From the IMG/VR virus record IMGVR_UViG_3300047470_000295, positions 17,962 to 81,961 of that record: 64,000 bases of DNA. One strand, 5' to 3'. Of this stretch, positions 1-64,000 are shown in pieces. How positions within the stretch are numbered: the first letter of the stretch is position 1; each line of letters starts with the position of its first letter. The DNA is from a virus. The position numbers and the translations under genes are program-made. The notes beneath the pieces are model-generated. The model was given only the letters and a program-made list of their open reading frames with translations, made no database searches and was not told the origin of the DNA.

Positions 1-42
1 CGACGTCGACGTCACCGGCACCGCAACGAAGGAGTCCTGACC

Positions 43-405
43 ATGCGCATCCTCGGAAGAGAACCGGCCGTCGTCCTGGGCGTCGTGTCCGGCGCCCTGT
101 CCCTCATCGTCACCTTCGGGGCCGGCCTTTCGTCGGAGCAGGCGGGCGCGATCGTCGCCGTCATCTCCGCCGTGTTCGCGGCGATCACCGCCTGGGTGAC
201 CCGGCCGATCGTGCCGTCCGCGTTCACCGGCCTCGTCGCCGCCGTCATCGCGCTCCTCGCCGCGTTCCACTTCGACGTCGCCCCGGAGACCGTCGGTTCG
301 CTGAACGCCCTCGTCCTCGCACTGCTGGTGTTCATCACCCGCGGGCAGGTCTCCCCGTCGAAGCCGGACGCACCCGCTACAGCGGGCACGCCGACCGGAG
401 TCTGA
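43..405 (+). CDS. small integral membrane protein, about 4 TM helices (holin-like or unknown)
   Basis: ATG at 43 follows GGAG. The 120-aa product is almost entirely Ala/Val/Leu hydrophobic helices. Back-to-back with two more membrane-protein genes. Confidence 0.6.
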   Translation: MRILGREPAVVLGVVSGALSLIVTFGAGLSSEQAGAIVAVISAVFAAITAWVTRPIVPSAFTGLVAAVIALLAAFHFDVAPETVGSLNALVLALLVFITRGQVSPSKPDAPATAGTPTGV

Positions 406-828
406 ATGCTTGGCCGTGTGGCCCGACTTCTGGGGAGGCGGGGCGCGTTCCTCGCCTCCTTCGGCGGCCTGTGGGCCCTCTACGGCTTCGGGCAGTTGAT
501 GGAGCCGCTGCCCGACACCCACGGCATCCGCACCCTCCTCCACCTCATGCCGCTCGACGCATGGGCCTGGTGCTGGATCGTCGCGGGCCTCGTCGCCATC
601 ACGGCCTCCCCCCTCCCACAGGGCCGTGACTGGTACGGATTCCCGGCACTGCTGCTGATCGTTGTGCCGTGGATGTGCTCCTACCTGGTCAGCTGGTGGC
701 CGCTCGGAGACAACCCGAGGGGGTGGGTGACGGCACTGATCTGGGCGGTAGCCGCAGTGCCGGTGATGGTGGCCGCTGGCTGGCGAGAGCCACCGCAGCC
801 GAAGAGAGTGAGCGGGGATGAACGCTGA
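406..828 (+). CDS. integral membrane protein, about 4 TM helices
   Basis: ATG follows the previous TGA directly. 140 aa, Trp-rich hydrophobic segments, GC3-rich codons. Confidence 0.6.
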   Translation: MLGRVARLLGRRGAFLASFGGLWALYGFGQLMEPLPDTHGIRTLLHLMPLDAWAWCWIVAGLVAITASPLPQGRDWYGFPALLLIVVPWMCSYLVSWWPLGDNPRGWVTALIWAVAAVPVMVAAGWREPPQPKRVSGDER

Positions 829-1180
829 GACGTGGACCGCACTGTCGGGAGGCGTGGTCGGAGTCGTATCAGCAGGGGTCACCGCTTGGGGCGCACGCTC
901 CGCGCGGCGCACCAAACGGCAAGAGAGCCGAGACGACTTCCTCGCCATCACGACCCAGCAGGGCAACGCGATCGAACGACTCGAAGCACGCGTCCAACGG
1001 CAGGAGACCGAGGCGGAGAAGCAGCGGCAGCGGATCGGCGACCAGGACGAAGCCATCGGGTGGCTCCTGTACCGGGTCCGCTCCCTCGTCTCCCACATCA
1101 AGAAGGCCGGCATGGAACCCCCGGCGGCAGAGCCGATGTCGGAGCAGGCGGCCCGCTACATCCGCAACATCGATGCGTGA
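818..1180 (+). CDS. N-terminally anchored coiled-coil protein
   Basis: ATG overlaps the previous gene end. One N-terminal TM helix, then a charged Glu/Arg/Gln heptad-like stretch. The competing 174-aa ORF in another frame is Arg/Pro junk. Confidence 0.55.
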   Translation: MNAETWTALSGGVVGVVSAGVTAWGARSARRTKRQESRDDFLAITTQQGNAIERLEARVQRQETEAEKQRQRIGDQDEAIGWLLYRVRSLVSHIKKAGMEPPAAEPMSEQAARYIRNIDA

Positions 1181-1194
1181 GAACTGGAGTACGG

Positions 1195-1356
1195 ATGCCT
1201 CAGCCTGAGCCGATCCCGATGCGGCCACGCCGAGACGATGCCGCGGCCGACGCGGACACCCTCGAAGAGATGGGCCGCCTCGACGAACAGCCGACACCGG
1301 CGCCGTCGATCAGCCCATTCCTCGAACCCGACTACCCGCCAGACCAGCCCGCGTGA
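1195..1356 (+). CDS. small acidic Pro-rich ORF (53 aa)
   Basis: ATG follows GGAG. It is the in-frame tail of the 832-1356 ORF. Weak call. Confidence 0.3.
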   Translation: MPQPEPIPMRPRRDDAAADADTLEEMGRLDEQPTPAPSISPFLEPDYPPDQPA

Positions 1357-1487
1357 ACGACGCCCCCGCTAGCCGCCTTCGGGCGGCGGCGGGGGCGCAT
1401 TTCTGTCACTGGGGTCAGCTACGTTGCTGTTCCGCGGCGCGCCACCTGAAAGACGCTCAGGCGCGCATGATCCAAACGGAAGGCGCC

Positions 1488-1922
1488 ATGAGTAGCTCCG
1501 ACGGTGACGGCATCGTCACGACCCAGCCGATCCACGACCTCTACCTCTCACTGCTCCTGACCATGATCGAGAGCGGTGATGCTGTAACCAGCATGTCCAT
1601 CATGCTGAGCACCACCAGTGGCGTTGTTACGGGCGATCTCGTGTCCCGAGAAGCCTGGAAGGCTCTCTGGACCGAGACGATCCTCACGAAGGCCAACGCG
1701 AGTGCCGGTTCGATGGGCCTCTTCCCCGACACCGTCGATCGCCTGATCGAAGAGGTAAGAAGTGAGGATGGTGCCAGTGGCGACTCCGACGACTCCAACC
1801 CACACTTCGTGCACCTCAAGGACGCCGTCGTCTTCGTCGGGAAAGATCGCATCAATCTGCGCTTTTGGCGTGGCCGGCTGGACTCGGTAGTTGGCTGGAG
1901 CCTCGGTAAGGTCGACGTCTGA
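1488..1922 (+). CDS. hypothetical protein with GvpU-like C-terminal motif
   Basis: ATG follows GGAAGG. C-terminal HFVHLKDAVVFVG...FWRGRLDSVVGWSLGKV recalls gas-vesicle accessory GvpU-type proteins (from memory). Visibly AT-richer than its flanks. Confidence 0.5.
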   Translation: MSSSDGDGIVTTQPIHDLYLSLLLTMIESGDAVTSMSIMLSTTSGVVTGDLVSREAWKALWTETILTKANASAGSMGLFPDTVDRLIEEVRSEDGASGDSDDSNPHFVHLKDAVVFVGKDRINLRFWRGRLDSVVGWSLGKVDV

Positions 1923-1933
1923 TCCGCACGACA

Positions 1934-1976
1934 CCGCCCCCGTTCCTCTCGCCTCAACGGCGGGGGAGCGGGGGCG
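1934..1976. terminator. GC-rich imperfect hairpin between convergent genes
   Basis: CGCCCCCG ... CGGGGGCG, plus an alternative CCCCGTT/AACGGCGGGG pairing. Confidence 0.35.
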
Positions 1977-1987
1977 GCTTCGTCGTG

Positions 1988-2308
1988 CTAACGCGTCTCG
2001 CGGATCGCCTTCGCGAGGTCGTGGATGGCGGCACTGAACGCCAGCAGAGAATACGTCTGAGCCCGCGACAGTGCTGCCGCCTGCTCGGCGGAGCCGTCCT
2101 CTCCTGCATAGCTGTCGTCCAGACCGTGCACCGCTCGCGCCTGCAGCTGCTCGTAGCTTCGCTCCGTCATGCCCACCCCTTCGTCGACTGCCAGAGGCGA
2201 GAGTCTGTCGAAGGCGGTGCCGGCTGTCAGTAGGGCGTCGGGGACGTAGCTATAGGTGACCGTCCAATAATCGATCGATTGTTGGACGGTGGGGTGCCAG
2301 GTGGTCAT
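1988..2308 (-). CDS. hypothetical protein (106 aa)
   Basis: ATG-initiated ORF with ordinary composition, convergent with the previous gene. Confidence 0.5.
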   Translation of the reverse strand: MTTWHPTVQQSIDYWTVTYSYVPDALLTAGTAFDRLSPLAVDEGVGMTERSYEQLQARAVHGLDDSYAGEDGSAEQAAALSRAQTYSLLAFSAAIHDLAKAIRETR

Positions 2309-2345
2309 CCTGCGCGTACCTGGGGGTTCAGGTGTCCAAAAAGGC

Positions 2346-2396
2346 TGTACAGAAAGTCTTGTTGTCTATCAACTCCCAACTACCCTTTTCTGTACA
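2346..2396. promoter_or_regulatory. 10-bp perfect inverted repeat in an AT-rich leader (candidate recombinase site or operator)
   Basis: TGTACAGAAA at 2346-2355 and TTTCTGTACA at 2387-2396, 9 nt before the recombinase ATG. Confidence 0.4.
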
Positions 2397-2404
2397 CTGA
2401 GTTC

Positions 2405-3082
2405 ATGACCTCAGCCGCCCAGTGGGCAGACGAAGGAGACGACGCGCTAGCCGCGTTCCCCGCCAACCTCTCCGGCGTTCAGATCGGATACGCCCGAGTC
2501 TCAACGAAGGGGCAGAACCTCGACCGCCAGATCGCCGCGCTCACCGACTGCGGCTGCGCCAAGATCTTCGCTGACAAGAAGTCCGGGAAGAACGCCGAGC
2601 GCGAGGAGCTCTGGAAGGCGCTGGAGTACGCACGCCCGGGCGACACGATCGTCGTCCCCTCCCTCGACCGCCTCGGCCGCTCCATTCAAGACCTGATCGC
2701 GATCGTGGGCGGACTTCGCAAGCGCGGCATCGGCTTCCGATCACTCCACGAAGCACTGGACACCACCACGCCGGGCGGCCGGCTCGTCTTTCACGTCTTC
2801 GCCGCACTGGCCGAGTTCATCCGGGAGTTGATCGTGCAAGGCACACACGAGGGCCTTGCCGCGGCCCGCGCCAGGGGGGAACGCCTTGGCCGGCCGCCAG
2901 CGATGAACGACGAGCAAGTCCGACACGCGCGAGCGATGCTGGCCGACCCTGAAGCATCCGTCACTTCGATCGCCAAGCTCCTTGGCGTCTCCCGGATGAC
3001 GATCTATAAATACGTGCCTGAGCTCTCAGCCGGGCGGGCCTCTCTCGTGGCAACAGATCACTCGAAGGGGATCGCAAGGTGA
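2405..3082 (+). CDS. small serine recombinase (resolvase/invertase family)
   Basis: N-terminal GYARVSTKGQNLDRQ catalytic-serine motif, DRLGRS, and a C-terminal HTH (SIAKLLGVSRMTIYKY). Confidence 0.9.
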   Translation: MTSAAQWADEGDDALAAFPANLSGVQIGYARVSTKGQNLDRQIAALTDCGCAKIFADKKSGKNAEREELWKALEYARPGDTIVVPSLDRLGRSIQDLIAIVGGLRKRGIGFRSLHEALDTTTPGGRLVFHVFAALAEFIRELIVQGTHEGLAAARARGERLGRPPAMNDEQVRHARAMLADPEASVTSIAKLLGVSRMTIYKYVPELSAGRASLVATDHSKGIAR

Positions 3083-4017
3083 CCGACGCGCAGTCTCTGG
3101 CCAAGGAGGCGCTACTGGGTGTGGAGGTGGCGATTCGGCTCATCGCCGAAGCGGAGGGATGGTCAACTCACCTGTACGGAGGTGTCGCAGGATACGTAGA
3201 AGCGGTTTGTAAGGCTGGCCACAAGTTCGAGCGGCGGGCTGTCGACATCTTGGAAGACGTGGCGAACCCGCACAGGTTGCCGGTCGCTGTTTGTCGGGAG
3301 TGTGCCGTACCGGAGTACGCCGAGGCGTCGGCGAGGTCGCTGCGATCTAGAGCGCAAGCGCAAGGCATAGCCCTGGTGGAGCCGATAGAGGGAGGTTCCG
3401 CGACGGCGCTGTGCGTCTGTGGCGGCACGTACACCGTGTACGCGCACATATATCCGGGACACCCTCTACTTGAAGATCGTTGCTTCATCTGTAATGTGAG
3501 GGCCAAGTCTGAGGAGTTGGACTGGTTCTACCGGCAGCTCGAAGCGGAAGGCGTGACGACGGACCGTCGGCCGACGAATCAGCATCAGCGCGCCAACATC
3601 ACGTGTCCGCGCGGACACGAGGATCGCTTGAACGCCCGGCAGGCGTTCAAGCGTGGCCGCGTCTGTCGCCGCTGTTCGGGCACCGTACACAACACTCCGT
3701 TCACCGTGTTCTATGTCGTGCAACACCCAGAGACCTGTGTGGTGAAGTTCGGAGTATCCCGGGGCAGCGGCGAGAGCCGGCTCCGACAGCACGCCGAAAC
3801 GGGGTACACGATCAGGCATCTAAAGGTGGCGGATCTGCCCGGGAGCTTGGCGAAACAGGTCGAGGATCACTGCAAAGCGGCCTTGGCTGCTGCTGGTTGG
3901 CGCCCGGTGAAGGGGGCCGAGTGGTTCGAAGGCGCTGCGCTGGAGTCCGTGATCGCCACGGCCAGCAGAATGTTCACGGGCGCAGGGATAGACGTCCATG
4001 CTTCGGTGACCCTCTGA
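3079..4017 (+). CDS. zinc-ribbon repeats plus GIY-YIG/T5orf172-like nuclease domain protein
   Basis: GTGA overlap with the recombinase stop. Three C..GH...CxxC modules, then FYVV...VKFGVS...RLRQH...EWF. AT-richer than the flanks. Confidence 0.7.
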   Translation: MTDAQSLAKEALLGVEVAIRLIAEAEGWSTHLYGGVAGYVEAVCKAGHKFERRAVDILEDVANPHRLPVAVCRECAVPEYAEASARSLRSRAQAQGIALVEPIEGGSATALCVCGGTYTVYAHIYPGHPLLEDRCFICNVRAKSEELDWFYRQLEAEGVTTDRRPTNQHQRANITCPRGHEDRLNARQAFKRGRVCRRCSGTVHNTPFTVFYVVQHPETCVVKFGVSRGSGESRLRQHAETGYTIRHLKVADLPGSLAKQVEDHCKAALAAAGWRPVKGAEWFEGAALESVIATASRMFTGAGIDVHASVTL

Positions 4018-4039
4018 GCCGTGATCCTCGTCTGAGGAC

Positions 4040-4432
4040 CTACCCCAGTACGCCGAGCGCGCTGTCCGGCCGGCAGTGCGTGCACGCCGGGACCTGCGCG
4101 GCGAGGGCCCGCCGGGCGTCGTCCTCGGAGACGCCGACGCTGCGCTTGCCCGCCATGTGGCAGCCCCCGACGTGGACGGCGACGGGCGGTGTGTGTCCGT
4201 CGAGGCCGCGCTCGATGAGCCAGTCGGGCTCCGGGGGCCGGCGCTGGCGGCCCTGCTCGATCTCGGCTTCCCGCTGCTCGGCCGCGGCGATGGCCTGGTC
4301 GAGGCGCTGGACCCATAGCTGGTGCCAGGTCCGCAGGGTGCGGAGCTGGGGCAGGTCGGTCGGAAGGTCGGCCACTACCTCAGCTTGCACGTTAATTCGA
4401 ACACGCGCTCTAATCGGAGTATGGCCAGACAC
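4040..4432 (-). CDS. DUF6233-like protein
   Basis: VHVGGCHMAGKR...ACTHCRPD motif typical of this Streptomyces family (from memory). The GTG start at 4432 overlaps the divergent gene, so the true start may be internal. Confidence 0.55.
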   Translation of the reverse strand: MSGHTPIRARVRINVQAEVVADLPTDLPQLRTLRTWHQLWVQRLDQAIAAAEQREAEIEQGRQRRPPEPDWLIERGLDGHTPPVAVHVGGCHMAGKRSVGVSEDDARRALAAQVPACTHCRPDSALGVLG

Positions 4433-4645
4433 CGGGTCGAGTACCCCACCGAGATCCAGGAGCAGATCCTCCGCATCATCCGCGCGTCCATCCTCGACCG
4501 CGGCGAGGCACCCACCGTCGTCGAGATCGGCGCGGCGGTCGGCTTGTCCAGCCGCAGCTCAGTGCACTATCAGCTCCGTGAGCTCGCCCGGAAGAACGCC
4601 ATCACCGTCGAGGCGCGTCGGCCGCGCGGGATCCGGCTGACGTAG
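4421..4645 (+). CDS. winged-helix DNA-binding protein (LexA N-terminal-domain-like)
   Basis: TEIQEQILRIIRASILDRGEAPTVVEIGAAVGLSSRSSVHYQLRELA resembles the LexA DNA-binding domain. No peptidase domain is present. Confidence 0.6.
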   Translation: MARHRVEYPTEIQEQILRIIRASILDRGEAPTVVEIGAAVGLSSRSSVHYQLRELARKNAITVEARRPRGIRLT

Positions 4646-4842
4646 TGGATGACGAGGGCCGCTACCGGCTCACGCTGACGATGGACGGCACCCGCACGAT
4701 GCGCGGCTGGTGGGCCGACGAGACCGCGGCGCGCGGGCAGATCCCCGTCTGGGTGCGGGACTGGGGTGTCGAGGGCGCCGTCATCACCCTCGTCGACACC
4801 GCCGACGGCACGGTTATCCACAGCTGGCCCGACGAGACGTGA
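4645..4842 (+). CDS. hypothetical protein (65 aa)
   Basis: GTG overlaps the previous stop. Trp/Asp-rich small ORF. Confidence 0.45.
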   Translation: MDDEGRYRLTLTMDGTRTMRGWWADETAARGQIPVWVRDWGVEGAVITLVDTADGTVIHSWPDET

Positions 4843-4861
4843 GCTCTGCCATCCTGGCCGC

Positions 4862-5164
4862 ATGAGCTTGGACCCGAAGTCTCCGTCGATGGCGCTCTGG
4901 CATCGCCTGATCGCTGCTGGCGTGAGCGAGGACGAGGCGCGGACGCTGATGAACGGCTACGCCCACGAGCTGGCGGGGCAGCAGCGGAACTGGGATGCGG
5001 AAGCCGCTGGCTACACGGACCCGCAGATGGCCGTGTATGCCGTCGCCGATCTGATTGATCCAGAGGTCGACGACGATGGAGCAGATGGGGGTGACGTCGA
5101 CCTGCCACCCGTCGGCGAGTACCGCATCTCGACGCGCCGCCCCGTTGTCGGTGGCGGCTCGTAG
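4862..5164 (+). CDS. hypothetical protein, paralog of 29817-30035
   Basis: Internal ATG at 4862. Shares the YAHELAGQQR and ADLIDP motifs with the phage early-region ORF. Confidence 0.5.
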   Translation: MSLDPKSPSMALWHRLIAAGVSEDEARTLMNGYAHELAGQQRNWDAEAAGYTDPQMAVYAVADLIDPEVDDDGADGGDVDLPPVGEYRISTRRPVVGGGS

Positions 5165-5216
5165 AATCGGGTCATCTATTCGCGCTGCATGGCTGCAAGC
5201 GCTCGCCCCGCCCTTG

Positions 5217-5672
5217 ATGGACAGCGCCATCGCGGGCGGGGCGCTCGACTTTGGAGGGGCCGTGGACGACCTAGTGAAGTGGCTCGGCGAACAAGTCGAC
5301 GACGACTTCGAGGCGGCCCGCCTGGTCCTCGGCATCAACCTGATGGTCGCCTATCAGCGCGGGAAGCCCGTGCCGCGCTGGGTGCCGAGCCCGGAAGGCG
5401 ACGCGGGCATCTGGGATACCGACGGCACGCCCCGCGTGAGGTTCGTGTGGGCGAAAGAGCGGGACCACATCGTCCGCCACGATCCGGCCCGGGTGCTGCG
5501 CGAGATCGAGGCGAAGCGGCAGGCCCTCGCCCACTACGAGCGGATCCGGCAGCACACTCGCCAGGGCGACGAGGCCTACGTCCTGGCCGAGGGTGCGGTC
5601 GCCAAGCAGATCCAGATCATGGCCTCGACCTACGACCAACGGCCTGGCTACCTGGAGAAGTGGCGACCATGA
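5217..5672 (+). CDS. DUF6221-like protein
   Basis: ATG at 5217. The pattern ARVLREIEAKRQALAHYERI is typical of the family (from memory). Confidence 0.55.
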   Translation: MDSAIAGGALDFGGAVDDLVKWLGEQVDDDFEAARLVLGINLMVAYQRGKPVPRWVPSPEGDAGIWDTDGTPRVRFVWAKERDHIVRHDPARVLREIEAKRQALAHYERIRQHTRQGDEAYVLAEGAVAKQIQIMASTYDQRPGYLEKWRP

Positions 5673-6019
5673 CGGATGACCTGCTGGCCCTGATCACCTC
5701 CGCCGAGGTTCTGTACGCCACCGCCTGCGGGGTGTTCGGCTCGCGCCCCTGCGCACCACTCTGGCTGAGCTGGCCCCTGCCGATCTGGAACGCAATCGCT
5801 CACGACTGGCGTCGGCCGCCCTCGCCGCCGAAGCGCCCGGACTACGCGCGCATCGCCCGCCTGGAACGCGAACTCGGCATGGTCGAGCAGGAGCCGGAGC
5901 TCCCGATCCGCCACGGCCGCACTGTCTGCCTGGCGAAGGACTGCGGCGGCGACACCGTCGAGATTCGCACCTGGCAGGGGGCGGTCGCCACCCGCATCCA
6001 CCGCTGTGAGGCGTCGTGA
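5669..6019 (+). CDS. hypothetical protein (116 aa)
   Basis: ATGA overlap with the previous stop. N-terminal hydrophobic segment and a Cys pair. Confidence 0.5.
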   Translation: MTDDLLALITSAEVLYATACGVFGSRPCAPLWLSWPLPIWNAIAHDWRRPPSPPKRPDYARIARLERELGMVEQEPELPIRHGRTVCLAKDCGGDTVEIRTWQGAVATRIHRCEAS

Positions 6020-6405
6020 TGAGCCTGACGATCCGCTTCATGGGCGGCCCCGTCGACGGTCGGACGTCGGCGATTCCCGACGCGTCGCCGCCGCCGTTGT
6101 ACTTCATCCCCCTCGCTCCGTCGGTCGCCGAGCTGATGGACGTCTCGCTGGAGCCCAGCCCGATCCGTAAGGCCGAGTACGAGCCGCAGATCGAGGGCGG
6201 GCTCTTCCGGCTGGGGGACGACGGCGCCTACCTGTACCGGCACCGTGCTGTCCCGCTGACGGCAGGGGAGCGGGACGTGTTGGCGCGGAAGCGGGAAGAG
6301 TCGCGGGCGGCGGAAGCGCGGAGGGTCGCAGAGCGAGACGAGGCGTGGCAGCAGATCCGCAAGGAGCGGCCCGGCTACCCGGAGGACTGGCGCGACCTCT
6401 TCTAG
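6016..6405 (+). CDS. hypothetical protein (129 aa)
   Basis: GTGATG overlap with the previous stop. Ordinary composition. Confidence 0.5.
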   Translation: MMSLTIRFMGGPVDGRTSAIPDASPPPLYFIPLAPSVAELMDVSLEPSPIRKAEYEPQIEGGLFRLGDDGAYLYRHRAVPLTAGERDVLARKREESRAAEARRVAERDEAWQQIRKERPGYPEDWRDLF

Positions 6406-6662
6406 GCTGCCTCGGCCGCCGCATGCCGCACGACCTTCTTCAGCCCCATCTCGACGTCCAGCCGGGGCAACTGGGCCTGCTCGGCGAACGCGGCGATCCC
6501 CTCATGCACAGCCAGCGCCGTGGGAACGGTCAGCTCGCCTGCCTGAATCTCCGCCCAGGCGGAACGTTCCAGCGCGATCAGGTCGGGGGGAAAGTCGATA
6601 GCCACCGCAGGATCATAGGTCGCCGCCTCAAAGCCCTCACATCGGCACCACGAACGACGCAC
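6402..6662 (-). CDS. hypothetical protein (about 86 aa, GTG start assumed)
   Basis: Only the C-terminal third of the 206-aa minus ORF looks protein-like. The rest overlaps a better plus-strand gene. Confidence 0.35.
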   Translation of the reverse strand: MRRSWCRCEGFEAATYDPAVAIDFPPDLIALERSAWAEIQAGELTVPTALAVHEGIAAFAEQAQLPRLDVEMGLKKVVRHAAAEAA

Positions 6663-6671
6663 CCTGAAGCC

Positions 6672-6953
6672 ATGACCACAGCCGTAGAGCGCCCGACGAT
6701 CCGCCTCGTCGACGGCAGGCGCATGCAGTGCAAGGACATCCCCGACGAGGCCTTCCTGGAGGCGGTCCGCCGCTGCCCCGGCTCCCCGCTGCTCGGCGCC
6801 CGGAACCGGTGGGAAGTCCACGCCGAGCTGGAGGTCACGGCCGGGAGCCTTCCGGAGAACCTCTTCCTCGCGAAGACCCGCCGGCTCATCGCCCGCGGCC
6901 TGATCGACGGCTGCGCCTGCGGATGCCGCGGCGACTTCACCCTCACCAAGTAG
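6672..6953 (+). CDS. hypothetical protein (93 aa)
   Basis: ATG at 6672. CACGCRGD Cys cluster near the C-terminus. Confidence 0.5.
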   Translation: MTTAVERPTIRLVDGRRMQCKDIPDEAFLEAVRRCPGSPLLGARNRWEVHAELEVTAGSLPENLFLAKTRRLIARGLIDGCACGCRGDFTLTK

Positions 6954-7094
6954 CCTGCAAGCGTGGGCGTCCCGTGCGTGGCTGGCCAGCGCGCGCCCGT
7001 CCAGGTAGCTGCCTAGCCTCAACGCCAGGGGCGCAGCGGCGGCCGTCCGACGGCGGGACCCGGACGGCGCTGGATCCCCTGTGCCATGCTGAGT

Positions 7095-7177
7095 ACGCGG
7101 CTAGCTCAACGTCAGAGCGCCTGCAGCCCGCTCTCAGGGTGTCGCAGGAGATGCCGGTTCAATTCCGGCACCGCACA
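7095..7177 (+). pseudogene. tRNA-like remnant (D-arm, anticodon-type stem, canonical T-arm, broken acceptor stem)
   Basis: GCTC-AACGTCA-GAGC, CCTGC...GCAGG enclosing 19 nt, and GCCGG-TTCAATT-CCGGC. The 5' and 3' acceptor strands do not pair. Confidence 0.3.
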
Positions 7178-7182
7178 AACCA

Positions 7183-7203
7183 CCCCGCCCCTCGTGGGCG
7201 GGG
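7183..7203. terminator. hairpin plus T-tract
   Basis: CCCCGCCC-ctcgt-GGGCGGGG followed by TTTAT. Sits between the tRNA-like element and a convergent gene. Confidence 0.55.
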
Positions 7204-7207
7204 TTTA

Positions 7208-7396
7208 TCACGCCGCTTCGACGATGTCTCCGCGTTCGGCGGCCGTCGCCACAGTCCACTCATCGCGCAGCACCTCGTACCGCTGCCGTGTCTCCCCGTA
7301 CAGCCAGCCGCCAGCACCGGCGACCAGGGCGCGGATCTCCTCATTCACCACGTCGGCAGGCCGCGCGGAACCCGGGAGCGGGGGAGGGGAGGACAT
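7208..7396 (-). CDS. hypothetical protein (62 aa)
   Basis: ATG ORF downstream of, and co-oriented with, the GntR gene. Confidence 0.4.
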   Translation of the reverse strand: MSSPPPLPGSARPADVVNEEIRALVAGAGGWLYGETRQRYEVLRDEWTVATAAERGDIVEAA

Positions 7397-7429
7397 AGAT
7401 CAAAGCGTAGCCGCCGGGTGTGACAGCGG

Positions 7430-7693
7430 TCAGCCCTCGACGCGAGGCCGGCTGACGAACGATCCCAGGCCGGGCTCCGTGTAGATGAGCCCCTCGTCCC
7501 GCAGCCCGCGGTGGACCTTCTGTGCGGTGGCCTGGGCGATGCCGAACTCGGTCGCCAGCTGGATCACCGAGGGGACACGAGTGCGCGGCGGGTACGTGCC
7601 ATCCGCGATCCGTTCCCGGATCACGTCCGCCACCTGCTTCCACCTGGGCACATCCGCCTCGAATTCGATCACACGGTCAACGTGACACGCCAT
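7430..7693 (-). CDS. short GntR-family HTH regulator (Kor-like size)
   Basis: WKQVADVIRERIADGTYPPRTRVPSVIQLATEFGIAQATAQKVHRGLRDEGLIYTEPGLGSFV is a GntR wHTH with no effector domain. Confidence 0.8.
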   Translation of the reverse strand: MACHVDRVIEFEADVPRWKQVADVIRERIADGTYPPRTRVPSVIQLATEFGIAQATAQKVHRGLRDEGLIYTEPGLGSFVSRPRVEG

Positions 7694-7858
7694 CCCATGC
7701 CACGCGAGATGTCGCATACGTGGTACGCCATAGCATGCTATGTCTAAGCTGCTGAAACAGCCCCGCCATGCACGGCCGGGGAACCATCCGGCAAGCGGAG
7801 CGTCAACGTGGACGAGCGTAGAGACCCCGAACCCCCCGAGGGAAGGCGACGTGCGGCC

Positions 7859-8038
7859 ATGGGCGTTGGCAAGCTCACCCCATTACAGGAGGCGTGGAGT
7901 CGGTACGTCACCCACTGCCGAGACTGCGCGACCTGTAAGGACGTCGACGCCGGCCGCTGCTCGACCGCTGAGGGGCTGTGGCGGTCATGGAATCTGCTGG
8001 GCGACCACGCTTGCCGGCAGATGCGCCGCGGCGCGTGA
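7859..8038 (+). CDS. small Cys-rich hypothetical protein (59 aa)
   Basis: ATG at 7859, divergent from the GntR gene. Contains CRDCATC. Confidence 0.35.
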   Translation: MGVGKLTPLQEAWSRYVTHCRDCATCKDVDAGRCSTAEGLWRSWNLLGDHACRQMRRGA

Positions 8039-8232
8039 ACGCGTACTGAACGGTTGGTCAACTGTCGAGTAAGCGACAGTTAACCGATACCAGTCCAGAA
8101 AAGTCCTGGCCAGAGGATGCGCAATCGGTTACGGGCACCGGCGGTATACGCCAATGTTGCTCAGATAAATGCACCCAACACTCTTGTTTCCGACCCTGTG
8201 GACATGGTCTTCTCTTGACGAAGATTCAGCAT

Positions 8233-8469
8233 TCAACGGAGGAGGTCGGTGACGTGCACGCCGAGGACCCAGGCGATTCGATGCAGGGAGCCGATGCGCG
8301 CGTCGGTCTTGCCTGCCTCGATGTCCTGGTAGGCGGAGCGCGACAGGCCGGCCGCGAGGAAGACACTCTCCTGGGTCATGTTCTCGTGGAGGCGTCGGAC
8401 GCGGATGCGGTCGCCGATGGCGCGGCGCTCTTGGAGCAGCCAGCTGTCGTCATCGGGCAGGCGGGGCAC
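8233..8469 (-). CDS. XRE-family HTH protein (78 aa)
   Basis: MTQESVFLAAGLSRSAYQDIEAGKTDARIGSLHRIAWVLGV is a classic Cro/CI-type HTH. The opposite-strand ORF 8215-8535 is a shadow. Confidence 0.75.
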   Translation of the reverse strand: MPRLPDDDSWLLQERRAIGDRIRVRRLHENMTQESVFLAAGLSRSAYQDIEAGKTDARIGSLHRIAWVLGVHVTDLLR

Positions 8470-8493
8470 GTGACAAACGCTCTGCCGAAGATG

Positions 8494-8522
8494 ATCATAA
8501 GTCAGCCCGGTTTACCGGGCAA
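8494..8522 (-). promoter_or_regulatory. sigma70-like promoter with embedded palindrome for the XRE gene
   Basis: On the minus strand, TTGCCC-N17-TATGAT. The spacer contains CAGCCCGG-TTTA-CCGGGCTG. Confidence 0.4.
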
Positions 8523-8753
8523 TAATCGATCTTGAAACGCGCCACTCGGTGGCCCGTAGCCGCAGCCCTCGATCCTGCGCCATGGATTTCGCCGCAGGGG
8601 TGGCTGTAGTGTGCAAGATTCGAACGCCCGTTCGCTCGATCGAGTGAATCAAGGCATCGACCTGCATCCTTCCGGCAAGGAGACAGGTCGAGGGATGCAG
8701 ACGTGCCGGTGGGCTCACTTCTGGGCGCCCTCCGTTGTGGTCCATCGGCGCGA

Positions 8754-8783
8754 GCCCGCCCCCAGTTGCGGCTGGGGGCGGGC
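8754..8783. terminator. perfect 12-bp stem hairpin in a non-coding stretch
   Basis: GCCCGCCCCCAG-ttgcgg-CTGGGGGCGGGC. Confidence 0.4.
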
Positions 8784-8908
8784 GTTCGCATCTTGGGAGA
8801 CGAACTGGGAGATGATCATGCCGACGCAACCCGGGTGTACACCCATAGAACCCGGCGCAACACCGGCCGGAAAGCCCTGAACACGGGGTTAGCGGGCCAT
8901 CAGCCCAG

Positions 8909-9010
8909 CGCATGCACCGCGACGCCGCGATCTACACGATCTTCGAGGGCACCAGCGAGATCCAGCGTCTGGTGATCGCCCGGACGCTGTCGGGCATGCC
9001 GATCCGCTAG
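8909..9010 (+). pseudogene. orphan 3' end of an acyl-CoA dehydrogenase gene (about 33 codons plus stop), an att-type identity segment
   Basis: Translates to RMHRDAAIYTIFEGTSEIQRLVIARTLSGMPIR*, the conserved ACAD C-terminus. An in-frame TAG lies at 8846 and no ACAD body is upstream. Confidence 0.75.
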
Positions 9011-9050
9011 GCGGATCTCGGCAGTAGGACGCGCATAGATCGACCGCGAA

Positions 9051-9087
9051 AGAAGACCCCCTTCCGCCGTCCGGAAGGGGGTCTTCT
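9051..9087. terminator. bidirectional 16-bp stem terminator
   Basis: AGAAGACCCCCTTCCG-ccgtc-CGGAAGGGGGTCTTCT. Lies between the ACAD fragment and the int stop. Confidence 0.7.
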
Positions 9088-9105
9088 GTTGTGCCGTCTG
9101 GAGGG

Positions 9106-10398
9106 TCAATCCTCGTTTGGGAGACGTTTGGGAGATCGTTTACGCCTGGGGGCCGTGTGCTCGGGAAAGGGGCCCAACTCGCGGCGGTCCACGACGACCT
9201 TCAGCGAGTCCTCCCACAACCTCTGGAGGTACTCAGCGATCGCCATCTCCATCGCCAACGTCACGTGCGAGTACGTGCCTTCGACGCCCTGGAGCACATG
9301 CCCCATCCGCGCCTCGACAGCAACCCTAGGGTGATTCCCCTCGTCAAGCCAGACCTTCTGCGAGTGCCGAAGCCCGTGCGGCGTGAGGCCCTCGACGCCC
9401 AGGACCGGCGGGACACCGACCCGCGCCTTCGCCCCGCGCACAACCCCCCGCGGTGCACGGCCCGACACGATGGGCTGCCACGTCTCCGCGTACCAGTCGC
9501 CACCCCGCAGCAGGCGCCCACCCTTGGGGGCGGTGAACACCCACTCGCCATCCGGCCGCGAGTCGATCAGCTGTTGCAGGAGTTCCGCCAAGAAGGCGGG
9601 AAGGATGAGCCCGCGGCCCGAGTCGTACTTGTTGTCGATCTCCGTGAACACGCCACCCACGTACTGACTCTGCTGCACCGAGTGGAGGCGCGGGCCCATG
9701 CCGGCGTCCTTCAGTTCCAACTGGTCGCGGTGCACGCCGGCGAGCTCGCCGATGCGCAGGCCGGTGTACGCGGAGGCCAGGACGATGGCGTACTCGTTGA
9801 GACCGCGCATCTGGAGCGCGTTGCGCGCGATGTGGAGTACCTGCCGTGGGGTGGCGATGGTCTTCTCGTCCTTCGGCTTCGGCTTGAACTTGCCGCGCCG
9901 GCCGCTCTTGCGGGTCGCTACGGGATTGTCGCCGCGCAGCCGTTCCGCGACGGCGTCATCGAGCATGGTGCGGAAGACGCTCATGACGGCGTCGGCATAG
10001 TTCTTCGAGATCCGCTGCCGCAGACCCTTCTCCCAGGTGGTGATCGCAGTGGGGGATAGATCACCAACGGCCGTCTGGCCCCACTCGGGGAGGATCTGAT
10101 TCTTCAGCCGCAGCCGGTACTCCTTCTCGCTGAGCGGCCCGACATCGATGGACTCAAGCCATCGCTCGGACCACTGCCCAACCGTCGTGCGCCCGTCGCG
10201 CGGGTTGAAGAACTGCTGCCTGCGAACGTCGACTTCGAGGCCGTGGGCGTAGTCCTTCGCCGAGCGCAGCGTGTAGAACGGCTGACCGTTCTCATCCTTG
10301 GAGACCGATCCCCACTCGCCGTTGGGGAGCTTGTACCGACCGCGGTACCGCCACTTACGTGCGCGCTTGTCGTAGCCGCGCTTCTCTGCGTGGGCCAT
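9106..10398 (-). CDS. int: tyrosine integrase
   Basis: 430 aa. ASAYTGLRIGEL (catalytic Arg), HGLRHS, and GH...TYSHV (Tyr) motifs, plus an N-terminal arm-binding-type domain. Confidence 0.95.
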   Translation of the reverse strand: MAHAEKRGYDKRARKWRYRGRYKLPNGEWGSVSKDENGQPFYTLRSAKDYAHGLEVDVRRQQFFNPRDGRTTVGQWSERWLESIDVGPLSEKEYRLRLKNQILPEWGQTAVGDLSPTAITTWEKGLRQRISKNYADAVMSVFRTMLDDAVAERLRGDNPVATRKSGRRGKFKPKPKDEKTIATPRQVLHIARNALQMRGLNEYAIVLASAYTGLRIGELAGVHRDQLELKDAGMGPRLHSVQQSQYVGGVFTEIDNKYDSGRGLILPAFLAELLQQLIDSRPDGEWVFTAPKGGRLLRGGDWYAETWQPIVSGRAPRGVVRGAKARVGVPPVLGVEGLTPHGLRHSQKVWLDEGNHPRVAVEARMGHVLQGVEGTYSHVTLAMEMAIAEYLQRLWEDSLKVVVDRRELGPFPEHTAPRRKRSPKRLPNED

Positions 10399-10424
10399 GA
10401 GCTGCCTCAGGGGGGAGTGAGCTG

Positions 10425-10643
10425 TCAGCCGGTGACGGCGTGGAGTGCTCTGCGGACAGTGGACTCATCGAGTCGACGCCAGCCGTCCTGAACGGAGTTG
10501 AGGATCGCCTGCAGAGCGCGGGCGCCCTTCTCCTGGATCAGACCGTCGTCGACGTACACGTTGAATTGTCCGTCGTCACAGTCCTCGACCCAGACCTGAA
10601 CGGCGTATGGCATTCCCGGAACTGACAGAACCCGCACTGACAT
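10425..10643 (-). CDS. hypothetical protein upstream of int (possible RDF or regulator)
   Basis: ATG follows GGGGGA. 72 aa with no recognisable HTH. The suggested function rests on position only. Confidence 0.4.
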   Translation of the reverse strand: MSVRVLSVPGMPYAVQVWVEDCDDGQFNVYVDDGLIQEKGARALQAILNSVQDGWRRLDESTVRRALHAVTG

Positions 10644-10747
10644 AGGTCCCCCAAGACCACTGCGGGCGCCCCCCATTGTGGTTGGCCTATGACATCACAC
10701 GCACCAGCGTTACAGGGAGGGGACTGCAACAATCTGTGTGAAGGAAG

Positions 10748-11308
10748 TTACGAGCTGTGCGCGGCCGGCGGTTCGTCGCTCACGTCCACGTCGTCAGGCA
10801 GACGGTGCAGCTTGCGCTCGGTGCGCCGCCAGGCGAGCAGTGCTTCCTGAATCTCGGCGGGGGTCGCGTCGGGCCGGCCGTGAACCACGATGGTCATGCG
10901 CGCACCGCCCGTGCCGGGGAGTTGGATCACCTGTGAGTCGATGAGGGGGTCGTCGCTCTCCAGCTCGTCGACCACTCGCAGCGGCAGCTTCCGCCGGAGT
11001 ACTTCGTCGGTTCGACGGACGGTCGACGCCGAGGAGCTCTCGGTCACGAGGGTCGGTTCGCCGCCGGTGAGCACGGTCGGGCCGGATCCTGTCGCCCATC
11101 CGAGGTGCGGCTCGATCTTCGCGAGGGTCTGCGGCATCCGGCTACGCGGTTTGCCGCTCTCAAGGTTCTGGACGCTGCCCTCGCTGACGCCTGCAAGTTC
11201 CGCCAGTTGGGGTTGCGTGAGGCCGCGCGCTTCGCGGGCTGTGCGAATTGCGGTAGCGAGCTTCGCCCACTGCAGGTTGGTCCGGTCCTCCGCCATGCGG
11301 CTCATCAT
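10748..11308 (-). CDS. XRE/CI-like repressor candidate
   Basis: HTH is ARGLTQPQLAELAGVSEGSVQNLESG. The C-terminal domain is unknown. The start is one of several ATGs between 11296 and 11332. Confidence 0.75.
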   Translation of the reverse strand: MMSRMAEDRTNLQWAKLATAIRTAREARGLTQPQLAELAGVSEGSVQNLESGKPRSRMPQTLAKIEPHLGWATGSGPTVLTGGEPTLVTESSSASTVRRTDEVLRRKLPLRVVDELESDDPLIDSQVIQLPGTGGARMTIVVHGRPDATPAEIQEALLAWRRTERKLHRLPDDVDVSDEPPAAHSS

Positions 11309-11332
11309 GCCGCACGGATAGGCAACACGCAC

Positions 11333-11586
11333 CTAGCGGATCCCCTAATTGACCAGGATTGATCGGTCTTAGGGGAGCTTTTTTGTTGCTTCGTTAGCGC
11401 CTCGTTGCGCTTGCGCCCCGTGTGCACGCCTACGCGCGCCGTGTAGCTATGGCCAGCGATCTCGGCCCTCGCGCCAGACGTACACCCAAGGAACACTGAT
11501 TAACACCCAACGAACCCGGTGCAATCCCTTGCCGTTGTCGCGTCGTTAGGGCTACGTTGTGTCTCGTGAGACCGAACGGAGCCGCA
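11333..11586. promoter_or_regulatory. divergent immunity-switch region
   Basis: About 250 bp of AT-richer spacer between the divergent HTH genes. Contains CCCCTAA...TTAGGGG, a repeated TCGTTAG, and TTGCCG-N18-TACGTT facing right. Confidence 0.5.
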
Positions 11587-11847
11587 ATGAAGGCCATCCG
11601 CGAGGCACGGGGGATCAGCCTTCGCCGGCTCGCGAAAGACATCGGCAGAGATCCGGGCTTCCTGTCCCGCGTCGAGGACGACAAGCAGGGAGCAGGACCC
11701 GGAACCCTCCACCTCTATGCCAGCTACCTGGACGTGCCTCTGGCCGCCATTACCCACAAGGAGATACCCCGTGACCAGGAACGACCTGGCTCCCCCCACG
11801 GAGACGACGCTGATCCTCCGCCTGACGGAGATCAAGGAAGCTGTTGA
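11587..11847 (+). CDS. Cro-like XRE HTH protein
   Basis: MKAIREARGISLRRLAKDIGRDPGFLSRVE. The 3' end overlaps the next gene, so the true stop context is uncertain. Confidence 0.55.
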   Translation: MKAIREARGISLRRLAKDIGRDPGFLSRVEDDKQGAGPGTLHLYASYLDVPLAAITHKEIPRDQERPGSPHGDDADPPPDGDQGSC

Positions 11848-12094
11848 GCGTCTCGCCGCGGCCCCCACTGCCGCCGAGCTGGAACTCACCGCGTTCACGC
11901 CGGCCAAGGCCGCCGAGCTCCTCGGCAAGACCGAGAACTGGGTCATCGAGGCCATCCAGAACGGCCGGATCCCCCACACCTACGTCGGCAAGTCGCCGCG
12001 CATGACCGCCGCCCACATCCGCTGGGTTCAGGCGAGCGGCGAGCGAGTGCCGAACCAGTACGCCAAGCCGCTCGCCGCCAGCGCCGCCGCCTGA
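11771..12094 (+). CDS. excisionase/MerR-type HTH protein
   Basis: GTG follows AAGGAG. FTPAKAAELLGKTENWVIEAIQNGRIPHTYVGKSPRM matches the excisionase-family HTH pattern. Confidence 0.6.
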   Translation: MTRNDLAPPTETTLILRLTEIKEAVERLAAAPTAAELELTAFTPAKAAELLGKTENWVIEAIQNGRIPHTYVGKSPRMTAAHIRWVQASGERVPNQYAKPLAASAAA

Positions 12095-12196
12095 CGGCAA
12101 AAGCCCCAACCGTCGGAGTGCGATCCGACAGCCGGGGCTCTGCGGCCCAAGAGCCGCTGATCCACCCCTCACCACTCAGAGAGAAGAGGCAGACCG

Positions 12197-12934
12197 TTGC
12201 CTGACATCGTCTCATCCGCCCCCGAAGTCACAGACGACGACCGGTTCTGGATCAAGAATCGCGCCGAGTTTCTCGCCCGGAAGAGCACCGTCGCCGACCC
12301 GAACGCTTGCGGTACCTGCCGCGGCAACGTGGCTGCCGGCGAGCCTGTCGAGCATGAAGGCTGTGCACAGCGCGCCACTCTGCTCCACGCACCGGACCAC
12401 CCGTACTACGAGATCCTCGCCGGCTTCTCCCTGGAGGAGAACGAGAAGCTCCCGCCCCGCTTCCACGTCCCGGTGTTCGACGACTGCGGCATGCCGAACT
12501 CGTGGCTGTGCGCGGTGTGCTGGGAGGAGGGCACGGTCGTCGGCTGGCCGTGCGCCACCGCCACCAAGTACGGCACCCAGGTCTTCACGTCGCTGCATGC
12601 GGCGGAGACGGCGCAGGAGAAGCAGACGGCCGAGTTGGAGTGGCTGAGGGCAGAGAATGCCCGCCTTCGTCTCGCCTGGCAGTCGGCTCGCGAGCGGGCG
12701 CAGTCTCACGGTGAGACCGTCCTCCGGGTCGTCAACGACCGCGAGGCGTACCAGGGCTGGCTGAAGCAGGAGCAGACCTACACCCAGCACCTGCAGGCCC
12801 GCATCGCCGAGCTCTCAGCGGCTGCCCCCGTGCAGCAGCACTACGACAAGGTGCCGGACCCGCTGGACGGATGCCACTGGTGCGCGTGCGGCAACCGCTG
12901 GCCCTGCAAGGACGCCCCGGCGGTGACGGCATGA
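12197..12934 (+). CDS. hypothetical protein with Cys clusters and a coiled coil (245 aa)
   Basis: TTG start follows GAGAAGAGG. Central heptad region (LEWLRAENARLRLAW). Confidence 0.5.
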   Translation: MPDIVSSAPEVTDDDRFWIKNRAEFLARKSTVADPNACGTCRGNVAAGEPVEHEGCAQRATLLHAPDHPYYEILAGFSLEENEKLPPRFHVPVFDDCGMPNSWLCAVCWEEGTVVGWPCATATKYGTQVFTSLHAAETAQEKQTAELEWLRAENARLRLAWQSARERAQSHGETVLRVVNDREAYQGWLKQEQTYTQHLQARIAELSAAAPVQQHYDKVPDPLDGCHWCACGNRWPCKDAPAVTA

Positions 12935-13077
12935 GCGCCTGTGGTTGGAACCCCGTCGATGCCACGACGGACTGCGACTGGGACGCCAACTGCCCAGTGC
13001 ACGGCGCCGAGCCGGACCTGGACACCACGGTCGCCGCGATGGGCGCCCTGCCGATGCCGACGGGAGACGCGTCATGA
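12931..13077 (+). CDS. small hypothetical protein (48 aa)
   Basis: ATGA coupling to the previous stop. Confidence 0.35.
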   Translation: MSACGWNPVDATTDCDWDANCPVHGAEPDLDTTVAAMGALPMPTGDAS

Positions 13078-13385
13078 CCTTCACCCCGAGGGCCTTCCAG
13101 ACCGTGCCTCCGCGTATCGAGCAGGCGGACGTGCCGCTGGCGACGCTGCAGCAGCAGGTCGCCGCGATCGTCACCGGCCAGCGCAACGCGCAGCTCCTCG
13201 CCGAGGCCGCCGACCGCACCGCATCCCCGTCGGACCGCATCGCCTACCAGCTGGACGCCTGGCTGGTCCGGCACCCCAACGCACCGGTCGCGCAGGTCGC
13301 CGACTACCCCGCCTGGGCGGCCGAGATGACCGCCCGCGAGAACGCCAACCGTGAAGCCCGCACCGCCCGCAAGGAGACGCTGTGA
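13074..13385 (+). CDS. hypothetical protein (103 aa)
   Basis: ATGA coupling. Confidence 0.45.
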   Translation: MTFTPRAFQTVPPRIEQADVPLATLQQQVAAIVTGQRNAQLLAEAADRTASPSDRIAYQLDAWLVRHPNAPVAQVADYPAWAAEMTARENANREARTARKETL

Positions 13386-13600
13386 ACGAGCTCGACATGG
13401 ATTCCGGCCTGGCCGCGGTCATCGACTACGTGCGTGAAGTCCACGCCCCGATCTCCCAGGCGATCACCGACGGCGGACCCGTCACCGCCACGGACTGCGC
13501 GCTCCTGTCCGGCGCCATCGACGCCCTGCTCGACGCGATCGATGCCCGCCTTCCGCAGCCCGCCGCGCAGCCGGCCGTGGCGCTGAAGGCGGTGGCCTGA
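13382..13600 (+). CDS. hypothetical protein (72 aa)
   Basis: GTGA coupling. Confidence 0.45.
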   Translation: MNELDMDSGLAAVIDYVREVHAPISQAITDGGPVTATDCALLSGAIDALLDAIDARLPQPAAQPAVALKAVA

Positions 13601-13601
13601 C

Positions 13602-13802
13602 ATGGCGGACACGATCGAGGCCCGCCCGCTGGCCGACCTGGAGATGGACTCGATCCTCGCCGTCGAGGCCGCCTGGCAGCACCGCTCACACGGGCTGAAG
13701 CCGTGGACCACCGAGGAGTACCTCAACGAGGTCGCCAAGGTCCACGCCCGCTACACGGTCCGCCGCGAATGGCTGCGCCGGCACCCGCAGGGGGTGGCGT
13801 AG
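13602..13802 (+). CDS. hypothetical protein (66 aa)
   Basis: ATG lies 1 nt after the previous stop. Confidence 0.45.
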   Translation: MADTIEARPLADLEMDSILAVEAAWQHRSHGLKPWTTEEYLNEVAKVHARYTVRREWLRRHPQGVA

Positions 13803-14105
13803 ATGGTGACGCTGTCCGTGACCCGTTCCCGTGTCGCCGCCGTCCTCCGGGACACCGCGGACCTGCTGGAGGCGGAGGGCTGGGACCCGCGCATAAACCC
13901 GGTCGTGTCCGCGATCGACCGGGCCGCCGGCTACGTGCCGGGCAAGGGCTCCGCGGATGGGGAGCAGACGACGCTCGAAGCGTGGGACGCGCTCGTCACC
14001 TACCTCGGCAACCAGCTCGTCGTCCCCTGGGAGAACGACCCGAACCGCACGCAGGTACAGGTGCTCCACGCGCTGCGTAGCGCCGCGAAGGCGGTGGCCG
14101 CGTGA
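13803..14105 (+). CDS. hypothetical protein (100 aa)
   Basis: TAGATG junction. Confidence 0.45.
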   Translation: MVTLSVTRSRVAAVLRDTADLLEAEGWDPRINPVVSAIDRAAGYVPGKGSADGEQTTLEAWDALVTYLGNQLVVPWENDPNRTQVQVLHALRSAAKAVAA

Positions 14106-14341
14106 ACGCCGAACTCTCCCAGGACGCCCTGACGGTCGGGCTCGTCGACGAGGCGGAGCACCGCCGGGCCGCGGTCCGGGTCGCCGACCAGATCGGCCGC
14201 GAGCACCCCGACCCGCGCGACGACCTGATGCCGAAGCTCGTCGGCCGGGAGCTCGCCCACGACCCGGTCATCGCGGCGGGCGTGCTCAAACTCCTCGACC
14301 AGCTCGGCCTCAAGCCGCAGCACATCCGGAGGCGGAAGTGA
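14102..14341 (+). CDS. hypothetical protein (79 aa)
   Basis: GTGA coupling. Confidence 0.45.
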   Translation: MNAELSQDALTVGLVDEAEHRRAAVRVADQIGREHPDPRDDLMPKLVGRELAHDPVIAAGVLKLLDQLGLKPQHIRRRK

Positions 14342-14433
14342 CCGGCTGGGCCGTCCTCGCCGCCTACGGATTCCTCGCCTGCTTCGGCACCCGCATCAGC
14401 AACCAGATCACCTACAAGGGGGACCAGAAATGA
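14338..14433 (+). CDS. mini membrane peptide (31 aa)
   Basis: GTGA coupling. One hydrophobic helix. Confidence 0.3.
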   Translation: MTGWAVLAAYGFLACFGTRISNQITYKGDQK

Positions 14434-14603
14434 CCGAGCCGATCCGCGTCGACATGGGAGCCGAGGACAACAACTTCGGCGAGAAGCTGATGGAAGCCCT
14501 GCTCACCGGCCGACCGCTCGTCATGTTCGAGAGCGGCCGGCCCGAGCTCGGTGAAGTCGGCATGGGCATGGAGATCACGAACGTCGAGGGCGAGGCGTCG
14601 TGA
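14430..14603 (+). CDS. small acidic protein (57 aa)
   Basis: ATGA coupling at both ends. Below the ORF-track length cutoff. Confidence 0.35.
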   Translation: MTEPIRVDMGAEDNNFGEKLMEALLTGRPLVMFESGRPELGEVGMGMEITNVEGEAS

Positions 14604-14959
14604 CTGCCGCTGACGGCAACGAGGTTGCCGAACTCCTCGCCAAGGCCGAAGCCCACCTGAATCGGGTCGGCCACCACAAGGGCTACCTGTACGACGAGGA
14701 CCGCGCCGACAACGGCGACGACCTCGCGGAGATCCCCGTCTGCTCCGTCGGCGCCGTTCTCGCCGCGGCCTACGGGCGGCCCCGCTACCCGTCCCTGTAC
14801 GCGGAGCGCAGTGACGTCGTCGACGCGGCGATCACTGCTCTGGCGGCGACGGTCGGCGAGCCGATCCATGTGTGGAACGACGCGAAGGGCCGGCAGAAGC
14901 GGCAGGTGCTGAAGGTCTTCCGCGACACCGCGGCCGGCCTGAAGGCGGTCGCCGTATGA
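14600..14959 (+). CDS. hypothetical protein (119 aa)
   Basis: GTGA coupling. Ordinary composition. Confidence 0.5.
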   Translation: MTAADGNEVAELLAKAEAHLNRVGHHKGYLYDEDRADNGDDLAEIPVCSVGAVLAAAYGRPRYPSLYAERSDVVDAAITALAATVGEPIHVWNDAKGRQKRQVLKVFRDTAAGLKAVAV

Positions 14960-15330
14960 AGCCCCTGCTCCGCGGTACTGGGCTTCGCCGCTACACCCGC
15001 AAGCGCCTCGTCCACGACCGGGACGCCGCACGGGCGGAAGTCCTCCGCCTCGAAGGCGTCATCCGCGGCCTCGACGCGATGGTCCTCGAAGCGAACGCGG
15101 AGATCGAGCAGCTGCGGGCGGACGTCGTCGACGTCGGAGTCGAGCGCCAGCTCCGTGCCGACGCCGTAGCCCACGCCGCGGAGACCGAACGCAAGTACCT
15201 GGCGTTGAAGGCGGCCTCGGACAACGAGCACGCCGTCACCGTGCCGCCCATGCACCGGCCCGCCGACGACCCGGACGAGACCCCCACACGGCCCGTCCCG
15301 CTGTGGAAAGCCGTCCTCGCCGACGCCTGA
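14956..15330 (+). CDS. coiled-coil hypothetical protein (124 aa)
   Basis: ATGA coupling. Confidence 0.45.
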   Translation: MKPLLRGTGLRRYTRKRLVHDRDAARAEVLRLEGVIRGLDAMVLEANAEIEQLRADVVDVGVERQLRADAVAHAAETERKYLALKAASDNEHAVTVPPMHRPADDPDETPTRPVPLWKAVLADA

Positions 15331-15334
15331 ACTC

Positions 15335-15368
15335 CCGGCCGCCCGGCCGGAACAGGTCGGGCGGCCGG
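15335..15368 (+). terminator. 11-bp stem hairpin inside the early operon
   Basis: CCGGCCGCCCG...CGGGCGGCCGG. Confidence 0.4.
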
Positions 15369-15438
15369 CGAAACGCAGAACCCCCGCCGAGGCCTAGTCG
15401 ACGGGGATCCGAGATCGAGTATCACACGGAGGAATCCC

Positions 15439-15981
15439 ATGATCGGTGAGACCACCGACTACAAGATGATCGTCCACGGCCAGCAGACGTACACCGTCTC
15501 CGGCGCCGTGCAGGCAGCGCCCGGACTGGTCGTTGTCCGTATGCCCGCCAGCCAGTCGCTGAACAACCCGGCCCGCTGGCGGATCGGCCACCACGGAGGG
15601 CTCGCCATCGCCGAGTCCCTGACCCGCGAGAACGCCTTCAAGGGCGTACAGGTCCTCGTCGACTCCGGCATCGACTGGACGCAGGACACCGACGCGATCA
15701 AGGAGACGGTCAGCGACGAGACCGCCCGCGACCTGTACGCGAAGCTCAGCTACGCGTGGTGCGAAGCGCCCGGCACCCACTACATGCCCGGCGACGTCAC
15801 CACCAACGGCACGTACACGGACGCCGACATCGAAGCCGCCGCCGCCGACTACAAGGACGACGGCCTCAACGGCTTCGAGATCTTGAACGCGATGACGCAC
15901 GCCGTGCCGTGGATGGGCCTCGACACGAACGACTTCAACGAAGCCCACAGCCGCATCGTGACCGCGGCAGGAGCCGAGTAG
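15439..15981 (+). CDS. hypothetical protein (180 aa)
   Basis: ATG follows GGAGGA. Confidence 0.55.
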   Translation: MIGETTDYKMIVHGQQTYTVSGAVQAAPGLVVVRMPASQSLNNPARWRIGHHGGLAIAESLTRENAFKGVQVLVDSGIDWTQDTDAIKETVSDETARDLYAKLSYAWCEAPGTHYMPGDVTTNGTYTDADIEAAAADYKDDGLNGFEILNAMTHAVPWMGLDTNDFNEAHSRIVTAAGAE

Positions 15982-16133
15982 TGGCCCGCTTCCTGGCCGG
16001 CCTGATCTTGGGGGTCGTCTCGTCGGGCATCGCCTGGCTGATCACCCACAACCTCGGCTGGACGGCCGTCGCCGGGGCCACGGTCTTCGTCCTCGTCTGG
16101 CTCGGCGAGTTCATCCTCGACGACCTCATCTGA
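15981..16133 (+). CDS. small membrane protein (50 aa)
   Basis: TAGTG junction. Two hydrophobic helices. Confidence 0.4.
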   Translation: MARFLAGLILGVVSSGIAWLITHNLGWTAVAGATVFVLVWLGEFILDDLI

Positions 16134-16186
16134 TCCACAACTCCACAGTCCGGCGCGTCGAGCCCCCCCAGCTCCGCGCCACCCAG

Positions 16187-16229
16187 GGCCAGCTCCCCGA
16201 AGCACCCCCCCCCGCCCGGGGAGCTGGCC
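16187..16229 (+). terminator. 13-bp stem hairpin with a C-rich loop
   Basis: GGCCAGCTCCCCG...CGGGGAGCTGGCC. Confidence 0.45.
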
Positions 16230-16259
16230 CCCAACCACTGCACCCATTTGGAGAACACC

Positions 16260-16670
16260 GTGAACACCGACAGTCCCACCATCCCGCCGGACGTCGCGGC
16301 GCACGTCCTGTTCCACTACGGCCGCGACGGCGGCTACCAGGCCGGTTCCTTCACCACCGCGCTCCTCACCGCGATGGGTACCGCCGACCCGTCCAACCTC
16401 GACCGGCTCGCTGCCGGCTTCCCTGCCTACGTCGCCGCGGTGACCGCCATCCAGTACGACCCGGACGGCGTCGAGCGGCTGCAGGCCATCGTCCGGGGCG
16501 AGGTGATCTCCAAGGAGTCTGCGGATCCTCAGTGCCCCGAGGCCCTGTTCAACCCGGACACCGGCGCCCTGCTCCGCTGCGTCCAGCGTGACCGCCACGA
16601 CTGGCACCAGACCCCTGCCGGTACCGAGTGGCGCCTCCCCGCCGACTCCTCGACGAAGGCCCCGTGGTGA
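16260..16670 (+). CDS. hypothetical protein (136 aa)
   Basis: GTG follows GGAGAA. The ORF opens at TTG 16248. Confidence 0.5.
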   Translation: MNTDSPTIPPDVAAHVLFHYGRDGGYQAGSFTTALLTAMGTADPSNLDRLAAGFPAYVAAVTAIQYDPDGVERLQAIVRGEVISKESADPQCPEALFNPDTGALLRCVQRDRHDWHQTPAGTEWRLPADSSTKAPW

Positions 16671-16771
16671 GCCCCCTCGCCTGCCGCATCTGCCGCGGCA
16701 CCGACGGCCCGTTCACCGCCGACGGCCGCTGCGAAGACTGCGCCGACACCCAGACCGAGGACTGCGAATGA
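16667..16771 (+). CDS. zinc-ribbon mini-protein (34 aa)
   Basis: GTGA and ATGA coupling. CRICRG...CEDC. Confidence 0.3.
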   Translation: MSPLACRICRGTDGPFTADGRCEDCADTQTEDCE

Positions 16772-17622
16772 CCACCACCGTCGAAGCCCCGCAGATCATC
16801 GACGGCCTCCCGGCCGAGACCTACCACGCGGACCGCACGTCGATCTCCTCGTCCGGCCTGCGCGCGCTCCTCAACCCGGGCTGCCCCGCCCAGTTCAAGT
16901 ACGACCGCGACCACCCGCAGCCCCACAAGAAGGAGTTCGACCTCGGACACGCCGCCCACCTCCTCGTCCTGGGGGAGGGGCCGGAACTGGAGGTCATCGA
17001 CTTCCCGGACTGGCGGAAGAAGGACGCCCAGATCCAACGCGACGAGGCCTACCTCGCAGACAAGATCCCGCTGCTCACCAAAGACCACGACATGGTCCAG
17101 GCCATGGCCGAGGCCATCCGCCAGCACCCCGTGGCGGGCCCGCTGTTCACCCCGGGCACGGGTCTCGCCGAACAGTCCCTCTTCTGGACCGACCCGCGCA
17201 CCGGCGTCCGCTGCCGGTGCCGGCCGGACTGGATGCCACACCGCGGCGACGGCCGGCTCGTCGTCGTCGACTACAAGACCGCCAAGGCCATCGACGAGGC
17301 AGCGCTTCAGCGGGCCGTCTACGAGCGCGGCTACCACGCACAGGCCGCCCACTACCTCGACGGCGTCAAAGCCCTCGGCCTCCACGGAGACCAAGAACCC
17401 GCGTTCGTCTTCGTCTTCCAGGCCAAGACCGCGCCCTATCTGGTGCACCTCGTCGAACTCGACTTCCCCGCACTGGCGTTGGGCGCCGCCCGCAACGAAC
17501 GCGCCCTGCGCACCTACGCCGAGTGCGAGCGCACCGGCGTCTGGCACGGCTTCAACGACCGCATCACCTACCTGCCTCTGCCCCCGTGGGCGGAGAAGCG
17601 CGACCAAGAGGAGTACCTGTGA
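16768..17622 (+). CDS. PD-(D/E)XK (RecB/Cas4/RecE-like) exonuclease
   Basis: LVVVDYKTAK core motif and overall length. Paired with an annealase-like gene downstream. Confidence 0.75.
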   Translation: MTTTVEAPQIIDGLPAETYHADRTSISSSGLRALLNPGCPAQFKYDRDHPQPHKKEFDLGHAAHLLVLGEGPELEVIDFPDWRKKDAQIQRDEAYLADKIPLLTKDHDMVQAMAEAIRQHPVAGPLFTPGTGLAEQSLFWTDPRTGVRCRCRPDWMPHRGDGRLVVVDYKTAKAIDEAALQRAVYERGYHAQAAHYLDGVKALGLHGDQEPAFVFVFQAKTAPYLVHLVELDFPALALGAARNERALRTYAECERTGVWHGFNDRITYLPLPPWAEKRDQEEYL

Positions 17623-18449
17623 ACCAGCCCGTCCACCTCCCGTCCAACAACACGCCGCAGCGCATCGGCCAGGGCACCGCAGTCGAGCAGTCCCGCGCCG
17701 CCGCCGAAGTCCAGGCCGCGGTCATCGTCGCCCAGCAGTGCCCCCGCAACATTCAGTCCGCAGTCGCCGAGATGCGCGAATCCTGCAAGCAGCAGGGCCT
17801 CGCCGAGCGCGCCTTCTTCCGCTACTCCCGCGGCGGCCAGACCATCACCGGCGCCTCCGTGCACCTGGCCCGCGAACTGGCCCGCGTCTGGGGCAACGTG
17901 CAGTACGGGCTCGTCGAGATGCGCCGCGACGACGACTACGGCCAGTCCGAGATGCAGGCCTTCGCCTGGGACGTGCAGACCAACTCCCGCAACTCCTCGA
18001 CGTTCATCGTGCCGCACCGCCGCGACACGAAGAACGGACCCAAGCAGCTGACCGACATGCGGGACATCTATGAGACGAACGCCAACAATGGCGCCCGCCG
18101 AGTCCGTGAGGCGATCTTCGCGATCCTCCCGCCGTGGTTCGTCGAAGAGGCCAAGGATCTGTGCAACCAGACGCTGCGGGATGGCGGCGGTAAGCCCCTC
18201 GCTCAGCGTGTCGCAGACGCGATCAAGACCTTCGAGGGCATCGGCATCACCGTCGACCGGATCGAGAACCGGTTCGACCGGTCGTCCGACAAGTGGACCG
18301 AGCACGACGTCGTCCAGCTCGGCGTGATCTTCAAGTCGATCCAGCGCGGCGAGGTCACGGCCGAGGACGAGTTCCCGGCACCCCGCGTATCCGCCGACGA
18401 ACTGACCGGCGGCAAGACCGACAAGCCGGCCACCACTCCCGCCCCGTAG
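17619..18449 (+). CDS. single-strand annealing protein candidate (RecT/Red-beta-like, family uncertain)
   Basis: GTGA coupling to the exonuclease. GASVHLARELARVWGNVQYG-type core. The call rests on position and recalled motifs. Confidence 0.55.
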   Translation: MNQPVHLPSNNTPQRIGQGTAVEQSRAAAEVQAAVIVAQQCPRNIQSAVAEMRESCKQQGLAERAFFRYSRGGQTITGASVHLARELARVWGNVQYGLVEMRRDDDYGQSEMQAFAWDVQTNSRNSSTFIVPHRRDTKNGPKQLTDMRDIYETNANNGARRVREAIFAILPPWFVEEAKDLCNQTLRDGGGKPLAQRVADAIKTFEGIGITVDRIENRFDRSSDKWTEHDVVQLGVIFKSIQRGEVTAEDEFPAPRVSADELTGGKTDKPATTPAP

Positions 18450-18522
18450 CCCATCACCTAAGTCCGGGGTCCCGCCCGCCGAAATCAGGCGGGGCCCCGG
18501 CACCAGCCAAGGAGACCACGCT

Positions 18523-18918
18523 ATGCGAGCACTGACCATCCGCCAGCCGTGGGCGGGCGCGATCGCCCACCAGACGAAGCGGGTCGAGAACCGCACCTGG
18601 AAACTCCCCGCCAAGCACGAAGGCGCGCGCATCCTCATCCACGCCGGAGCCCAGCCCGACAAGTGGGCGGTCGTCTACGGCGAACACCTCGACGTGTACA
18701 GCGCGATCGTCGCCGTCGCCACCGTGACCGGCTGCCACTACTCCCAAGACGGCCGCTGCTGCGGCCCGTGGGGTCAGGAGAACGTCTACCACTGGACCCT
18801 CACCGACGTCGTCGCCCTGCCCGAGCCGGTTCCCGCGAAGGGTGCGCTCGGCTTCTGGACGCCTCAGCCCGAGACCCTCGCCGGCGTCCAGGCACAGCTG
18901 ACGGGAGTCGCGTCATGA
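18523..18918 (+). CDS. ASCH-domain protein
   Basis: MRALTIRQPWAGAIAHQTKRVENRTW start is typical of ASCH/PUA-like domains. Confidence 0.65.
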   Translation: MRALTIRQPWAGAIAHQTKRVENRTWKLPAKHEGARILIHAGAQPDKWAVVYGEHLDVYSAIVAVATVTGCHYSQDGRCCGPWGQENVYHWTLTDVVALPEPVPAKGALGFWTPQPETLAGVQAQLTGVAS

Positions 18919-19304
18919 CCCGCCGCCAGTCCGTCGCCGAGCGCCTCGCGTCCATAGAGAAGGACGCCCTCCTCGCCGACATCGCCAAGCACTCCGAGTG
19001 GGACAAGTTCCTCGTCGAGCAGGCCGTCCTGCACTTCGGGAGCAAGCAGAAGACCTTCTCGTGCAACGACGTTCGAGGAGTCCTGCCCGAGCTCGGGAAG
19101 GGCTTCCTGGGCGCGGCCATCAACTCGCTGCGCTCCGCGAACGTCATCGCCCACACCGGCCAGTACGTGCCGTCCACCAGCGAAGCCACCCACGGGCACC
19201 CCATCGCCATGTGGGAGCTGACCGCGAAGGGCCGCGGCATCATCGCCGCCCGCAAGACGGCCCTCCGTATCGCCGCCGGCATCGCTGAGCGGAGGGCCGC
19301 CTGA
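18915..19304 (+). CDS. hypothetical protein (129 aa)
   Basis: ATGA coupling. Confidence 0.45.
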   Translation: MTRRQSVAERLASIEKDALLADIAKHSEWDKFLVEQAVLHFGSKQKTFSCNDVRGVLPELGKGFLGAAINSLRSANVIAHTGQYVPSTSEATHGHPIAMWELTAKGRGIIAARKTALRIAAGIAERRAA

Positions 19305-20107
19305 TGGAGGCCTACTACGAGGACGCCACCGTCCAGCTGTACCTCGGCGACATGCGGGAGATCCTCCCCGCGCTCGGCGTCACCGCCGACCTGATCGTCG
19401 CCGACCCGCCCTACGGCGAGACGTCCCACGGCTGGGACCGCTGGCCCGACGGATGGCTCGACGTCGCCGCCCGGCACGCCCAGTCGATGTGGTGCTTCGG
19501 CTCGATGCGCATGTTCATGCGACGGGCCACCGAGTTCGGTACCGCCAACTGGCAGCTCTCCCAGGACGTCATCGGCCACGACGAGGACAGCCCCGTCCAC
19601 GGCGACGTCAACGTCGTCTGGGAGAAGCACAACGGCAGCGGCTTCGCCCGCGACCGCTTCCGCCGCGTCCACGAACACGTCCTGCACTGGTACCGCGGAC
19701 CGTGGGCCGGCGTACACCAGGACGTGCCGCGCGTCCCCTACAGCGGGCCGAACAAGTCGGCACACGGAAGCGCCAACCGGACCGCCCACACCGGGGCCGT
19801 CGGAGCCAGCTCCTACATCGACAACGGCACACGCCTCATGCGATCCGTGATCAAAGCGGCGGCCGTGCGCGGCCAGAAGCGGCACCCCGACGAGAAGCCC
19901 CTCCCGATCCTCGACCCGCTCATCCGCTACGGCTGCCCACCCGGAGGGCTGGTCATCGACCCCTTCGCCGGATCTAGCAGCACCCTCGAAGCCGCAGCAG
20001 CCGCCGGAATGCGCGCCATCGGCATCGAAGGCCGCGAGGACTACTGCGAAGCCTCCGCACTCCGACTGGCCAACATGCCGCTCCTCTTCGGCGGAGGTGC
20101 CGCATGA
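19304..20107 (+). CDS. DNA N6-adenine/N4-cytosine methyltransferase (N6_N4_Mtase type), orphan
   Basis: IVADPPYGE catalytic motif and a C-terminal DPFAGSSST SAM motif. No adjacent nuclease gene. Confidence 0.85.
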   Translation: MEAYYEDATVQLYLGDMREILPALGVTADLIVADPPYGETSHGWDRWPDGWLDVAARHAQSMWCFGSMRMFMRRATEFGTANWQLSQDVIGHDEDSPVHGDVNVVWEKHNGSGFARDRFRRVHEHVLHWYRGPWAGVHQDVPRVPYSGPNKSAHGSANRTAHTGAVGASSYIDNGTRLMRSVIKAAAVRGQKRHPDEKPLPILDPLIRYGCPPGGLVIDPFAGSSSTLEAAAAAGMRAIGIEGREDYCEASALRLANMPLLFGGGAA

Positions 20108-20382
20108 CCGCCGCCTTCGCCGTGCTCGCCCCGGTCGGTTCCTGGCTCCTCGACCACGAGTGGATCTTGCAGGCCGCGTTCTGGCTGCTCCTCGCCGCCA
20201 TCTTCGGCCTCCTGCTCTTGGTCGCCTACGGCATCGTCCGCGCCGGCCGGCGTGCAGGACACGCCATCGCCATCCGCTGGCACGCCCGCGAGTTGGCCCG
20301 GTGGGCCGAGGGCTACGCCAACCACCCCGGCGTCCGCCAAGCCACCGACTACCTCAACCAGCCCCGGAAGGAGACACCGTGA
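20104..20382 (+). CDS. membrane protein (92 aa)
   Basis: ATGA coupling. Two to three hydrophobic helices. Confidence 0.5.
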   Translation: MTAAFAVLAPVGSWLLDHEWILQAAFWLLLAAIFGLLLLVAYGIVRAGRRAGHAIAIRWHARELARWAEGYANHPGVRQATDYLNQPRKETP

Positions 20383-21215
20383 CCACCCACACCCCGTCCC
20401 GCGCCTGCTACCAGCGCGGGTGCCGAACCGCCGACTGCGTGGCGATCAACTACCGGTACGAGAAGGGCGTCAGCTACGACGTCTCCTGCGGACGGCGCCG
20501 GCAGATCGACTCCCAGCAGGTCCGCCTCCACATCGAACGGCTCCTCGCGCACGGCTGGTCGCGGCTCCGCATCGCCCAGACCGCCAGCATCTCCCCGTCG
20601 ACCGTGTACGGCCTCGCCGCCGGGCAGCGGGAAGTCCGCAGGCACATCGCCCTCGCCATCCTCTCCATCCCCGTCGGACCGCCCCGGATCACCGTCGACG
20701 CGACCGGCGCCACCCGCCGCATCCAGGCCCTCGTCGCCATCGGCCACACCATGGAGACCATCGCCGGCCTCGCCCACTTCGGGCACGCCCGGGTCGAGCA
20801 ACTTGCCGCCGGCACCACCGAAACCATTGACGCCGCCACCGCCGACACCATCACGGCCGTCTACCGGCAACTCCTGCCGAAGCCGGGCTCCAGCCGACTC
20901 GCCAAGGCCTACGCCCGGAAACGGGGCTGGCACGGCCCGCTCGCCTGGGACGACATCGACGACCCGGCTTGCCGACCTGACGACAACGGCGCGTACAACC
21001 CGGCCGACAAGTACCGGCGCGACCCGGACCGCATCCGGGAGATCGAGCACCTCTACCTCCTCGGAGAGTCCGTGCCCTCGATCGCCAAGCAGCTCGGCGG
21101 CAACGAGAAGTACATCAGCGACCAGCTCACCGAGATCATCCGCAAGCGCGCTGAACGGGCTGAAGCCGAACGCCTCGCCGCACGCCGAACGGCCACCCAG
21201 CAGCTCGCCGCCTAG
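20379..21215 (+). CDS. putative DNA-binding protein with repeated HTH-like segments (278 aa)
   Basis: GTGA coupling. SRLRIAQTASISPSTVYGLA and SIAKQLGGNEKYISDQL segments. Confidence 0.45.
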   Translation: MTTHTPSRACYQRGCRTADCVAINYRYEKGVSYDVSCGRRRQIDSQQVRLHIERLLAHGWSRLRIAQTASISPSTVYGLAAGQREVRRHIALAILSIPVGPPRITVDATGATRRIQALVAIGHTMETIAGLAHFGHARVEQLAAGTTETIDAATADTITAVYRQLLPKPGSSRLAKAYARKRGWHGPLAWDDIDDPACRPDDNGAYNPADKYRRDPDRIREIEHLYLLGESVPSIAKQLGGNEKYISDQLTEIIRKRAERAEAERLAARRTATQQLAA

Positions 21216-21240
21216 CCCCGATCGAGAGGAGTGCGCAGCC

Positions 21241-22422
21241 GTGCTGAACAACCAGATCGTCATCACGGATCGCAACGTCTGTCCTGGCGCCGTGCGCAAC
21301 GGCGCGGGTGCTGTCGACGCGAACGAGCTGACCAGCGACGAGTGGACGCGGCTGCGCGAGCGGAACGTGAACTCGCCGAAGGCCAGGCTCGTTCAGTGCG
21401 CCAAGTGCTGGGAGCTGTACCGCGAGGTCCAGTGGCTGAGGACGTACAGCACTAGCCGCGGCACCCGCGTAGTCAGCCATCAGCCCGGGGAGTCTCGTCC
21501 GGACCACGCCTACGAGCCCATCGAGACGGAAGAGCACCGGGCGTTCAACGACCGCGCCTTCCTGATCGGTGACGCCGAGGGCTACAACCCGCGCCGGGAG
21601 GCGTGGGCGTCGAACATGAAGACCCGCGCCGACGTTCTGCTCACCGGCACGCTCACGATCGCCTACGAGCACCAGCACTCCCCGTTCAGCTCCACAGGCC
21701 GGTACAGCGCCCCCGAGAGGACGCGTCTCGCCGCTGCCGTCGGGCGCACCGCGATGTGGCACTCCACCAGCGACAAGGTCCGCGGCCAGGTACCGATCCT
21801 GCGCACCGATGGCGGGCTGCCGCCGAAGGTGATCGCGAACCCCAACTACCGGCACGAGTTCCGAGGCGGCATCTACCGCATAGAGGTCTACACCTGCACT
21901 GTCCGGAACGGCTTCGAGTGCCCGAACGGCAAGTTCAGCGGATGCGGCAAGCCGCACGCTCGCGGCCAGGTCACGGCCGGCCAGTTGGATGACGTGCTGC
22001 GCGGCGCCCCAGTCGGCGCGTACATGCCGGTGATGGACGCGCAGGTGCTCCGGGCGCCGCGGTTCTTCTGGACGGACATGGCGTCCTACGGCCAGTACCT
22101 CGCGTACATAGCCAGCCCGGCCGCTCCGCTGGGCGCCGGTTCCCGGGGGCCCAGCGAGCTGACCCGGAAGGGCGGACGCGTGGGTCATTCGCGCGCCAAG
22201 GAGGCCCAGCTCGAAGCGATGCGCGCTGAGGCCGTCGACCTGGCTACGCCGCCGCGGGAAGCCGGCCCGGCCTCGCATCTCGTCGCTCCTGCCATTCCGC
22301 GCACGGTGCCCGGGGTGTGCGACACGGGCCGACCGAAGTGCGGCGGCCCTGCGCGCTTCTACCCGGCCGGATGGCGCTGCGACGACCACCGGCCCACGAC
22401 GCCCTGGCGCTCGGCCAGCTGA
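21241..22422 (+). CDS. hypothetical protein, possible CoiA-like nuclease core (393 aa)
   Basis: GTG follows GAGAGGA. LTIAYEHQHSPFS...ERTRLAAAVGRTAMWHS loosely recalls the CoiA pattern. Confidence 0.5.
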   Translation: MLNNQIVITDRNVCPGAVRNGAGAVDANELTSDEWTRLRERNVNSPKARLVQCAKCWELYREVQWLRTYSTSRGTRVVSHQPGESRPDHAYEPIETEEHRAFNDRAFLIGDAEGYNPRREAWASNMKTRADVLLTGTLTIAYEHQHSPFSSTGRYSAPERTRLAAAVGRTAMWHSTSDKVRGQVPILRTDGGLPPKVIANPNYRHEFRGGIYRIEVYTCTVRNGFECPNGKFSGCGKPHARGQVTAGQLDDVLRGAPVGAYMPVMDAQVLRAPRFFWTDMASYGQYLAYIASPAAPLGAGSRGPSELTRKGGRVGHSRAKEAQLEAMRAEAVDLATPPREAGPASHLVAPAIPRTVPGVCDTGRPKCGGPARFYPAGWRCDDHRPTTPWRSAS

Positions 22423-22431
22423 CACGACGAA

Positions 22432-22451
22432 GGCCCCGCCATAGCGGGGCC
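22432..22451. terminator. bidirectional hairpin
   Basis: GGCCCCGC-cata-GCGGGGCC between convergent genes. Confidence 0.5.
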
Positions 22452-22476
22452 GCTGAGAGGAGGGGACGTGGAGCAG

Positions 22477-22686
22477 CTAGGACTTCGCGGCGGGCGCGAT
22501 CTTCGCGACCCACTCGCGGGTGAAACCGGTGAGCTTCGCCATGTGGGAGGGGCCTTTGCCGCCGGCGCGTCCTTCGACCAGCAGTGCGCGCAGCTCTGCG
22601 TCGGCGTCGTTGAACGCCTTCTCGGCGCGGGTCCGCTTCTTCGCGGCGGCCTGAATCCTCTCGTCCAGCTCGTCCATGTTGCACAT
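22477..22686 (-). CDS. small DNA-binding-like protein (69 aa)
   Basis: Lone minus-strand ORF. SHMAKLTGFTREWVAKI is an HTH-like tail. Confidence 0.45.
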   Translation of the reverse strand: MCNMDELDERIQAAAKKRTRAEKAFNDADAELRALLVEGRAGGKGPSHMAKLTGFTREWVAKIAPAAKS

Positions 22687-22858
22687 AGTGACACGACTTC
22701 GCGTGATCGCGCTACGCGACCGCGACTATCGCTCGCGAATGCCGACCGCGAACGCTATTCTCATATCTGGAGTCGAGAGATCGCAGAACGAGGGCCTCCC
22801 TGAGGCCTGGTTCCGTGCGCCTGAAAACCCTCCAGAACTCTCCGAAGGACACCTACTC
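22687..22858. promoter_or_regulatory. AT-richer divergent spacer with direct repeats (ori- or operator-like)
   Basis: CGACCGCGA at 22717-22725 and again at 22743-22751. CGCG-rich near-palindromes. Confidence 0.35.
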
Positions 22859-23926
22859 ATGGCCCGTGGACACGGTCGGATTCTCACCAGCATCTGGGAG
22901 GACCCCGACTTTCTCGCGCTCGACGAGAGGGAGCAGCGTCTCTACCTGTTCCTCATCTCGCAGCCGAACCTCAACCACGCCGGCCTGCTCGACCTGACGC
23001 TGCGGCGCTGGTCTCGCAAGGCCCGCGGGCTCACTTCTGCCGAACTGGAGAAGCTGCTCCAGCGCCTGGAAGAGGCCCACTTCGTCGTCATGGATGACGA
23101 CACTGAGGAACTCCTCATCCGCTCCTTCGTCCGCAATGACGGCGTCTGGCGCATGCCGAAGGTCATGGGGGCCGCCGTCTCGGGCGCCCTGGAGATCTCC
23201 TCGCCTCGCCTCCAGGCCGCCCTGCTCGCCGAGATGGACCGGATCCCGCTGGACGAACTCAGCGACGAGCCCACCAAGTACAAGGGGCAGGACGGCCCCT
23301 CCATCCGACAGCAAGTCGTCATCCACATCAGCACCCTCCGCAAGGCGTTCGGCACCCCCGACCCCGACCCGTCCCGAAGGGATTCGGGAATCCCCTCCGA
23401 AGCCCCCTCGGGAACCCCCTCCGATACCCCTTCGCAGCCCCCTGCCGAAGGGGGTCCGAAAGGCTCTACGCGCGGGCGCGGGCGCGCGCCACACGCGCAT
23501 TCCCCTGCCCCTGCCCCTACCCCTGCCCCTGCCCCTGCCCCGAACCCCGTGGTGGTTGAGGTGGGGGAGGAGGCCTCAGGTAGTAGCGAGCCGGGCTCCT
23601 CGTCGCCTGACGGCGACGCCCCCATCGACCTCGACGGCTTCGCACTCACCGACTCGATGCGCCGCTGGGCCCTCGACACCTTCGGCCCCGGACTCGACAT
23701 CGACTACGAGACCGCACAGTTCGTCGACCACTTCCGCGCCCAGAACGTCCGCCGCCCCAACTGGCCCGCCGAATGGCAGAAGTGGATCCGCCGCTCCGCC
23801 AAGTACGCATCCGAGCGCGCCAACCGCCCGCAGCTGCGCTCCGTCGCAGGCACCGGGTCCCGCGCCGACACCCACACCGCCGACGACTACACGAACTCGA
23901 AAGTCGAGGACCTGTTCGCATCATGA
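22859..23926 (+). CDS. putative replisome organiser / replication initiator
   Basis: N-terminal ILTSIWEDPDFLALDEREQRLYLFLISQPNLNHAGLL wHTH-like module, a Pro/Ala linker (PAPAPTPAPAPAP), and position ahead of the loader and helicase genes. Confidence 0.5.
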   Translation: MARGHGRILTSIWEDPDFLALDEREQRLYLFLISQPNLNHAGLLDLTLRRWSRKARGLTSAELEKLLQRLEEAHFVVMDDDTEELLIRSFVRNDGVWRMPKVMGAAVSGALEISSPRLQAALLAEMDRIPLDELSDEPTKYKGQDGPSIRQQVVIHISTLRKAFGTPDPDPSRRDSGIPSEAPSGTPSDTPSQPPAEGGPKGSTRGRGRAPHAHSPAPAPTPAPAPAPNPVVVEVGEEASGSSEPGSSSPDGDAPIDLDGFALTDSMRRWALDTFGPGLDIDYETAQFVDHFRAQNVRRPNWPAEWQKWIRRSAKYASERANRPQLRSVAGTGSRADTHTADDYTNSKVEDLFAS

Positions 23927-24504
23927 CCACCACCGAGCACGACGCCTGGCGGGCCGAGGCCCGAGCCGAAGCCGTCGCCAACCGCCTCCAGACCTTCCTC
24001 GACCGCCGGCCCGCCGCCTTCAACGAGCCCGGCACCCTGCGGCGCGATGTCCACGCCTGGATGGACGGCTACCTCGACGGCCGCCACGGATCGCTCATCC
24101 TCACCGGCGAGATCGGCACCACGAAGACGTGGCACCTGTGGAAGCTCAACGAGACCCTCATCCGCCGCGGCTGGCGCGGTCTGTTCCGCATCGCCACCAC
24201 CTACGACGTCAAGGTCGCCACCGACCGGCCCGTCGACCACGAGGCCCTCACCAGGTGGCGCGAGGCCGACCTGTACGCCATCGACGACCTCGGCGCCCGC
24301 GCCGTCAACGACTGGACGGCCGACGCCATCAGCGAGCTCATCGACAGCCGCTGGCAGAACCGCCGGCCGACGGTCATCGCCACGAACCTGACCACCGCCG
24401 AACTCCGCAACGTCCTCGGCGACCGCGCCGCCTCCCGCATCGGTGACGGCGCCACCGTGGCCCGCTTCACCGGAGACGACCGCAGGAAAGGCGGCACTCA
24501 GTGA
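23923..24504 (+). CDS. DnaC/IstB-like helicase loader ATPase
   Basis: ATGA coupling. Walker A-like LTGEIGTTKT, Walker B LYAIDDLG, and RWQNRRPTVIATN. Confidence 0.7.
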   Translation: MTTTEHDAWRAEARAEAVANRLQTFLDRRPAAFNEPGTLRRDVHAWMDGYLDGRHGSLILTGEIGTTKTWHLWKLNETLIRRGWRGLFRIATTYDVKVATDRPVDHEALTRWREADLYAIDDLGARAVNDWTADAISELIDSRWQNRRPTVIATNLTTAELRNVLGDRAASRIGDGATVARFTGDDRRKGGTQ

Positions 24505-25859
24505 CCCACGACGACTTCGAGGCCGAGCAGCGCGACACGCTCCCCCCGCACGACCTGGACGCCGAGATGGCCACCCTCGCCGCGATGCTCCTGTCGCGTG
24601 ACGCGATCGCCGACGTCACCGAGATCATCAAGAACCCGGCCGACTTCTACCGGCCCGCCCACCAGACGATCTTCAGCGCGATCGTGGCCCGCTACCTCGA
24701 CGGCACGCCCGTCGACCCGATCGTCCTCGCCGACGACCTCGCCAAGACCGGCGACGTCACCCGAGTCGGCGGCGCCGCCTACCTGCACCACCTCGTCCAG
24801 CAGGTCCCGAGCGCTTCCACCGGCGAGTACTACGCCGGGATCGTCCGCGAGAAGGCCGTCCTGCGGAACCTCCAGTCGGCGTGCAACCGCACCCTCCACG
24901 TCATCGCCGACGGCACCGCCGAGACCGGCGAACTCCTCGACGACCTGCGCGCCGAAGTCGACGGCATCGTCGACGACACCGCCCACGGCGACGAGGACAC
25001 CCTCATCGGCGCCGACGGCGAAGACTTCCTGGAGCAGCTGGAGCACCTGCAGAAGAACGGGCCGGCCCGCGGCGTGAAGACCGGGTTCACGGACTTCGAC
25101 ACCCTCACCAACGGCCTGCAGCCCGGCCAGCTCATCGTCATCGCGGCCCGGCCCGCGATCGGCAAGTCGACACTCGGCACCGACATCGTCCGCCACGCGA
25201 CGATCGTCGAAGGCCTCCCGGCGGTGTTCTTCAGCCTGGAGATGTCCCGCACCGAACTGAAGATGAAGATCGCCTCCGCTCAGGCCCGCGTCGCCCTGCA
25301 CCACCTGCAGAGCCAGAACGGCATGACCGACGACGACTGGACGCGCCTCGCCAAGGCCTGGCCGATGATCAACGCGGCGCCCCTCGACATCGTCGACGAC
25401 GCCGGCCTGACCCTGACGAAGATCCGCTCGCACTGCCGCCGCATCAAGCGCAAGCGGGACCTGCGCCTCGTCGTCATCGACTACCTCCAGCTCATGGAGG
25501 GCGAGATGACCGGCCGCAGCGAGAACCGTCAGCAGGAAGTCGCGAAGATCAGCCGCAGCCTGAAGAAGCTCGCCGCCGAACTCCAGGTCCCCGTGATCGC
25601 CATGTCGCAGCTCAACCGCGGCGCCGAACAGCGCACCGACAAGAAGCCCCTGCTGTCCGACCTGCGCGAGTCCGGAGCGATCGAGCAGGACGCCAACATG
25701 GTGATCCTTCTGCACCGCGAGGACGCATACGACCGCGAAAGCCCCCGCGCCGGCGAGGCCGACTTCATCGTCGCCAAGAACCGCGGCGGCCCCACCGCGA
25801 CGATCACGACCGCGTTCCAGGGCCACTACAGCCGCTTCGTCGACATGGCGCAGACATGA
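24501..25859 (+). CDS. dnaB: replicative DNA helicase DnaB
   Basis: 452 aa. N-terminal LPPHDLDAEMATLAAMLL, Walker A AARPAIGKST, and the SQLNR motif. Confidence 0.95.
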   Translation: MTHDDFEAEQRDTLPPHDLDAEMATLAAMLLSRDAIADVTEIIKNPADFYRPAHQTIFSAIVARYLDGTPVDPIVLADDLAKTGDVTRVGGAAYLHHLVQQVPSASTGEYYAGIVREKAVLRNLQSACNRTLHVIADGTAETGELLDDLRAEVDGIVDDTAHGDEDTLIGADGEDFLEQLEHLQKNGPARGVKTGFTDFDTLTNGLQPGQLIVIAARPAIGKSTLGTDIVRHATIVEGLPAVFFSLEMSRTELKMKIASAQARVALHHLQSQNGMTDDDWTRLAKAWPMINAAPLDIVDDAGLTLTKIRSHCRRIKRKRDLRLVVIDYLQLMEGEMTGRSENRQQEVAKISRSLKKLAAELQVPVIAMSQLNRGAEQRTDKKPLLSDLRESGAIEQDANMVILLHREDAYDRESPRAGEADFIVAKNRGGPTATITTAFQGHYSRFVDMAQT

Positions 25860-26050
25860 CCGACTCCTGCCCCAGCTGCTGCCGCCGCGGCATAGCGGCG
25901 GCCGCCGAGAAGCGCCGCGGCGACGCGATCGTCCACGGCTACCAGTGCCCTGGTTGCGGACACCGCTGGGCCACCAGCCGACTCCTGTCGGCCTACTCCG
26001 AAGTCCACCGCGCCGCCGAGCGCCGCCGCCAGCAGGGAGAAGCCGCATGA
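25856..26050 (+). CDS. zinc-ribbon protein (64 aa)
   Basis: ATGA coupling. CPSCC...CPGCGH. Confidence 0.4.
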   Translation: MTDSCPSCCRRGIAAAAEKRRGDAIVHGYQCPGCGHRWATSRLLSAYSEVHRAAERRRQQGEAA

Positions 26051-27642
26051 CGTACCGCCACGATGACGAACTCACGCTGATGGACTGGTTCTGCGGGGCC
26101 GGCGGATCCTCCCAGGGCGTCCACGCTGTGCCTGGCGTGCGGGTCGAGCGGGCCGCGAACCACTGGAAGCTCGCCATCGAGTCCCACGCCGCGAACTTCC
26201 CCACCACCAGCCACTACCAGGGCGACATCCGCAAAGCGCCCGTCTGGGACTGGCCCGTCACCGACATCTTCTGGGCCTCGCCGGAGTGCACGAACTGGTC
26301 CGTGGCCAAGGGCAAGAAGCGGGACTTCACCAACGCGATGCAGGGCAGTCTCCTCGACCTGCTTGCCGCGCAGGATGAGGACGATGAGCCGTCTGCGGAG
26401 GAAGAGTCCCGGGCGTTGATGGAGGAAGTGCCGCTGTACCTGCGCGGCGTCCAGGAGCGCGGCGGCCTCGTCAAGGCGGGGATCGTCGAGAACGTCACCG
26501 ACGTCCGCGCCTGGGATCAGTGGGACCGCTGGATCGGCGAGATCCACAAGCTCGGCTACCGGACGCGGATCATCGCCCTGAACTCGATGCACGCGAACCC
26601 GCGCACCGTTCACGCGGCGCCGCAGTCCCGCGACCGGCTGTACGTCGGCTACTGGCACGAGAGCCTGGGCCGGACCCCGGACTGGGACAAGTGGCTGCGC
26701 CCGCGCGCCTGGTGCTCCGGCTGCGACGCCTACGTGCAGGCCATGCAAGTCTTCAAGACTCCGGGCCGCGACATGGGCCGCTACCGCAGCCAGTACGTCT
26801 ACCGGTGCCCGAACACCCGCTGCCGCTACCAGATCGTCGAGCCGGAAGCGCTGCCCGCCGCCGCGGCGATCGACTGGGCCATCCCCGGGCAGCGCATCGG
26901 CGACCGGGCCAAGCCCCTCGCCGACAAGACCCTCGCCCGCATCGAAGCCGGACTGAAGAAGTTCGCCCGCCCGGTACCGATGATGGTCCCCGCGGGTGGA
27001 ACGTGGCGGGAGGCGGCCGTCTCGGTCGGCGAGCCGATGCCGGCGCGGACCACCCGCGAGAACGACGCGCTGATGGTGCCGCCGCTGATGGTCCCGGTCG
27101 AGGGCCGCGACGGAAAGAGCGCCGCGTCCGCGCACAACCCGCTGCGCGCCATGACGACCCGCAACGAGACCGGACTCGCCTGGCTGCCGTTCATCGCCGA
27201 ACTCCGCGGCGGCGGATCCATCGCCCGTTCCGTGTCCGAGTCCCTCGCCACCGTCACCGCGTCGGGCAACCACCACGGTCTCGTCGCCCCGGCCGGCACG
27301 TCCGAGCACATGCTGATCCCGTACTACGGCAACGGCGCCCCGCGATCCGTGAGCGACCCGATCGGCGCGCTCACCACCCGCGACCGGTACGCCCTCATCC
27401 GCGGCGAAGTCGACATCGACGACGTCCTGTTCCGGATGCTCGAACCCCACGAGATCGGCCGGGCGATGAGCTTCGCCGACGAGTACGTGGTCCTCGGCAA
27501 CAAGCGGGAGAAGGTCCGCCAGTACGGCAACGCCGTCACCCCGAACGCCGCCGAAATCCTCGTCTGCGCCCTCGTCGAAGCCGTCACCGGCGTCGAACTC
27601 TCCCGCCACGAGGACACGCCCACTGCCGCACTAGCCGCCTGA
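26047..27642 (+). CDS. DNA (cytosine-5)-methyltransferase, orphan
   Basis: FCGAGG (motif I), SPECTNWS (motif IV variant), ENV, QYGNAVTP, and a long variable region. Confidence 0.9.
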   Translation: MTYRHDDELTLMDWFCGAGGSSQGVHAVPGVRVERAANHWKLAIESHAANFPTTSHYQGDIRKAPVWDWPVTDIFWASPECTNWSVAKGKKRDFTNAMQGSLLDLLAAQDEDDEPSAEEESRALMEEVPLYLRGVQERGGLVKAGIVENVTDVRAWDQWDRWIGEIHKLGYRTRIIALNSMHANPRTVHAAPQSRDRLYVGYWHESLGRTPDWDKWLRPRAWCSGCDAYVQAMQVFKTPGRDMGRYRSQYVYRCPNTRCRYQIVEPEALPAAAAIDWAIPGQRIGDRAKPLADKTLARIEAGLKKFARPVPMMVPAGGTWREAAVSVGEPMPARTTRENDALMVPPLMVPVEGRDGKSAASAHNPLRAMTTRNETGLAWLPFIAELRGGGSIARSVSESLATVTASGNHHGLVAPAGTSEHMLIPYYGNGAPRSVSDPIGALTTRDRYALIRGEVDIDDVLFRMLEPHEIGRAMSFADEYVVLGNKREKVRQYGNAVTPNAAEILVCALVEAVTGVELSRHEDTPTAALAA

Positions 27643-27725
27643 CCTGCCCGAATACCCGCAGGAGGGACCGGTTGATGCCGGAACCCGGCGCGGGAAACCC
27701 GAGAAACCCACCGGAAGGACACGAA

Positions 27726-28004
27726 ATGACCGACTACCGCGTGGAGTTCGGCCCGGACTGGCCCGTCCCGCCGATCACCGTCGACTTCACCGACCGGGGT
27801 GCCGCGATCAATGCGGTGACCGAGCACGCACTCCCGCACCTGCGGACAGCGCTCGCCGAGAAGGGTCGCCCCGAACTCGCCGACTGCTTCTTCCGCACCG
27901 ACCGCGAGCTCACCGAGGGCTCGTTCATGTGGATCAACCTCGCCGAAGGAGTCAGCGCCCTGTTCTGCCCGGCTCGCCTGACCGCCGAGGGGGCGCAGCG
28001 ATGA
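27726..28004 (+). CDS. hypothetical protein (92 aa)
   Basis: ATG follows GGAAGGA. Confidence 0.45.
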   Translation: MTDYRVEFGPDWPVPPITVDFTDRGAAINAVTEHALPHLRTALAEKGRPELADCFFRTDRELTEGSFMWINLAEGVSALFCPARLTAEGAQR

Positions 28005-28288
28005 CCGCACAGACCGAGACCGCGCGCCTGACCGACGAGCTCCGAGCCGCCGCCGAAGGACTGCGCGACCTCGCCCGAGACGAGATCGCCCGCTCCGACG
28101 ACCCGCTGACCGTGTTCCGCAACCTGTATGCCGCCGTTGACGCGCTTCGTGACGCGTGGCCTGCCCTATCCGAGGCTGCCGGGTTCGAGGACTTCTTCGA
28201 TCGGGCCGACATCCCGTTCGTCGACACCATCCCGCAGGCACTCAAGGCGGCAGCTGACGGGCTGTGGGCCGCGCAAGACGCGATCTGA
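28001..28288 (+). CDS. hypothetical protein (95 aa)
   Basis: ATGA coupling. Confidence 0.45.
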   Translation: MTAQTETARLTDELRAAAEGLRDLARDEIARSDDPLTVFRNLYAAVDALRDAWPALSEAAGFEDFFDRADIPFVDTIPQALKAAADGLWAAQDAI

Positions 28289-28380
28289 CCGCCCACCCCG
28301 TGATCTCCCGCAGCCCGGCCGCCCCTGCACCAATCAGGGGCGGCCGGCCCTCCGATTCTCTCGCACCCCTGGAGCAACCA

Positions 28381-29373
28381 ATGACCGACGATCTGCCCGC
28401 CCGCCTCGAAGCCGCCCTCACGGAACGCTTCACCGAACTCGGCAACCCATTCTCCGCGATGCGCCGCCACGAGCAGGGCCCTGACGGCTGGCCCGCCTCG
28501 CACCCGGTGGGCCCGCACCAGGTAGCCGAGGTGCTGCGCGAGCTGATCGGTCGGACGGCGGTGGACGGGCCGCGTCTGCCGAACCACACGGTCAACGAGG
28601 AAGAGACGCCGGACGCCTGTCACCCCGACGAGTCCATCGCTGGGTTGCGGCGGCCCGCCCCCCGCGACCGCCACCGCTCCGCCTGGAAGGCACTCACTCC
28701 CCAGCAGCAGGCCGCCTACCTTGCCCAGCTCGACAACGACAAGGCGCAGCAGAAGCCATGCGCCGAGTGTGATCACCCCAAGGCCGTACACAGCGAGGGT
28801 GAGGATCCCGTCAGCCCTGGCCGATGCACGACCTGCCCAGACAGCGGCGAGGAATGGCACGACTACCAGGCCGCCGAGGCGTCCGCGCCCGCCGACCGCT
28901 GCCCGCACGGCTGCAACGTCAGCGTCTGCCCCTGCCTCGAATGCGAGGCCGAGCAGTCTGCCGCCAACTGGGCCGCGATCCTCCAGCAGGAGGCCGACCG
29001 GATCCGCGCCCACTGCCCGGACCACCTCGACAGCGACAGCCAGCCCGGCTCGTGGATGGTCTGCCACTGCGACGTCGCCGACGACATGCTGCGCCGCCTG
29101 GCCGACGCCGCGTCCGGTCCAGGCCGGGCGGACGGCGAGACACAGCAGGACGAGACGCCGCGGCCGTGCGTGTGCAGCCACCCGGCCGACGAGCACAGCG
29201 TCTACGGCTGCACCGAGGGCTGCGGCTGCGAGTGGATGCCCAAGCGGCGTCCGGCGATGGACCCGGTCCACATCCTCGGCATCGGATCCGACGAAGACTG
29301 CTCGGCGCTGCGTGCCGCTCTCCTCGGTCGCCAGCAGCCCGCCGCCGTGTCCCAGCCCGGCAAGGAGGCCTGA
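28381..29373 (+). CDS. Cys/His-rich hypothetical protein (330 aa)
   Basis: ATG at 28381. Many CxxC/CxC/HxxC clusters (CAECDHP, CTTCPDS, CPHGCNVSVCPCLEC, CTEGCGCEW). Confidence 0.5.
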   Translation: MTDDLPARLEAALTERFTELGNPFSAMRRHEQGPDGWPASHPVGPHQVAEVLRELIGRTAVDGPRLPNHTVNEEETPDACHPDESIAGLRRPAPRDRHRSAWKALTPQQQAAYLAQLDNDKAQQKPCAECDHPKAVHSEGEDPVSPGRCTTCPDSGEEWHDYQAAEASAPADRCPHGCNVSVCPCLECEAEQSAANWAAILQQEADRIRAHCPDHLDSDSQPGSWMVCHCDVADDMLRRLADAASGPGRADGETQQDETPRPCVCSHPADEHSVYGCTEGCGCEWMPKRRPAMDPVHILGIGSDEDCSALRAALLGRQQPAAVSQPGKEA

Positions 29374-29375
29374 CC

Positions 29376-29750
29376 GTGGGTGTCGACTTCTCGCACACGA
29401 CGGCCCAGTGGGCGTACATCGGCTTCGGTCACTTCCGTCGGGCCCTGGCACTGTTTGAGGGCATCGACCTCGACGCCATGGCTGGCTTCGGCGGCGACCG
29501 GGATTGGTCCACCGTCCACACAGAACTCGCCCCGCTGCTCGACCACTCGGACTGTGACGGCGAACTAACGCCAGCCCAGTGCCGCCAAGTCGCGCCCCGA
29601 TTGCGCCAGTTGGTCAACGAACTCTGGCCCGCCGACCGGGCCGTCTGGGCGATCGACCCTGGGGCCCACCTCAACCGGACAAACGGCCTCGCTCTCGCCG
29701 ACGGCATGGATGCCGCAGCCGAGACGGGTGAACCGCTCCAGTTCCGCTGA
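29376..29750 (+). CDS. hypothetical protein (124 aa)
   Basis: GTG follows AAGGAGG. Confidence 0.5.
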   Translation: MGVDFSHTTAQWAYIGFGHFRRALALFEGIDLDAMAGFGGDRDWSTVHTELAPLLDHSDCDGELTPAQCRQVAPRLRQLVNELWPADRAVWAIDPGAHLNRTNGLALADGMDAAAETGEPLQFR

Positions 29751-29758
29751 CCCGCCCC

Positions 29759-29783
29759 GCCGCCCCCGCGTCGTGGGGGCGGC
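29759..29783 (+). terminator. 9-bp stem hairpin
   Basis: GCCGCCCCC-gcgtcgt-GGGGGCGGC. Confidence 0.4.
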
Positions 29784-29816
29784 ACCCGCACCGCACCACC
29801 GCACCTGGAGGAACCC

Positions 29817-30035
29817 GTGACCGTCAACATGCAGGCCATCCTCATCGGCCTCTTCTCCGTCAAGCACACCCCCGAGCAGGCCGAGCACGCGGCGAACGAA
29901 GTCCTCAGTCAGCACGCCCATGAACTCGCCAAGCAGCAGCGGGCCTTCGCCGAGGCAGAGGAAGGCGAGCCGGGCTGCTGGCACGACGGGGCTCACGCGA
30001 TGGCCAACCTCATCGACCCGCAGGCGAAGCGATGA
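29817..30035 (+). CDS. hypothetical protein, paralog of 4862-5164
   Basis: GTG follows GGAGGA. Contains the HAHELAKQQR and ANLIDP motifs. Confidence 0.45.
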   Translation: MTVNMQAILIGLFSVKHTPEQAEHAANEVLSQHAHELAKQQRAFAEAEEGEPGCWHDGAHAMANLIDPQAKR

Positions 30036-30205
30036 CCGCCCCGCAGACGCCGGTGTACCTGGACCCGGAGATCGCCGAGATCCTCACCCGCTGCTACCGC
30101 GGTGAGCGCAAGCGGGCCGTCATCGCCCGCGCGGTCCGCATGCTCGCCACCGCCGACGGCCACCTCGCGCCGAACGGGCGGATCAAGCGCGGGAGGCCGG
30201 CGTGA
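30032..30205 (+). CDS. small ribbon-helix-helix-like protein (57 aa)
   Basis: ATGA and GTGA coupling. VYLDPEIAEILTRCYRGERKRAVIARAVRML. Confidence 0.4.
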   Translation: MTAPQTPVYLDPEIAEILTRCYRGERKRAVIARAVRMLATADGHLAPNGRIKRGRPA

Positions 30206-30618
30206 GCCTGCTGTCCGACGTCGAGTTGAAGGTTCTGCGCGGCACGGCCAATGGCGAGACCTACGCCGAAACGGCCAGCCGGATCTTCATCACCGAGAAG
30301 TCCGTGTCGAACGTGGCCACCCGCGTCATGCGGAAGCTCGACGCCAAGTCCATGCCGCACGCCGTGCACCTCGCCTACCAGGCCGGCCTGTTCCGCCGTG
30401 AACGCCACGGCGACCACGCCGGGTTCGCCGCGCACCGCTACCGGGACGAGGAGCCATGCGAGGCGTGCTGGGCGGGAGAGCGGGCGTACAGGGCCGAGCA
30501 GCGGCAGAAGAGGCGCCAGGAGCCCGCCAGCGGCCATCAGGGCGCCCCGGAGGCCGCGCGCAGCGGTCGGGACGTCCGAGGCGCTACGAGGGCGGCAGAG
30601 GGGCGTACAGCGGCGTGA
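30202..30618 (+). CDS. LuxR/GerE-type HTH protein
   Basis: LSDVELKVLRGTANGETYAETASRIFITEKSVSNVATRVMRKL. Confidence 0.65.
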   Translation: MSLLSDVELKVLRGTANGETYAETASRIFITEKSVSNVATRVMRKLDAKSMPHAVHLAYQAGLFRRERHGDHAGFAAHRYRDEEPCEACWAGERAYRAEQRQKRRQEPASGHQGAPEAARSGRDVRGATRAAEGRTAA

Positions 30619-30719
30619 CAGGCGGCCATGAGAGCGCCCAGCAGCAGGACGGACCACCCGACCCCCACCCCCAGGCCGAAAGGCCGTCAGAAGCCAACCC
30701 AGCCCCCAAGGAGGCAGCA

Positions 30720-30959
30720 ATGGCCACGTACACGCCCCGCACCATCACCACCACCCGCCGCGAATGGGCCGTCCCCGCCAACAAGCCCTACGGCGCAGCA
30801 GCCGCCGAGATCGGCAAAGCCTGGGCCGTCGCCGAACGCGCCTACCGCGAACAGCACGACCTCGACAAAGACGCCTTCCTCCCCGACAACGCGCTCGTCT
30901 TCACCCCCGGCGACGACGAGATCGTCATCAGCTTCACCATCGAGGCGGAGGCGGCATGA
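30720..30959 (+). CDS. hypothetical protein (79 aa)
   Basis: ATG follows AAGGAGG. Confidence 0.45.
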   Translation: MATYTPRTITTTRREWAVPANKPYGAAAAEIGKAWAVAERAYREQHDLDKDAFLPDNALVFTPGDDEIVISFTIEAEAA

Positions 30960-31561
30960 CCGACCAGCCCGAACCCGAAGACACCTGCCGAACCGTCGAG
31001 ATCGGCGGGGAGACGATCCGCGTCCGCGGCGCCGCCGAGCTCACCGACGAAGGCCGTGAAGCGCTCGCCGAGGTTGTCGGTGCAGCCCGCCGAAAGTTGG
31101 CCGCCGAACCGCCGCGCGTCCGCCAGCAGTTGCAAGCCGTCGCCTTTAACGCTGTCCTTCCCGCGCTGGAGAAGCACGGCGAATGGCTGCGGCTCACCGC
31201 CCGCCGCACCATCGCCAACGCCGTCCTGGAAGCCATCGAAGGCCAGCTGGACATCGGAGAGGCGGAGGCCTGGTGCAAGACCTGCCGCCGCGTCTGGGGC
31301 GGACCCCGGCACCGGTGCGAATCGGATGCCGAGCAGGCCCTCGCCCGGGTCGTCGCCGCACTCCCGCCGTACAGCCTGCCGACCCACGGCGACCGCAGCG
31401 AAGGCGTGCAGATGGGCTGGGACCTCGCCCGTCAGACCGTCCTCGACGCCATCGAACAGTCAGCAGCGCCCGAACAGGCCGACGGCGGGCCGACCGTCGC
31501 CGAATGCCGCGACGCAGACCGCGTCCACGGGAACGACGAACACGCCGAGGAGCAGTCGTGA
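30956..31561 (+). CDS. hypothetical protein (201 aa)
   Basis: ATGA coupling. Confidence 0.5.
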   Translation: MTDQPEPEDTCRTVEIGGETIRVRGAAELTDEGREALAEVVGAARRKLAAEPPRVRQQLQAVAFNAVLPALEKHGEWLRLTARRTIANAVLEAIEGQLDIGEAEAWCKTCRRVWGGPRHRCESDAEQALARVVAALPPYSLPTHGDRSEGVQMGWDLARQTVLDAIEQSAAPEQADGGPTVAECRDADRVHGNDEHAEEQS

Positions 31562-32001
31562 CCGCAGCCCGATTCGCCGTCGCCTACGCAGCCCTGACCG
31601 CCGCCCACGAAGTCGGCGATCACTGGGTGCAGACAGACCGGCTGGCCATGGCCAAGGGGAAGGCGGCCGGCGCCCTGGCCTGCGCCGAACACGTCGCCAC
31701 GTACACCGCCACGCAGGCCGTCGCCCTCGCCGTCGTCCAGCGCGCCACCGGGATGCGCCTGTCCTGGCGCCGCGCCGCCCTCGGCCTCGCCGTGTCCGCG
31801 GCCACGCACTACGTCGCCGACCGGCAAGGCGGCCACTGGCGCGACGAGCAGCCCCGCGGCGTGGTCCGCCTCGCCGCAGCCACCGGGCACGCCGGCTGGT
31901 TGCAGCGGGACCCGAACGCGGGCTACCTGATGGATCAGGCCTGGCACAAGGGATGGATCTTCGTGGCCGCGCTCGTGGCAGCTGGAGGGGAGCAGGCGTG
32001 A
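31558..32001 (+). CDS. DUF3307-like membrane protein
   Basis: GTGA coupling. AHEVGDHWVQTD start motif and hydrophobic helices. Confidence 0.55.
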   Translation: MTAARFAVAYAALTAAHEVGDHWVQTDRLAMAKGKAAGALACAEHVATYTATQAVALAVVQRATGMRLSWRRAALGLAVSAATHYVADRQGGHWRDEQPRGVVRLAAATGHAGWLQRDPNAGYLMDQAWHKGWIFVAALVAAGGEQA

Positions 32002-32150
32002 CCAGCGCCGACGACATCCTCGACCGGATAGGACCGTCATCGAATCCGGGGGATCATGAGACGTTCACTCCGGAGATCGACCGCAGCCTCGCGGCCCGCC
32101 TGGACGACGAAGAGGTAGTCATGTCGGGCCCCGTCCTAGACGGGTGGTGA
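31998..32150 (+). CDS. small acidic protein (50 aa), last gene of the rightward early operon
   Basis: GTGA coupling. Confidence 0.35.
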   Translation: MTSADDILDRIGPSSNPGDHETFTPEIDRSLAARLDDEEVVMSGPVLDGW

Positions 32151-32207
32151 CCGGCCCGCCTGGCAGTCGAAGTACGGGCCAGCCCGACGGAGACGGTGAA
32201 CGCCCGC

Positions 32208-32369
32208 CTACTCCTCTGGGGGCGTCGGCTTCTCGTTGAGCGGCAGGCCGAGAGCCGTGTTGATCGCCTGCCGCCGCTTCGAGACCTCGCCAGGCTTGCG
32301 CGGCGGCACGGTCCGCTCCGCTCGAATCGCTGCGAACGAGGGCGGTTCCAATTCATCCTCAGGGGCCAT
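32208..32369 (-). CDS. possible small ORF (53 aa)
   Basis: ATG ORF below the ORF-track cutoff, downstream of the island terminator. Weak call. Confidence 0.2.
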   Translation of the reverse strand: MAPEDELEPPSFAAIRAERTVPPRKPGEVSKRRQAINTALGLPLNEKPTPPEE

Positions 32370-32410
32370 GCCGGAACAACGGCTCCCACCAGCTGGCAGT
32401 CACGCAGATG

Positions 32411-32435
32411 CCCCGTCCGGGTGGCCCGGACGGGG
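32411..32435 (-). terminator. 11-bp stem hairpin after the 223-aa gene
   Basis: CCCCGTCCGGG-tgg-CCCGGACGGGG, 13 nt beyond the stop codon. Confidence 0.6.
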
Positions 32436-32448
32436 CGTTGCTTCGGAC

Positions 32449-33120
32449 CTAGGCCTTCTCGGTGGTGCGGTGCTGCGAGATGAAATAGTCGACCGTCGCC
32501 GGGTCTCTCCGCATTGCGGCCAGCAGCTGCTTCTTTCGGAACTGCTCCCGGCCAGTCTCCAGGATCTTTTCGTAGCCGTCGCGGGCTTGAACGATCCGCT
32601 CGACGGCCAGGAATTCGATGACGTCTTCCAGGCATGGGCGGAACCGTTTGCCGCCGACCGGGAAGTGAAGCGCCGCGAGGGAGCGGCCCGTGTCCGTCTT
32701 CGGGTCGTTCAGTGACTCGAAGAACCCTGACGACGCCTCGACTTGCAGGTGGGCGTCCGGGTAGCCGTCAGCCTTGTCCCGCTCGTAGTCGTAGTGGAAC
32801 AGGCCGTGCTTGGCGTCCTTCGACCCGAACACGCCGACGAACGACTTGTGGACCATGAGATGTTCGCGCTCGATGTCGAGGCGTAGCTGGAAGCTGACGT
32901 CCATCCATAGCTCAACCTTCGGCGCCCGCGGCTTCAACTGAAAGCGTTCCGCTGTCAGTAACCGTTTATCGAGCAGGTGTCCAAGCATGAAAAGGCGGTC
33001 GTCACCCACCTGGAGTGCGACCGCCTTTATTTGCACGTGACTGGCGATGGTGCCGTTCAGGAGAGCCTGGATCTCCTTGGTGAATCTGATCGTCTGATTG
33101 AGGAGCTTGTCAGAGATCAA
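32449..33120 (-). CDS. unknown protein (223 aa from TTG 33120, or 179 aa from ATG 32988)
   Basis: Long clean ORF, visibly AT-richer than its surroundings. No family recognised. Contains FHYDYERDKADGYPDAHLQVE. Confidence 0.6.
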   Translation of the reverse strand: MISDKLLNQTIRFTKEIQALLNGTIASHVQIKAVALQVGDDRLFMLGHLLDKRLLTAERFQLKPRAPKVELWMDVSFQLRLDIEREHLMVHKSFVGVFGSKDAKHGLFHYDYERDKADGYPDAHLQVEASSGFFESLNDPKTDTGRSLAALHFPVGGKRFRPCLEDVIEFLAVERIVQARDGYEKILETGREQFRKKQLLAAMRRDPATVDYFISQHRTTEKA

Positions 33121-33319
33121 GTGCGCCGCCGATGGACACCCACAGTGATTGCGCCTGGGCCGAGGTGAACTCCCGCCGGCGGGCCATGTCGCGTAGCTGC
33201 GCGTAGGTCAGGCCGAGCCGGTCGAGGGCCGCGTAAGCAGCCTCCCGGAACTCTTCCTGCGTGACTTCGGTGATGACGTCGTCGTCGTGGTCAGCGTGTC
33301 GCTGTTCCTGAATGGTCAT
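33110..33319 (-). CDS. small acidic protein (69 aa) overlapping the start of the next gene
   Basis: ATG at 33319. Its 3' end overlaps the downstream ORF by 11 nt. Confidence 0.5.
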   Translation of the reverse strand: MTIQEQRHADHDDDVITEVTQEEFREAAYAALDRLGLTYAQLRDMARRREFTSAQAQSLWVSIGGALDL

Positions 33320-33383
33320 CCGAATCGCCCCTACCCCCCAGTAGCTTCTCGATGACAGTAGTGTCCCCCAAGGGTCTGACACT

Positions 33384-33397
33384 GTGACCCGGGTCAC
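33384..33397. promoter_or_regulatory. 14-bp perfect palindrome
   Basis: GTGACCCGGGTCAC, about 65 nt upstream of the 69-aa ORF. Confidence 0.35.
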
Positions 33398-33556
33398 CAC
33401 CCGGTGTCCAGCCAAACGACACCACTGTCGAATTCTTCCCACTTGCGCGTGATCTGTACGCCCGCAGTTGCCGTCATGTACGGATCCTGACTAGCCAGCG
33501 TTCGAGCATGACGACGCCCCCGCCCCGGTGAACCAGGACGAGGGCGCAGCGCACCG

Positions 33557-33880
33557 TCAGAACTGACCCGTGCAGGCGAGGCAGACCCGCGACGACTCCC
33601 ACGCTGCTCGCTGCTGCTCCGCGTAGGCCGTCGCCTTGTAGACGAGTGCACCCCAGCCCAGACCGCCGGCCGCGATCAGCAGGCCGAGGAGGACGGCGCC
33701 GTTCGCGGCGGCCACGATGCCGACCACCAGCGCACCCAGCGCCCCGAGCGCGCCACCCTTCGCCGCGGCGGGCGGCGCGTACTTCGCCTTCAAATCCGAG
33801 TCCGACGGCAACGACCGCCAATAGTGCGGAAGATCAGCCACGTTCGGCGACCCGCACTTCGGCGACGGACACACGATCAT
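33557..33880 (-). CDS. split zinc-ribbon, glycine-zipper two-TM mini-protein (107 aa)
   Basis: CPSPKC at the N-terminus, CLAC at the C-terminus. Central GGALGALGALVVGIVAAANGAVLLGLLIAAGGLGWGALV. Confidence 0.55.
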   Translation of the reverse strand: MIVCPSPKCGSPNVADLPHYWRSLPSDSDLKAKYAPPAAAKGGALGALGALVVGIVAAANGAVLLGLLIAAGGLGWGALVYKATAYAEQQRAAWESSRVCLACTGQF

Positions 33881-34082
33881 GCTCAACCCCCAGTCGACAC
33901 AGCCCTGTTCGCCGACAGTCCGGCCGCAGCTTGGGCGCCACAAGGCCTACCGACCGGTGTGTGAGCGGGGCCACAACCCAAACGCCGCGAGCGCCCCACC
34001 TGCATCAGGCGAGACGCTCGCGTAGCGAAACGACTACAGAACAGCCAGGTCAGACGACTGGCCTTAAGGCGCGCCCCTTCGC

Positions 34083-34577
34083 CTAGTCGTTCTGGTGTCG
34101 CAGCGCCCGGCTGATCGTTGACTGCTCGACGTCGAGCAGCCGCGCCACGGCGGACTGGCTGCCGACGATGTCGACCATCTTCTGCAGCTCGCGCGCCCGC
34201 GTTCCGGCGTAAGCGAGGACTTCGGCCTGCGCCTTGTCCATCGCCGCCGTGCAGCGCTGGACGTCGACCATCGCGTTGTAGAACCGTCGGTGCTGGTCGG
34301 CCGGCACCTTCGCCCACACGGCCTCTTCGATCCGGATCCGCTCCATGCGCTTGCGCACCAGGCGCGTCATTTCCGGGTTGTCGTCGATGCGGGCGAGGGG
34401 GCCATCCACCTCGCCCGAGGCGATGAGTGCGGGGTCCCACTCGAAGCTGTCGGGCTTCTCCAGGATCTCGAAGTCTTCGAGCAGCAAGGCGCCGCCACTG
34501 CCCGGCGTGCTGGGCTCGACGACGATGTAGGTGGTGCCGCTCTCGCTGCGGTATCGCTCGCCGATCTCGCTGAACAT
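34083..34577 (-). CDS. protein with C-terminal HTH (164 aa)
   Basis: ATG at 34577 follows ACGGGGG. C-terminal GSQSAVARLLDVEQSTISRALR. N-terminal domain is unknown. Confidence 0.55.
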   Translation of the reverse strand: MFSEIGERYRSESGTTYIVVEPSTPGSGGALLLEDFEILEKPDSFEWDPALIASGEVDGPLARIDDNPEMTRLVRKRMERIRIEEAVWAKVPADQHRRFYNAMVDVQRCTAAMDKAQAEVLAYAGTRARELQKMVDIVGSQSAVARLLDVEQSTISRALRHQND

Positions 34578-34615
34578 GACGCCCCCGTTGGTCCGTGGTG
34601 CTCCGACGCCAGTAA

Positions 34616-34658
34616 CTATGCACCCCTGCATAGACCTTGTCAATGCAGGGGTGCATAG
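34616..34658. promoter_or_regulatory. perfect 16-bp inverted repeat (terminator and/or operator)
   Basis: CTATGCACCCCTGCAT-11 nt-ATGCAGGGGTGCATAG. Confidence 0.5.
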
Positions 34659-34669
34659 AGTCGAAAGAG

Positions 34670-34987
34670 CTACAGCGTCGCCAGGTCAGAGACCCGGTAC
34701 GGCGCGGGCAGTGGAGGCATCGGCACACCCAGCGCGTTACCCAGCAGGGCGCGGGCCACACAGTCCCGCTCCAGGGCCGGCTGGCCAGGTCGCATCGCCA
34801 GCAGCAGCCGGCCAGCCTCCTGGTGCGCGTACCCGGTGAAGCCGCGTTCCGTGATCGACGACTCCACCAGCTCCACGTCCAGGTCGGCCAGCAGCTGGGG
34901 GAGCGGGGTGTCGAGCAGGTCGGCTGTCGTGACGGACGCCGCACGCTTTGGGACGGGACGCTCGGGGGTGCAGGTTGCTACAGTCAT
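34670..34987 (-). CDS. hypothetical protein (105 aa)
   Basis: ATG at 34987 follows GTGAGGA. Confidence 0.5.
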   Translation of the reverse strand: MTVATCTPERPVPKRAASVTTADLLDTPLPQLLADLDVELVESSITERGFTGYAHQEAGRLLLAMRPGQPALERDCVARALLGNALGVPMPPLPAPYRVSDLATL

Positions 34988-35268
34988 GGACGTAGTCCTC
35001 ACTTTGACGAGGCGGATTACAGACTGGCGAGTGGCAACTCGCTGGTTGAACTGGCCCGGTGTTAGCGCACCGGGCCGTTCGCGTTTCTGGTCACAGCCTG
35101 CCGCATGACTCAACGGCGGCATCTTCATCGAGCAACGCATCCAGGGATGCGCTGGGGTGGGGTTGACCTGCGTAAAGGCCGAGGTCAATGCGCGCGCGCA
35201 AGTAAGTCGATCGAGTGAACACGTGAATTGACGCCTCTGTGTAGGCCCTACGAACGGCTGAAACTCGA

Positions 35269-35694
35269 TCAGTGCGGCAGCGCGTCGTCGAGGTACTCCT
35301 GCACCGGTCCGAAAAGCCCGTAGGGCACGTAGTCGGCGATCTCCGCGTGCGTGATCCAGGCGACCGCGTCGAGCTCCTCGTCGTCTGCGACTCGGGCCTC
35401 GCCGCCGACCAGGCGGACCGCGACGTAGTGCATCGGCACCTTCGACTTCGGGTGCACCCGGTCGCCGAGCACCTTCACCGACTCGACCTTCAGGCCGGTC
35501 TCCTCGTCGACCTCGCGGACCGCGGCCTGCTCCGGTGACTCGCCGGCCTCGATCGCGCCGCCCGGGAACACCCAGGAGATCTCACCCTCGGCGGCCCTGC
35601 GGCGCGCCATGAGCACCTTGCCCTGGTCGACGATGATCGCGACCGACACCGGCGGCTTCTCGATCTTCTGCTCGGCAGTCGTCTCGGTCGTCAT
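35269..35694 (-). CDS. Nudix hydrolase (141 aa)
   Basis: Perfect Nudix box GAIEAGESPEQAAVREVDEETGL. ATGA coupling to the upstream gene. Confidence 0.85.
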   Translation of the reverse strand: MTTETTAEQKIEKPPVSVAIIVDQGKVLMARRRAAEGEISWVFPGGAIEAGESPEQAAVREVDEETGLKVESVKVLGDRVHPKSKVPMHYVAVRLVGGEARVADDEELDAVAWITHAEIADYVPYGLFGPVQEYLDDALPH

Positions 35695-36389
35695 ACGGTG
35701 GCCTCCAAGGCTTCCAGGATCGGCGGATAGATGCGGTCGCGGGGGATGTAGCGGGACAGCTCCTCTATCGGAGCCCAAGCCACGTCGGCGTTCTCGGAAG
35801 CGTCCCCGTTCACCGCTTCGCCTCGCACGTAGTCGCAGATGAAGTAGTCGCAGTAAGCGCGCGTAACCGGATGAAGCCGTTCACCCAAGTGCTCGCGGAC
35901 CATGCAGTGCACGCCCGTCTCGTCCAGGGTTTCCCTGACAGCGACCTTCGGAGCGGACCCGCCCGGCTTCACGATCCCCGCCGGGAACTGCCACGTCATG
36001 TCGTCGCCGTCCTGCCTGCACACGAGGAGGACATCACCGTCGCGGCGCACGACCGCAATGGCCACCCGCAGCGCCTGCGCCTGCATCTGCTGAGCGTGGG
36101 CGCGCACGTAGTGGATGAACAGCCTGCGCACCGCATCACCTGCCTTTCCGTTGTAGGCCGCGTTGAGAATCCGGCGCGTTTCCAACTTCGGGACCATGTC
36201 GGGCGCCTGATGCCAGGCGGCGACCGTCCGGACCGACACTCCGAGGCGCGCAGCGAACTCTTCCTGCGTGTCCTCGAAGGCGTCCTGGAGCCAGCAAGCG
36301 TGCCGGCCGGTCCACTGGGTGACGTCCACTATCGGCTCCCTGGCCGCTTCCGTGGGGGTGGTTGCGGCGAACCTGCAGAGTGCCTGCAC
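35691..36389 (-). CDS. XRE-HTH / Nudix-fold fusion protein (232 aa, start uncertain)
   Basis: N-terminal QEEFAARLGVSVRTVAAWHQ HTH. C-terminal Nudix fold with a degenerate box GIVKPGGSAPKVAVRETLDETGV. Confidence 0.8.
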   Translation of the reverse strand: MQALCRFAATTPTEAAREPIVDVTQWTGRHACWLQDAFEDTQEEFAARLGVSVRTVAAWHQAPDMVPKLETRRILNAAYNGKAGDAVRRLFIHYVRAHAQQMQAQALRVAIAVVRRDGDVLLVCRQDGDDMTWQFPAGIVKPGGSAPKVAVRETLDETGVHCMVREHLGERLHPVTRAYCDYFICDYVRGEAVNGDASENADVAWAPIEELSRYIPRDRIYPPILEALEATV

Positions 36390-36476
36390 GCCCGCTGCAT
36401 GATCACTGCATGCTGCTGCAGAGGGACTTCATGGCCTGAGGTCGCGCGTGCGCGTTGACTCGACCACATGGATAAG

Positions 36477-36731
36477 TCACTCGCCTTTGCCGAACTGGAA
36501 AGCGCGCTGGTACGAGACGCCTCCCATGATTTCCCCGATCTCTTTCCACGTCTTCTTCTCGTCCTTCAGCCCCAGGGCGATCTCCTGGCGCTGCCGCCGA
36601 CGGAAGAGCTCCAGTTCCTCGTCGAGGTGCTTGGCCAGTTCGATGAAGGCGGCCCATCGCTCGGTGAGGTTCTCGACCGCGCGCAGGTGTTCGTCGAAGG
36701 GTGCGAAAGGAGCGTCGTGGGAGTCGGCCAT
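36477..36731 (-). CDS. small HTH-like regulator (84 aa)
   Basis: First gene of the leftward island. C-terminal KTWKEIGEIMGGVSYQRAFQF. Confidence 0.5.
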   Translation of the reverse strand: MADSHDAPFAPFDEHLRAVENLTERWAAFIELAKHLDEELELFRRRQRQEIALGLKDEKKTWKEIGEIMGGVSYQRAFQFGKGE

Positions 36732-36761
36732 GACGTGAGAGTACGGGCGATCCGACGCTCA

Positions 36762-36854
36762 CTCAAGATGCGTCTTGAGAAGTTCAGTTGGGAGCTTGAC
36801 TCGCCTCGACTGGCCCTCTACGGTCGTACCAAGTCCTCAAGGCGCCACCTTGAG
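36762..36854. promoter_or_regulatory. two copies of a CTCAAG/CTTGAG inverted repeat in a divergent spacer
   Basis: CTCAAGA-tgcg-TCTTGAG at 36762-36779 and CTCAAGG-cgcca-CCTTGAG at 36836-36854. Confidence 0.45.
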
Positions 36855-36988
36855 AACGGCATCGCCGTCCACTCTCACCGGACCTGGTCCGCGGACGGCA
36901 GCGCCCCACAAATGAAGACGGGCCGGACACCGCGACTCTCACCTCGCAGGCCGGCCCTCACCACGAGGAATCTCTGAAGGGTCCCCTC

Positions 36989-37435
36989 ATGGCTACGCAG
37001 ATCGTACAGAACCGTGCGGGCGCAGCGCGCCCCACCTCCCCGCTTCCCATGGCGGCGGCGCAGGCGATGCACCGCATCGAGTACGCCCTGGCCGCCCCGC
37101 AGCGCGAGCTGGCCGCCAAGGTCGGCGCCGCGCTCGGCTTCCGGGGCGGATGTCAGCCCCGCGAGGACCTCGGCGAGACGGCGACCCGCCACATCGTCTG
37201 GTCGCAGGTCGAGCTGAACGACGTCTTCGAGCGGGTCGGCGGCACCGTCACCGCCCGCCGGGTGGAGCGTCGCACCTCCGACAGCTCGTCCACCTGGACA
37301 GCCACCGAGCTCACCCTCACCGTGAACCTGCCGGACATCGGCGCCGTCCAGGTCGCCACCGACCTGGAAGAGGAGTCGGAGGTCTACCCCACGGACCTGC
37401 CCGTCGTCCGTGCCGCCCGCGCGGTGACGGCATGA
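36989..37435 (+). CDS. hypothetical protein (148 aa), first gene of the transfer block
   Basis: ATG ORF with ordinary composition. Confidence 0.5.
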   Translation: MATQIVQNRAGAARPTSPLPMAAAQAMHRIEYALAAPQRELAAKVGAALGFRGGCQPREDLGETATRHIVWSQVELNDVFERVGGTVTARRVERRTSDSSSTWTATELTLTVNLPDIGAVQVATDLEEESEVYPTDLPVVRAARAVTA

Positions 37436-37662
37436 GCGCCCCGGCCGAGGTCGACACCGCCTCCGTCATCGCCGAGCACCGCCGCGTCGAGCGGGTCGTG
37501 TCCGGCATGAAGGTCGGCGACACGGCGGTCATCAACGGGTCCGCGGTTACGGCGGTCAGCCTGACCGAAGCCCTGGTCCTCTCCCGGGCGGAGGCGATGT
37601 CGGCGGCCGACCGCCTGGCGCACGACTTCGCCTCCTATGTCCGGCCGAAGGCGGGTGCGTGA
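37432..37662 (+). CDS. hypothetical protein (76 aa)
   Basis: ATGA coupling. Confidence 0.45.
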   Translation: MSAPAEVDTASVIAEHRRVERVVSGMKVGDTAVINGSAVTAVSLTEALVLSRAEAMSAADRLAHDFASYVRPKAGA

Positions 37663-38006
37663 TGGCCTCCTCCGTGTCGAACGTGACGAAGCTGCGTTGG
37701 CAGCGGGATGCGCATCGTGCCCTCGGGCCCTTGCTGCAGGTGAACGGTCTCCCGGTCGTCACGTGGACAATCGCCATCTCGGGCGCTCTGGTCGGTGACG
37801 TCGATTCGTTGACGTCGACACCGTCCGAGATGCGGGAAGCGTTCGCCGCCTGGGTCCGACAGTTGGACGCCAAGGCTGCTCCGGAGCGTGTCGACGGCAG
37901 TGGCGGCACCCACCTGTACGCCTCGTTCAAGGTCGCCGACGGGCCTGACGTCGGCGGGGCGATCCGCGCCACGATCTACCCGCCGTTCGAAGAGGACGGT
38001 GCGTGA
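37659..38006 (+). CDS. hypothetical protein (115 aa)
   Basis: GTGATG junction. Confidence 0.5.
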   Translation: MMASSVSNVTKLRWQRDAHRALGPLLQVNGLPVVTWTIAISGALVGDVDSLTSTPSEMREAFAAWVRQLDAKAAPERVDGSGGTHLYASFKVADGPDVGGAIRATIYPPFEEDGA

Positions 38007-38164
38007 TGGCCGCCGAGACCCTGGACAGCTTCCCCGCCGGCGGCCCCCGCGGCTCTTGGCCCGCCGAGCAGAAGGCGGCCGAGCTCCGCAAGGCCGGCCA
38101 GGAGGTCGAGGTCGTCATGGACCTGGACTCCGACCGCTTCCTCGTCGTGGCAGGCCGACGGTGA
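38006..38164 (+). CDS. small ORF (52 aa)
   Basis: TGATG junction. Below the ORF-track cutoff. Confidence 0.3.
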   Translation: MAAETLDSFPAGGPRGSWPAEQKAAELRKAGQEVEVVMDLDSDRFLVVAGRR

Positions 38165-38349
38165 ACCCCGCCGACTACGAGCGGATGATGCGCCGCCTCC
38201 ACGAGGTCAACGAGCGCAGCAAGAACCCCACCCGCTAACCCCCCGAACGGCCGCGTCGGCGGAGAAATCCATCCCCCGGCACCCGTCAGCGCGGCTCACC
38301 ACCCCGCACCACCCTTCCTCTTCCATTGATCCACGTGAAAGGCACCCCC

Positions 38350-38589
38350 ATGTCTGTTCTGACCCTCGTCCCGGCCGCCAACGACCCGTTCGACGGCGCT
38401 GAGGCCGACCTGCGAGCCCGCTACGTGGCCGCCTACCTCGCCGACAACCGGTCCGGTGACGTGATCGCCCGCGACTGGACGCTCTACGAGATCGAGATGT
38501 ACGACGCGGCGAACCCCGGCCAGCCGCCGCTCATGGACGAGATCGACAGCCTCGACTACCCGGCCGCCGACTACCCGGAAGCCGCCTGA
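38350..38589 (+). CDS. acidic hypothetical protein (79 aa)
   Basis: ATG follows GAAAGG. Confidence 0.45.
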   Translation: MSVLTLVPAANDPFDGAEADLRARYVAAYLADNRSGDVIARDWTLYEIEMYDAANPGQPPLMDEIDSLDYPAADYPEAA

Positions 38590-38783
38590 TGTTCCGCCGT
38601 CGCCCGGCCGTCGAGGTTCTCGACGAGCACTTCCACTGCCCGAGCTGCGGGCCGCTCGTCTTCGGTCAGACCCGAGCGATCTGCGGGGAGATCATCACGC
38701 CGCCCATCGTCGGCGACGGCCCCACCCGCAAGTGCCCGCCCTGTAAGGCATCCGTCCGAACACACAAGAAGGAGACCCACTGA
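38589..38783 (+). CDS. zinc-ribbon protein (64 aa)
   Basis: TGATG junction. CPSCG...CPPC. Confidence 0.45.
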   Translation: MFRRRPAVEVLDEHFHCPSCGPLVFGQTRAICGEIITPPIVGDGPTRKCPPCKASVRTHKKETH

Positions 38784-38971
38784 TGGGCGTCTTCCGCCGC
38801 ACCGCCGAGCCGACCGGCTACCGCCCCACCGAAGCCGAGGTCGCCAACGCCGCCGCCCAGCTGAACGCCGGCAGCCAGCATGCCGCCTACGACCTGGCCG
38901 CTCACTCAGGTGACCGGCAGCAGGAGACCGCGTTGCGAATCCTCGGCCACAGCATCCAGGACCCCGAGTAG
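38783..38971 (+). CDS. hypothetical protein (62 aa)
   Basis: TGATG junction, follows AAGGAGAC. Confidence 0.45.
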   Translation: MGVFRRTAEPTGYRPTEAEVANAAAQLNAGSQHAAYDLAAHSGDRQQETALRILGHSIQDPE

Positions 38972-39062
38972 CTGACCGGCTGCCCTCGGCCCGCGACGCC
39001 GCGCGCGGGCCATGGAGAACTGGCGCAGTGAACCCCCACCCCATCTGACCTGTGAGGTCGTC

Positions 39063-39269
39063 ATGTTCCGGATCATCGCCTGGGCGTTGCTCGCCCTGTA
39101 CCTGCTGATCGTCGGCCTGTGGCCGGCCGCCGCCGCCCCGGTCGGGCTCGCGTTCGCCGGCCTCGGCGTTCTCCTGGCCGCGATCCCGCTGCCCGCGGTC
39201 ATCGCCATCGGCGCCGTCATCGCCTGGGAGCTGCGGCACCGCTCCAACTCCAAGCCCGCCACCGCCTGA
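39063..39269 (+). CDS. two-TM membrane protein (68 aa)
   Basis: ATG follows GTGAGG. The ORF opens at 39012. Confidence 0.5.
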   Translation: MFRIIAWALLALYLLIVGLWPAAAAPVGLAFAGLGVLLAAIPLPAVIAIGAVIAWELRHRSNSKPATA

Positions 39270-39298
39270 CCACCCGCTGATCGCTGAAGGGAGCGGTT

Positions 39299-40558
39299 GT
39301 GACTGCCATGTCCGTCGAGAAGAAGGTCAACGGCACTCCGATGGCCTCGCCCGAGCCGCGGTTCGACCCGCGCGCGCTGGCCGAGGCGGAGGCGATCCGT
39401 ACCCGAGCCGCCGCCGAAGCCGAAGCCGCCCGAATCAAAGCCGCCGGTGAAGCCGAGGCCGAGAAGATCAAGGCCGCTGAGGAGGCTCGCAAGCAGAAGA
39501 TCCTCAACGACAAGGCCGAGTCGCGGGCCCGCGAGGAAGAGGCGGCGCGGGCGGCCCGCATCGCGGAGTCGAACAGCAAGCGCCAAGAGGCCGAACGCGC
39601 CCAGGAGAAGCAGGACCGGGAGGCGCTACAGGCGCAGGAGGACGAGGCGAAGCTCGCCGAAGAGATCGCCGCCGCCGACGAGAAGTGGCGGGCCTACGCG
39701 ATCCGCTTCGCGATCGTCTGCGGCATCGTCTCCCTGCCCGTCCAGATGAGCTTCTTCTGGAACCCGAAGGCGCCCTGGATGGCCGCCGCCCCGATCATGC
39801 TCGAAGGCGCCGCGTGGGTCGTCCACCGCGGGGCCCGTGCGGCGGCTGTCAGTAAGCGGCCCGTCTGGCACTACCGGACGATCGTCTGGCTCCTCGCCCT
39901 GATCGCCGCCGGCGTGAACCTCTACCACGGCCTCCACTCGTTCGACCCGGGCACGGCCATCGCGACCGCGTTCGCATCGATCGCCGGCCCAGGCGTCTGG
40001 GACCTCCACGAGCACGGCCGGCTCCGCAAGCGCGACGGGGCGCTCACCCGCAAGGAGCGCCGGGCGGCCGAGCGCGCCGCCAAGGCCGAGGCCCAACGGC
40101 TGGCCGCCGAGCAGCAGAAGAAGGCGGCCGACGAGGGGGCCGCACGCAAGGCGGCCGAGGCCGCGGCGGCGAAGCTCGCCGCGGACCGCGAGGTGATGTT
40201 CCCGAAGGTGTGGCAGCACGCCGTGAAGCTCGCCGCCGACCTTGGCCAGACGACTGTCACCAACGCGATCTGGGCCCAGGCCAAGTTCGACGTCGAAGGC
40301 GCCAAGCCGGGCGAATCCGCCGACGTCATCCGCATGCGCAACGCCGCCGAAGCGAGGGTCGCCGCAGCCCGCGAGAAGCGCCCCGTAAACGGATCATCAC
40401 AGCAGGTCGCATCGCAAGTGCTCGGTCCCAAGCAGAAGCGCGTCTACAACCCGCCCGCACGCCCCGGAAAGCGCCGCAAGGGCGACGTGAAGTTCACGTC
40501 CGCTGCACGCCGCCAGGCGTCCATTGCCGCCAAGCAGACCGCCGGAAAGAAGGACTGA
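39299..40558 (+). CDS. DUF2637/Spd-like membrane protein with Ala/Glu/Lys coiled-coil arms
   Basis: Central multi-TM core (AIRFAIVCGIVSLPVQMSFFWNP...PIMLEGAAWVVH...) flanked by AEAEA-rich helices. Sits directly upstream of the TraB-like gene. Confidence 0.65.
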   Translation: MTAMSVEKKVNGTPMASPEPRFDPRALAEAEAIRTRAAAEAEAARIKAAGEAEAEKIKAAEEARKQKILNDKAESRAREEEAARAARIAESNSKRQEAERAQEKQDREALQAQEDEAKLAEEIAAADEKWRAYAIRFAIVCGIVSLPVQMSFFWNPKAPWMAAAPIMLEGAAWVVHRGARAAAVSKRPVWHYRTIVWLLALIAAGVNLYHGLHSFDPGTAIATAFASIAGPGVWDLHEHGRLRKRDGALTRKERRAAERAAKAEAQRLAAEQQKKAADEGAARKAAEAAAAKLAADREVMFPKVWQHAVKLAADLGQTTVTNAIWAQAKFDVEGAKPGESADVIRMRNAAEARVAAAREKRPVNGSSQQVASQVLGPKQKRVYNPPARPGKRRKGDVKFTSAARRQASIAAKQTAGKKD

Positions 40559-40560
40559 GG

Positions 40561-42666
40561 ATGGCCACCCCGCTGACCGACGAGCGTGCCCCGCTGACCC
40601 TCGTCAAGGACACCCCCGAGACGGTCGACCCGGCCGCGGCGTGGGTCGTGGAGAAGCGGCCCCGCCCCGCCTGGATGATGTCCGGGCAGCAGCTGCGGCA
40701 GTGGGCTGTCTACGCCCGCGACAACGCGCTCGACTTCGCCACCCACCACGCCACCCACTCGCCCTACTACCTCGGCTGGTCGGTGCGCGGCTACCGCCGG
40801 CTCTGCCTCCGCTGGTGGCAGGCCCGGCACGACGACTACCGGCAGCAGATCGCCACCGCCAAGCTCATGCTCCGCCAGGCCAAGGAGATGCCGCGAGGCA
40901 CCGCGCGTGCCGCCGAAGAGTCGAAGGCCCGCGCCCTGCTCGAAGTTCGGCGCACCGAGTTCAAGGCGCACAAGCGGCGCCACTGGATCCGCACCGGCAT
41001 CAGCGGACTGCTCGTCGTCGGTGGCGCGTCCGCCGTCGCAGCCCTCGGCAGCTGGTGGATGCAGCTCCTCCTCGTCCTCGCCGTCGTGTTCGCCGGCGCC
41101 TACCACGGCCGACCCGAAGAGCGGGCTGTCGCCGCTGCGCAGGCGCCGACCCGGACGTCGCACCTGGGGGAGGAGACCATGCGGCGCGTCCTCGTCGAGG
41201 CCGGCGTCGTCCCCGAGAAGCGGGCCGCCGAGATCCGCGGCGTCGGCCTGCCCCACACGGAGGGCCCTGGCATCGCCTTCGCCGTCGACCTGCCGTCCGG
41301 CATGCCGGCCACGATCGCGCTCGCCAAGAAGAAGGAGATCGCCTCAGCTCTCGCCGTCCACAGCGACTGGCTCGACCTCGGCGTGGGCCGCGGCGCAGGC
41401 AGCAGCGAATCCCGGCTGGAGATCTGGGTCTCCCGGGAAGACCCCTTCGCCAGCGCCCACGTCTCCCCGCTCATCGGACACAAGGGCAAGCTCGACCTGT
41501 GGAACGACGGCGCCCCGCTCGCCTTCGGGAAGCGCGGGAACACCGTCCTTGTCCGCGTGCGCGACACGATGATGCTCGTCGGCGGCGCCACCCGCCGCGG
41601 AAAAGGCGTCTTCCTCGCCAACCTCAACCTCGGCGCATGCAAGGACGTGCGGGTCAACCTGCGGCTCTTCGACGGCAAGGCCTCCGGTGAGCACAACGCC
41701 TTCTCTGGGCTGCTCTCCACGTTCGTCAAGAAGAACCCCGAGCGGCTCACCCTGTTCCTGCGGGCCGTCCTTGAAGACCTCGACCGGCGCAGCGACTTCC
41801 TCGACGAGCGCGGCAAGGCCAAGCTGACCGAAGACCTGATCGAGGAGATCGGCGGCATCGAGCTCATCGACATCGACGAGTTGGCCACCTACACGGCCAA
41901 GGGCACCAGCCCCTACGTCGACGAGATCGTCGAGAGCCTCGCCCAGATCGGTGCCGTCGGTGCCGGTCTCGGGGTCCTCCTTGTCGCAGCAACGCAGGTC
42001 CCGGAAGTCGACGTCGTCCGCGGCCGGCTCCGCCAGAACCTGATCTCCCGCGCCGCCATGAACACCGAGTCGCCCAACGCCTCCAACACGATCCTCGGCG
42101 ACGGCATGGCCGGTCAGGGCTACGACGCGTCGGTGATCCCGCTCGATCAGCCCGGTCGGTTCTGGTTCAAGTCGCCCGACCTCGGCACGGTGTCGCTTCG
42201 CTCGTTCTTCATCGACGACGACGACAAGGCGCCGATCATCGCCGATGCCTACGAACTCCGGAAGGCCGCGGGCCGGCTTCCCGGACAGTGGCACGACCCG
42301 ATCGAGGAGAAGCTCGCCGCCTGGACCGGCGTCTCCTCGGCCGCCGGCGGGGAGCGCGGCAACGGCCGGATCGTCCGCGTCACCCTGCTGGAGCGGCTGG
42401 AGATCCTTGCCAAGCAGACAGGCCGCGGCAACGTCACGAACGCCGAGGTGTTCGCCGCACTCGCCACCACCGATCCGGCCAAGTACGGACAGCAGGACGG
42501 CGAAACGGGCCACGGCTGGTCGATCCGCGTCGGCAAGATCCTGAAGGACGAACTCGACCGCCTCGGCGTCGACATCGAGGCAAAGAAGGTCGCCGGCCCG
42601 GACGGGCAACGGACGTCGGGCTACCTGCTCGCAGACGTCACTGCCGCCCGAAATGTCCGCAACTGA
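40561..42666 (+). CDS. FtsK/SpoIIIE-family DNA translocase, TraB-like
   Basis: 701 aa. Two N-terminal TM helices, Walker A-like GGATRRGKG, Walker B-like ELIDIDELA, and a C-terminal helical (wHTH-like) tail. Confidence 0.85.
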   Translation: MATPLTDERAPLTLVKDTPETVDPAAAWVVEKRPRPAWMMSGQQLRQWAVYARDNALDFATHHATHSPYYLGWSVRGYRRLCLRWWQARHDDYRQQIATAKLMLRQAKEMPRGTARAAEESKARALLEVRRTEFKAHKRRHWIRTGISGLLVVGGASAVAALGSWWMQLLLVLAVVFAGAYHGRPEERAVAAAQAPTRTSHLGEETMRRVLVEAGVVPEKRAAEIRGVGLPHTEGPGIAFAVDLPSGMPATIALAKKKEIASALAVHSDWLDLGVGRGAGSSESRLEIWVSREDPFASAHVSPLIGHKGKLDLWNDGAPLAFGKRGNTVLVRVRDTMMLVGGATRRGKGVFLANLNLGACKDVRVNLRLFDGKASGEHNAFSGLLSTFVKKNPERLTLFLRAVLEDLDRRSDFLDERGKAKLTEDLIEEIGGIELIDIDELATYTAKGTSPYVDEIVESLAQIGAVGAGLGVLLVAATQVPEVDVVRGRLRQNLISRAAMNTESPNASNTILGDGMAGQGYDASVIPLDQPGRFWFKSPDLGTVSLRSFFIDDDDKAPIIADAYELRKAAGRLPGQWHDPIEEKLAAWTGVSSAAGGERGNGRIVRVTLLERLEILAKQTGRGNVTNAEVFAALATTDPAKYGQQDGETGHGWSIRVGKILKDELDRLGVDIEAKKVAGPDGQRTSGYLLADVTAARNVRN

Positions 42667-42826
42667 CATCGGACAGGCACCGGACCGGGGGCGAAAGAAC
42701 CGCAGGTCGCGCACCTGACAGGCATCGGACGCCCACAGATAGTTCGCGAGCAGTGGGCCCCCACTGTCCGATGCCCGTCCGGTTCCCCACCTGCAGGTTT
42801 CCATCCACTGCCCGCTTCTTGTCCGG
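42667..42826. repeat. short-repeat cluster downstream of the translocase gene (clt-like)
   Basis: CATCGGAC at 42667 and 42723 (direct) and 42766-42773 (inverted). CCGGAC/GTCCGG at 42680, 42777 and 42821. Confidence 0.4.
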
Positions 42827-42853
42827 TCGAAATGCGAGAAAGGTCCCGGCCCG

Positions 42854-43459
42854 ATGCTCACCCTCAAGATCCAGCAGATGGCTGTCAACGGGCACCCCTA
42901 CCTGTGCCCCGACTGCGCTTCCCAGGCGTTCACCCTCGACGGCCAGGGCTTCATCGACGCCTTCCCCGTCTGGGGCAACTGCTGGAACGGGCACAGCTGG
43001 GAAGACCCGCTCATCACCATCGCCCACCTCAAGCAGATCGACGAAGCCCGCACCGGCCGGCAGCGCGCCGAAGACGACGACACCTTCGAGATCGTCATCG
43101 GCGGCGTCCTGCTCGCCGGGATCCTGCACCCCGAACTCACCCTCGACGACCTGAAGACGGAGGCTCGCGTCCTATGGAAGCGGGGCCTCAAGCCGACCCT
43201 CCGACGCAAGAAGCGGGCCGCTCTCCGCGCCGTGAAGAAGCCCGTCGCCAACGCGGTCGCCGCCGCCCAAGCCGCCGCGATCGGCGCCGCCTGGGGCCTC
43301 CAAGCCGGCGGCCACCAGCCCGACCCCAACTACACGCCCGAACCCGTCAACGCCTGCCCCGCCTGCACCGGCACCGGCGGCCACGACATCGAAAGCCGCA
43401 TCCACCAGACCACCCGCATCCGCTGCTCCGTGTGCACCGGCACCGGCGAAATCGACTAG
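42854..43459 (+). CDS. protein with C-terminal DnaJ-type CxxCxGxG zinc finger (201 aa)
   Basis: CPACTGTGGH ... CSVCTGTGE at the C-terminus. N-terminal CPDC. Confidence 0.5.
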   Translation: MLTLKIQQMAVNGHPYLCPDCASQAFTLDGQGFIDAFPVWGNCWNGHSWEDPLITIAHLKQIDEARTGRQRAEDDDTFEIVIGGVLLAGILHPELTLDDLKTEARVLWKRGLKPTLRRKKRAALRAVKKPVANAVAAAQAAAIGAAWGLQAGGHQPDPNYTPEPVNACPACTGTGGHDIESRIHQTTRIRCSVCTGTGEID

Positions 43460-43474
43460 GAGACCAGGAAATCC

Positions 43475-43660
43475 ATGGAGCGCTACCACTCCCTCTACTT
43501 CGTCTCGATCATCGGCCCCGCCATCTTGGGCCTGATCGCCCTCGCCCTGATCGCTCTCCCCGGCGAACCGAGCACCGCTCGAATGCTCATCGGGCTCGCG
43601 GTCTACCTCGCCGTCGTAATCGGCGGTGGCGCAGTCATGACTCGACGCCTCGACCGATAG
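43475..43660 (+). CDS. two-TM membrane protein (61 aa)
   Basis: Hydrophobic ORF. Confidence 0.45.
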   Translation: MERYHSLYFVSIIGPAILGLIALALIALPGEPSTARMLIGLAVYLAVVIGGGAVMTRRLDR

Positions 43661-43701
43661 CAGCCACCCCCAACACGCAACTCACCTAAGGAGACCCCAC
43701 C

Positions 43702-44193
43702 GTGACTGTCCTGCCCGAGCCGACGCCCACCGCCCCCGCGGCCGGGCAGGCCACCAACCCGCTGACCGACGCCGTCATCACGGCCGCCGTCGACCACGCC
43801 ATCCATCAAGCCCGCCAGACCGGAACCGCACCCAAGGTCGTCATCGGCAACGCGCAACCCGTCCCGCAGCCCGACTCGCGGATCGCACCCCAGTGGGCCG
43901 TCGGCGTGGCCATCGCGTCCATCGGAGTCGGCGCTGGCTCGACCGGCCTCGGCTGCGCCGCTTGGCTTGCATGCAAGGGGCTCTCCCTCGTCAGCGTCCC
44001 CGGGCTCGAACGCTTCGCCCTCATCGTCATCGCACCCTTCGTCGGCGCCGCCATGCTCGTCACCGCCGTCGGCGTCGCAATCAGCAGGGCCCGAGCCGCG
44101 GCCACCACCATCCACAACCACGGCCCCGTCGACCAGCGCACCCTCCACGCGACCAGCAAGGGCGTGTGGGTCAAGAACCACAACGAGCAGTGA
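43702..44193 (+). CDS. multi-TM membrane protein (163 aa), Spd-like by position
   Basis: GTG follows AAGGAG. Three hydrophobic helices. Confidence 0.5.
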   Translation: MTVLPEPTPTAPAAGQATNPLTDAVITAAVDHAIHQARQTGTAPKVVIGNAQPVPQPDSRIAPQWAVGVAIASIGVGAGSTGLGCAAWLACKGLSLVSVPGLERFALIVIAPFVGAAMLVTAVGVAISRARAAATTIHNHGPVDQRTLHATSKGVWVKNHNEQ

Positions 44194-44207
44194 CAGAGAG
44201 GACCCCG

Positions 44208-44393
44208 ATGAGAAGGAAGACCTACCACTTCAAGGCTGCAGTCAGCGACGGCAAGCACCACGACGGCGAATGCGAAGGCATCGTCGAAGCCTCCAACGAG
44301 ACGTCAGCCCGACGCGCCATCGCCGACCAAGTCGTGCAGGACGGGCGCAAGAACAAGCGTCACTGGACCGCAACCCATATCGAACTGAACTGA
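44208..44393 (+). CDS. small basic protein (61 aa)
   Basis: ATG follows AGAGAGGA. Confidence 0.4.
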   Translation: MRRKTYHFKAAVSDGKHHDGECEGIVEASNETSARRAIADQVVQDGRKNKRHWTATHIELN

Positions 44394-44407
44394 AGGAGAC
44401 CACCAGC

Positions 44408-44623
44408 ATGTGTTCTGACGGACCCACCACCAGCTACGGCTACGAGCTGTCCCCCGGCGACGAGGCCGACCCCGGCGACATCCCCGTCTGCTGCTACGAG
44501 CCCATGTCCGGCGTGACGACCGAAGAAGGCGACATCGACTACACGTGCGGCGACTGCGGCACCGTCCTAGAGATCAGCCGGAGCGGCGTCGTCGGGGACA
44601 TCCGCGAAAAGGATGCCGCCTGA
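44408..44623 (+). CDS. small acidic zinc-ribbon protein (71 aa)
   Basis: ATG follows AAGGAGAC. CC...CGDCG. Confidence 0.4.
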   Translation: MCSDGPTTSYGYELSPGDEADPGDIPVCCYEPMSGVTTEEGDIDYTCGDCGTVLEISRSGVVGDIREKDAA

Positions 44624-44675
44624 TGGAGGGACACGCTGACTGCTCCTGCAACTGCTGAACTAGCCAGACACGGAA

Positions 44676-44708
44676 GGGCCCCGACCGGGATCATCTCCGG
44701 CCGGGGCC
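44676..44708 (+). terminator. hairpin, copy 1 of a duplicated terminator
   Basis: GGCCCCGACCGG-gatcatct-CCGGCCGGGGCC then TTCGTC. Confidence 0.5.
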
Positions 44709-44801
44709 TTCGTCTGTGAATGGTCACAAGACTGACACTCCGGCCCAGAGGGTGTACGAGCAGGCGCATGATGCCTCCTCGGACTCGCACCAGGGGGCGT
44801 C

Positions 44802-45287
44802 ATGTTCTTCAAGCAGGACCCGGAGAAGGCCGCGCAGAAGGCCGCCGAGAAAGCGGAGAAGCAGCGGATCCGCGAGGAGGCTGCGGACCAGAAGGCCGCC
44901 GATAAGGCGGCACTCAAGGCGTGGCGGGAAGCCCACCCGGCCGAGCGCACGATGAACACGGCCGCGACGATGAGAACGTGGCCGTCATCGAAGATGGGCG
45001 TCACTAACCTGGGGCCGATCAAAGGCGGGTCCGCAGAGTTCGTCAACGCGGGCGCCCACAAGGGCTGGACAGCTACCCGTCTCATCGCAGGAGCGGCAAC
45101 GATGGGCACCTCGGCTATGGCGACCGGCCGGAAGAACAAGGGAGCCGCGGTCATCAACGTGACCTTCGGGAACGGGGCCGCCCAGACGTTCAACGTCAGC
45201 CCCGAGAGCCAGACCCTCAGTGCAGCCAACCGCTACGTCAACGCCTTCAACGCCCTCGCTGCGCAGCTGGCACAGGAGGACGAGTAG
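44802..45287 (+). CDS. hypothetical protein (161 aa), moron-like
   Basis: ATG follows CAGGGGG. Lys/Ala/Glu helical N-terminus and Gly/Ala/Thr-rich C-terminus. Bracketed by near-identical hairpins. Confidence 0.5.
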   Translation: MFFKQDPEKAAQKAAEKAEKQRIREEAADQKAADKAALKAWREAHPAERTMNTAATMRTWPSSKMGVTNLGPIKGGSAEFVNAGAHKGWTATRLIAGAATMGTSAMATGRKNKGAAVINVTFGNGAAQTFNVSPESQTLSAANRYVNAFNALAAQLAQEDE

Positions 45288-45305
45288 CCGCTAACTGGAA
45301 ACTAC

Positions 45306-45333
45306 GGGGCCCCGACCGTCCTCGGCCGGGGCC
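45306..45333. terminator. hairpin, copy 2 of a duplicated terminator (bidirectional)
   Basis: GGGGCCCCGACCG-tcct-CGGCCGGGGCC then TTCGTC. Confidence 0.5.
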
Positions 45334-45349
45334 TTCGTCGTGCGGTGGG

Positions 45350-45583
45350 TCAGACGTGTCGCCGGTCTTGAAGCACGAGCGCGATCGCGACACCGGCTGC
45401 CGCCGCCGGAAGAACCGCGACCACGGCCACCCAGCCGAGCCACGAGTCTGGGCCGATGAGTAGGGCGGCGATGGCGCAGGCGGCGGCGGGGACGATCAGG
45501 CCGAGCCAGAATCGGCGCTTCATCTGGCGCTCGCTGGCCTCGCGTTCAAGGCGTGCGCGTTCGGCGGGGCGGTACTGGCTCAT
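45350..45583 (-). CDS. two-TM membrane protein (77 aa)
   Basis: ATGA coupling to the upstream minus-strand gene. Confidence 0.45.
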   Translation of the reverse strand: MSQYRPAERARLEREASERQMKRRFWLGLIVPAAACAIAALLIGPDSWLGWVAVVAVLPAAAAGVAIALVLQDRRHV

Positions 45584-45801
45584 CCGCTCTTCTCCTCGCT
45601 GCTCGCTGGTCGTTCTGATTCTCCACCAGTCACAGCAAAGGCCTTCGTCTTGCGGGGGACAGCACGAGCCACCCAGTGCCGGCCGGCCGCGTCGGTGGGG
45701 TCCGTGGCGACCTCGGCGTCCATGCGCTCGCAGATCCGCGCCAACTCCCGTTTGCAGGCGGCTTCGGTTCGCGCCCGGACCATGTAGACGACGTCGCTCA
45801 T
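45580..45801 (-). CDS. hypothetical protein (73 aa)
   Basis: ATG ORF, first of a two-gene leftward cassette. Confidence 0.45.
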   Translation of the reverse strand: MSDVVYMVRARTEAACKRELARICERMDAEVATDPTDAAGRHWVARAVPRKTKAFAVTGGESERPASSEEKSG

Positions 45802-45957
45802 GACGGCAGTGTGGCGGCTCGTCGGCGGCCGTGGGCGGGTTCACGGGAAGTGACCGTGCACGTCGATAACTGTGCCATTGGCCCAGCGTGTCAACCCCAC
45901 AGTGCACAATTGGCCTAAGCGTCACTGCTTCCCCGTACCACCGCCGAGGAGCCAGCC

Positions 45958-46719
45958 GTGCACGACCACCCCACCCCGAAGCCCTGCCCCGGCCCCTGCA
46001 ACAACGCCTGGCGACGAGCCGAAGCCGTCCTCGCCGAAGCCGGCACCAGTCACCACCTCACCCCAGCCTGGGGCCAACCCACCCAGTGCTACGGATGCAG
46101 GGAGCGAGCCCTCCGGCAGATCACGGAACTCCCCGAACTCCTCACCGCAGTACAGCTCGAAGCCATCTACGGCACCCGCCCACAGAACACGGCCACCATC
46201 CATAGCCACCCCAACGACACCCCCGCCTGGCCCGGTCAAGCCGCCCGGCTCCTCATCGACACCCTGCTCGGCGAGATAGAAGAGCTCCAAGCCGACGTGC
46301 TCACCTTGCGCGGCATCTGGAAAGCCGACACCCAGACCGGTCGGGAAGGAGTCCGCGAAGGTCAGCGACTCACCGGCGCCTGCCGCGTCCTCGCCGCCCA
46401 CCTCGACTGGATGCTCCAACACCACCCCGCGGCAGGCGAACCGCACGAGCAGGGGAACGCCAACCCGGCCGGCCAGATACGGCACTGGCACGCCGCCGCT
46501 CAGCGCTTCACGAAGCAGCACCCGCAGCACGACGTCCGCAAGCTCGCACCCTGCCCCCGCTGCAAGGGCCCCTACCTCGCCGAGTCCCGCGACCTCCGCC
46601 TCGTCGACGACCGGCCGTACATCGAATGCCGGGATCCCGACTGCCGGCGCATCATGACGACCGCCGAGTACGAGACTTACGTCAAGGCTCTCGCCGCAGT
46701 AGTCACACAGGCCGCTTGA
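45958..46719 (+). CDS. zinc-ribbon-containing hypothetical protein (253 aa)
   Basis: GTG follows CGAGGAG. CPGPC, CYGC, CPRCKG...CRDPDC. Confidence 0.5.
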   Translation: MHDHPTPKPCPGPCNNAWRRAEAVLAEAGTSHHLTPAWGQPTQCYGCRERALRQITELPELLTAVQLEAIYGTRPQNTATIHSHPNDTPAWPGQAARLLIDTLLGEIEELQADVLTLRGIWKADTQTGREGVREGQRLTGACRVLAAHLDWMLQHHPAAGEPHEQGNANPAGQIRHWHAAAQRFTKQHPQHDVRKLAPCPRCKGPYLAESRDLRLVDDRPYIECRDPDCRRIMTTAEYETYVKALAAVVTQAA

Positions 46720-46843
46720 CTTCACGCAGCGTCATGCATGATCCTGAGGCCACGCGCAGCATGCCCGCACATGCTCAAGGCCTCCACGGACTCGTCCGTC
46801 GGGGCCTTTTCGCATTCCCGAACACCGCAAGGAGGTGGCCGTC

Positions 46844-47074
46844 ATGGTCGATCTGACCGTCGACTTGCACACCACCCTCTGGAGCGTCTCCGAGGCAGCC
46901 GAGGCCGCCCAAGTGAGGCCGAACGTCGTCCGCAACTGGAAGTACCGCGGCGTTCTCAAGCAGGCCGGCGAAGACCACAACGGACGCCCCCTCTTCAAGG
47001 CGATCGACGTGATCACGGCGGAGAAGACGACGCGCGAGAAGGCCCGCCGCGTCTACCCCGCCCACGCCGCCTAG
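46844..47074 (+). CDS. MerR/excisionase-type HTH protein (76 aa)
   Basis: ATG follows AAGGAGG. LWSVSEAAEAAQVRPNVVRNWKYRGVL. Confidence 0.55.
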   Translation: MVDLTVDLHTTLWSVSEAAEAAQVRPNVVRNWKYRGVLKQAGEDHNGRPLFKAIDVITAEKTTREKARRVYPAHAA

Positions 47075-47135
47075 AAGCCCCTGCGCGGGTGGTCGCGCAG
47101 GCCGGGCCTTGAAGCGCCATGCGCTCGGCCCCCTC

Positions 47136-47167
47136 GTCCGCCCGGTCTCGTGGGGGACCGGGCGGAC
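47136..47167 (+). terminator. perfect 12-bp stem hairpin
   Basis: GTCCGCCCGGTC-8 nt-GACCGGGCGGAC. A second hairpin, CCTGCGCG...CGCGCAGG, lies just upstream. Confidence 0.5.
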
Positions 47168-47190
47168 GCACAACACGCAGGAGGCAAACG

Positions 47191-47409
47191 ATGGCGGCAA
47201 TCGGAACCAGCACGATCACCTGCCCCGCATGCTCCGCCGGCCTCCAAGTTCCCGTGTCAGCTGTCCCTTACGCAAGCCAGTCCGGACCGACGATGTACCT
47301 CTCGTTCGACCTGGCGGTCGTGCGTGACCACGTCGCCGAGCACGACCTCGGATCAGCCGACGCCACGGACCTGCCGCTCTCCAACGCCGCCCGAGGCGAG
47401 CATCCCTGA
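47191..47409 (+). CDS. small zinc-ribbon-like protein (72 aa)
   Basis: ATG follows CAGGAGG. Contains CPAC. Confidence 0.4.
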   Translation: MAAIGTSTITCPACSAGLQVPVSAVPYASQSGPTMYLSFDLAVVRDHVAEHDLGSADATDLPLSNAARGEHP

Positions 47410-47494
47410 TCGTCCCGCCGCCTCTTACGCCCCCAGCGCCGGGCGGCGGGACCGCCAAACGCCCAGCCGTGCCCACCCCTTGAAGGAGGCCGCT

Positions 47495-47614
47495 GTGGCC
47501 CAGACGCAGACGTTCACGATCACCCTCCACGCCGAGGGCGAAGTCACCCACCCCAACCCGCAGCCGGAGGCCGACGAGTCTCCCGACACTGAGGAGACGA
47601 ACACCGATGGCTGA
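47495..47614 (+). CDS. mini-ORF (39 aa)
   Basis: GTG follows GAAGGAGG. Its stop overlaps the next ATG (ATGGCTGA). Confidence 0.3.
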   Translation: MAQTQTFTITLHAEGEVTHPNPQPEADESPDTEETNTDG

Positions 47615-48002
47615 GGGCCTCTCCACCTCCCTGGTATCCAGCTGGCTCAACACCTTGCGCGCTGCTGGTGCGGCCTACGGGCCGATCACCACCTACGCGC
47701 AGCTCCACACCGCGACCCCGGGCGCGGCTGGCACCACCGCGGTCTCGGCCGGCTCGACGACCCGTGTCGTCTTCACCTTCGCTGCGTCGTCGTCCGGCTC
47801 GGCGCTCGCGCTGACCGGCACCAACCCCAGTTGGACGAACGGCGGTACGAGCGAGACGCTCACCCACCTGTCGATCTGGTCCGCGTCGACGTCCGGCACG
47901 TTCCTGTTCTCCGTCGCGCTCAGCTCGTCGAAGGCGTGGAGCTCCGGAGACACGTTCACGGCGACCGCCCTCGGACTGAGTCTCACCCCGCAGGCCTCGT
48001 GA
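47607..48002 (+). CDS. small beta-rich virion/fibre-like protein (131 aa)
   Basis: Ser/Thr/Ala-rich with YAQLHTATPGAAGT... and alternating beta-type pattern. Sits directly upstream of the giant repeat protein. Confidence 0.5.
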   Translation: MAEGLSTSLVSSWLNTLRAAGAAYGPITTYAQLHTATPGAAGTTAVSAGSTTRVVFTFAASSSGSALALTGTNPSWTNGGTSETLTHLSIWSASTSGTFLFSVALSSSKAWSSGDTFTATALGLSLTPQAS

Positions 48003-48035
48003 TCCTGTCCGCGGCCTGACCGTCGGGAGGCCACC

Positions 48036-50735
48036 GTGGCGCGGATGTGGACGTGCGGGTTCGAGCTCCAGTCCGTGACAGCCCTCGTCGAGACGCAGGA
48101 CGTCAACACGGTCGGCGGCGCCCCGAGCATCTCGACCAGCATCCACCGCGGCGGCGCAGCCTCCCTCCGCGTCACGCCGACCGCCGGCACGTCCTACGTC
48201 GAACACCAGCTGACCAGCGGTGTTGTGATGCGGACGTTCCACCGCTTCTACCTGTACATCTCCGCCCTCCCGGCCGCCGACTGCAACATCTACGGCATCG
48301 GCCAGTCCGGCTACTTCCCCGGCATGATCAGGCTGAAGACCGACGGCTCCCTGATCCTCCGCGACGACCAGACCGGCACCGACCTCGGCTCCGCCACCAG
48401 CCCGCTCAACACCGGCCAGTGGTACCGGATCGAAGCCGACTTCAACGACGTCACGGGCACGATCACGTCCGGGGTGTCGGCGTTCAAGCTGTACGTGGAC
48501 GGCACCCTGGCCAGCGACCAGCTCTGTTCCAACATCAACGGGTTCAGCCGCGTCCGTGCGGGAGCCCTGCAGTCGGCGAATAGCCTCGACATCTACATCG
48601 ACGACATCGCCGTCAACGACACCAGCGGCACCGCGCAGACGGGGCTCCCCGGACCCGGCACCGTCGTCCACCTCCGGCCCGCCGGAGCAGGCGACAACAA
48701 CGGCTTCGCCACCGTCGTTGGTGGGACCGCAGGCGCGGCGAACAACTACACCCGCGTCTCCGAGACCACCCCGGACGATGCGACGTCCTACAACGCGACC
48801 GTCGCCACCGGCACCACCACCATCGACGACTTCGCCGTGTCCTCGCCGACAACCGCAGGCATCGGCGCCTCCGATGCGATCACCCTCGTCGCCGTCGGCG
48901 CGCGCATCGGCTCCAACGCCACCACCGCGGCCAGCATCGTCACCCGCATCAAAGGCCAGGCCGCCGGCACCGTCTCCGAGTCGGCGTCCACCTCCGTCAA
49001 CGTCAACGGCTGGTCCACGCACAAGGCGGCCGTACCGCGCCTCTACCAACTCACCGCCTACGCCAACCCGCAGACCAGCACCGCCTGGACGAGGGCGACG
49101 CTGGCGACGGCGCAGATCGGCTACCGCTCCAACGTCTCCCAGACGACGGCACGCAGGGTCAGCACCCTGTGGGCGCTCGTCGAGTACGTGCCCGTCAACG
49201 CGGTCACCGGCGACGGCAGCCTCACCGGCACCGCCACCACGTCCAGCAGCGGGGCCATTGGCGCTGGCGGCGGGGGAACCCTCGCCGCAACGGCCGGAGC
49301 CAGCGCAGCCGGACAACGGCAGACGGCAGGTGGCGGAGGCCTCGCGGCGACAGCCACCGCGACCGCCTCGGGCACGATCAGTGCGGCGAGTGGCGGCAGT
49401 CTCACCGGCACGGCCAGCGGTACCGCGGACGGAACCCGGGCCGCAGCCTCCACCGGATCGCTCACGGGGACCGGAACGGCCACGGCCAGCGGGACGCTTG
49501 CGGGAGCAGGCAGCGGAAGCCTCGCCGCTTCAGGAACCGCGTCCGCTGCGGGCGCTGTCGCGGCCGTCGGAGTGGGCAGCCTCCCCGTTACCGCAGGCCT
49601 GACCGGCTCCGGAGCTCGCGCCGCAACAGGCGCCGCGGCACTCACTGCCACCGGCACCGCAACCGCCGCTGGCTCTGTCGCTACAGCCGGAGCGGGAAGC
49701 CTCACGGCGACCGCAACGTCCACGGCGGCCGGCAGCATCGGGCGGGCCATCGACGGCAGCCTCCAGGCCACAGCTACCCTGACCGGTGCAGGCGTTCGTG
49801 CCGCAGACGGTGCAGGCAGCCTCACCGCTGCCGCCACCGCAGTTGCTACCGGGGCTCTTGCCACCGCGGCGGACGCGACACTCGACGTCACCGCCAGCCT
49901 GACCAGCGCGGGCATCCCCGGCCGGACCGGCACGGCAGCACTCGCAGCGACGGCCACGGTCACCGGCGGCGGCATCCGGGAGACCGCAGGCCTCGCAGAC
50001 CTGGCCGCCTCCGCGGCTGCTTCGGCCGACTCGGCGGTCTCCAGCCAGAGCAGCGGGTCGCTCGCCGTCATCGCGGCAACGGGCGCCAGCGGATCTGTAT
50101 CGGCGGCAGGCGACTCCGACGCCAGTCTCACCGTCGCAGCCACCATCAACGCCAGCGGCCAACTCGCGGCAGCAGGCAGCGGCGAACTCGGCGCCCTCGC
50201 CGAGGCGACGGCAGCTGGAACTCGGGACGCGGCCAGCACCGCCGCACTCACGGCCACGGCCGCAACGACCGCGGCCGGCATCCGAGACACGGCAGGCGAC
50301 GCCCCGGCACTCGACGTGGCCGCCACGGTCACCGCCGGGGCGACCGTGCAGACGGCTGGCGACGGAACCCTTGGCGGCCTGACTACAGCGGACGCGGACG
50401 GCATCGTCACCGCCGGCGGAAGCGGCGCGGCCCTGCTCGCTGCCACGGCCGTCCTCACCGCGGCAGGCGCGCTCACCACCCGTAGCACCGGAAGCCTCAA
50501 CGCCACAGCGACCGCGGCGGCGTCGGGCACGGTCACGCGAACGATCACCGGGCAACTGGCAGTCCTCGCCAGCCTCATCGCCGCGGGATCAGCCAGCGGC
50601 GGCGGGCCCGTCGAGCAGCTCGACACCGTCATCGCCGGGGCACCCCGCACCCGCTGGGCTGCAGGAACGCTCCGCAGTCGGCACGGCGCGGGCGCTCCGT
50701 ACAGCTCCTGGTCAGCGCAACAGCCGCACACGTAG
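48036..50735 (+). CDS. fibre-like protein (899 aa): LamG/ConA-like jelly-roll N-terminal part plus a Gly/Ala/Thr 20-residue repeat array
   Basis: The N-terminal ~390 aa are globular (WYRIEADF...FKLYVDGTL). About two dozen GSLTATATxTAxG-type repeats follow. Opposite-strand and other-frame ORFs here are repeat shadows. Confidence 0.75.
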   Translation: MARMWTCGFELQSVTALVETQDVNTVGGAPSISTSIHRGGAASLRVTPTAGTSYVEHQLTSGVVMRTFHRFYLYISALPAADCNIYGIGQSGYFPGMIRLKTDGSLILRDDQTGTDLGSATSPLNTGQWYRIEADFNDVTGTITSGVSAFKLYVDGTLASDQLCSNINGFSRVRAGALQSANSLDIYIDDIAVNDTSGTAQTGLPGPGTVVHLRPAGAGDNNGFATVVGGTAGAANNYTRVSETTPDDATSYNATVATGTTTIDDFAVSSPTTAGIGASDAITLVAVGARIGSNATTAASIVTRIKGQAAGTVSESASTSVNVNGWSTHKAAVPRLYQLTAYANPQTSTAWTRATLATAQIGYRSNVSQTTARRVSTLWALVEYVPVNAVTGDGSLTGTATTSSSGAIGAGGGGTLAATAGASAAGQRQTAGGGGLAATATATASGTISAASGGSLTGTASGTADGTRAAASTGSLTGTGTATASGTLAGAGSGSLAASGTASAAGAVAAVGVGSLPVTAGLTGSGARAATGAAALTATGTATAAGSVATAGAGSLTATATSTAAGSIGRAIDGSLQATATLTGAGVRAADGAGSLTAAATAVATGALATAADATLDVTASLTSAGIPGRTGTAALAATATVTGGGIRETAGLADLAASAAASADSAVSSQSSGSLAVIAATGASGSVSAAGDSDASLTVAATINASGQLAAAGSGELGALAEATAAGTRDAASTAALTATAATTAAGIRDTAGDAPALDVAATVTAGATVQTAGDGTLGGLTTADADGIVTAGGSGAALLAATAVLTAAGALTTRSTGSLNATATAAASGTVTRTITGQLAVLASLIAAGSASGGGPVEQLDTVIAGAPRTRWAAGTLRSRHGAGAPYSSWSAQQPHT
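49218..50616 (+). repeat. about 23 imperfect tandem copies of a ~60-nt (20-codon) coding repeat
   Basis: Counted by eye on the translation. Units start GSL/GTL/AAL and carry T-A-T-A-x-T-A-x-G. Confidence 0.7.
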
Positions 50736-50744
50736 GGGGCATCG

Positions 50745-51032
50745 GTGGAGCGTGAAAGCAGCGAATACCTGATGACCCCCGTCACCGCCGGCAGTGGCGA
50801 CCCCGCCGCTTTCACGGTCGAGATCGCCGTCCTCGAAGACGGCGAACGGCCCGACGCCGGCGACTGGCACGCCGCAACGTGGGGCGTCGACAACGGGCAT
50901 CCGGTCGCGATGCTCCTCATCGGCCCCGATGGTGCCGTCAACCCTGGGCCCGGCACCTACCGCACGTGGGTGCGCATCCAGGCCCCGCCCGAGCGGCCCG
51001 TCATCAAATCCCCGCGCTTCACGATCAGCTGA
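50745..51032 (+). CDS. hypothetical protein (95 aa), possibly Ig-like/structural
   Basis: GTG follows AGGGGG. Beta-rich composition. Confidence 0.45.
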   Translation: MERESSEYLMTPVTAGSGDPAAFTVEIAVLEDGERPDAGDWHAATWGVDNGHPVAMLLIGPDGAVNPGPGTYRTWVRIQAPPERPVIKSPRFTIS

Positions 51033-51048
51033 GGAGCCCGCGCCATGG
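51033..51048 (+). promoter_or_regulatory. start-associated sequence, copy 1
   Basis: GGAGCCCGCGCCATGG spanning the start codon of 51045. Confidence 0.5.
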
Positions 51049-51749
51049 CCGACGACCTGCTCGTCATCATCCCAACCCGCGGCCGGCCACAGGCCGTGCC
51101 GGAGATCGTGCAGGCGTGGGACGACACCGGGGCGACCGCCGACCTGCTGTTCGCGGTCGACACCGACGACCCGGAGCTCGCCGCGTACAAGAAGCACGCC
51201 GCCGAGCTGAAGGGCGACGGGCGGGTCCGGTTCACGTTCGGCAAGCGGCGCCGCCTGTGCGGCACCCTCAACCAGCAGGCCGTGAAGGCCGCCAAGACGT
51301 ACCGGTACCTCGCCTTCCTCGGCGACGACCACCGGCCCCGGCCCGCAGCGATGCCGTGGGATGCACGGATCCGGGAGTGCCTCTCTGGCGGGCCCGGCAT
51401 CGTCTACGGCAACGACCTGCTCATGGGCGAGCAGATGCCGACCGCCGTCGCGATGACGTCGGACATCGTCGACACGCTCGGCTACATGGCCCCGCCCGCC
51501 CTGGTCCACCTCTGCCTGGATCTCTGCTGGCTCGAATGGGGGAAGGCCATGCAGCGCATCACCTACCTCCCCGACATGGTGATCGAACATCTTCACCCCG
51601 CGAATGGCAAGGCGGTGTCTGATGCGGGATACGAAGAGGCGAATAGCGCAGAGCGCGTCGAGTCGGATTCGGCCGCCTATTACGCCTATATGCAGGGCGA
51701 GTTCATGGTCGATGCCGATAAACTGAGGGCGCTGGTTGCGACCAGCTAA
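51045..51749 (+). CDS. GT-A type glycosyltransferase
   Basis: LLVIIPTRGRP start and FLGDDH (DxD-like) motif. 234 aa. Confidence 0.65.
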   Translation: MADDLLVIIPTRGRPQAVPEIVQAWDDTGATADLLFAVDTDDPELAAYKKHAAELKGDGRVRFTFGKRRRLCGTLNQQAVKAAKTYRYLAFLGDDHRPRPAAMPWDARIRECLSGGPGIVYGNDLLMGEQMPTAVAMTSDIVDTLGYMAPPALVHLCLDLCWLEWGKAMQRITYLPDMVIEHLHPANGKAVSDAGYEEANSAERVESDSAAYYAYMQGEFMVDADKLRALVATS

Positions 51750-51756
51750 CATGTCG

Positions 51757-51785
51757 TCTAGCTGCGGCTGATCCCCGCAGCTAGA
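51757..51785 (+). terminator. perfect 11-bp stem hairpin
   Basis: TCTAGCTGCGG-ctgatcc-CCGCAGCTAGA. Further nested stems run up to 51830. Confidence 0.5.
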
Positions 51786-51834
51786 GGCGGGCTCCCTGTG
51801 ACGGGGCCCGCCTCGACTCGTCACAGGAGCGCAG

Positions 51835-52290
51835 TTGCTGAAGGTGTGCACTGGGTGCGGCGAAGCCAAGCCACTCGACCAGTACAACAAGAAGAAGAAC
51901 TCCAAGGATGGTCTGAACTATCAGTGCCGACCTTGCGTGAACCAATACAGCATCACCTGGTATCGCAACAACCTAGACCGGGTGAAGAAGGTCCATCGCG
52001 AGTACATGCTCGTCTCGCAGTACGGCATTACCGAGGAACAGTTCCAGGCAATGCTGAAACAACAGGGTGGAAGATGCGCCCTCTGCCCAGTGATCTTCTC
52101 GGACGAAGGGCGCCGCAACCTTTGCGTTGATCACGACCACGACACGGGGCGAGTCCGAGGTCTTCTGTGCGCCCGCTGCAATACCAGCATTGGCCAACTC
52201 GGCGACAACGCCGACGGCCTCCGACGGGCACTCGCATACGTCGAAGGCGCGGAGCAGTCGGATCGCAGCGAAGGTGATCTCGCGGCATAG
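51835..52290 (+). CDS. recombination endonuclease VII-family (HNH-like) endonuclease
   Basis: CRPC...GGRCALC...LCVDHDHDTGRVRGLLCARCN motif. AT-richer than the flanks. TTG or nearby start. Confidence 0.8.
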   Translation: MLKVCTGCGEAKPLDQYNKKKNSKDGLNYQCRPCVNQYSITWYRNNLDRVKKVHREYMLVSQYGITEEQFQAMLKQQGGRCALCPVIFSDEGRRNLCVDHDHDTGRVRGLLCARCNTSIGQLGDNADGLRRALAYVEGAEQSDRSEGDLAA

Positions 52291-52331
52291 CCCCCACCCC
52301 ACACGCCTGCGGCCAGCTACCGCAGGAAGGG

Positions 52332-52358
52332 AGCCCCAGCGTTCCAGGCGCTGGGGCT
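52332..52358 (+). terminator. 10-bp stem hairpin
   Basis: AGCCCCAGCG-7 nt-CGCTGGGGCT, preceded by CCTGCGG...CCGCAGG. Confidence 0.5.
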
Positions 52359-52377
52359 TCCGCGTTCCCTGGAAAGG

Positions 52378-52623
52378 ATGACGATGTCGACGACCGCCGA
52401 CAGTACTCGCCACCTCAAGACCATCTGGCGCGGCGAGAAGCCGTGGCACTGGAAGGCGCTGAAGATCGGGCACGTTCAGCCGCGCGGCTACCGGACCTTC
52501 TGGCGCAGCAAGTTTCTCTGGCAGATCCACCTGACGCCGGTCCACCTGGGCCGCGACAACTCGAAGTGGGAAGTCGGCCTCTGCTTCGGCAAGCGCACCG
52601 TCTACCTGCTCTCCCACCATTAA
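52378..52623 (+). CDS. Trp-rich hypothetical protein (81 aa)
   Basis: ATG ORF, AT-richer than the flanks. Confidence 0.4.
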   Translation: MTMSTTADSTRHLKTIWRGEKPWHWKALKIGHVQPRGYRTFWRSKFLWQIHLTPVHLGRDNSKWEVGLCFGKRTVYLLSHH

Positions 52624-52632
52624 GGAGGCAGC

Positions 52633-53229
52633 GTGAGCGCCGAAGCCGTCATCCAAGCGTGGGATCAGGCCGACCCCGAGGCGATCCACCCGCTCCGCCG
52701 CGTGTCCGAAGACGCGTACTGGGAGTCCGGACAGGTCCAGGCGGAGATGCTCGCCACCGTCATCCCCGACGGGGCGAAGGTCATGGACTTCGGCTGCGGT
52801 GACGGCCGCGTCGCCATCCCCATGGCCGTCCTCGGCTACGAGGTGACCGCCGTCGACTCCTCGCAGCGCATGCTCGACCGGCTCGCCGACCGCCTGCCCG
52901 ACGCCGACACCGTGCTGGCGGACGCCGACGGCATCGCCAAGCACCTCGGGCGTCGCCGCATGGACGCCGTCTACAGCCTCGCCGTCCTCATCCACCACAG
53001 CTACGCGGACTGCCTGAACATCATCGGCAAGCTGCGGGCTGCGACGAAGCTCGGCGGGATCCTCGTCCTCGACTGGCCGCTCAGCGAACAGCCCGCCGAA
53101 GCCGACAGCTGGATCGGCGTCACCACCTGGTCGAAGGAACAGCAGGCCGACGCTTGCGCACGGATCGGCCTGGAGCCCGTCGACAGTCACCTGCCGTGGG
53201 GCGTCTACCGGGCCGTGAAGGCGGGCTGA
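52633..53229 (+). CDS. class I SAM-dependent methyltransferase
   Basis: GTG follows AAGGAGG. Motif I is VMDFGCGDGR. Confidence 0.75.
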   Translation: MSAEAVIQAWDQADPEAIHPLRRVSEDAYWESGQVQAEMLATVIPDGAKVMDFGCGDGRVAIPMAVLGYEVTAVDSSQRMLDRLADRLPDADTVLADADGIAKHLGRRRMDAVYSLAVLIHHSYADCLNIIGKLRAATKLGGILVLDWPLSEQPAEADSWIGVTTWSKEQQADACARIGLEPVDSHLPWGVYRAVKAG

Positions 53230-53241
53230 GGGCGTGATCGG

Positions 53242-53451
53242 CTACGGAATCTCATCAAGGGCCGATGTGTCGATTAGGTCGATCTCGTCCTGGAATGCCG
53301 TGACCAGAATCGCGAACGCGATCTGATCCGGAGTCGGGCGGAGTGGCAGGAAGACCTCGGACTTCCAAGGGTGATCGTTCCGATAGAACGCGGCCCTCGG
53401 CTCAAGGATGCCGCCGTTCCGGTAGGTGTTCGCACCCTCTTCAGATTCCAT
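53242..53451 (-). CDS. small hypothetical protein (69 aa), lone minus-strand ORF
   Basis: ATG at 53451, AT-richer than the flanks. Weak call. Confidence 0.35.
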   Translation of the reverse strand: MESEEGANTYRNGGILEPRAAFYRNDHPWKSEVFLPLRPTPDQIAFAILVTAFQDEIDLIDTSALDEIP

Positions 53452-53476
53452 GCCCCCATCGTGACAGGAGGCTCCG

Positions 53477-54343
53477 ATGCACGTCCTCCTTACGGGCCAC
53501 CGGGGCTTCGTCGGCCGCCATCTGCACGCCGCGCTCGACGCCCGGGGCGACGACGTCACCGGCGTCGACCTCATCGACGGCCGCGACGCACTCGACCTGT
53601 TCCGCTTCGACCAGCGGCCCTACGACCTCGCCATCCACTGCGCGGCGGTCGTCGGCGGCCGGGCCAGCATCGACGGCAGCCCCCTCGGCGTCGCCACCAA
53701 CCTGGCACTGGACTCCTGGTACTTCCGCTGGCTGATCCGCACCGGCACCCCGCGCGCCGTCTTCTTCAGCTCGTCGGCCGCCTACCCGGTTGCCCTCCAG
53801 CAGCCCGGCCCGATTCACCGGCTCGTCGAGACAGACATCGACTACGAGCAGCCCGGACGGCCCGACGCGACCTACGGGCTCACGAAGCTGGCGGGGGAGC
53901 AGCTCGCCCAGTACGCCGAAGCCGAAGGCTGCCGCGTCCACGTGCTCCGGCCGTTCTCCGGCTACGGCGCTGACCAGGACGACTGCTACCCGTTCCCCGC
54001 GTTCATCCGCCGGGCGAAGGAGCGGCAGGACCCGTTCGAGATCTGGGGCGACGGCAGCAGCACGCGGGATTGGATCCACATCGACGACCTGGTGGGCGCC
54101 ACCCTCGCGGCCGTCGATCAGGACGCCACCGGGCCGATCAACCTCGGCTGGGGACGAGCGACCAGCTTCGACGAACTCGCCGGCCTCGTCACCACGGCAG
54201 CCGGCTACCAGCCCGAGCTCAAGCACCTCGCCACCGCACCCCAAGGCGTCCACCACCGCGTGTGCGACCCGAAGCGGATGCTCGACGTCTACCAGCCGCG
54301 CGTATCCCTCGAAGAGGGCATCCGGCGCGCACTCAACACCTGA
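53477..54343 (+). CDS. NAD-dependent sugar epimerase/dehydratase (extended SDR)
   Basis: MHVLLTGHRGFVGRHL Rossmann start and YGLTK catalytic motif. Confidence 0.85.
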   Translation: MHVLLTGHRGFVGRHLHAALDARGDDVTGVDLIDGRDALDLFRFDQRPYDLAIHCAAVVGGRASIDGSPLGVATNLALDSWYFRWLIRTGTPRAVFFSSSAAYPVALQQPGPIHRLVETDIDYEQPGRPDATYGLTKLAGEQLAQYAEAEGCRVHVLRPFSGYGADQDDCYPFPAFIRRAKERQDPFEIWGDGSSTRDWIHIDDLVGATLAAVDQDATGPINLGWGRATSFDELAGLVTTAAGYQPELKHLATAPQGVHHRVCDPKRMLDVYQPRVSLEEGIRRALNT

Positions 54344-54352
54344 CCACCACCC

Positions 54353-54371
54353 GGAAGGCCCGCGCCCATGG
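54353..54371 (+). promoter_or_regulatory. start-associated sequence, variant copy
   Basis: GGAAGGCCCGCGCCCATGG spanning the start of 54368. Confidence 0.4.
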
Positions 54372-54649
54372 CTTCCCCCGTCCCGGATCTGCCCCTCTGG
54401 GCATGGAACCTGATCATCGCGATCCAGCGCCACGAAGAAGTGCACGGCAAGAGCGACACCTGCCTCACCGGAGTCCTCAACGCCGTCCCCGACGACGTCC
54501 GCGCCCAAGCCGAAGCCATCAGCAGCTACGTACAGAAGGCCAGCGGCAACGAGTTCGGCAAGCGCATCAGCGACGGACTCAGCGACCTCGTCGACTCCCT
54601 CGGCAACCTCCAGCCGGTTCCGCCGGACAGGGGAGGCGAGACGCCTTGA
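54368..54649 (+). CDS. hypothetical protein (93 aa)
   Basis: ATG within the start-associated motif. Confidence 0.45.
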   Translation: MASPVPDLPLWAWNLIIAIQRHEEVHGKSDTCLTGVLNAVPDDVRAQAEAISSYVQKASGNEFGKRISDGLSDLVDSLGNLQPVPPDRGGETP

Positions 54650-54894
54650 CCGCTGCCAGCGACAAGCCCAAGAAGGCGCTCACGGAGCGACGCGGCGCCG
54701 ACATCGAGATCATCGACCGAGGAAGCGGGGGGCCCGTCCTCGTGCCGAGCGCCGTCCGCATCAACGGAGTCGACATCCCCATCCCCTCCGGGACGAAGAT
54801 CCGCGTCCACGACATCAGCGAAGACGAAGCCGTCACCGTCACGCTGACCCTCTTCGCCCGCCGCATCGTCATCGCCGCAGAAGAAGACCTCTGA
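54646..54894 (+). CDS. hypothetical protein (82 aa)
   Basis: TTGA coupling. TTG start assumed. Confidence 0.4.
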   Translation: MTAASDKPKKALTERRGADIEIIDRGSGGPVLVPSAVRINGVDIPIPSGTKIRVHDISEDEAVTVTLTLFARRIVIAAEEDL

Positions 54895-54898
54895 CCAC

Positions 54899-54914
54899 GG
54901 AGCCCGCGCCATGG
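54899..54914 (+). promoter_or_regulatory. start-associated sequence, copy 2
   Basis: GGAGCCCGCGCCATGG, identical to copy 1, spanning the start of 54911. Confidence 0.5.
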
Positions 54915-55492
54915 ATCTCCACGCCTGGATCACCCAGCAAGTCGACGAGGCTGAGGCGGCAGCGCGCGCCCAGTTGAAGGGACTCCGCGTCGCCTTCGAG
55001 CCGCACGACGGCGGGCCCGTCATCACCGGCACCGTCACCGAAGCCGCGCGCACGACCGAAGGACTCCAGCTCGCCGTCGCTCAGTACGGCGCCGAGCCAG
55101 TCGACGACGCATGGGCGAACGTTCCGCAAGTGGCTGCCCTCCTGCGCCGCTGCGAAGCGGACCGCCGGATCCTCGCCCGGCACCGACTCGATCCCGCCCA
55201 AGACGCGTTCCCGGTCGCGTGCGAGGGCTGCGGCCTCGACGACTGGGGCCTGCCCAACATCGAGAACCTGAACGACTGCCCCGAGCTCCTCGACCTCGGC
55301 CACGCGCACGGACTGACGAACGAGATCCTCGCCGGACTCGACCGGCCGCAGGCGACCGAGCAGCCGAAGCGAGAGCCACACCCCGAAGGCTTCGCCGGGA
55401 TGCTCCGCGACGCGTTCACCGCAGCACTCACCCCGCCGATCACTACCAGCGACGTGCCCGAAGCGCTACGCGGGCCCCGCTGGAAGCCGTAA
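54911..55492 (+). CDS. DUF6221-like protein (193 aa)
   Basis: LLRRCEADRRILARH and a CEGC pair. Same pattern family as 5217-5672. Confidence 0.5.
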   Translation: MDLHAWITQQVDEAEAAARAQLKGLRVAFEPHDGGPVITGTVTEAARTTEGLQLAVAQYGAEPVDDAWANVPQVAALLRRCEADRRILARHRLDPAQDAFPVACEGCGLDDWGLPNIENLNDCPELLDLGHAHGLTNEILAGLDRPQATEQPKREPHPEGFAGMLRDAFTAALTPPITTSDVPEALRGPRWKP

Positions 55493-55504
55493 CCCCACCC
55501 CACA

Positions 55505-55521
55505 GGAGCCCGCGCCCATGG
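55505..55521 (+). promoter_or_regulatory. start-associated sequence, copy 3
   Basis: GGAGCCCGCGCCCATGG (one extra C) spanning the start of 55518. Confidence 0.5.
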
Positions 55522-55847
55522 CCCGCTACACGATCAAGTACCTCACCGGCGACGAAGAGACCGTCCAGGCGAAATCGGTCGCCCACGATCCCGGCGCCCG
55601 CCAGTACGTCTTCCACCGCCAAGACCGCACCTACGCGCCGGTTGCCCTGATCCCGCTGGACAATGTCCTGAGCATTCACCGCGAGGACGACGAGGCGGAG
55701 GCGCCGGTCGGCTACCCGCACCAGGACGGCGACGTCACGGTACTCGGACCCGAGGTGTTCGCCTCACCGGACGGAGAGGTCATCTCCTGGGCAGGCGTCA
55801 ACTACGTCCGGCGCGGCCTCCCGGCGCTCGGGAAGGTGACCGGCTGA
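55518..55847 (+). CDS. hypothetical protein (109 aa)
   Basis: ATG within the motif. Confidence 0.45.
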   Translation: MARYTIKYLTGDEETVQAKSVAHDPGARQYVFHRQDRTYAPVALIPLDNVLSIHREDDEAEAPVGYPHQDGDVTVLGPEVFASPDGEVISWAGVNYVRRGLPALGKVTG

Positions 55848-56515
55848 TGGCCCGCCTGCAGATCCTCGAACTCCCCGAAGGCGCCAACGACGACCGGGCG
55901 CCGTTCGTGCTCGTCGTCGACCAGATGCCCGCCGACGAGACGGCATTCGACCAGCTCCGGACAGACCTCAGCAGCGACGTGGCCGCTCGCATTGGCGCCC
56001 GCGCTGTCCTCGCCTTCGAAGGCAGCATCGAGATCCCTGCGAACGACACCACTGCATACGCGCAGCAGGTCGCCGAAGAAGTCGGCTTCACCCTCGGAAA
56101 GGTCACGCGAGCGGTCAGCTCGCAGCACTTGGCGGACGAGCGCACCGACATCGCCCGCGACATGGACCGGCTCGCCAGCCACAAGGACAAACTCCTTGAC
56201 GCCCTCGGTATGGACCCCACCCGCGACTGGGACGACATCCGCAACGCTGCTGCCGGAATCCGCAAGCAGCGAGACGTGCAGGCGGAAGCGCTGGAACAGC
56301 TTCGGGCAGGCGAAGAACCTGGCTGGGACCACAGCATCGTGCCCACCCCCGGGCAGTACATCGCGCGATGGAACCAGGTCACGCCAGAGAAGCGCCTCAG
56401 TATGGCGGCAGAGATCATCGAAGGTATGAAGCGATCAAGCGAGTGCCTCATGGAGGACCACGCGGGTCGGATCGCTCAACTCCGAGCCGAAGCCGCCCGG
56501 TCTGCCGATGCCTGA
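55847..56515 (+). CDS. hypothetical protein (222 aa)
   Basis: TGATG junction. Confidence 0.5.
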   Translation: MARLQILELPEGANDDRAPFVLVVDQMPADETAFDQLRTDLSSDVAARIGARAVLAFEGSIEIPANDTTAYAQQVAEEVGFTLGKVTRAVSSQHLADERTDIARDMDRLASHKDKLLDALGMDPTRDWDDIRNAAAGIRKQRDVQAEALEQLRAGEEPGWDHSIVPTPGQYIARWNQVTPEKRLSMAAEIIEGMKRSSECLMEDHAGRIAQLRAEAARSADA

Positions 56516-56708
56516 CGTCACCGTCAAACTGTCCGACGGCGTCCGCGAGATCACCGTCGAAGCCCAAGGCGACGGCGCCCTCGACGAAGCAGAAGCAGCA
56601 GCCATCCGGCTGTACGGGGCCGTCGTCGCCAGCAGCCCGGCCGGACGGCGCTTCGGCTTCGCCAACTGGGCACTCGCCAGCGACACCGAACGCAGCCCCG
56701 AGGAGTAG
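56508..56708 (+). CDS. hypothetical protein (66 aa)
   Basis: 8-nt overlap with the previous gene. Confidence 0.4.
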   Translation: MPDVTVKLSDGVREITVEAQGDGALDEAEAAAIRLYGAVVASSPAGRRFGFANWALASDTERSPEE

Positions 56709-56711
56709 GCG

Positions 56712-56999
56712 ATGAGCGGCGGCTGGAAGAACTCGGACCGCAAGAGCCGGCTGCCCAGTAACTGGGCCCGCCTTCGCGCCGAGACTCTCGCCAAGCATCC
56801 GACCTGCGTTCTCTGCGGCGTTCGACCCTCCACACACTGTGATCACATCAAGGCCAAGACCGACGATCACAAGCAGCTCCAAGGCGTCTGCGCCGAATGC
56901 CACGCACAGAAGAGCAGCAGAGAAGGCAACGACGCCCAGCGGGCCAACCCGCAGCCCGGACGCACGCGACCGCCCGAACAGCACCCCGGACTCCTGTAA
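56712..56999 (+). CDS. HNH endonuclease (95 aa)
   Basis: CVLCG...HCDHIKAK...CAECHAQKS. Confidence 0.8.
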   Translation: MSGGWKNSDRKSRLPSNWARLRAETLAKHPTCVLCGVRPSTHCDHIKAKTDDHKQLQGVCAECHAQKSSREGNDAQRANPQPGRTRPPEQHPGLL

Positions 57000-57003
57000 G
57001 GCG

Positions 57004-57225
57004 GTGAACGTGCCCGCCTACCTGATCATCTACACCGAACGGCGAGGCGACGACACCGTCCTCGAAGACGACGAACTCGCACTCGAACTCGACGCCAACT
57101 GGGCCACCTTCTACGACGCCCACGGCATCTGCTTCACCTCACCCCGCGAGCGCATCAGCAGCATCCAACGGGTAGACGAACAGCAGGACCCCGAAGACCA
57201 GGAGCCCGCGCCGCAGAAGGAGTGA
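57004..57225 (+). CDS. acidic hypothetical protein (73 aa)
   Basis: GTG start. The 3' end carries a GGAGCCCGCGCC copy inside coding sequence. Confidence 0.4.
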   Translation: MNVPAYLIIYTERRGDDTVLEDDELALELDANWATFYDAHGICFTSPRERISSIQRVDEQQDPEDQEPAPQKE

Positions 57226-57231
57226 TGATCT

Positions 57232-57483
57232 GTGGCCAGCAAGGGACGCGGCAACCGCCGCTCCGGTGGCAACGCCCAAACCCTCCGGAACTACTGGACC
57301 CGCGGAGCCGGCGCAGCCAAGATCCGCTGGGGGACCCCCGGAGACTGGTCGCGCTGTAACCGCATGCTCTCCAAGTACATGGGCGCCCGCGCCAAGGGCT
57401 ACTGCCAACTCAGGCACATGGCAGCCACCGGCACGACCACCAGCGCCCACGCCAAGGCAATGCGCGGAGGACGCCGTGGCTAG
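57232..57483 (+). CDS. conserved actinophage small basic protein (RWGTPGD motif)
   Basis: LRNYWTRGAGAAKIRWGTPGDWSRC pattern recalled from head-region proteins of actinobacterial phages. Confidence 0.5.
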   Translation: MASKGRGNRRSGGNAQTLRNYWTRGAGAAKIRWGTPGDWSRCNRMLSKYMGARAKGYCQLRHMAATGTTTSAHAKAMRGGRRG

Positions 57484-57775
57484 CTACACCGTCGAGGCCG
57501 ACGAGTGGGGTGTCCACGGCATCACTCTCGACGCCGGCAACGTCACCACCGTCCACTTCCCCGACGACGTCGATGAGATCGAAGTCCTATCCCACGACGG
57601 CACCGCCGCCATCTACTTCACCGTCGACGGCAGCGACCCCGCCGTCGAAGGCCGCGCCTCCCGCGTCCTCCCCGCGGCGATCAGCTCCGCGCAAGTCGAG
57701 CCGCCCACCGCAGGCCCGACCGTCGTCAAGCTGATCTCCGCAGGGACGCCGAAGGTGTCGGTGACCCGGACATGA
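57476..57775 (+). CDS. hypothetical beta-rich protein (99 aa)
   Basis: GTG overlaps the previous gene end. Confidence 0.45.
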   Translation: MASYTVEADEWGVHGITLDAGNVTTVHFPDDVDEIEVLSHDGTAAIYFTVDGSDPAVEGRASRVLPAAISSAQVEPPTAGPTVVKLISAGTPKVSVTRT

Positions 57776-58869
57776 GGCGAACCAGCTACAGCCCCAAGGT
57801 CCCCGACGCCGCCACCAAAGCCATGGTCGACACCGTCGCGAACGCGGCCCTCGCCGACAACGCCGAGGTCGCGGCACGACTCGCCGCGCAGAAGGCCGAA
57901 CAGGACGCGCTCGCCGCTGAGATGGCCACACGGATGGCGACCCTCGGCGACATCGCCGCCCAACTCGCCCCGCTCCAGCAGAACGCCAGCATCGAACACG
58001 CCCGACTCCAGAGCCTGTTCGACCAAGCCGAGGCGGCCATCGCAGCCCTCCGGCCGCTCATCGCCGAAGCCCAGGCCGACGCAGACTCGGCCGGGGTCCA
58101 AGCGCAAGGCGCCTACGACAAGGCGAGCACCGCGATCGGCCTGGCGCAGGACGCAGGCGCTCTCGCACAGCAGGCCAGCACCACAGCCACAGCAGCGAGC
58201 AACGCATCCGCACAGGCCCTCGCACAGTCCGACCAAGCACAGACCGCCAGCACGGCCGCCAAGACCGACGCCGGCCAAGCGAAGACCGCGGCCAACGCGG
58301 CGCAGTCAACAGCCGGCCAGGCCGCAGCAGACGCGGCCACGGCCAAGACCAACGCGGCCACCGCGCAGACCACGGCGCAAGACGCCGCCACCAAAGCCAC
58401 GACCGCCAGCACCACCGCGGCCGGAGCCAAGACCACCGCCGACAATGCGGCAGCCGCAGCCGGGACAGCCCAGACCACAGCCTCCGCGGCCCAGGCGGCA
58501 GCCGGTGCGGCCGGCACCAAGGCCGAACAAGCGAGCAGCGCAGCAGCAACTGTTGCCAGCAGGGCAACAGCACTGGAGACAGACGTCGCAATACTCAAGG
58601 CCAAGACCGTTGCGATCAGGCGAGCCGTTCCGACGCTGCCCCTCATCGCGCTCGGTGCCAGCTACGACCAGGTCATCACGTGGTCGATGCCGATGCCGAG
58701 CAGCACGTACAGCGTGGACATCGCTGCGAGTGCAGGTCTCATCGGGAAGGCGACAGCGGCCGTGAAGGCCGGATCCCAGACAGCAACAGGTCTGACGGTC
58801 ACCGTCACCGCAGGGCTCCTCGTGTCGGCAGGCCAGACACTCGACGTCACCGCCTACCGGTACGGCTGA
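57772..58869 (+). CDS. Ala/Thr/Gln-rich coiled fibre-like protein with a globular C-terminal domain (365 aa)
   Basis: ATGA coupling. About 160 aa of low-complexity helix with roughly 11-residue periodicity, then a beta-rich ~90-aa tail. Confidence 0.6.
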   Translation: MRRTSYSPKVPDAATKAMVDTVANAALADNAEVAARLAAQKAEQDALAAEMATRMATLGDIAAQLAPLQQNASIEHARLQSLFDQAEAAIAALRPLIAEAQADADSAGVQAQGAYDKASTAIGLAQDAGALAQQASTTATAASNASAQALAQSDQAQTASTAAKTDAGQAKTAANAAQSTAGQAAADAATAKTNAATAQTTAQDAATKATTASTTAAGAKTTADNAAAAAGTAQTTASAAQAAAGAAGTKAEQASSAAATVASRATALETDVAILKAKTVAIRRAVPTLPLIALGASYDQVITWSMPMPSSTYSVDIAASAGLIGKATAAVKAGSQTATGLTVTVTAGLLVSAGQTLDVTAYRYG

Positions 58870-58971
58870 CACGGAACCGCCCCACTGTCAGCGGGCGTTG
58901 AGACAATAGAACCCCGGCGAGTGCGCTAACACTCCCGGGGCCACGGCCAGCCCTGACATGACAGGACCGAC

Positions 58972-59820
58972 ATGACCCAGGCTATACGCCCAAGCTCCAT
59001 CATCTGCGCCCGGTGCGGTACCGAGAAGGTTGTCGGTAGGCGCGGCCCCATTCCGGTCTACTGCTCTGGAGCATGCCGATCTGGCACGGCCCACGACATC
59101 CGGATCGATATCAACTGCGCCCAATGCGGTGGATCTGCGAGCGGGCGGCCGGGCACGATCTACTGCTCGCCGCGCTGCAGGAACGCCCGCAGCCACCAGC
59201 AGGCCCGAGTGGACGGCAGGTACGACCAAGCACTCCGCGCCAAGCGCGAGGCGACACGCCTACGGCAGGCGGCCAACGCGCGGCCCTGCCCGTACTGCTC
59301 AGGCCCGATGCTGTCCCCGCGGACAAAGCAGTGCGGCGCCCCTGACTGCAAGCGGCTCTTCAACGCGGACCGCATGCGTGACTGGAGCCGGGCGTACCGC
59401 CAGGAACACGGGGCCTGGTACGCCGGCCTGAACTATCCCGGCCAGCAGCGGGCCTACGAGAAGCGCCGCCGCCAGGAGAGGGAGCATTGGCGACGGCTAT
59501 ACCCAGAACGCGCTGCAGAGTACGACGCACGACGACGAGCACTCGTCGAGCAAGCTCGCGGCACGGAGACGTTCGCTCCCATCGACGTCCACACCAGGGA
59601 CGAGTGGACCTGCAAGCTCTGCCTGCAGCCCATCGACCCTGGTGTTGCATGGCCTGACCCGATGAGCCCGAGCGTCGACCACGTGATCCCTCTGTCCCGA
59701 GGCGGAGCACACGCGATGCACAACGTGCAGAGCGCTCACCTCGGATGCAACAGCAGCAAGGGAGACAAACTGCTGATCGAACTGGTCATCGCGGCCGGAG
59801 CGCAGGCGACCGCGAGGTAG
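58972..59820 (+). CDS. HNH endonuclease with N-terminal zinc-ribbon repeats (282 aa)
   Basis: CKLC...SVDHVIPLSRGGAHAMHNVQSAHLGCNSSKGDK. Located just upstream of the terminase genes. Confidence 0.8.
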   Translation: MTQAIRPSSIICARCGTEKVVGRRGPIPVYCSGACRSGTAHDIRIDINCAQCGGSASGRPGTIYCSPRCRNARSHQQARVDGRYDQALRAKREATRLRQAANARPCPYCSGPMLSPRTKQCGAPDCKRLFNADRMRDWSRAYRQEHGAWYAGLNYPGQQRAYEKRRRQEREHWRRLYPERAAEYDARRRALVEQARGTETFAPIDVHTRDEWTCKLCLQPIDPGVAWPDPMSPSVDHVIPLSRGGAHAMHNVQSAHLGCNSSKGDKLLIELVIAAGAQATAR

Positions 59821-60190
59821 GGGCAGCGCCAGCCGGCACCCCGGAGGGCGGCGGGCTGGCTGCCACCACCTGGTCCAGCGTGCCAGGCATGGACCGATGG
59901 TCAGGCATCGCACGATCAGGTGTTCGCATCGAGGTTCACTGAACCGAGATCAACCGAACAAGATCATCAAAGCGAGTTCGAAGATGTAATCGAACGAGCT
60001 GAGCGCAAGATCATCGAGTGTCTAAAGTGGCATGATCCATTGCCCGTTCGGCCTCGGCCGGCTCGACCCCGATCGACCCGGGGCGGGGCACCCCCTGGGC
60101 GATCTTCAGGGATCGGGGCCGTATACACGCTAAGGCTGGCCCTGGGTCTGGGGAATTTGGATCTTGAGATCTGGCGGGAGGTGAGCCTCT
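59821..60190. other. 370-bp non-coding gap upstream of terS: candidate cos/terminase recognition region
   Basis: AT-rich core. AAGATCATC at 59960 and 60007. GTTCGA-8 nt-TCGAAC at 59976-59995. Several GATC-centred motifs. Confidence 0.35.
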
Positions 60191-60670
60191 ATGGCCGGCC
60201 GTGGACCTGCCCCGAAGGATCCGAACCGCCGAGCTGGGCACAGCAAGGATCCTCACGACCAGACGATCCTGCGCTTCGAGCAGGCCGAGCCGCCGGAGCT
60301 ACCGACCTTGTCGGTGATGAAGGACGGCGAGCTCGTTGAGTACGCCTGGCCAGCTCGCACGCTGGACTGGTGGGAGATGTGGAAGGCGTCCCCTCAGGCC
60401 GAGCACTTCAGCAGCACCGACTGGGACTTCCTGTTGGACACGGCCGTCGTGCACGCCCGGCTGTGGTCGGGGGAGATGTCCGCAGCCGGCGAACTCCGAT
60501 TGAGGGTTGCCAAGTTCGGTGCGACCCCGGAGGACCGCGCTCGGTTGCGAATGCAGTTCGCCCAGGCCGACGAGGCAGACAGCAAGCGCCCTGAGGGCGG
60601 CCGCTCGGCGCGAGAGAGGCGGGGCGTGCTGCGTGCACTGCCGCCGCCTGAAGAGTCGTCGGGGAGCTGA
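60191..60670 (+). CDS. terS: terminase small subunit
   Basis: ATG follows GGGAGG. N-terminal GRGPAPKDPNRRAGHSK is typical of actinophage small terminases. Directly upstream of TerL. Confidence 0.7.
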   Translation: MAGRGPAPKDPNRRAGHSKDPHDQTILRFEQAEPPELPTLSVMKDGELVEYAWPARTLDWWEMWKASPQAEHFSSTDWDFLLDTAVVHARLWSGEMSAAGELRLRVAKFGATPEDRARLRMQFAQADEADSKRPEGGRSARERRGVLRALPPPEESSGS

Positions 60671-60671
60671 C

Positions 60672-62303
60672 ATGCCGTGGAAGCCGCCGGAACCGGGAGC
60701 CGTCCCAACCTTGGGGTTCGAGGTCATCGACTGGATCTCCGAGATGTTGGCGGCCCCCGACCGCGGTGACTACGAGCCGTTCCTGCTGTACCCGGAGCAA
60801 GAGGACTTCGTCCTTCGCTACTACGAGATCAACCCGCGAACTGGCAAGCGACGCTTTCGGCGGGGCGTCATCAGTCGGCCGCGAGGGTGGGGCAAGAGCC
60901 CCTTCCTTGCAGCGCTGGCCATCGTTGAGGCTCTCGGCCCAGTGGTGCCTGATGGATGGGATGCCGAGGGGCAGCCGGTGGGGAAGCCTTGGTCTGAGGT
61001 GCGGACGCCATTGGTTCAGATCGCGGCGGTGTCTGAGACGCAGACGAAGAACACTTGGACTCCCCTTCTGGAGATGCTTCAAGGGCCAGCGATCGACGCC
61101 TATCCGGGGCTGGAGCCGCTCGACACGTTCGTGAACCTGCCGCGGGGGAGGATCGAGCCGATTACGTCTTCCGCTCGCACCGTCAAGGGCAACAAGCCCG
61201 TCTTCGCGGTGCTGGACCAGACAGAGGAGTGGGTTCGATCGAACCGCGGCAACCGGCTGGCGGAGACGATGAGGATCAACGCCGCGAAGGTCGGCGGCAC
61301 GACCATCGAGTCCCCGAATGCCTTCATCCCTGGCGAGGGTTCCGTCGCTGAGGAGTCGGCAGCGTTCTGGGCGAAGATCCGCGAGGGTCGGGCCCGCGAC
61401 GACGGCCTGTACTACGACCACCGCGAAGCGCCCCCCGAGACGGACATGACGGACCGGGACTCCCTGCTCTCAGGCCTGTCGTACACCTACGGAGATTCAG
61501 CGGACCGCAACGGCGGCCACGTCGACCTGGACACGCTCGTCGCCACGATCTGGGACCCCAGTACAGATCCCCAGACGGCCCGCGCCGACTTCCTCAACCA
61601 GATCACGCACGCGTCCGACTCATGGATCTCACAACCCGAGTGGGCTGGCGTAGCCGCCGCCGACAAGGTCGTCGGTCGCGGCGAGGAGATCGTCCTTGGT
61701 TTCGACGGCTCGCGACGACGAAACCGCGGAGTCACGGACGCCACCGCCTTGGTTGGCTGCCGGGTGTCCGACGGCCATCTCTTCCTACTCGGCTGCTGGG
61801 AGCAGCCTGACGGGCCCTTTGGCCAGGACTGGCAGGTCCCCACCGTCGAGGTGCTGGCAGCCGTCGAGGACGCGTTCCGCGAGTACAAGGTCGTCGGCAT
61901 GTATGCGGACCCGGCCAGGTGGGAGTCGCATGTGGCGAAGTGGGAGGCGGACCATGGGCGCCGACTGAAGCTCAAGTCGTCGACTCAGCATCCGATCGAG
62001 TGGTGGATGACCGGAGGCCGTTCTCATCAGATCGTTCGCGCGCTGGAGAAGTTCCGGTCGAGCGTCGTCGACGGTGAGCTTTCACACGACGGGTCGAGCG
62101 TGCTGACGAGGCACATCCTCAACTCTCGTCGGCGTGAATCGCGCAGCGGTATTCAGATCATGAAGGAGCACCCCGACAGTCCGAAGAAGATCGACGCCGC
62201 CATCGCTGCTGTCCTCGCGTGGCAAGCCCGAGTGGACGCCATGGCCAAGGGGCTCGGCAAGAAGAAGACAGGCAAGTCAGGACGGGTGGTGGTGCTGCGG
62301 TGA
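60672..62303 (+). CDS. terL: terminase large subunit
   Basis: 543 aa. Walker A-like RPRGWGKSP, Walker B-like VFAVLDQTEEW, and a C-terminal nuclease-type half. Confidence 0.9.
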   Translation: MPWKPPEPGAVPTLGFEVIDWISEMLAAPDRGDYEPFLLYPEQEDFVLRYYEINPRTGKRRFRRGVISRPRGWGKSPFLAALAIVEALGPVVPDGWDAEGQPVGKPWSEVRTPLVQIAAVSETQTKNTWTPLLEMLQGPAIDAYPGLEPLDTFVNLPRGRIEPITSSARTVKGNKPVFAVLDQTEEWVRSNRGNRLAETMRINAAKVGGTTIESPNAFIPGEGSVAEESAAFWAKIREGRARDDGLYYDHREAPPETDMTDRDSLLSGLSYTYGDSADRNGGHVDLDTLVATIWDPSTDPQTARADFLNQITHASDSWISQPEWAGVAAADKVVGRGEEIVLGFDGSRRRNRGVTDATALVGCRVSDGHLFLLGCWEQPDGPFGQDWQVPTVEVLAAVEDAFREYKVVGMYADPARWESHVAKWEADHGRRLKLKSSTQHPIEWWMTGGRSHQIVRALEKFRSSVVDGELSHDGSSVLTRHILNSRRRESRSGIQIMKEHPDSPKKIDAAIAAVLAWQARVDAMAKGLGKKKTGKSGRVVVLR

Positions 62304-63763
62304 CCGTCTCGATTCCTGAACTGCCGCTGGTGACGTTGTCGGATGACGAGCTCGGTCTGATTGGCCTGCTGCGGGCGGATCTTCTGCGGGACCGTTGGGA
62401 GCTGAAGCTGCGGGACGCGTATTTCAACGGCGAGCAGCTGGTACGCGACCTGGGTATCTCCATTCCTCCGCAGTTGCGGGGCCTGCACACGGTGATCGGT
62501 TGGCCGCGGGTCGGGGTCGAGTCGCTGGAGGAGCGCCTCGACTTGGAGGCGTTTCGGTGGGCGGACGGCGCTGATTCGTCGGAGCTGACGGAGATCGCCG
62601 AGGCGAATGACTTGTTCGACGAGTCGAGCCTCGCGCACCTGGATGCGCTCGTGTACGGCCGCGAGTATCTGGCGGTCGGGACGGGGGACTGCGGGGATGA
62701 CTGCCCGCCGTTGATCTCGGCGGAGTCGCCGCTGGACATGACGCTGATGTGGGATGCCCGCCTGCGGATGGGCACGGCCGCACTCCGCGAGTGCGCCGCT
62801 GACTCGTTCGTCGAGTCGGGTCCCGAGGAGCGGATGCTGGTCCTCTACCTGCCGGACCAGACGGTGATGGCCATACCGACGGCGTCGGGCGGTTGGGAGG
62901 TCGTCGACCGGGACATGCACGGCCTGGGCGTCGTGCCGGTCGTCAGGCTGGCGAACCGGCAGCGGACCGCAGACCGGGTCGGCAAGTCGGAGATCACTCC
63001 CGAGGTCATGTCGATCACCGATGCGGCCTGTCGCCGGCTGATGGGCATGGAGGTTGCCGCCGAGTTCTACGGGGCTCCGCAGCGGTACATCCTGGGTGCG
63101 TCTGAGTCGGCGTTCCAGGACGCCGATGGCAATGCCAAGTCCGCGTGGGAGACGTACATCGGGCGGGTCCTGGCGTTGGAGCGGGACGAGGACGGTGGCA
63201 TCCCGAGCGTGGGCCAGTTCGCCGCTCACGATCCGTCTGGCATGACGAAGTTCATCGACCTGTACGCCAGGATCATGGCGTCGCAGATGTCGGTGGCCCC
63301 GCACGTGCTGGGCTACAGCAGCGACAACCCGGCGTCCGCGGACGCCATTCGGTTCGCCGACAATCGGCAGGTCAAGAAGGCTGAGCGCCGTATCCGCCGG
63401 TTCGGGGCCGGTTGGCAGCAGGCGATGCGTCTGGCGCTGTGGGTTCGTGACGGGGAGCCGCCGGACAGCACGCGCCGCATCGAGACGGTGTGGCGGAACC
63501 CTGCGACGCCGACGGTGGCCGCGCAGGTCGATGCGACAGTCAAGCTTGTCCAGGCAGGTGTCCTGCCCGCAGACTCCGATGTCACGTTGGAGATGGCCGG
63601 GTTCACGGAGGGCCAGCGGCAGCGGATTGCCGTGGACCGCCGGCGCTCGTCGGCGGCTGCTACGGGTGGCGGTCTGCTGGATCGCCTGGCTGCGGTGAAC
63701 GAGCGGTCGACGGCCGCGTTGCCGTCGGCTGCGGAGGTGTCTGGTGGCGACGTCGGTCTCTGA
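62300..63763 (+). CDS. portal protein (SPP1 gp6-like)
   Basis: GTGA coupling to TerL. 487 aa with pattern and length typical of SPP1-type portals. Confidence 0.85.
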   Translation: MTVSIPELPLVTLSDDELGLIGLLRADLLRDRWELKLRDAYFNGEQLVRDLGISIPPQLRGLHTVIGWPRVGVESLEERLDLEAFRWADGADSSELTEIAEANDLFDESSLAHLDALVYGREYLAVGTGDCGDDCPPLISAESPLDMTLMWDARLRMGTAALRECAADSFVESGPEERMLVLYLPDQTVMAIPTASGGWEVVDRDMHGLGVVPVVRLANRQRTADRVGKSEITPEVMSITDAACRRLMGMEVAAEFYGAPQRYILGASESAFQDADGNAKSAWETYIGRVLALERDEDGGIPSVGQFAAHDPSGMTKFIDLYARIMASQMSVAPHVLGYSSDNPASADAIRFADNRQVKKAERRIRRFGAGWQQAMRLALWVRDGEPPDSTRRIETVWRNPATPTVAAQVDATVKLVQAGVLPADSDVTLEMAGFTEGQRQRIAVDRRRSSAAATGGGLLDRLAAVNERSTAALPSAAEVSGGDVGL

Positions 63764-64000
63764 CGGGGGCCGGGATGCCGACCGGTACCGTGCAGCGCAG
63801 CTCGGCCTGACCCGCCTGCTGGTGCGGGATGTCAGAGGCCTGCGACGGCTGATCATTCCCGCGCGTCTGCGGACCTCGATGCCGGACTGGTTCACCGCCA
63901 TGCAGGCGGTGGTCGACCAGTACGCGCAGACGTCGGCGGCGTTGGGTGCCGAGTTCTACGACGCCCAACGGGAGGCGGCACGCGTCGCCAGCACGTTCAC
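63744..64000 (+). CDS. head morphogenesis (SPP1 gp7/MuF-like) protein, 5' part only, runs off the window
   Basis: Open frame from GTG 63744 to the window end. AALGAEFYDAQREAA motif is typical of this family's N-terminus. Confidence 0.5.
   Translation, partial: MATSVSDGGRDADRYRAAQLGLTRLLVRDVRGLRRLIIPARLRTSMPDWFTAMQAVVDQYAQTSAALGAEFYDAQREAARVASTF

Follow-up and report, generated by a model that had tools for sequence, protein, structure and literature searches.

In a tailed temperate Streptomyces prophage, a leftward block of genes lies between two rightward runs, and we lean towards reading it as a composite of a conserved control core and a swappable cargo slot that carries an autonomous module encoding proteins of 69 and 223 amino acids. 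The evidence comes from the anatomy of the block, its pattern of conservation among related prophages, its modularity and the absence of matches to known families. The window referred to below is the whole stretch of DNA analyzed (64,000 nucleotides).

Layout of the leftward block

The element was recognized as a prophage from genes for an integrase, an XRE repressor, terminase and portal; genes for a PDDEXK nuclease, methylases, DnaB and a replication initiator were also identified. From gene calling by third-position GC, plus-strand genes run unbroken from 11771 to 32150 as an early operon of about 20 kb, with the exceptions of a small minus-strand ORF (22477-22686) and one doubtful overlapping minus-strand ORF. 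Rightward genes restart at 36989 in a block that includes an FtsK/TraB-like gene. Between the two runs, eight well-supported genes extend leftward from 36731 down to 32449 (Table 1), and the same eight were called independently on the near-identical metagenomic contig L002 (98–100% protein identity). The initial annotation counted eight or nine genes here. The ninth, a 53-aa ORF, is doubtful: it was uncalled on L002, is without a homologue in the related loci and matched no family in Pfam, PADLOC, PHROG or NCBIfam. The AT-richer stretch that had been noted was also found, with GC dropping to 0.60–0.65 over 32.4–33.4 kb versus about 0.70 in the surroundings. The block is indeed opposed to the flanking operons of a temperate element, as had been described; its orientation and host-type promoters do not prove that it is expressed in the lysogen.

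Table 1. Features of the leftward block and of the adjoining control region, in window coordinates.
Feature	Position	Strand	Description
Doubtful 53-aa ORF	32208-32369	-	Beyond terminator hairpin; GC3 0.81, coding-like
Terminator-like hairpin closing the block	32410-32436	-	Perfect 12-bp GC-rich stem, 3-nt loop
Cargo 3b, 223 aa	32449-33120	-	Unannotated family; putative effector or toxin
Cargo 3a, 69 aa	33110-33319	-	Acidic partner; gene overlaps cargo 3b gene by 11 nt
Upstream region of gene pair	33320-33510	-	Inverted repeat AGTGTC-N12-GACACT at 33360-33383; G-rich ribosome-binding site
Cargo 2, 107 aa	33557-33880	-	Glycine-zipper two-TM hairpin flanked by the halves of a split Cys4 zinc-ribbon (CPSPKC ... 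CLAC)
Terminator-like hairpin 3' of cargo 1	33986-34022		dG -35.8 kcal/mol, z = -5.1
Cargo 1, 164 aa	34083-34577	-	Unknown N-terminal domain and C-terminal Cro/YdaS-like HTH
Near-perfect palindrome, 43 bp	34616-34658	-	Between core and cargo; 20-nt arms, 95% complementary
Core gene 4, ~100 aa	34670-34987 (pipeline call); 34670-35188 (GC calling)	-	Conserved ~80-aa domain from LLDTPLPQLL
Core gene 3, 141 aa	35269-35694	-	Stand-alone canonical Nudix hydrolase; Pfam NUDIX E=1.1e-24
Core gene 2	35691-36389	-	XRE-type HTH::Nudix fusion; Pfam NUDIX E=1.4e-15; weak HTH_3 match
Core gene 1, 84 aa	36477-36731	-	N-terminal helical part and C-terminal HTH-like segment TWKEIGEIMGGVSYQRAFQF; GC3 0.85
Conserved divergent control region	36732-36988	.	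Between core gene 1 and rightward block
Putative leftward promoter	-35 TTGAGT 36766-36761; -10 TACTCT 36743-36738	-	17-nt spacer; assigned by sequence reading
Putative rightward promoter	-35 TTGACT 36796-36801; -10 TACGGT 36819-36824	+	17-nt spacer; assigned by sequence reading
Inverted repeats of control region	36762-36779; 36836-36854		CTCAAG-N6-CTTGAG; CTCAAG-N7-CTTGAG
Structured rightward leader	36855-36988		Leader hairpins

Conserved core and variable cargo

The initial annotation treated the block as one island under one regulator. In its full form, this explanation holds that the whole 4.5 kb is a single lysogeny-expressed immunity or defence cassette, with its own regulator and swappable as a unit. 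It is consistent with the shared orientation of all of the genes against the flanking operons, with a small HTH-like gene at the start and a strong hairpin at the end, and with a lower GC at both ends of the block. However, comparison with related loci makes it improbable. Twelve distinct loci with a Nudix core were compared (L004, L007, L008, L010, L014, L017, L019, L020, L021, L028, L029 and L030), and both Nudix genes are present in all twelve. The HTH::Nudix fusion is the best-conserved segment, at 75–88% identity in most of these prophages and 58% in L030, versus 26–69% or undetectable identity for the flanking phage genes. Since the first four genes are conserved among relatives, with both Nudix genes in each and better conserved than their neighbors, they are not accessory; from these comparisons, the four-gene core appears to be a fixed feature of a Streptomyces prophage family. 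Variation is confined to the downstream part, where the gene content differs in nearly every related locus. The suggestion of a swappable cassette is therefore borne out for the 3' part of the block and not for its first four genes. The notion of a single unit is further opposed by three strong hairpins (z-scores of -4.2 to -6.5), two of them internal, and at least one internal consensus promoter, which together yield at least three or four units, and by the 69+223 gene pair, which moves autonomously with a conserved upstream region of its own.

Core genes

Core gene 1 has homologues at 50–80% identity in L007, L010, L017, L019/L020, L021 and L028 by tblastn or blastp, and an analogous small protein of L004 shares its C-terminal pattern. 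There was no match in Pfam, NCBIfam, PHROG or the PDB. Core gene 1 may encode a small repressor of the divergent promoters.

The two Nudix genes that had been recognized earlier both have firm Pfam matches, and they are translationally coupled by a 4-nt overlap. Core gene 2 encodes 212 aa from an ATG at 36329 or 232 aa from a GTG at 36389, and its family has 1123 matches, nearly all from Streptomyces, some sources naming members "XRE family/YiaG". In its Nudix box (GIVKPGGSAPKVAVRETLDETG), which is invariant in five relatives, a glycine replaces the first glutamate and RE..DE is kept. Because the key catalytic residues are kept, this Nudix domain may act enzymatically instead of serving as a sensor. 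Core gene 3 has a perfect Nudix box (GAIEAGESPEQAAVREVDEETG) and matches PHROG 1198 (MutT/NUDIX, E=1.1e-22) and the PADLOC family PDC-S07 (E=2.4e-20). The latter, a generic Nudix candidate family, was all that PADLOC recognized when the block was checked for defence systems. The NCBIfam matches of core gene 3 were all under their cut-offs, and no Nudix substrate can be assigned because every NCBIfam equivalog score was far below its cut-off.

A role for the Nudix pair as a metabolic or counter-defence enzyme module acting during infection, as opposed to one in regulation or immunity, is unlikely overall. Such a module might hydrolyze host immune-signalling nucleotides or NAD/ADP-ribose derivatives, sanitize nucleotides or decap RNA. 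The catalytic RE..(D/E)E residues in both domains point this way, as do the best PDB sequence matches (Ap4A hydrolase, CTP pyrophosphohydrolase, MutT and RppH), the match to PDC-S07, the frequency of Nudix genes in phages (PHROG 1198) and the Acb5 anti-CBASS domain that related prophages encode in their early operon. Nevertheless, the genes point away from both sets of operons, early and late, an XRE-type HTH is fused to one of the two, and they are located at a conserved divergent promoter/operator region. A regulator therefore fits better than an enzyme of the infection stage.

Core gene 4 is found in most related islands at 38–52% identity. It has 23 homologues, all from Streptomyces and none with a Pfam domain. 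The AF2 model has a pLDDT of 83; a Foldseek search returned nothing significant, with zincin-type CapP and PrpR among the low-ranking matches (E>1). The protein may be a degenerate ImmA/IrrE-like alpha/beta module that lacks HEXXH.

Divergent control region

The region between core gene 1 and the rightward block has a mean column identity of 77% across seven diverged prophages, and the -35/-10 blocks and the inverted-repeat half-sites are invariant in that alignment. A simple sigma-70 scan flagged neither of the promoters assigned there by reading. Since the ATG is only 6 nt downstream of the -10 element, the leftward mRNA is probably leaderless. In L017, a compensatory half-site pair (CTCAAA/TTTGAG) is present, and the leader hairpins show compensatory changes in 9 of 35 pairs.

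Across this region, the core faces a block with an FtsK-like protein that has homologues on 45 Streptomyces plasmids and none among 50,697 phage genomes. Its Pfam match is marginal (25.1 bits versus a cut-off of 24) and its Walker A motif is non-canonical (GGATRRGKG). One relative encodes an HTH_SpdB_C protein in the same rightward block. The large protein at the FtsK-like position shows no detectable homology in L019 and L021, which leaves the idea of a transfer block invariably opposite the core a weak one.

Cargo slot

The interval from 34658 to 32410 is a cargo (moron) slot that holds three independent units here and is bounded by strong hairpins. At its upstream boundary, the palindrome between core and cargo folds as RNA with a dG of -33.7 kcal/mol (z = -6.5) and likely terminates the core operon. 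The DNA itself contains the only consensus sigma-70-like promoter of the block (TTGACA-17-CATAGT, 34643 to 34615); with this promoter embedded in it, the palindrome is a probable operator for the next gene, cargo 1. The HTH of the cargo 1 protein, one of the further HTH-type proteins listed at the outset, is weak but present (Pfam YdaS_toxin, an HTH family, E=3e-4; PHROG 35 repressor, E=7e-5). Cargo 1 is missing from every related locus except L002 and has no tblastn match in phage genomes.

The description of cargo 2 as a glycine-zipper membrane mini-protein is upheld by its hydrophobic core, which is rich in glycine and reaches Kyte-Doolittle values of 2.26. Homologues with 43–54% identity occur as cargo in L021, L028 and L030 and not in the other relatives; no family match was obtained in Pfam, PADLOC, PHROG or NCBIfam. 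The strong hairpin reported at the end of the block is likewise real, with a dG of -30.8 kcal/mol and a z-score of -4.2, and 0 of 200 shuffles folded as well.

Phage morons, as described by Hendrix and colleagues, are cargo inserted among conserved phage genes and bring a promoter and a terminator of their own. From 34658 downstream, the units resemble them in that they differ between otherwise syntenic relatives and are bounded by strong hairpins, with a consensus promoter for at least one unit and a lower GC in the last. Unlike morons, the slot adjoins a conserved regulatory operon at its 3' end and is not in the late-gene region.

The 69+223-aa gene pair

The last unit agrees with the earlier suggestion of a module of unrecognized type. 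Neither protein matched a family in Pfam, NCBIfam, PHROG or PADLOC. For the 223-aa protein, searches by sequence in the PDB and by fold in the PDB and BFVD (E<0.02) gave no match, and ten distant relatives had no Pfam match either. Its AF2 model is confident (pLDDT = 88, pTM = 0.85), and the family comprises 277 homologues and about 976 representative clusters at 50% identity (E<=1e-3). The invariant residues are H109, D111, E113, R114, K116, Y120, H124, Q126, H152, P154, G156, G157, R159, R161, P162, E165, D166 and E169.

In every locus examined, a homologous small gene is immediately upstream of the gene for the 223-aa family. The overlap is 11 nt in 16 of 17 loci, including those of 51–53% GC, and is kept down to 29% identity; the exception is L017, with 53 nt as called (12427-12654 versus 12602-13339). 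In a Mycobacterium abscessus prophage, where the pair adjoins the integrase, a 9-nt gap replaces the overlap. Upstream, TGTCAG...ACACT is invariant in 10 of 10 aligned loci, including relatives at 44–47% protein identity that lie in unrelated contexts.

The pair is linked to mobile elements and to a defence island. In other prophages it closes reverse-strand islands, whether or not the Nudix core is present; it is patchily distributed among close relatives and has a GC below that of the phage. One copy has a complete Lamassu system (LmuA 1e-94, LmuB 2e-143, LmuC 2e-44) at a distance of 468 bp, in a region that also has AriA/OLD-like, PDC-S28, GajB-like and AbiJ-like genes; the guilt by association draws on a handful of loci.

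We read the pair as a putative unit of toxin-antitoxin-like or abortive-infection type, from a new protein family, in which the 69-aa protein is a putative antitoxin or regulator. Type II toxin-antitoxin and prophage abortive-infection pairs similarly have a small gene first that overlaps a larger one, an operator-like inverted repeat upstream, and autonomous movement among prophages and defence islands. In contrast to such pairs, neither protein here can be placed in a described toxin, antitoxin or defence family, and the confidently predicted 223-aa fold is without a counterpart in the PDB or BFVD. This dissimilarity also suits a possible, if rather doubtful, alternative in which an enzyme and a small chaperone or regulatory partner serve phage or host housekeeping or lysogenic conversion. 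The invariant His, Asp, Glu, Arg and Lys set is enzyme-like, and the L006 copy stands alone, its neighbors being genes for sugar transport and haem, and the 20 kb inspected there had no mobile-element markers. The strict bicistronic order with its retained overlap, the invariant operator-like repeat, the recurrence at prophage island ends, next to an integrase and in the company of Lamassu and further defence genes, and the patchy distribution all argue instead for the toxin-antitoxin-like reading.

Relation to known systems and proposed working

The core Nudix genes appear to echo Pif, the conjugal-immunity factor of pSAM2 (PMC2440964). Together with the repressor KorSA, this Nudix protein holds pSAM2 in a quiescent state and confers conjugal immunity (PMC2440964), and xre-nud-mdp clusters occur in actinomycete integrative conjugative elements (PMC2440964, PMC3218068). 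As in those systems, Nudix genes and an HTH regulator are found here on an integrated Streptomyces mobile element with an FtsK/TraB-type gene, and the arrangement suggests control of that block. In contrast, the present element is a tailed prophage, with genes for terminase and portal, and the likeness drawn here is one of gene arrangement. It has two Nudix genes, of which one is joined to an XRE-type HTH; a GntR KorSA homologue is absent from the window (L020 has one in its cargo slot), as is any HD phosphohydrolase.

One-component regulators that combine an HTH with a Nudix domain and sense ADP-ribose are established (NrtR; PMC9503650). Like NrtR, core gene 2 places a Nudix and a DNA-binding domain in one polypeptide, with palindromic candidate operators nearby. 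NrtR has a C-terminal winged HTH, whereas the HTH of core gene 2 is N-terminal and XRE-type, so that both domain order and HTH type differ. A further difference is that the Nudix box of core gene 2 keeps the main catalytic residues, and its ligand and DNA binding are putative.

The cargo units are read as independent. The HTH protein would be autoregulated via the palindrome that holds its own promoter, the zinc-ribbon/two-TM mini-protein is a candidate for exclusion or a membrane effector, and the 69+223 pair would form an autonomous bicistronic module with its own operator-like repeat and terminator. The core would be transcribed from a host-type promoter, back-to-back with that of the FtsK/TraB-like block. 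One or both of the DNA-binding core proteins may bind the CTCAAG-N6/7-CTTGAG repeats, which would repress the rightward block and autoregulate the core. The Nudix domain of the fusion may sense a nucleoside-diphosphate-X signal that the stand-alone Nudix protein would hydrolyze. By analogy, the core may serve these Streptomyces prophages as a kor/Pif-like regulatory or immunity node.

The prophage and the leftward gene block

The leftward block sits within a tailed temperate prophage. Gene calling in the window (GC 68.5%) by third-position GC, together with domain scans, identified the genes listed in the table along with a small terminase gene. In addition to a replication initiator and DnaB, the early operon encodes a DUF3799/PD-(D/E)XK nuclease, a LuxR/GerE regulator and both types of DNA methyltransferase, N6/N4 and C5 (19304-20107 and 26047-27642, both on the + strand). 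It is broken into by a lone leftward ORF of 69 aa (22477-22686, GC3 0.90). An identity as a plasmid or as an actinomycete integrative conjugative element (AICE) was dropped given the presence of terminase and portal genes. When 30-40 kb were searched by megablast, neither GenBank phages nor PLSDB plasmids gave a DNA-level match. No sequenced phage has a portal more than 43% identical to this one, and no tRNA genes were found in the window.

The block itself is arranged as the initial annotation had described. Eight leftward genes run from 36731 to 32449 with coding-type GC3 values of 0.78-0.95, rightward genes restart at 36989, and an independent pipeline recovered the same eight on a metagenomic contig that is nearly identical (98-100% at the protein level). 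Chance ORFs were rejected as an explanation on the basis of these GC3 values and the homologues. A possible ninth gene, a 53-aa ORF at 32208-32369, lies 3' of the terminator, was not called on the near-identical contig and is not conserved; it was rejected as part of the system. Two Nudix domains were verified with Pfam, the C-terminal HTH of the 164-aa protein is present as a weak match, and the glycine-rich mini-protein has two transmembrane (TM) segments with CPxxKC and CxxC on either side. The GC content falls to 0.60-0.65 across the last two genes, and the hairpin that closes the block has a perfect 12-bp stem.

Features of the prophage and of the leftward block (promoters and hairpins are predicted)
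Feature	Coordinates	Strand	Basis or detail
Tyrosine integrase	9106-10398	-	domain scan
XRE-type repressor	10748-11308	-	domain scan
Early operon	11771-32150	+	third-position GC gene calls
Replication initiator	22676-23926	+	early operon; domain scan
DnaB	24501-25859	+	early operon; domain scan
Hairpin 3' of 223-aa gene	32410-32436	-	dG -30.8 kcal/mol, z -4.2
Hairpin 3' of 164-aa gene	33986-34022	-	dG -35.8 kcal/mol, z -5.1
Hairpin 3' of ~100-aa gene	34616-34658	-	dG -33.7 kcal/mol, z -6.5
Divergent control region	36732-36988		257 bp
Leftward promoter	36766-36738	-	-35 TTGAGT 36766-36761, 17-nt spacer, -10 TACTCT 36743-36738
Inverted repeat CTCAAG-N6-CTTGAG	36762-36779		overlaps leftward -35
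Rightward promoter	36796-36824	+	-35 TTGACT 36796-36801, 17-nt spacer, -10 TACGGT 36819-36824
Inverted repeat CTCAAG-N7-CTTGAG	36836-36854		just 3' of rightward -10
Rightward leader	36855-36988	+	5' leader of gene 36989-37435
FtsK/SpoIIIE-like protein	40561-42666	+	rightward block facing the core
Large terminase	60633-62303		domain scan
Portal	62300-63763		domain scan

A conserved core and an exchangeable cargo slot

Scans of genome contigs and metagenomes with the HTH::Nudix fusion protein produced one or two loci only; genomic context was therefore sampled from contigs encoding homologues and from IMG/VR. To gather related loci, both the HTH::Nudix and the 223-aa protein were used alongside IMG/VR; comparison was by tblastn and blastp and by our own gene calls. 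The Nudix pair is kept in 12 of 12 distinct related loci (L004, L007, L008, L010, L014, L017, L019, L020, L021, L028, L029 and L030), L020 being a near-duplicate of L019, and in most of these the 84-aa and ~100-aa genes lie beside it. Identity to the window copy is 75-88% for the HTH::Nudix protein in most of the 12 loci (58% in L030) and 59-89% for the canonical Nudix protein. The flanking phage proteins are 26-69% identical or undetectable, with the FtsK-like protein at 40% in L007. Since the Nudix proteins are better conserved than the phage proteins around them, the first half of the block is not accessory; the proposed accessory island in fact begins with the best-conserved stretch of the region. 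The HTH::Nudix family as a whole has 1123 matches, almost all of them in Streptomyces. One of the loci deserves a separate comment: DATHKR010000338.1, listed in GTDB as part of a 'Kofleriaceae bacterium' MAG, is apparently the same ~90.3 kb sequence as an IMG/VR viral contig and a JGI metagenome contig (L007 compared with L009, L012 and L016). Since this Streptomyces-type prophage is part of it, at 68.6% GC, the Kofleriaceae label is probably a binning error.

The region 3' of the ~100-aa gene presents a different picture. The notion of a swappable cassette holds for this part, where gene content varies by phage, but not for the invariably present Nudix pair. Among L004, L007, L008, L010, L017, L019/L020, L021 and L028-L030 the cargo is either replaced or present in some and absent in others. 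The slot is empty in L008; holds a class-I aminoacyl-tRNA-synthetase-like protein, an ASCH protein and the 69+223 pair in L004; DUF6083 and a divergent 75+245 version of the pair in L017; a GntR regulator, an antirepressor (ANT) and an HTH protein in L019 and L020; a 190-aa protein with two small genes (86 and 101 aa) convergent to it in L010; a homologue of the TM mini-protein in L021; and combinations of the TM protein and the 69+223 pair in L028, L029 and L030. The gene for the 164-aa HTH protein was found in this phage only among the loci compared. In L004 (8097-9562), the synthetase-like protein is 369 aa long with the motifs HLGT and KLSKS, and its gene is translationally coupled to that of the ASCH-domain protein; the two could form an RNA- or tRNA-directed module. 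A different prophage, L025 (4076-8681), has an analogous reverse-strand island that lacks Nudix genes and carries GntR/UTRA regulators, two T5orf172 proteins, a homologue of the ~100-aa core protein and, as its last unit, a 69+226 pair. From this arrangement, the ~100-aa gene and the pair appear to move independently of the Nudix genes.

The ~100-aa protein belongs to a small family that is restricted to Streptomyces and has no Pfam domain. Its predicted model is confident (pLDDT 83), and a Foldseek search with it identified nothing significant, with CapP and PrpR at E > 1. The protein was considered as a degenerate ImmA/IrrE (M78) peptidase. A likeness to the amino-terminal portion of ImmA/IrrE is unsupported because the HEXXH motif is absent from an alignment of 24 family members and, with the Foldseek result not significant, this assignment was dropped.

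Predicted transcription units and the divergent control region

The leftward strand is divided by three strong hairpins. The one that follows the ~100-aa gene is a 43-bp palindrome that holds the only consensus σ70-like promoter predicted in the block (TTGACA-17-CATAGT), followed by a ribosome-binding site rich in G and by the ATG that starts the 164-aa HTH gene. Read from the sequence, the arrangement is that of a terminator combined with a promoter under autoregulation. Given the hairpins and this terminator/promoter palindrome, the cargo behaves as a set of classical morons: promoters and terminators of its own are predicted from the palindrome promoter, the hairpins and the conserved region upstream of the pair, and its genes are present, absent or replaced among otherwise syntenic relatives.

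At its other end, the block is separated from the rightward genes by a divergent control region with 77% column-by-column identity across seven diverged prophages. From the sequence and its invariant blocks we infer two back-to-back promoters, whose hexamers failed the criteria of a simple scan. The predicted leftward -10 is followed by the ATG after only 6 nt, so the mRNA is probably leaderless. Each promoter is accompanied by an inverted repeat with CTCAAG/CTTGAG half-sites. The spacers of these repeats differ between loci, and in L017 the half-sites co-vary to CTCAAA/TTTGAG; the repeats look like candidate operators of a dimeric HTH protein. A k-mer search comparing the integrase-proximal immunity region with the intergenic regions of the block produced no convincing common operator motif.

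The rightward leader is strongly conserved and is predicted to form three hairpins. Two of the hairpin loops present the repeat ACTCYYAC, with ACTCTCAC occurring twice in the window and ACTCCTAC twice in most relatives, while the third hairpin spans the ribosome-binding site and start codon. Compensatory changes occur in 9 of 35 predicted pairs. The leader, which has no Rfam match, may serve as a regulatory element at the RNA level or as paired binding sites for protein. The sole Rfam match over 31.5-37.5 kb was a meaningless one of a miRNA model to the palindrome.

The Nudix proteins in comparison with Pif and NrtR

The 141-aa protein has a perfect Nudix box, GX5EX7REUXEEXGU. The fusion is matched by Pfam NUDIX (E = 1.4e-15) and weakly by HTH_3 at its amino terminus, and its homologues are named 'XRE family/YiaG' in source annotations. 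Its box, GX5GX7RETLDETG, is invariant among five relatives; the first Glu of the canonical motif is replaced by Gly and another Glu by Asp, while RE..DE is kept. The NCBIfam equivalog scores of the Nudix proteins are all far under the cut-offs, so no substrate can be assigned. A search of the defence models of PADLOC-DB 2.0 matched no validated system; the two Nudix proteins did match PDC-S07, an unvalidated candidate family, with a weak mad1 HTH match besides. None of the remaining seven proteins of the block matched anything. The HTH::Nudix, FtsK-like and 164-aa proteins were unmatched by tblastn against phage genomes, and the fusion found generic Nudix matches only (26-45% identity) in the same kind of search against plasmids.

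In the integrative element pSAM2, the Nudix protein Pif and the KorSA repressor hold the element quiescent and block redundant transfer (PMC2440964, PMC3218068). Pif activity requires an intact Nudix box (PMC2440964), a feature shared by the 141-aa protein of this phage. Most AICEs have a Nudix gene, often within an xre-nud-mdp cluster, and although Pif conjugal immunity for pSAM2 has been known since 2003, its mechanism and signal are unknown (PMC2440964, PMC3218068). A second comparison is with one-component regulators of the NrtR type, which combine HTH and Nudix domains and sense ADP-ribose (PMC9503650). Like these, the fusion joins a Nudix and a DNA-binding domain within one polypeptide. 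In an NrtR-type sensor the catalytic motif is usually degenerate; in the fusion, the first Glu is lost and RE..DE is kept. NrtR-type regulators bind palindromic operators near the genes that they regulate, for which the conserved CTCAAG-N6/7-CTTGAG repeats are candidate counterparts.

The rightward block facing the core encodes an FtsK/SpoIIIE-like protein (Pfam FtsK_SpoIIIE, 25.1 bits against a cut-off of 24; PHROG 1358, 1.6e-32) with a non-canonical Walker A motif, GGATRRGKG. Its homologues are found on 45 Streptomyces plasmids (33-46% identity), and tblastn found none in 50,697 phage genomes. A plasmid-type translocase within a tailed prophage is unusual. The large proteins at this position in L019 and L021 have no detectable homology to it. 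In one relative, an HTH_SpdB_C protein is encoded in the same rightward block.

Taken with the Pif/KorSA and NrtR literature, the FtsK-like and SpdB-type neighbors favor a view of the core as a kor/pif-like control node. In such a node, the rightward block would be repressed and the core autoregulated through the inverted repeats; a nucleotide ligand would modulate repression, and the stand-alone Nudix protein would remove that ligand. A more far-reaching proposal is that a family of tailed Streptomyces prophages captured mycelial transfer genes of the plasmid/AICE type (TraB-like and Spd-like), that a nucleotide-signal switch controls these genes, with the XRE::Nudix protein sensing and the stand-alone Nudix protein erasing an NDP-X signal, and that the 69+223 pair is a toxin-antitoxin or abortive-infection system with a new fold. 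The signal would report whether neighboring hyphae already carry the element. In its entirety this proposal is considered unlikely.

The 69+223-aa pair

The last two genes of the block encode proteins of 69 and 223 aa. A word-indexed search identified 277 homologues of the larger protein, and an exhaustive profile search placed its family at 976 representative clusters with E ≤ 1e-3 (clusters at 50% identity), 732 of them with E ≤ 1e-10. Almost throughout, the members are stand-alone proteins of about 220 aa. The initial annotation had raised the possibility of a module of unrecognised type, and the searches bear this out: neither protein of the pair was matched by Pfam, NCBIfam, PHROG or PADLOC, ten distant relatives of the 223-aa protein were likewise unmatched in Pfam, and a PDB sequence/profile search with the family alignment was empty. 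The AlphaFold model of the 223-aa protein (pLDDT 88, pTM 0.85) combines a six-stranded antiparallel sheet with a helix at the N terminus and further helices at the C terminus. In Foldseek searches of the PDB and BFVD no match fell below E = 0.02, and TM-scores reached at most 0.27. The invariant residues (H109, D111, E113, R114, K116, Y120, H124, Q126, H152, PxGG, R159, R161, P162 and E165-D166) look like an active site on the sheet of the predicted model.

The organization of the pair is highly constrained. The small partner is homologous throughout the family, including a Mycobacterium abscessus prophage and the divergent pair of L017, and its gene lies ahead of the large gene in 17 of 17 loci. 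In 16 of these the genes overlap by 11 nt, even at loci of 51-53% GC and 29% identity; the overlap in L017 is 53 nt as called, and in M. abscessus the two genes are instead separated by 9 nt. Approximately 75 nt upstream of the pair are conserved in every context examined, and within 10 of 10 loci the inverted repeat AGTGTC-N12-GACACT is invariant, making it a candidate autoregulatory operator. As a compact bicistron with a strictly co-inherited small partner, the pair resembles a type II toxin-antitoxin system; it differs in that neither protein is in a recognised family.

The contexts of the pair are diverse. It lies at the 3' end of reverse-strand prophage islands both with the Nudix core (the window, L004 and L028-L030) and without it (L025, L026 and L027), beside the integrase in Mycobacterium phage prophi102-2, in a mobile-element-like region of Actinacidiphila, and alone among metabolic genes in L006. 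In a Streptomyces chromosome (CP098608.1; L005, 3944-20198), a 69+214-aa pair is located 468 bp from LmuA in a defence island that comprises a complete Lamassu system (LmuA, LmuC, LmuB), an AriA/OLD-type ATPase, PDC-S28, a GajB-like helicase and an AbiJ-like protein. The prophi102-2 pair (genes 78 and 77; L001, 1636-2580) is distant, with 35% and about 31% identity. Its two genes carry hypothetical annotations, face away from the lysis genes and adjoin a tyrosine integrase. In M. abscessus prophages, an integrase-adjacent position is typical of defence or lysogenic-conversion genes.

Such features mark the pair as an autonomous bicistron that moves horizontally, resembles toxin-antitoxin or abortive-infection modules and is built from new proteins. 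Taken on its own, the claim that the pair is a toxin-antitoxin or abortive-infection system with a new fold is put forward tentatively, as a possibility to be taken seriously.

Significance

The observations behind the initial annotation have been confirmed and its interpretation is partly supported. A defensible description has two parts, a conserved Nudix/HTH control core and, 3' of it, a moron slot in which one module is toxin-antitoxin-like and of unrecognised type. We infer that the block may be expressed in the lysogen and may serve immunity and defence. The known kinds that it echoes are Pif-like control, phage morons and toxin-antitoxin-like pairs.

Two leads are worth following, the Nudix switch and the 69+223 family. 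The family is large, has a confident yet unmatched predicted fold, and turns up repeatedly in prophages and next to defence genes, Lamassu among them, which makes the pair a candidate for a new actinobacterial toxin-antitoxin or anti-phage system. The comparative map also marks a cargo hotspot as a source of additional candidate genes for lysogenic conversion or defence. With two Nudix genes, one of them HTH-fused, next to a conserved promoter/operator region in which candidate binding sites are clear, the locus is a compact test system for Nudix control of a Streptomyces mobile element. If true, the nucleotide-signal switch would amount to a prophage counterpart of Pif immunity, which has long lacked an explanation.

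Follow-up and report, generated by a model that had tools for sequence, protein, structure and literature searches.

The window analysed here, a stretch of 64,000 nucleotides from an IMG/VR virus record, carries on its minus strand two overlapping genes that both encode Nudix-type proteins. The upstream gene joins an Xre-like helix-turn-helix (HTH) domain to a degenerate Nudix domain (pseudo-Nudix), and the downstream gene encodes a canonical Nudix hydrolase. Judged from its sequence, the pair is a variant beside NrtR and Pif, in which the regulator itself bears a pseudo-Nudix domain and is coupled to an intact Nudix protein. We tentatively propose, with somewhat less than even confidence, that the two genes make up a portable, self-regulated cassette, whose role would be to sense an NDP-X nucleotide, and to clear it, when mobile elements and hosts are in conflict.

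The two coupled Nudix genes

The downstream gene (35269..35694, minus strand, 141 aa) was identified from ORF calls and from its match to Pfam NUDIX (E 7e-25). Its Nudix box, read as GAIEAGESPEQAAVREVDEETGL (G46-L68; 35491..35559, minus strand; predicted active-site residues E52, E64 and E65), agrees with Gx5Ex7REUxEExGU at every position, which confirms the perfect box that the original prediction had claimed for this gene. The exact pattern Gx5Ex7REx2EExG was present in the downstream Nudix protein of 133 out of 146 related loci. A hairpin located 3' of the stop codon was no more stable than shuffled sequences (z = -0.07).

The upstream gene, defined by ORF calls and Pfam NUDIX, extends over 35691..36329 (minus strand) and encodes 212 aa from GTG 36329. 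The same frame can be read back to GTG 36389 (mechanical ORF, 35691-36389, 232 aa). We consider GTG 36329 and not 36389 as probably the true start, since the starts of the homologues, most of which are 211-213 aa long, match V21 of the 232-aa ORF and a GGGAG Shine-Dalgarno sequence is located 6 nt upstream. At the other end of the gene, the sequence ATGA at 35691-35694 contains both the TGA of the fusion (35691-35693) and the ATG of the Nudix gene (35692-35694). The ATGA-coupled HTH/Nudix fusion described earlier for this position was therefore found as claimed, with the HTH being the divergent part.

The N-terminus of the fusion was predicted by AlphaFold2 (48-sequence alignment) to form a five-helix Xre-like HTH domain (36078..36326, minus strand; residues about 2-84 of the 212-aa protein). 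The predicted helices span residues 8-18, 22-29, 33-41, 49-62 and 65-84 with pLDDT values of 91-96, so that residues 8-84 of the model have the five helices of the Xre/Cro-C1 HTH family. In Pfam the domain stayed below the gathering threshold (HTH_3, 16.9-18.9 bits vs a cut-off of 23); the HTH matches obtained were of the Xre type and there was none to GntR. PF20432, the Xre-like antitoxin HTH, gave sub-threshold matches in 9 of 17 diverse family members (all <25.8 bits, best E 2.4e-4), and the HTH of the antitoxin MbcA was weakly matched in PDB (E 0.04). We conclude that the HTH of the fusion is real but divergent. We did not find any viral protein sharing the two-domain architecture in BFVD, where long alignments had an rmsd >11 Å.

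The remaining part of the fusion is the degenerate Nudix domain (35694..36074, minus strand). It was recognised by Pfam NUDIX (E 1.4e-15, residues 108-216 of the upstream ORF 35691-36389), by Foldseek and by its paralogy to the downstream Nudix protein. Its box, read as GIVKPGGSAPKVAVRETLDETGV (35910..35978, minus strand), has Gly (G124 in 212-aa numbering) where the first conserved Glu is expected, at position 7, and DE for EE, with Asp (D136) at position 19. This is the degeneracy that had been reported from the sequence, and with two conserved Glu missing the box does not match Gx5Ex7REUxEExGU. Since both the Arg and the Glu of RE, as well as the final Glu of EE, are retained, residual catalysis by the fusion is possible. 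The box was invariant in 20 close homologues. Glu was present at position 7 in 1 of 143 loci and at position 19 in none of them (0/143), and position 15 was Arg in 82. Among related loci, the pseudo-Nudix domain had a median identity of 62.8%, compared with 60.9% in the active Nudix and 48.6% in the HTH, and it surpassed the HTH in conservation at 151 of 152 loci. By these comparisons the degeneracy of the box is a constrained family trait and not decay.

The AlphaFold2 model of the fusion (mean pLDDT 92.6) begins with the helices at 8-84 and continues with a Nudix fold at 88-210. The final input was the 48-row alignment, which included the paralogous Nudix family. It replaced a first run on 20 close homologues, in which the Nudix domain was poor (pLDDT 28-75) and the Foldseek matches were weak. 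The model is that of a single chain (pTM 0.64) and carries no information on the dimer proposed below. In Foldseek, its Nudix part resembled Ap4A hydrolase, MutT2, NudC and DR1025 (E about 1e-9, TM-score up to 0.76 on the target), and a PDB profile search (E<=0.01) gave Ap4A hydrolase, MutT, NUDT6 and RppH. The original prediction had related the fusion to NrtR-type regulators and had proposed a structural comparison with them. This comparison spoke against the kinship: the fold was closest to hydrolases, which made up all of the top 50 Foldseek matches, and NrtR was missing from these as well as from the PDB sequence matches.

Both proteins exceeded the cut-off of Pfam NUDIX (PF00293; 57.9 and 88 bits vs 21.1), and neither reached the cut-off of an NCBIfam equivalog. 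Homologues of both bear the generic annotation of NUDIX hydrolase only. The HMM of the PADLOC candidate PDC-S07 also matched both proteins (E 1.4e-20 and 3.7e-11). PDC-S07 was detected in one published study, outside the systems chosen there for testing; unlike the cassette, it is a single-gene Nudix candidate with no HTH and no tandem partner.

We observed the 4-nt overlap in 142 of 146 distinct related loci, and in one locus the two genes formed an in-frame fusion. With so many distinct loci having the same overlap, the tandem arrangement is not due to chance. A Nudix gene was located directly downstream of the fusion in all of the testable loci (81/81). In all, the family comprises roughly 1,900 members. 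Among the best 150 representatives at 50% identity, 25 had a degenerate and a canonical Nudix domain, in that order, on one polypeptide, and in distant relatives the tandem unit was found behind HTH_3/HTH_31, TIR_2, DprA-like, HD-CE or Rossmann domains. The pseudo-Nudix domain of the window and the downstream Nudix share 33% identity (E 7e-19); outside the box, both have the residues HP, Y, GEA, D, E and W. We regard the two as specific paralogues, and the residues in common fit a shared ligand. Homologues of the fusion were not found among isolated phages (INPHARED). We found nothing on prokaryotic tandem or pseudo-Nudix pairs, or on HTH-Nudix or Xre-Nudix proteins, in the literature searched, and the plasmid neighbourhoods of Nudix homologues were uninformative.

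The TGCAG array and the divergent intergenic region

Upstream of the fusion gene, 44-91 nt from its start, we found five direct (A)TGCAG repeats with 10-11 nt spacing (36373..36420, minus strand), a candidate operator or promoter. The array gave three overlapping triple matches, with 0 expected. The repeats are conserved in loci of the window type while the spacers vary, and in other clades they are spaced by 11, 22 or 33 nt. When the cassette lies in its second genomic context, facing an NDK-CYTH operon, RTGCAG/GTGCAS repeats are present upstream of the fusion gene, the main NDK-CYTH clade having degenerate versions only. The array at helical spacing, travelling with the cassette, suggests autoregulation. 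We propose this because the array is the only one of its kind in the 64 kb, because it is located upstream of the fusion gene in both contexts and because no DNA-binding protein other than the HTH fusion is shared by the two. Alternatively, the repeats could be a promoter element or the site of another factor. The usual targets of Xre-type HTH proteins are palindromes and not direct repeats. The earlier suggestion that the cassette acts through the repeats at 36732-36988 did not hold, since the array that travels with it is the TGCAG array at 36373-36420.

The first gene of the minus-strand block (36477..36731, minus strand) encodes 84 aa and has a codon-position GC typical of coding sequence. 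Its homologues (35-75% identity) were present in 17 of 83 loci and are conserved only in the window-type (prophage) context. We did not obtain any Pfam, PHROG, NCBIfam, PADLOC or meaningful PDB match for this protein. The divergent intergenic region contains two palindromes, CTCAAG-N6/7-CTTGAG (36762-36779 and 36836-36854), where 0.02 matches were expected. The exact pattern was missing from the first related loci, in which a variant palindrome was visible by alignment only. The second palindrome reads CTCAAATCGAGATTTGAG in the aligned loci L001 and L002, and the change retains the palindrome. A scan of 34900-37100 gave neither sigma-70 promoters nor intrinsic terminators. We assume, from its orientation only, that the minus-strand block (32449-36731) is expressed in the lysogen.

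The host element, the second context and known systems

The window contains genes for a terminase large subunit (60507-62303, plus strand; phrog_9, E 6e-75) and a portal protein (62219-63763, plus strand; phrog_104, E 4e-136). The portal shares 37-42% identity with those of actinophages and was found together with the cassette on at least eight IMG/VR contigs of 56-90 kb. A tyrosine integrase gene (9106-10398, minus strand; Pfam Phage_integrase, E 1.5e-7) is present next to a gene for a CI-like HTH_31 repressor (10748-11332, minus strand; HTH_31 and HTH_3, E 8e-9), and an HTH_17 gene (11717-12094) is divergent to the latter. As annotated, the integrase and the CI-like repressor are the conventional lysogeny module of the element. 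The block divergent to the cassette encodes a TraB/FtsK-SpoIIIE-like translocase (40555..42666, plus strand; Pfam FtsK_SpoIIIE, 24.7 bits; phrog_1358, E 2e-32), which shares 33-46% identity with TraB-like proteins from pZL1 and other Streptomyces plasmids and had no match among isolated phages (INPHARED). By its gene content, the element is a Streptomyces prophage with a plasmid-type TraB translocase. We rejected the reading of it as an AICE because of the terminase and portal at 60.5-63.8 kb, which occur on the same IMG/VR contigs as the cassette. The window also has a GntR gene (7430-7717), which is not part of the element.

TraB or a 419-aa protein was located within 10 kb of the cassette in 35 of 52 IMG/VR loci. 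Among full-length genome loci, the cassette faced the NDK-CYTH operon, with no tra genes, in 33 of 55 (about 60%); this second context also holds an HD-like phosphohydrolase gene. Since about 60% of the full-length genome loci are without tra genes, we regard the cassette as a portable module and not as a dedicated tra regulator. The original prediction had tied the pair to control of the neighbouring transfer block. This holds for the layout of the window, where a TraB/FtsK-type block is divergent to the cassette and the cassette takes the position of a GntR-type Kor, but not for the majority of genome loci.

In NrtR a Nudix-like domain, whose signature is degenerate, occupies the N-terminus and a winged HTH the C-terminus, and DNA binding is controlled by the ligand ADP-ribose (PMC2330246). 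Nudix-HTH factors related to NrtR were predicted in conflict systems (PMC9503650). Like NrtR, the fusion is a one-component protein with a degenerate Nudix-like domain joined to a DNA-binding domain, and a similar nucleotide logic may apply to it. The two differ in that the HTH of the fusion is N-terminal and Xre-like, and in that a translationally coupled active Nudix paralogue is always present in the cassette. NrtR is associated with NAD biosynthesis genes, whereas the cassette is located on a prophage or an NDK-CYTH island. Membership of the NrtR family was rejected on the reversed domain order, on the type of HTH and on the lack of NrtR among the sequence and fold matches. The more general claim of a regulator with a Nudix sensor stood as far as the degenerate domain is under strong constraint and coupled to an intact Nudix hydrolase; that it senses a ligand is what we infer.

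The Nudix motif of Pif from pSAM2 is required for conjugal immunity (PMC2440964), and since Pif the Nudix proteins of actinomycete mobile elements have been tied to this function (PMC2440964, PMC3218068). In the KorSA/Pif module, as in the cassette, the gene for a repressor precedes one for a Nudix protein whose motif is intact, and in both cases the mobile element carrying them belongs to Streptomyces and uses a TraB-type translocase. KorSA, however, belongs to the GntR family and has no Nudix domain, whereas the regulator here is Xre-like and has a pseudo-Nudix domain, and pSAM2 is an AICE, a type of element with integrase, replication genes and TraB-type transfer but no virion genes, whereas the element here is a prophage with terminase and portal. 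Thus the Kor/Pif-like pair that had been postulated is retained in its gene order, with an intact Nudix directly downstream of the regulator, and not in the type of regulator or element. The mdp-nud-xre clusters were described in the AICEs pMEA100, pSE211 and AICESco5349 (PMC2440964, PMC3218068). Their likeness to the cassette is one of gene content, namely an Xre-type regulator, a Nudix hydrolase and an HD-like phosphohydrolase (here in the second context) on actinomycete mobile DNA. The published clusters have xre and nud as two genes of their own, whereas in the cassette the Xre-like HTH shares its polypeptide with a degenerate Nudix domain and the intact Nudix gene comes next.

The Xre-RES type II toxin-antitoxin pair MbcA/MbcT is also similar to the cassette, with an upstream Xre-like HTH protein, a downstream enzyme gene and a stop/start overlap. 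MbcA is the antitoxin of MbcT, a NAD+-degrading toxin. The likeness includes the weak similarity of the HTH to MbcA and PF20432, and both systems fit a NAD+-linked theme. The enzyme is a RES toxin in one case and a Nudix hydrolase in the other, the C-terminal domain of the upstream protein is here a Nudix paralogue and not a toxin-binding domain, and the cassette family has covalent fusions of both Nudix domains.

Proposed mechanism and alternative explanations

We propose that the HTH-pseudoNudix protein would bind the TGCAG array and repress its own operon. The pseudo-Nudix domain would pair with the catalytic Nudix as a dead/alive dimer, or bind the same NDP-X without efficient hydrolysis, or both. 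The ligand would most likely be derived from NAD+ or ADP-ribose, which is a guess from the domain associations. Its binding would alter DNA binding of the HTH-pseudoNudix protein, and the active Nudix, made together with it, would hydrolyse the ligand and so reset the switch. In this element the cassette could serve superinfection or transfer immunity, as with Pif, or a host immune nucleotide could be erased. Anti-phage signalling, which was part of the original prediction, gained partial support from the relatives fused to TIR, DprA-like and HD-CE domains, as such domains are in keeping with conflict systems that signal by nucleotides.

A Kor/Pif equivalent dedicated to transfer, in which the fusion would repress the divergent TraB operon via 36732-36988 and the Nudix would block redundant conjugal transfer, seems unlikely to us. 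The cassette and the TraB-like block are arranged as GntR and tra in Streptomyces plasmids (pZL1), the intergenic palindromes are conserved with compensatory change, TraB or the 419-aa protein is close by in many IMG/VR loci, and immunity by Pif depends on its Nudix motif. However, the genome loci facing the NDK-CYTH operon are without tra genes, and the repeat array is located upstream of the fusion gene and not in the divergent region. Moreover, the 84-aa gene, placed between the fusion and the divergent promoter region, could be a local regulator, and the element, being a prophage, encodes a CI-like repressor of its own. The cassette has the layout of type II toxin-antitoxin modules, with two small genes, a 4-nt overlap, an upstream HTH gene and operator-like repeats, and its HTH is nearest to that of Xre-like antitoxins. 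It is found on prophages and islands, and both proteins match PDC-S07. These features would agree with a toxin-antitoxin-like or abortive-infection module, where the Nudix is a latent toxin depleting NAD(H), dNTPs or another essential NDP-X and the HTH-pseudoNudix protein is an autoregulating antitoxin acting through an inactive heterodimer. We find such a module quite unlikely: natural HTH-pseudoNudix-Nudix and TIR-pseudoNudix-Nudix single chains are hard to square with a releasable toxin, the presumed antitoxin domain (pseudo-Nudix) is the most conserved part, and the downstream enzyme resembles an ordinary small MutT-type Nudix without a named family. To our knowledge, there is no Nudix toxin.

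The cassette lies in a minus-strand block between early and later plus-strand operons, like an immunity region, and an HTH followed by a C-terminal sensor domain is the usual layout of a repressor. Together with the precedent of NrtR, this might point to a nucleotide-gated prophage switch, with the HTH-pseudoNudix protein as a second repressor of the middle/late operon (36989 onwards), released by a stress or immune nucleotide rather than by RecA. We consider this improbable, as a conventional CI-like/HTH_17 pair adjoins the integrase, the cassette is found outside prophages too and the plus-strand operon has no TGCAG array in front. Finally, the genes could be an ordinary house-cleaning Nudix pair, accessory to the phage and serving, for instance, to sanitise the nucleotide pool, with the HTH being a remnant or a simple autoregulator and with no sensing and no complex. 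Both proteins do resemble small MutT, Ap4A-hydrolase or RppH-type enzymes, they are annotated only as NUDIX hydrolases, and Nudix genes are frequent in large phages. Nevertheless, this explanation is in our opinion very improbable, given that the box degeneracy is kept under strong constraint, that translational coupling is nearly universal, that the two Nudix domains recur as covalent fusions behind signalling or effector domains and that a conserved cis array goes with the cassette.

Beyond the cassette that senses and clears a nucleotide, the reading we prefer, a wider proposal can be made, which we put forward as doubtful. The degenerate and canonical Nudix pair may be a general 'sense-and-erase' unit for a NAD+- or ADP-ribose-derived signal, joined to HTH, TIR, DprA/SLOG-like and HD-CE outputs. 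In the 56-90 kb Streptomyces plasmid-phage-like prophages it would make expression in the lysogen respond to the nucleotide and would destroy it. If this is true, the prophages would have a regulator that is gated by a metabolite and equipped with its own reset enzyme; such a regulator could govern immunity to superinfection or transfer, or else a lysis/transfer decision.

Should the pair indeed sense a nucleotide and clear it, NrtR would be joined by another class of Nudix-based transcription factors with a different architecture, and the pair might reveal the signal that tells Streptomyces prophages and plasmids of an occupied cell or of host immunity. Nudix-linked immunity becomes more tractable through the cassette, as it combines a conserved dead/alive pair with a DNA-binding domain, a candidate operator and natural single-chain versions. 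The domains behind which the same tandem unit occurs, TIR, DprA-like and HD-CE, are markers of nucleotide-signalling immune systems. The host element is itself notable for combining phage packaging genes with a plasmid-type TraB translocase.

The gene pair and its degenerate Nudix box

The window has a G+C content of about 68% and a codon-position GC typical for Streptomyces. We observed that the minus-strand gene at 35269-35694 encodes a 141-aa Nudix protein (Pfam NUDIX, E 7e-25). Its box, GAIEAGESPEQAAVREVDEETGL (35491-35559, minus), matched Gx5Ex7REUxEExGU at all positions, as claimed in the original prediction. The adjacent upstream ORF (35691-36389, minus) had been described as an HTH joined to a Nudix domain. 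Its C-terminal half indeed matched Pfam NUDIX (E 1.4e-15), a weak HTH_3 match was present near its N-terminus, and its TGA is overlapped by the downstream ATG (ATGA, 35691-35694). In its box, GIVKPGGSAPKVAVRETLDETGV (35910-35978, minus), the first conserved Glu is replaced by Gly and Glu-Glu by Asp-Glu, and the earlier description of the gene pair was confirmed. Homologues of the fusion are mostly 211-213 aa long, with their first residue matching V21. Since, in addition, GGGAG lies 6 nt upstream of GTG 36329, this codon is the likely start of the fusion (212 aa).

More than 1,100 relatives of the fusion were present in 90% clusters, every one named 'NUDIX domain-containing protein', and about 1,900 matches at E<=0.001 were obtained among 50% representatives. 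The box was invariant among 20 close homologues, save for position 19 (D, N or A). Further, of 194 matching places in one-genome-per-species contigs we sampled 80 loci (hosts Streptomyces, Kitasatospora, Glycomyces and Hamadaea), and with 75 IMG/VR loci these combined to 146 distinct loci. Across these, position 7 of the fusion box was G in 69, A in 55, V in 8, R in 6, T in 2 and S, H or E in 1 each; position 15 was Arg in 82 of 143; position 19 was D in 71, A in 39, G in 29, N in 3 and S in 1, and never Glu. The downstream protein had an exact canonical box in 133/146 loci. Median identity to the window was 62.8% for the degenerate Nudix domain, 60.9% for the downstream Nudix and 48.6% for the HTH. 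In 151 of 152 loci the degenerate domain, the best-conserved part of the pair, exceeded the HTH in conservation. It is a pseudo-enzyme-like domain that has been maintained rather than a copy in decay; some catalysis may persist, as its box retains R-E and the last E.

The HTH is divergent, and the window protein scored under Pfam thresholds. Sub-threshold matches to PF20432 (Xre-like antitoxin HTH) were detected in 9 of 17 diverse relatives, and the family profile gave a weak PDB match to the MbcA antitoxin (E 0.04). With the 20 close homologues as input, AlphaFold2 produced a good model of the HTH alone. A second run, on a 48-row alignment that included the paralogous Nudix family, reached a mean pLDDT of 92.6 and predicted five helices (residues 8-84) followed by a Nudix fold, with the box helix at residues 126-138. 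For the Nudix part, Foldseek gave matches to Ap4A hydrolase, MutT2, NudC and DR1025 (E about 1e-9).

The Nudix gene was located directly 3' of the fusion in all loci where this could be judged, with a 4-nt stop/start overlap (ATGA or GTGA) in 142 of 146. The two Nudix domains are specific paralogues (33% identity, E 7e-19), with R.HP, Y, GEA, D..E and W conserved in both outside the box. Two Nudix domains were found within one polypeptide in 25 of the best 150 representatives, always the degenerate one ('GxVKP...ET.xETG') before the canonical one. At its N-terminus the tandem unit is joined to HTH_3/HTH_31, TIR_2, a DprA-like domain, HD-CE or a Rossmann domain, among others; TCAD9 precedes a single degenerate Nudix domain (distant relatives with partners other than HTH: P0165, P0173, P0139, P0198, P0161, P0177). 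In one locus of Streptomyces sp. B1866 (L067, 10001-11110) the fusion and the downstream Nudix are joined in frame. Such gene fusions, which also place the tandem unit among nucleotide-centred conflict systems, are our best evidence that the two products act as one unit. Both proteins matched the PADLOC candidate PDC-S07, which was detected yet not picked for testing in one published study. We found no description of the recurring tandem-Nudix architecture in the literature searched.

The L067 ORF runs in the order HTH, pseudoNudix, Nudix and represents a read-through form of the pair that occurs naturally.

Genomic contexts of the cassette

Plus-strand operons flank the minus-strand block (32449-36731) that contains the cassette, a placement typical for lysogen-expressed genes, and such expression is predicted here. 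The divergent plus-strand block contains small genes, a gene for a 419-aa membrane-like protein and a TraB-like gene (40555-42666), whose 703-aa FtsK/SpoIIIE-like product shares 33-46% identity with TraB-like proteins of Streptomyces plasmids. The likeness to a kor/tra arrangement is real, since pZL1 has the same block layout with a divergent GntR gene ahead of it. An AICE was considered and rejected, because genes for a terminase large subunit (60507-62303, E 6e-75) and for a portal (62219-63763, E 4e-136; 37-42% identity to actinophage portals) lie on the same element as the TraB-like gene and show it to be a prophage. Its phage-type early region encodes a PD-(D/E)XK nuclease, methylases, a replication initiator, a DnaC-like protein and DnaB. 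Portal and cassette occurred together on at least 8 IMG/VR contigs of 56-90 kb; the isolated phages of INPHARED contained neither the fusion nor the TraB-like gene. Mixed phage and plasmid genes have a precedent in Streptomyces 'plasmid-phages' such as pZL12, and the element (9106-64000) looks like an integrated one of this kind, with phage packaging genes and a Streptomyces-plasmid-type TraB/FtsK translocase.

We then counted contexts in loci of at least 18 kb. Among 55 genome loci, the cassette had a TraB / 419-aa context in 17, an NDK-CYTH context in 33 and neither in 5; the respective numbers for 52 IMG/VR loci were 35, 2 and 15. The NDK-CYTH context is a conserved divergent six-gene operon (4964-9597 in the related locus L027, and about 33 other genome loci) encoding NDK, a TPR protein, a CYTH-like protein, a 254-aa protein (HD-like by eye only, no Pfam match), a 464-aa protein and a methyltransferase; the flanks of this island vary. 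Since this context occurs besides the TraB one, the cassette is portable and untied to transfer genes. This second partner operon, too, is nucleotide-centred, and it recalls the mdp-nud-xre clusters of AICEs. The operon itself is an uncharacterised nucleotide-centred island of many Streptomyces genomes.

Repeats and the proposed mechanism

Five direct (A)TGCAG repeats, spaced 10, 11, 11 and 11 nt (36373-36420), lie between a gene for an 84-aa protein and the fusion start. This is the sole TGCAG array in 64 kb (0 expected by chance). Loci of the window's type kept the repeats with different spacers, and the NDK-CYTH clade had RTGCAG/GTGCAS repeats at the corresponding place; across clades the spacings were mostly 10-11 nt, one helical turn, and multiples. 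As the two contexts share no DNA-binding protein other than the HTH fusion, the simplest reading would be its autoregulation through this array.

The region 36732-36988, singled out in the original prediction, contains two CTCAGG-type palindromes, CTCAAG-N6/7-CTTGAG (0.02 expected), in one of which the change seen in relatives preserves the palindrome. Three GTGAGAGT copies are present in the divergent intergenic region (36735-36742, plus; 36871-36878, minus; 36935-36942, minus), two of them direct and the third inverted, where the 84-aa gene starts. The related locus L002 has GTAGGAGT in place of both direct copies, suggestive of a candidate binding site that co-evolves. The 84-aa protein, for which no family was detectable, could be the binder of these elements.

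As a tentative best explanation, to which as a whole we give slightly less than even chances, the cassette would be a unit that regulates itself. In it, the HTH protein's pseudo-Nudix domain would pair with the active Nudix, share its ligand, or both, and DNA binding would be modulated by an NDP-X nucleotide that the enzyme clears. We guess that this ligand is most likely NAD+- or ADP-ribose-derived, given the TIR and DprA-like fusions, the Xre/MbcA-like HTH and the NrtR precedent. The role would lie in conflicts between mobile elements and host. We infer every functional step of this mechanism.

The original prediction, a Kor/Pif-like pair controlling the neighbouring transfer block, was partly supported. 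The layout resembles KorSA/Pif and the TraB-like block is divergent, but the regulator here does not belong to GntR, its element is a prophage, and in most genome loci the cassette faces the NDK-CYTH operon instead; a dedicated Kor/Pif-type tra regulator is unlikely, if still credible. The PF20432 and MbcA matches, sub-threshold and weak, could point to a toxin-antitoxin-like module, which we regard as rather improbable beside the single-chain fusions of both Nudix domains. A nucleotide-gated prophage repressor would suit the lysogen-type placement. However, a CI-like HTH_31 gene (10748-11332, minus) adjoins the tyrosine integrase (9106-10398) and faces an Xis/Cro-like HTH_17 gene (11717-12094, plus). 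With this conventional lysogeny switch (10748-12094) the HTH-Nudix protein is not the sole repressor candidate, and we hold this role to be very unlikely. Plain house-cleaning enzymes are the least probable reading next to the gene fusions and the TGCAG array.

The comparison with NrtR found no counterpart, as NrtR was absent from the sequence and fold matches. Membership was also rejected on the reversed domain order and the Xre-like HTH, and the autoregulated cassette would resemble NrtR only in outline of its proposed working. It may be functionally akin to a Nudix-sensor regulator together with a mobile-element Nudix immunity factor. In the literature searched, a prokaryotic degenerate-plus-canonical Nudix pair or an Xre-Nudix regulator was undescribed, which proves no novelty. 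The cassette is widely conserved and amenable to experiment.

Other genes of the element and its flank

Two minus-strand genes (34083-34643 and 34670-35188) lie downstream of the Nudix gene. The product of one is 186 aa long and ends in a YdaS/repressor-like HTH; the other has a C-terminal part of about 80-105 aa that some 35 related loci keep behind the cassette. In the related element of S. flavusporus HC307 (locus L001, 13948-14907) we observed a gene with a PF26761 (Acb5) match and a Phage_zn_bind_8 gene, in a region matching the early genes of the window. The prophage also encodes a glycosyltransferase/methyltransferase-like protein (51045-51749, phrog_14945), a methyltransferase-like protein (52633-53229) and an NAD-dependent epimerase (53477-54343); these sugar- or methyl-modifying genes may serve DNA or cell-surface modification. 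Left of the integrase we found a serine invertase/recombinase (2279-3082), an HNH-like endonuclease (3079-4017), a GntR protein (7430-7717) and a small HTH_3 protein (8233-8469), possibly genes of a different mobile element or of the attachment-site flank.
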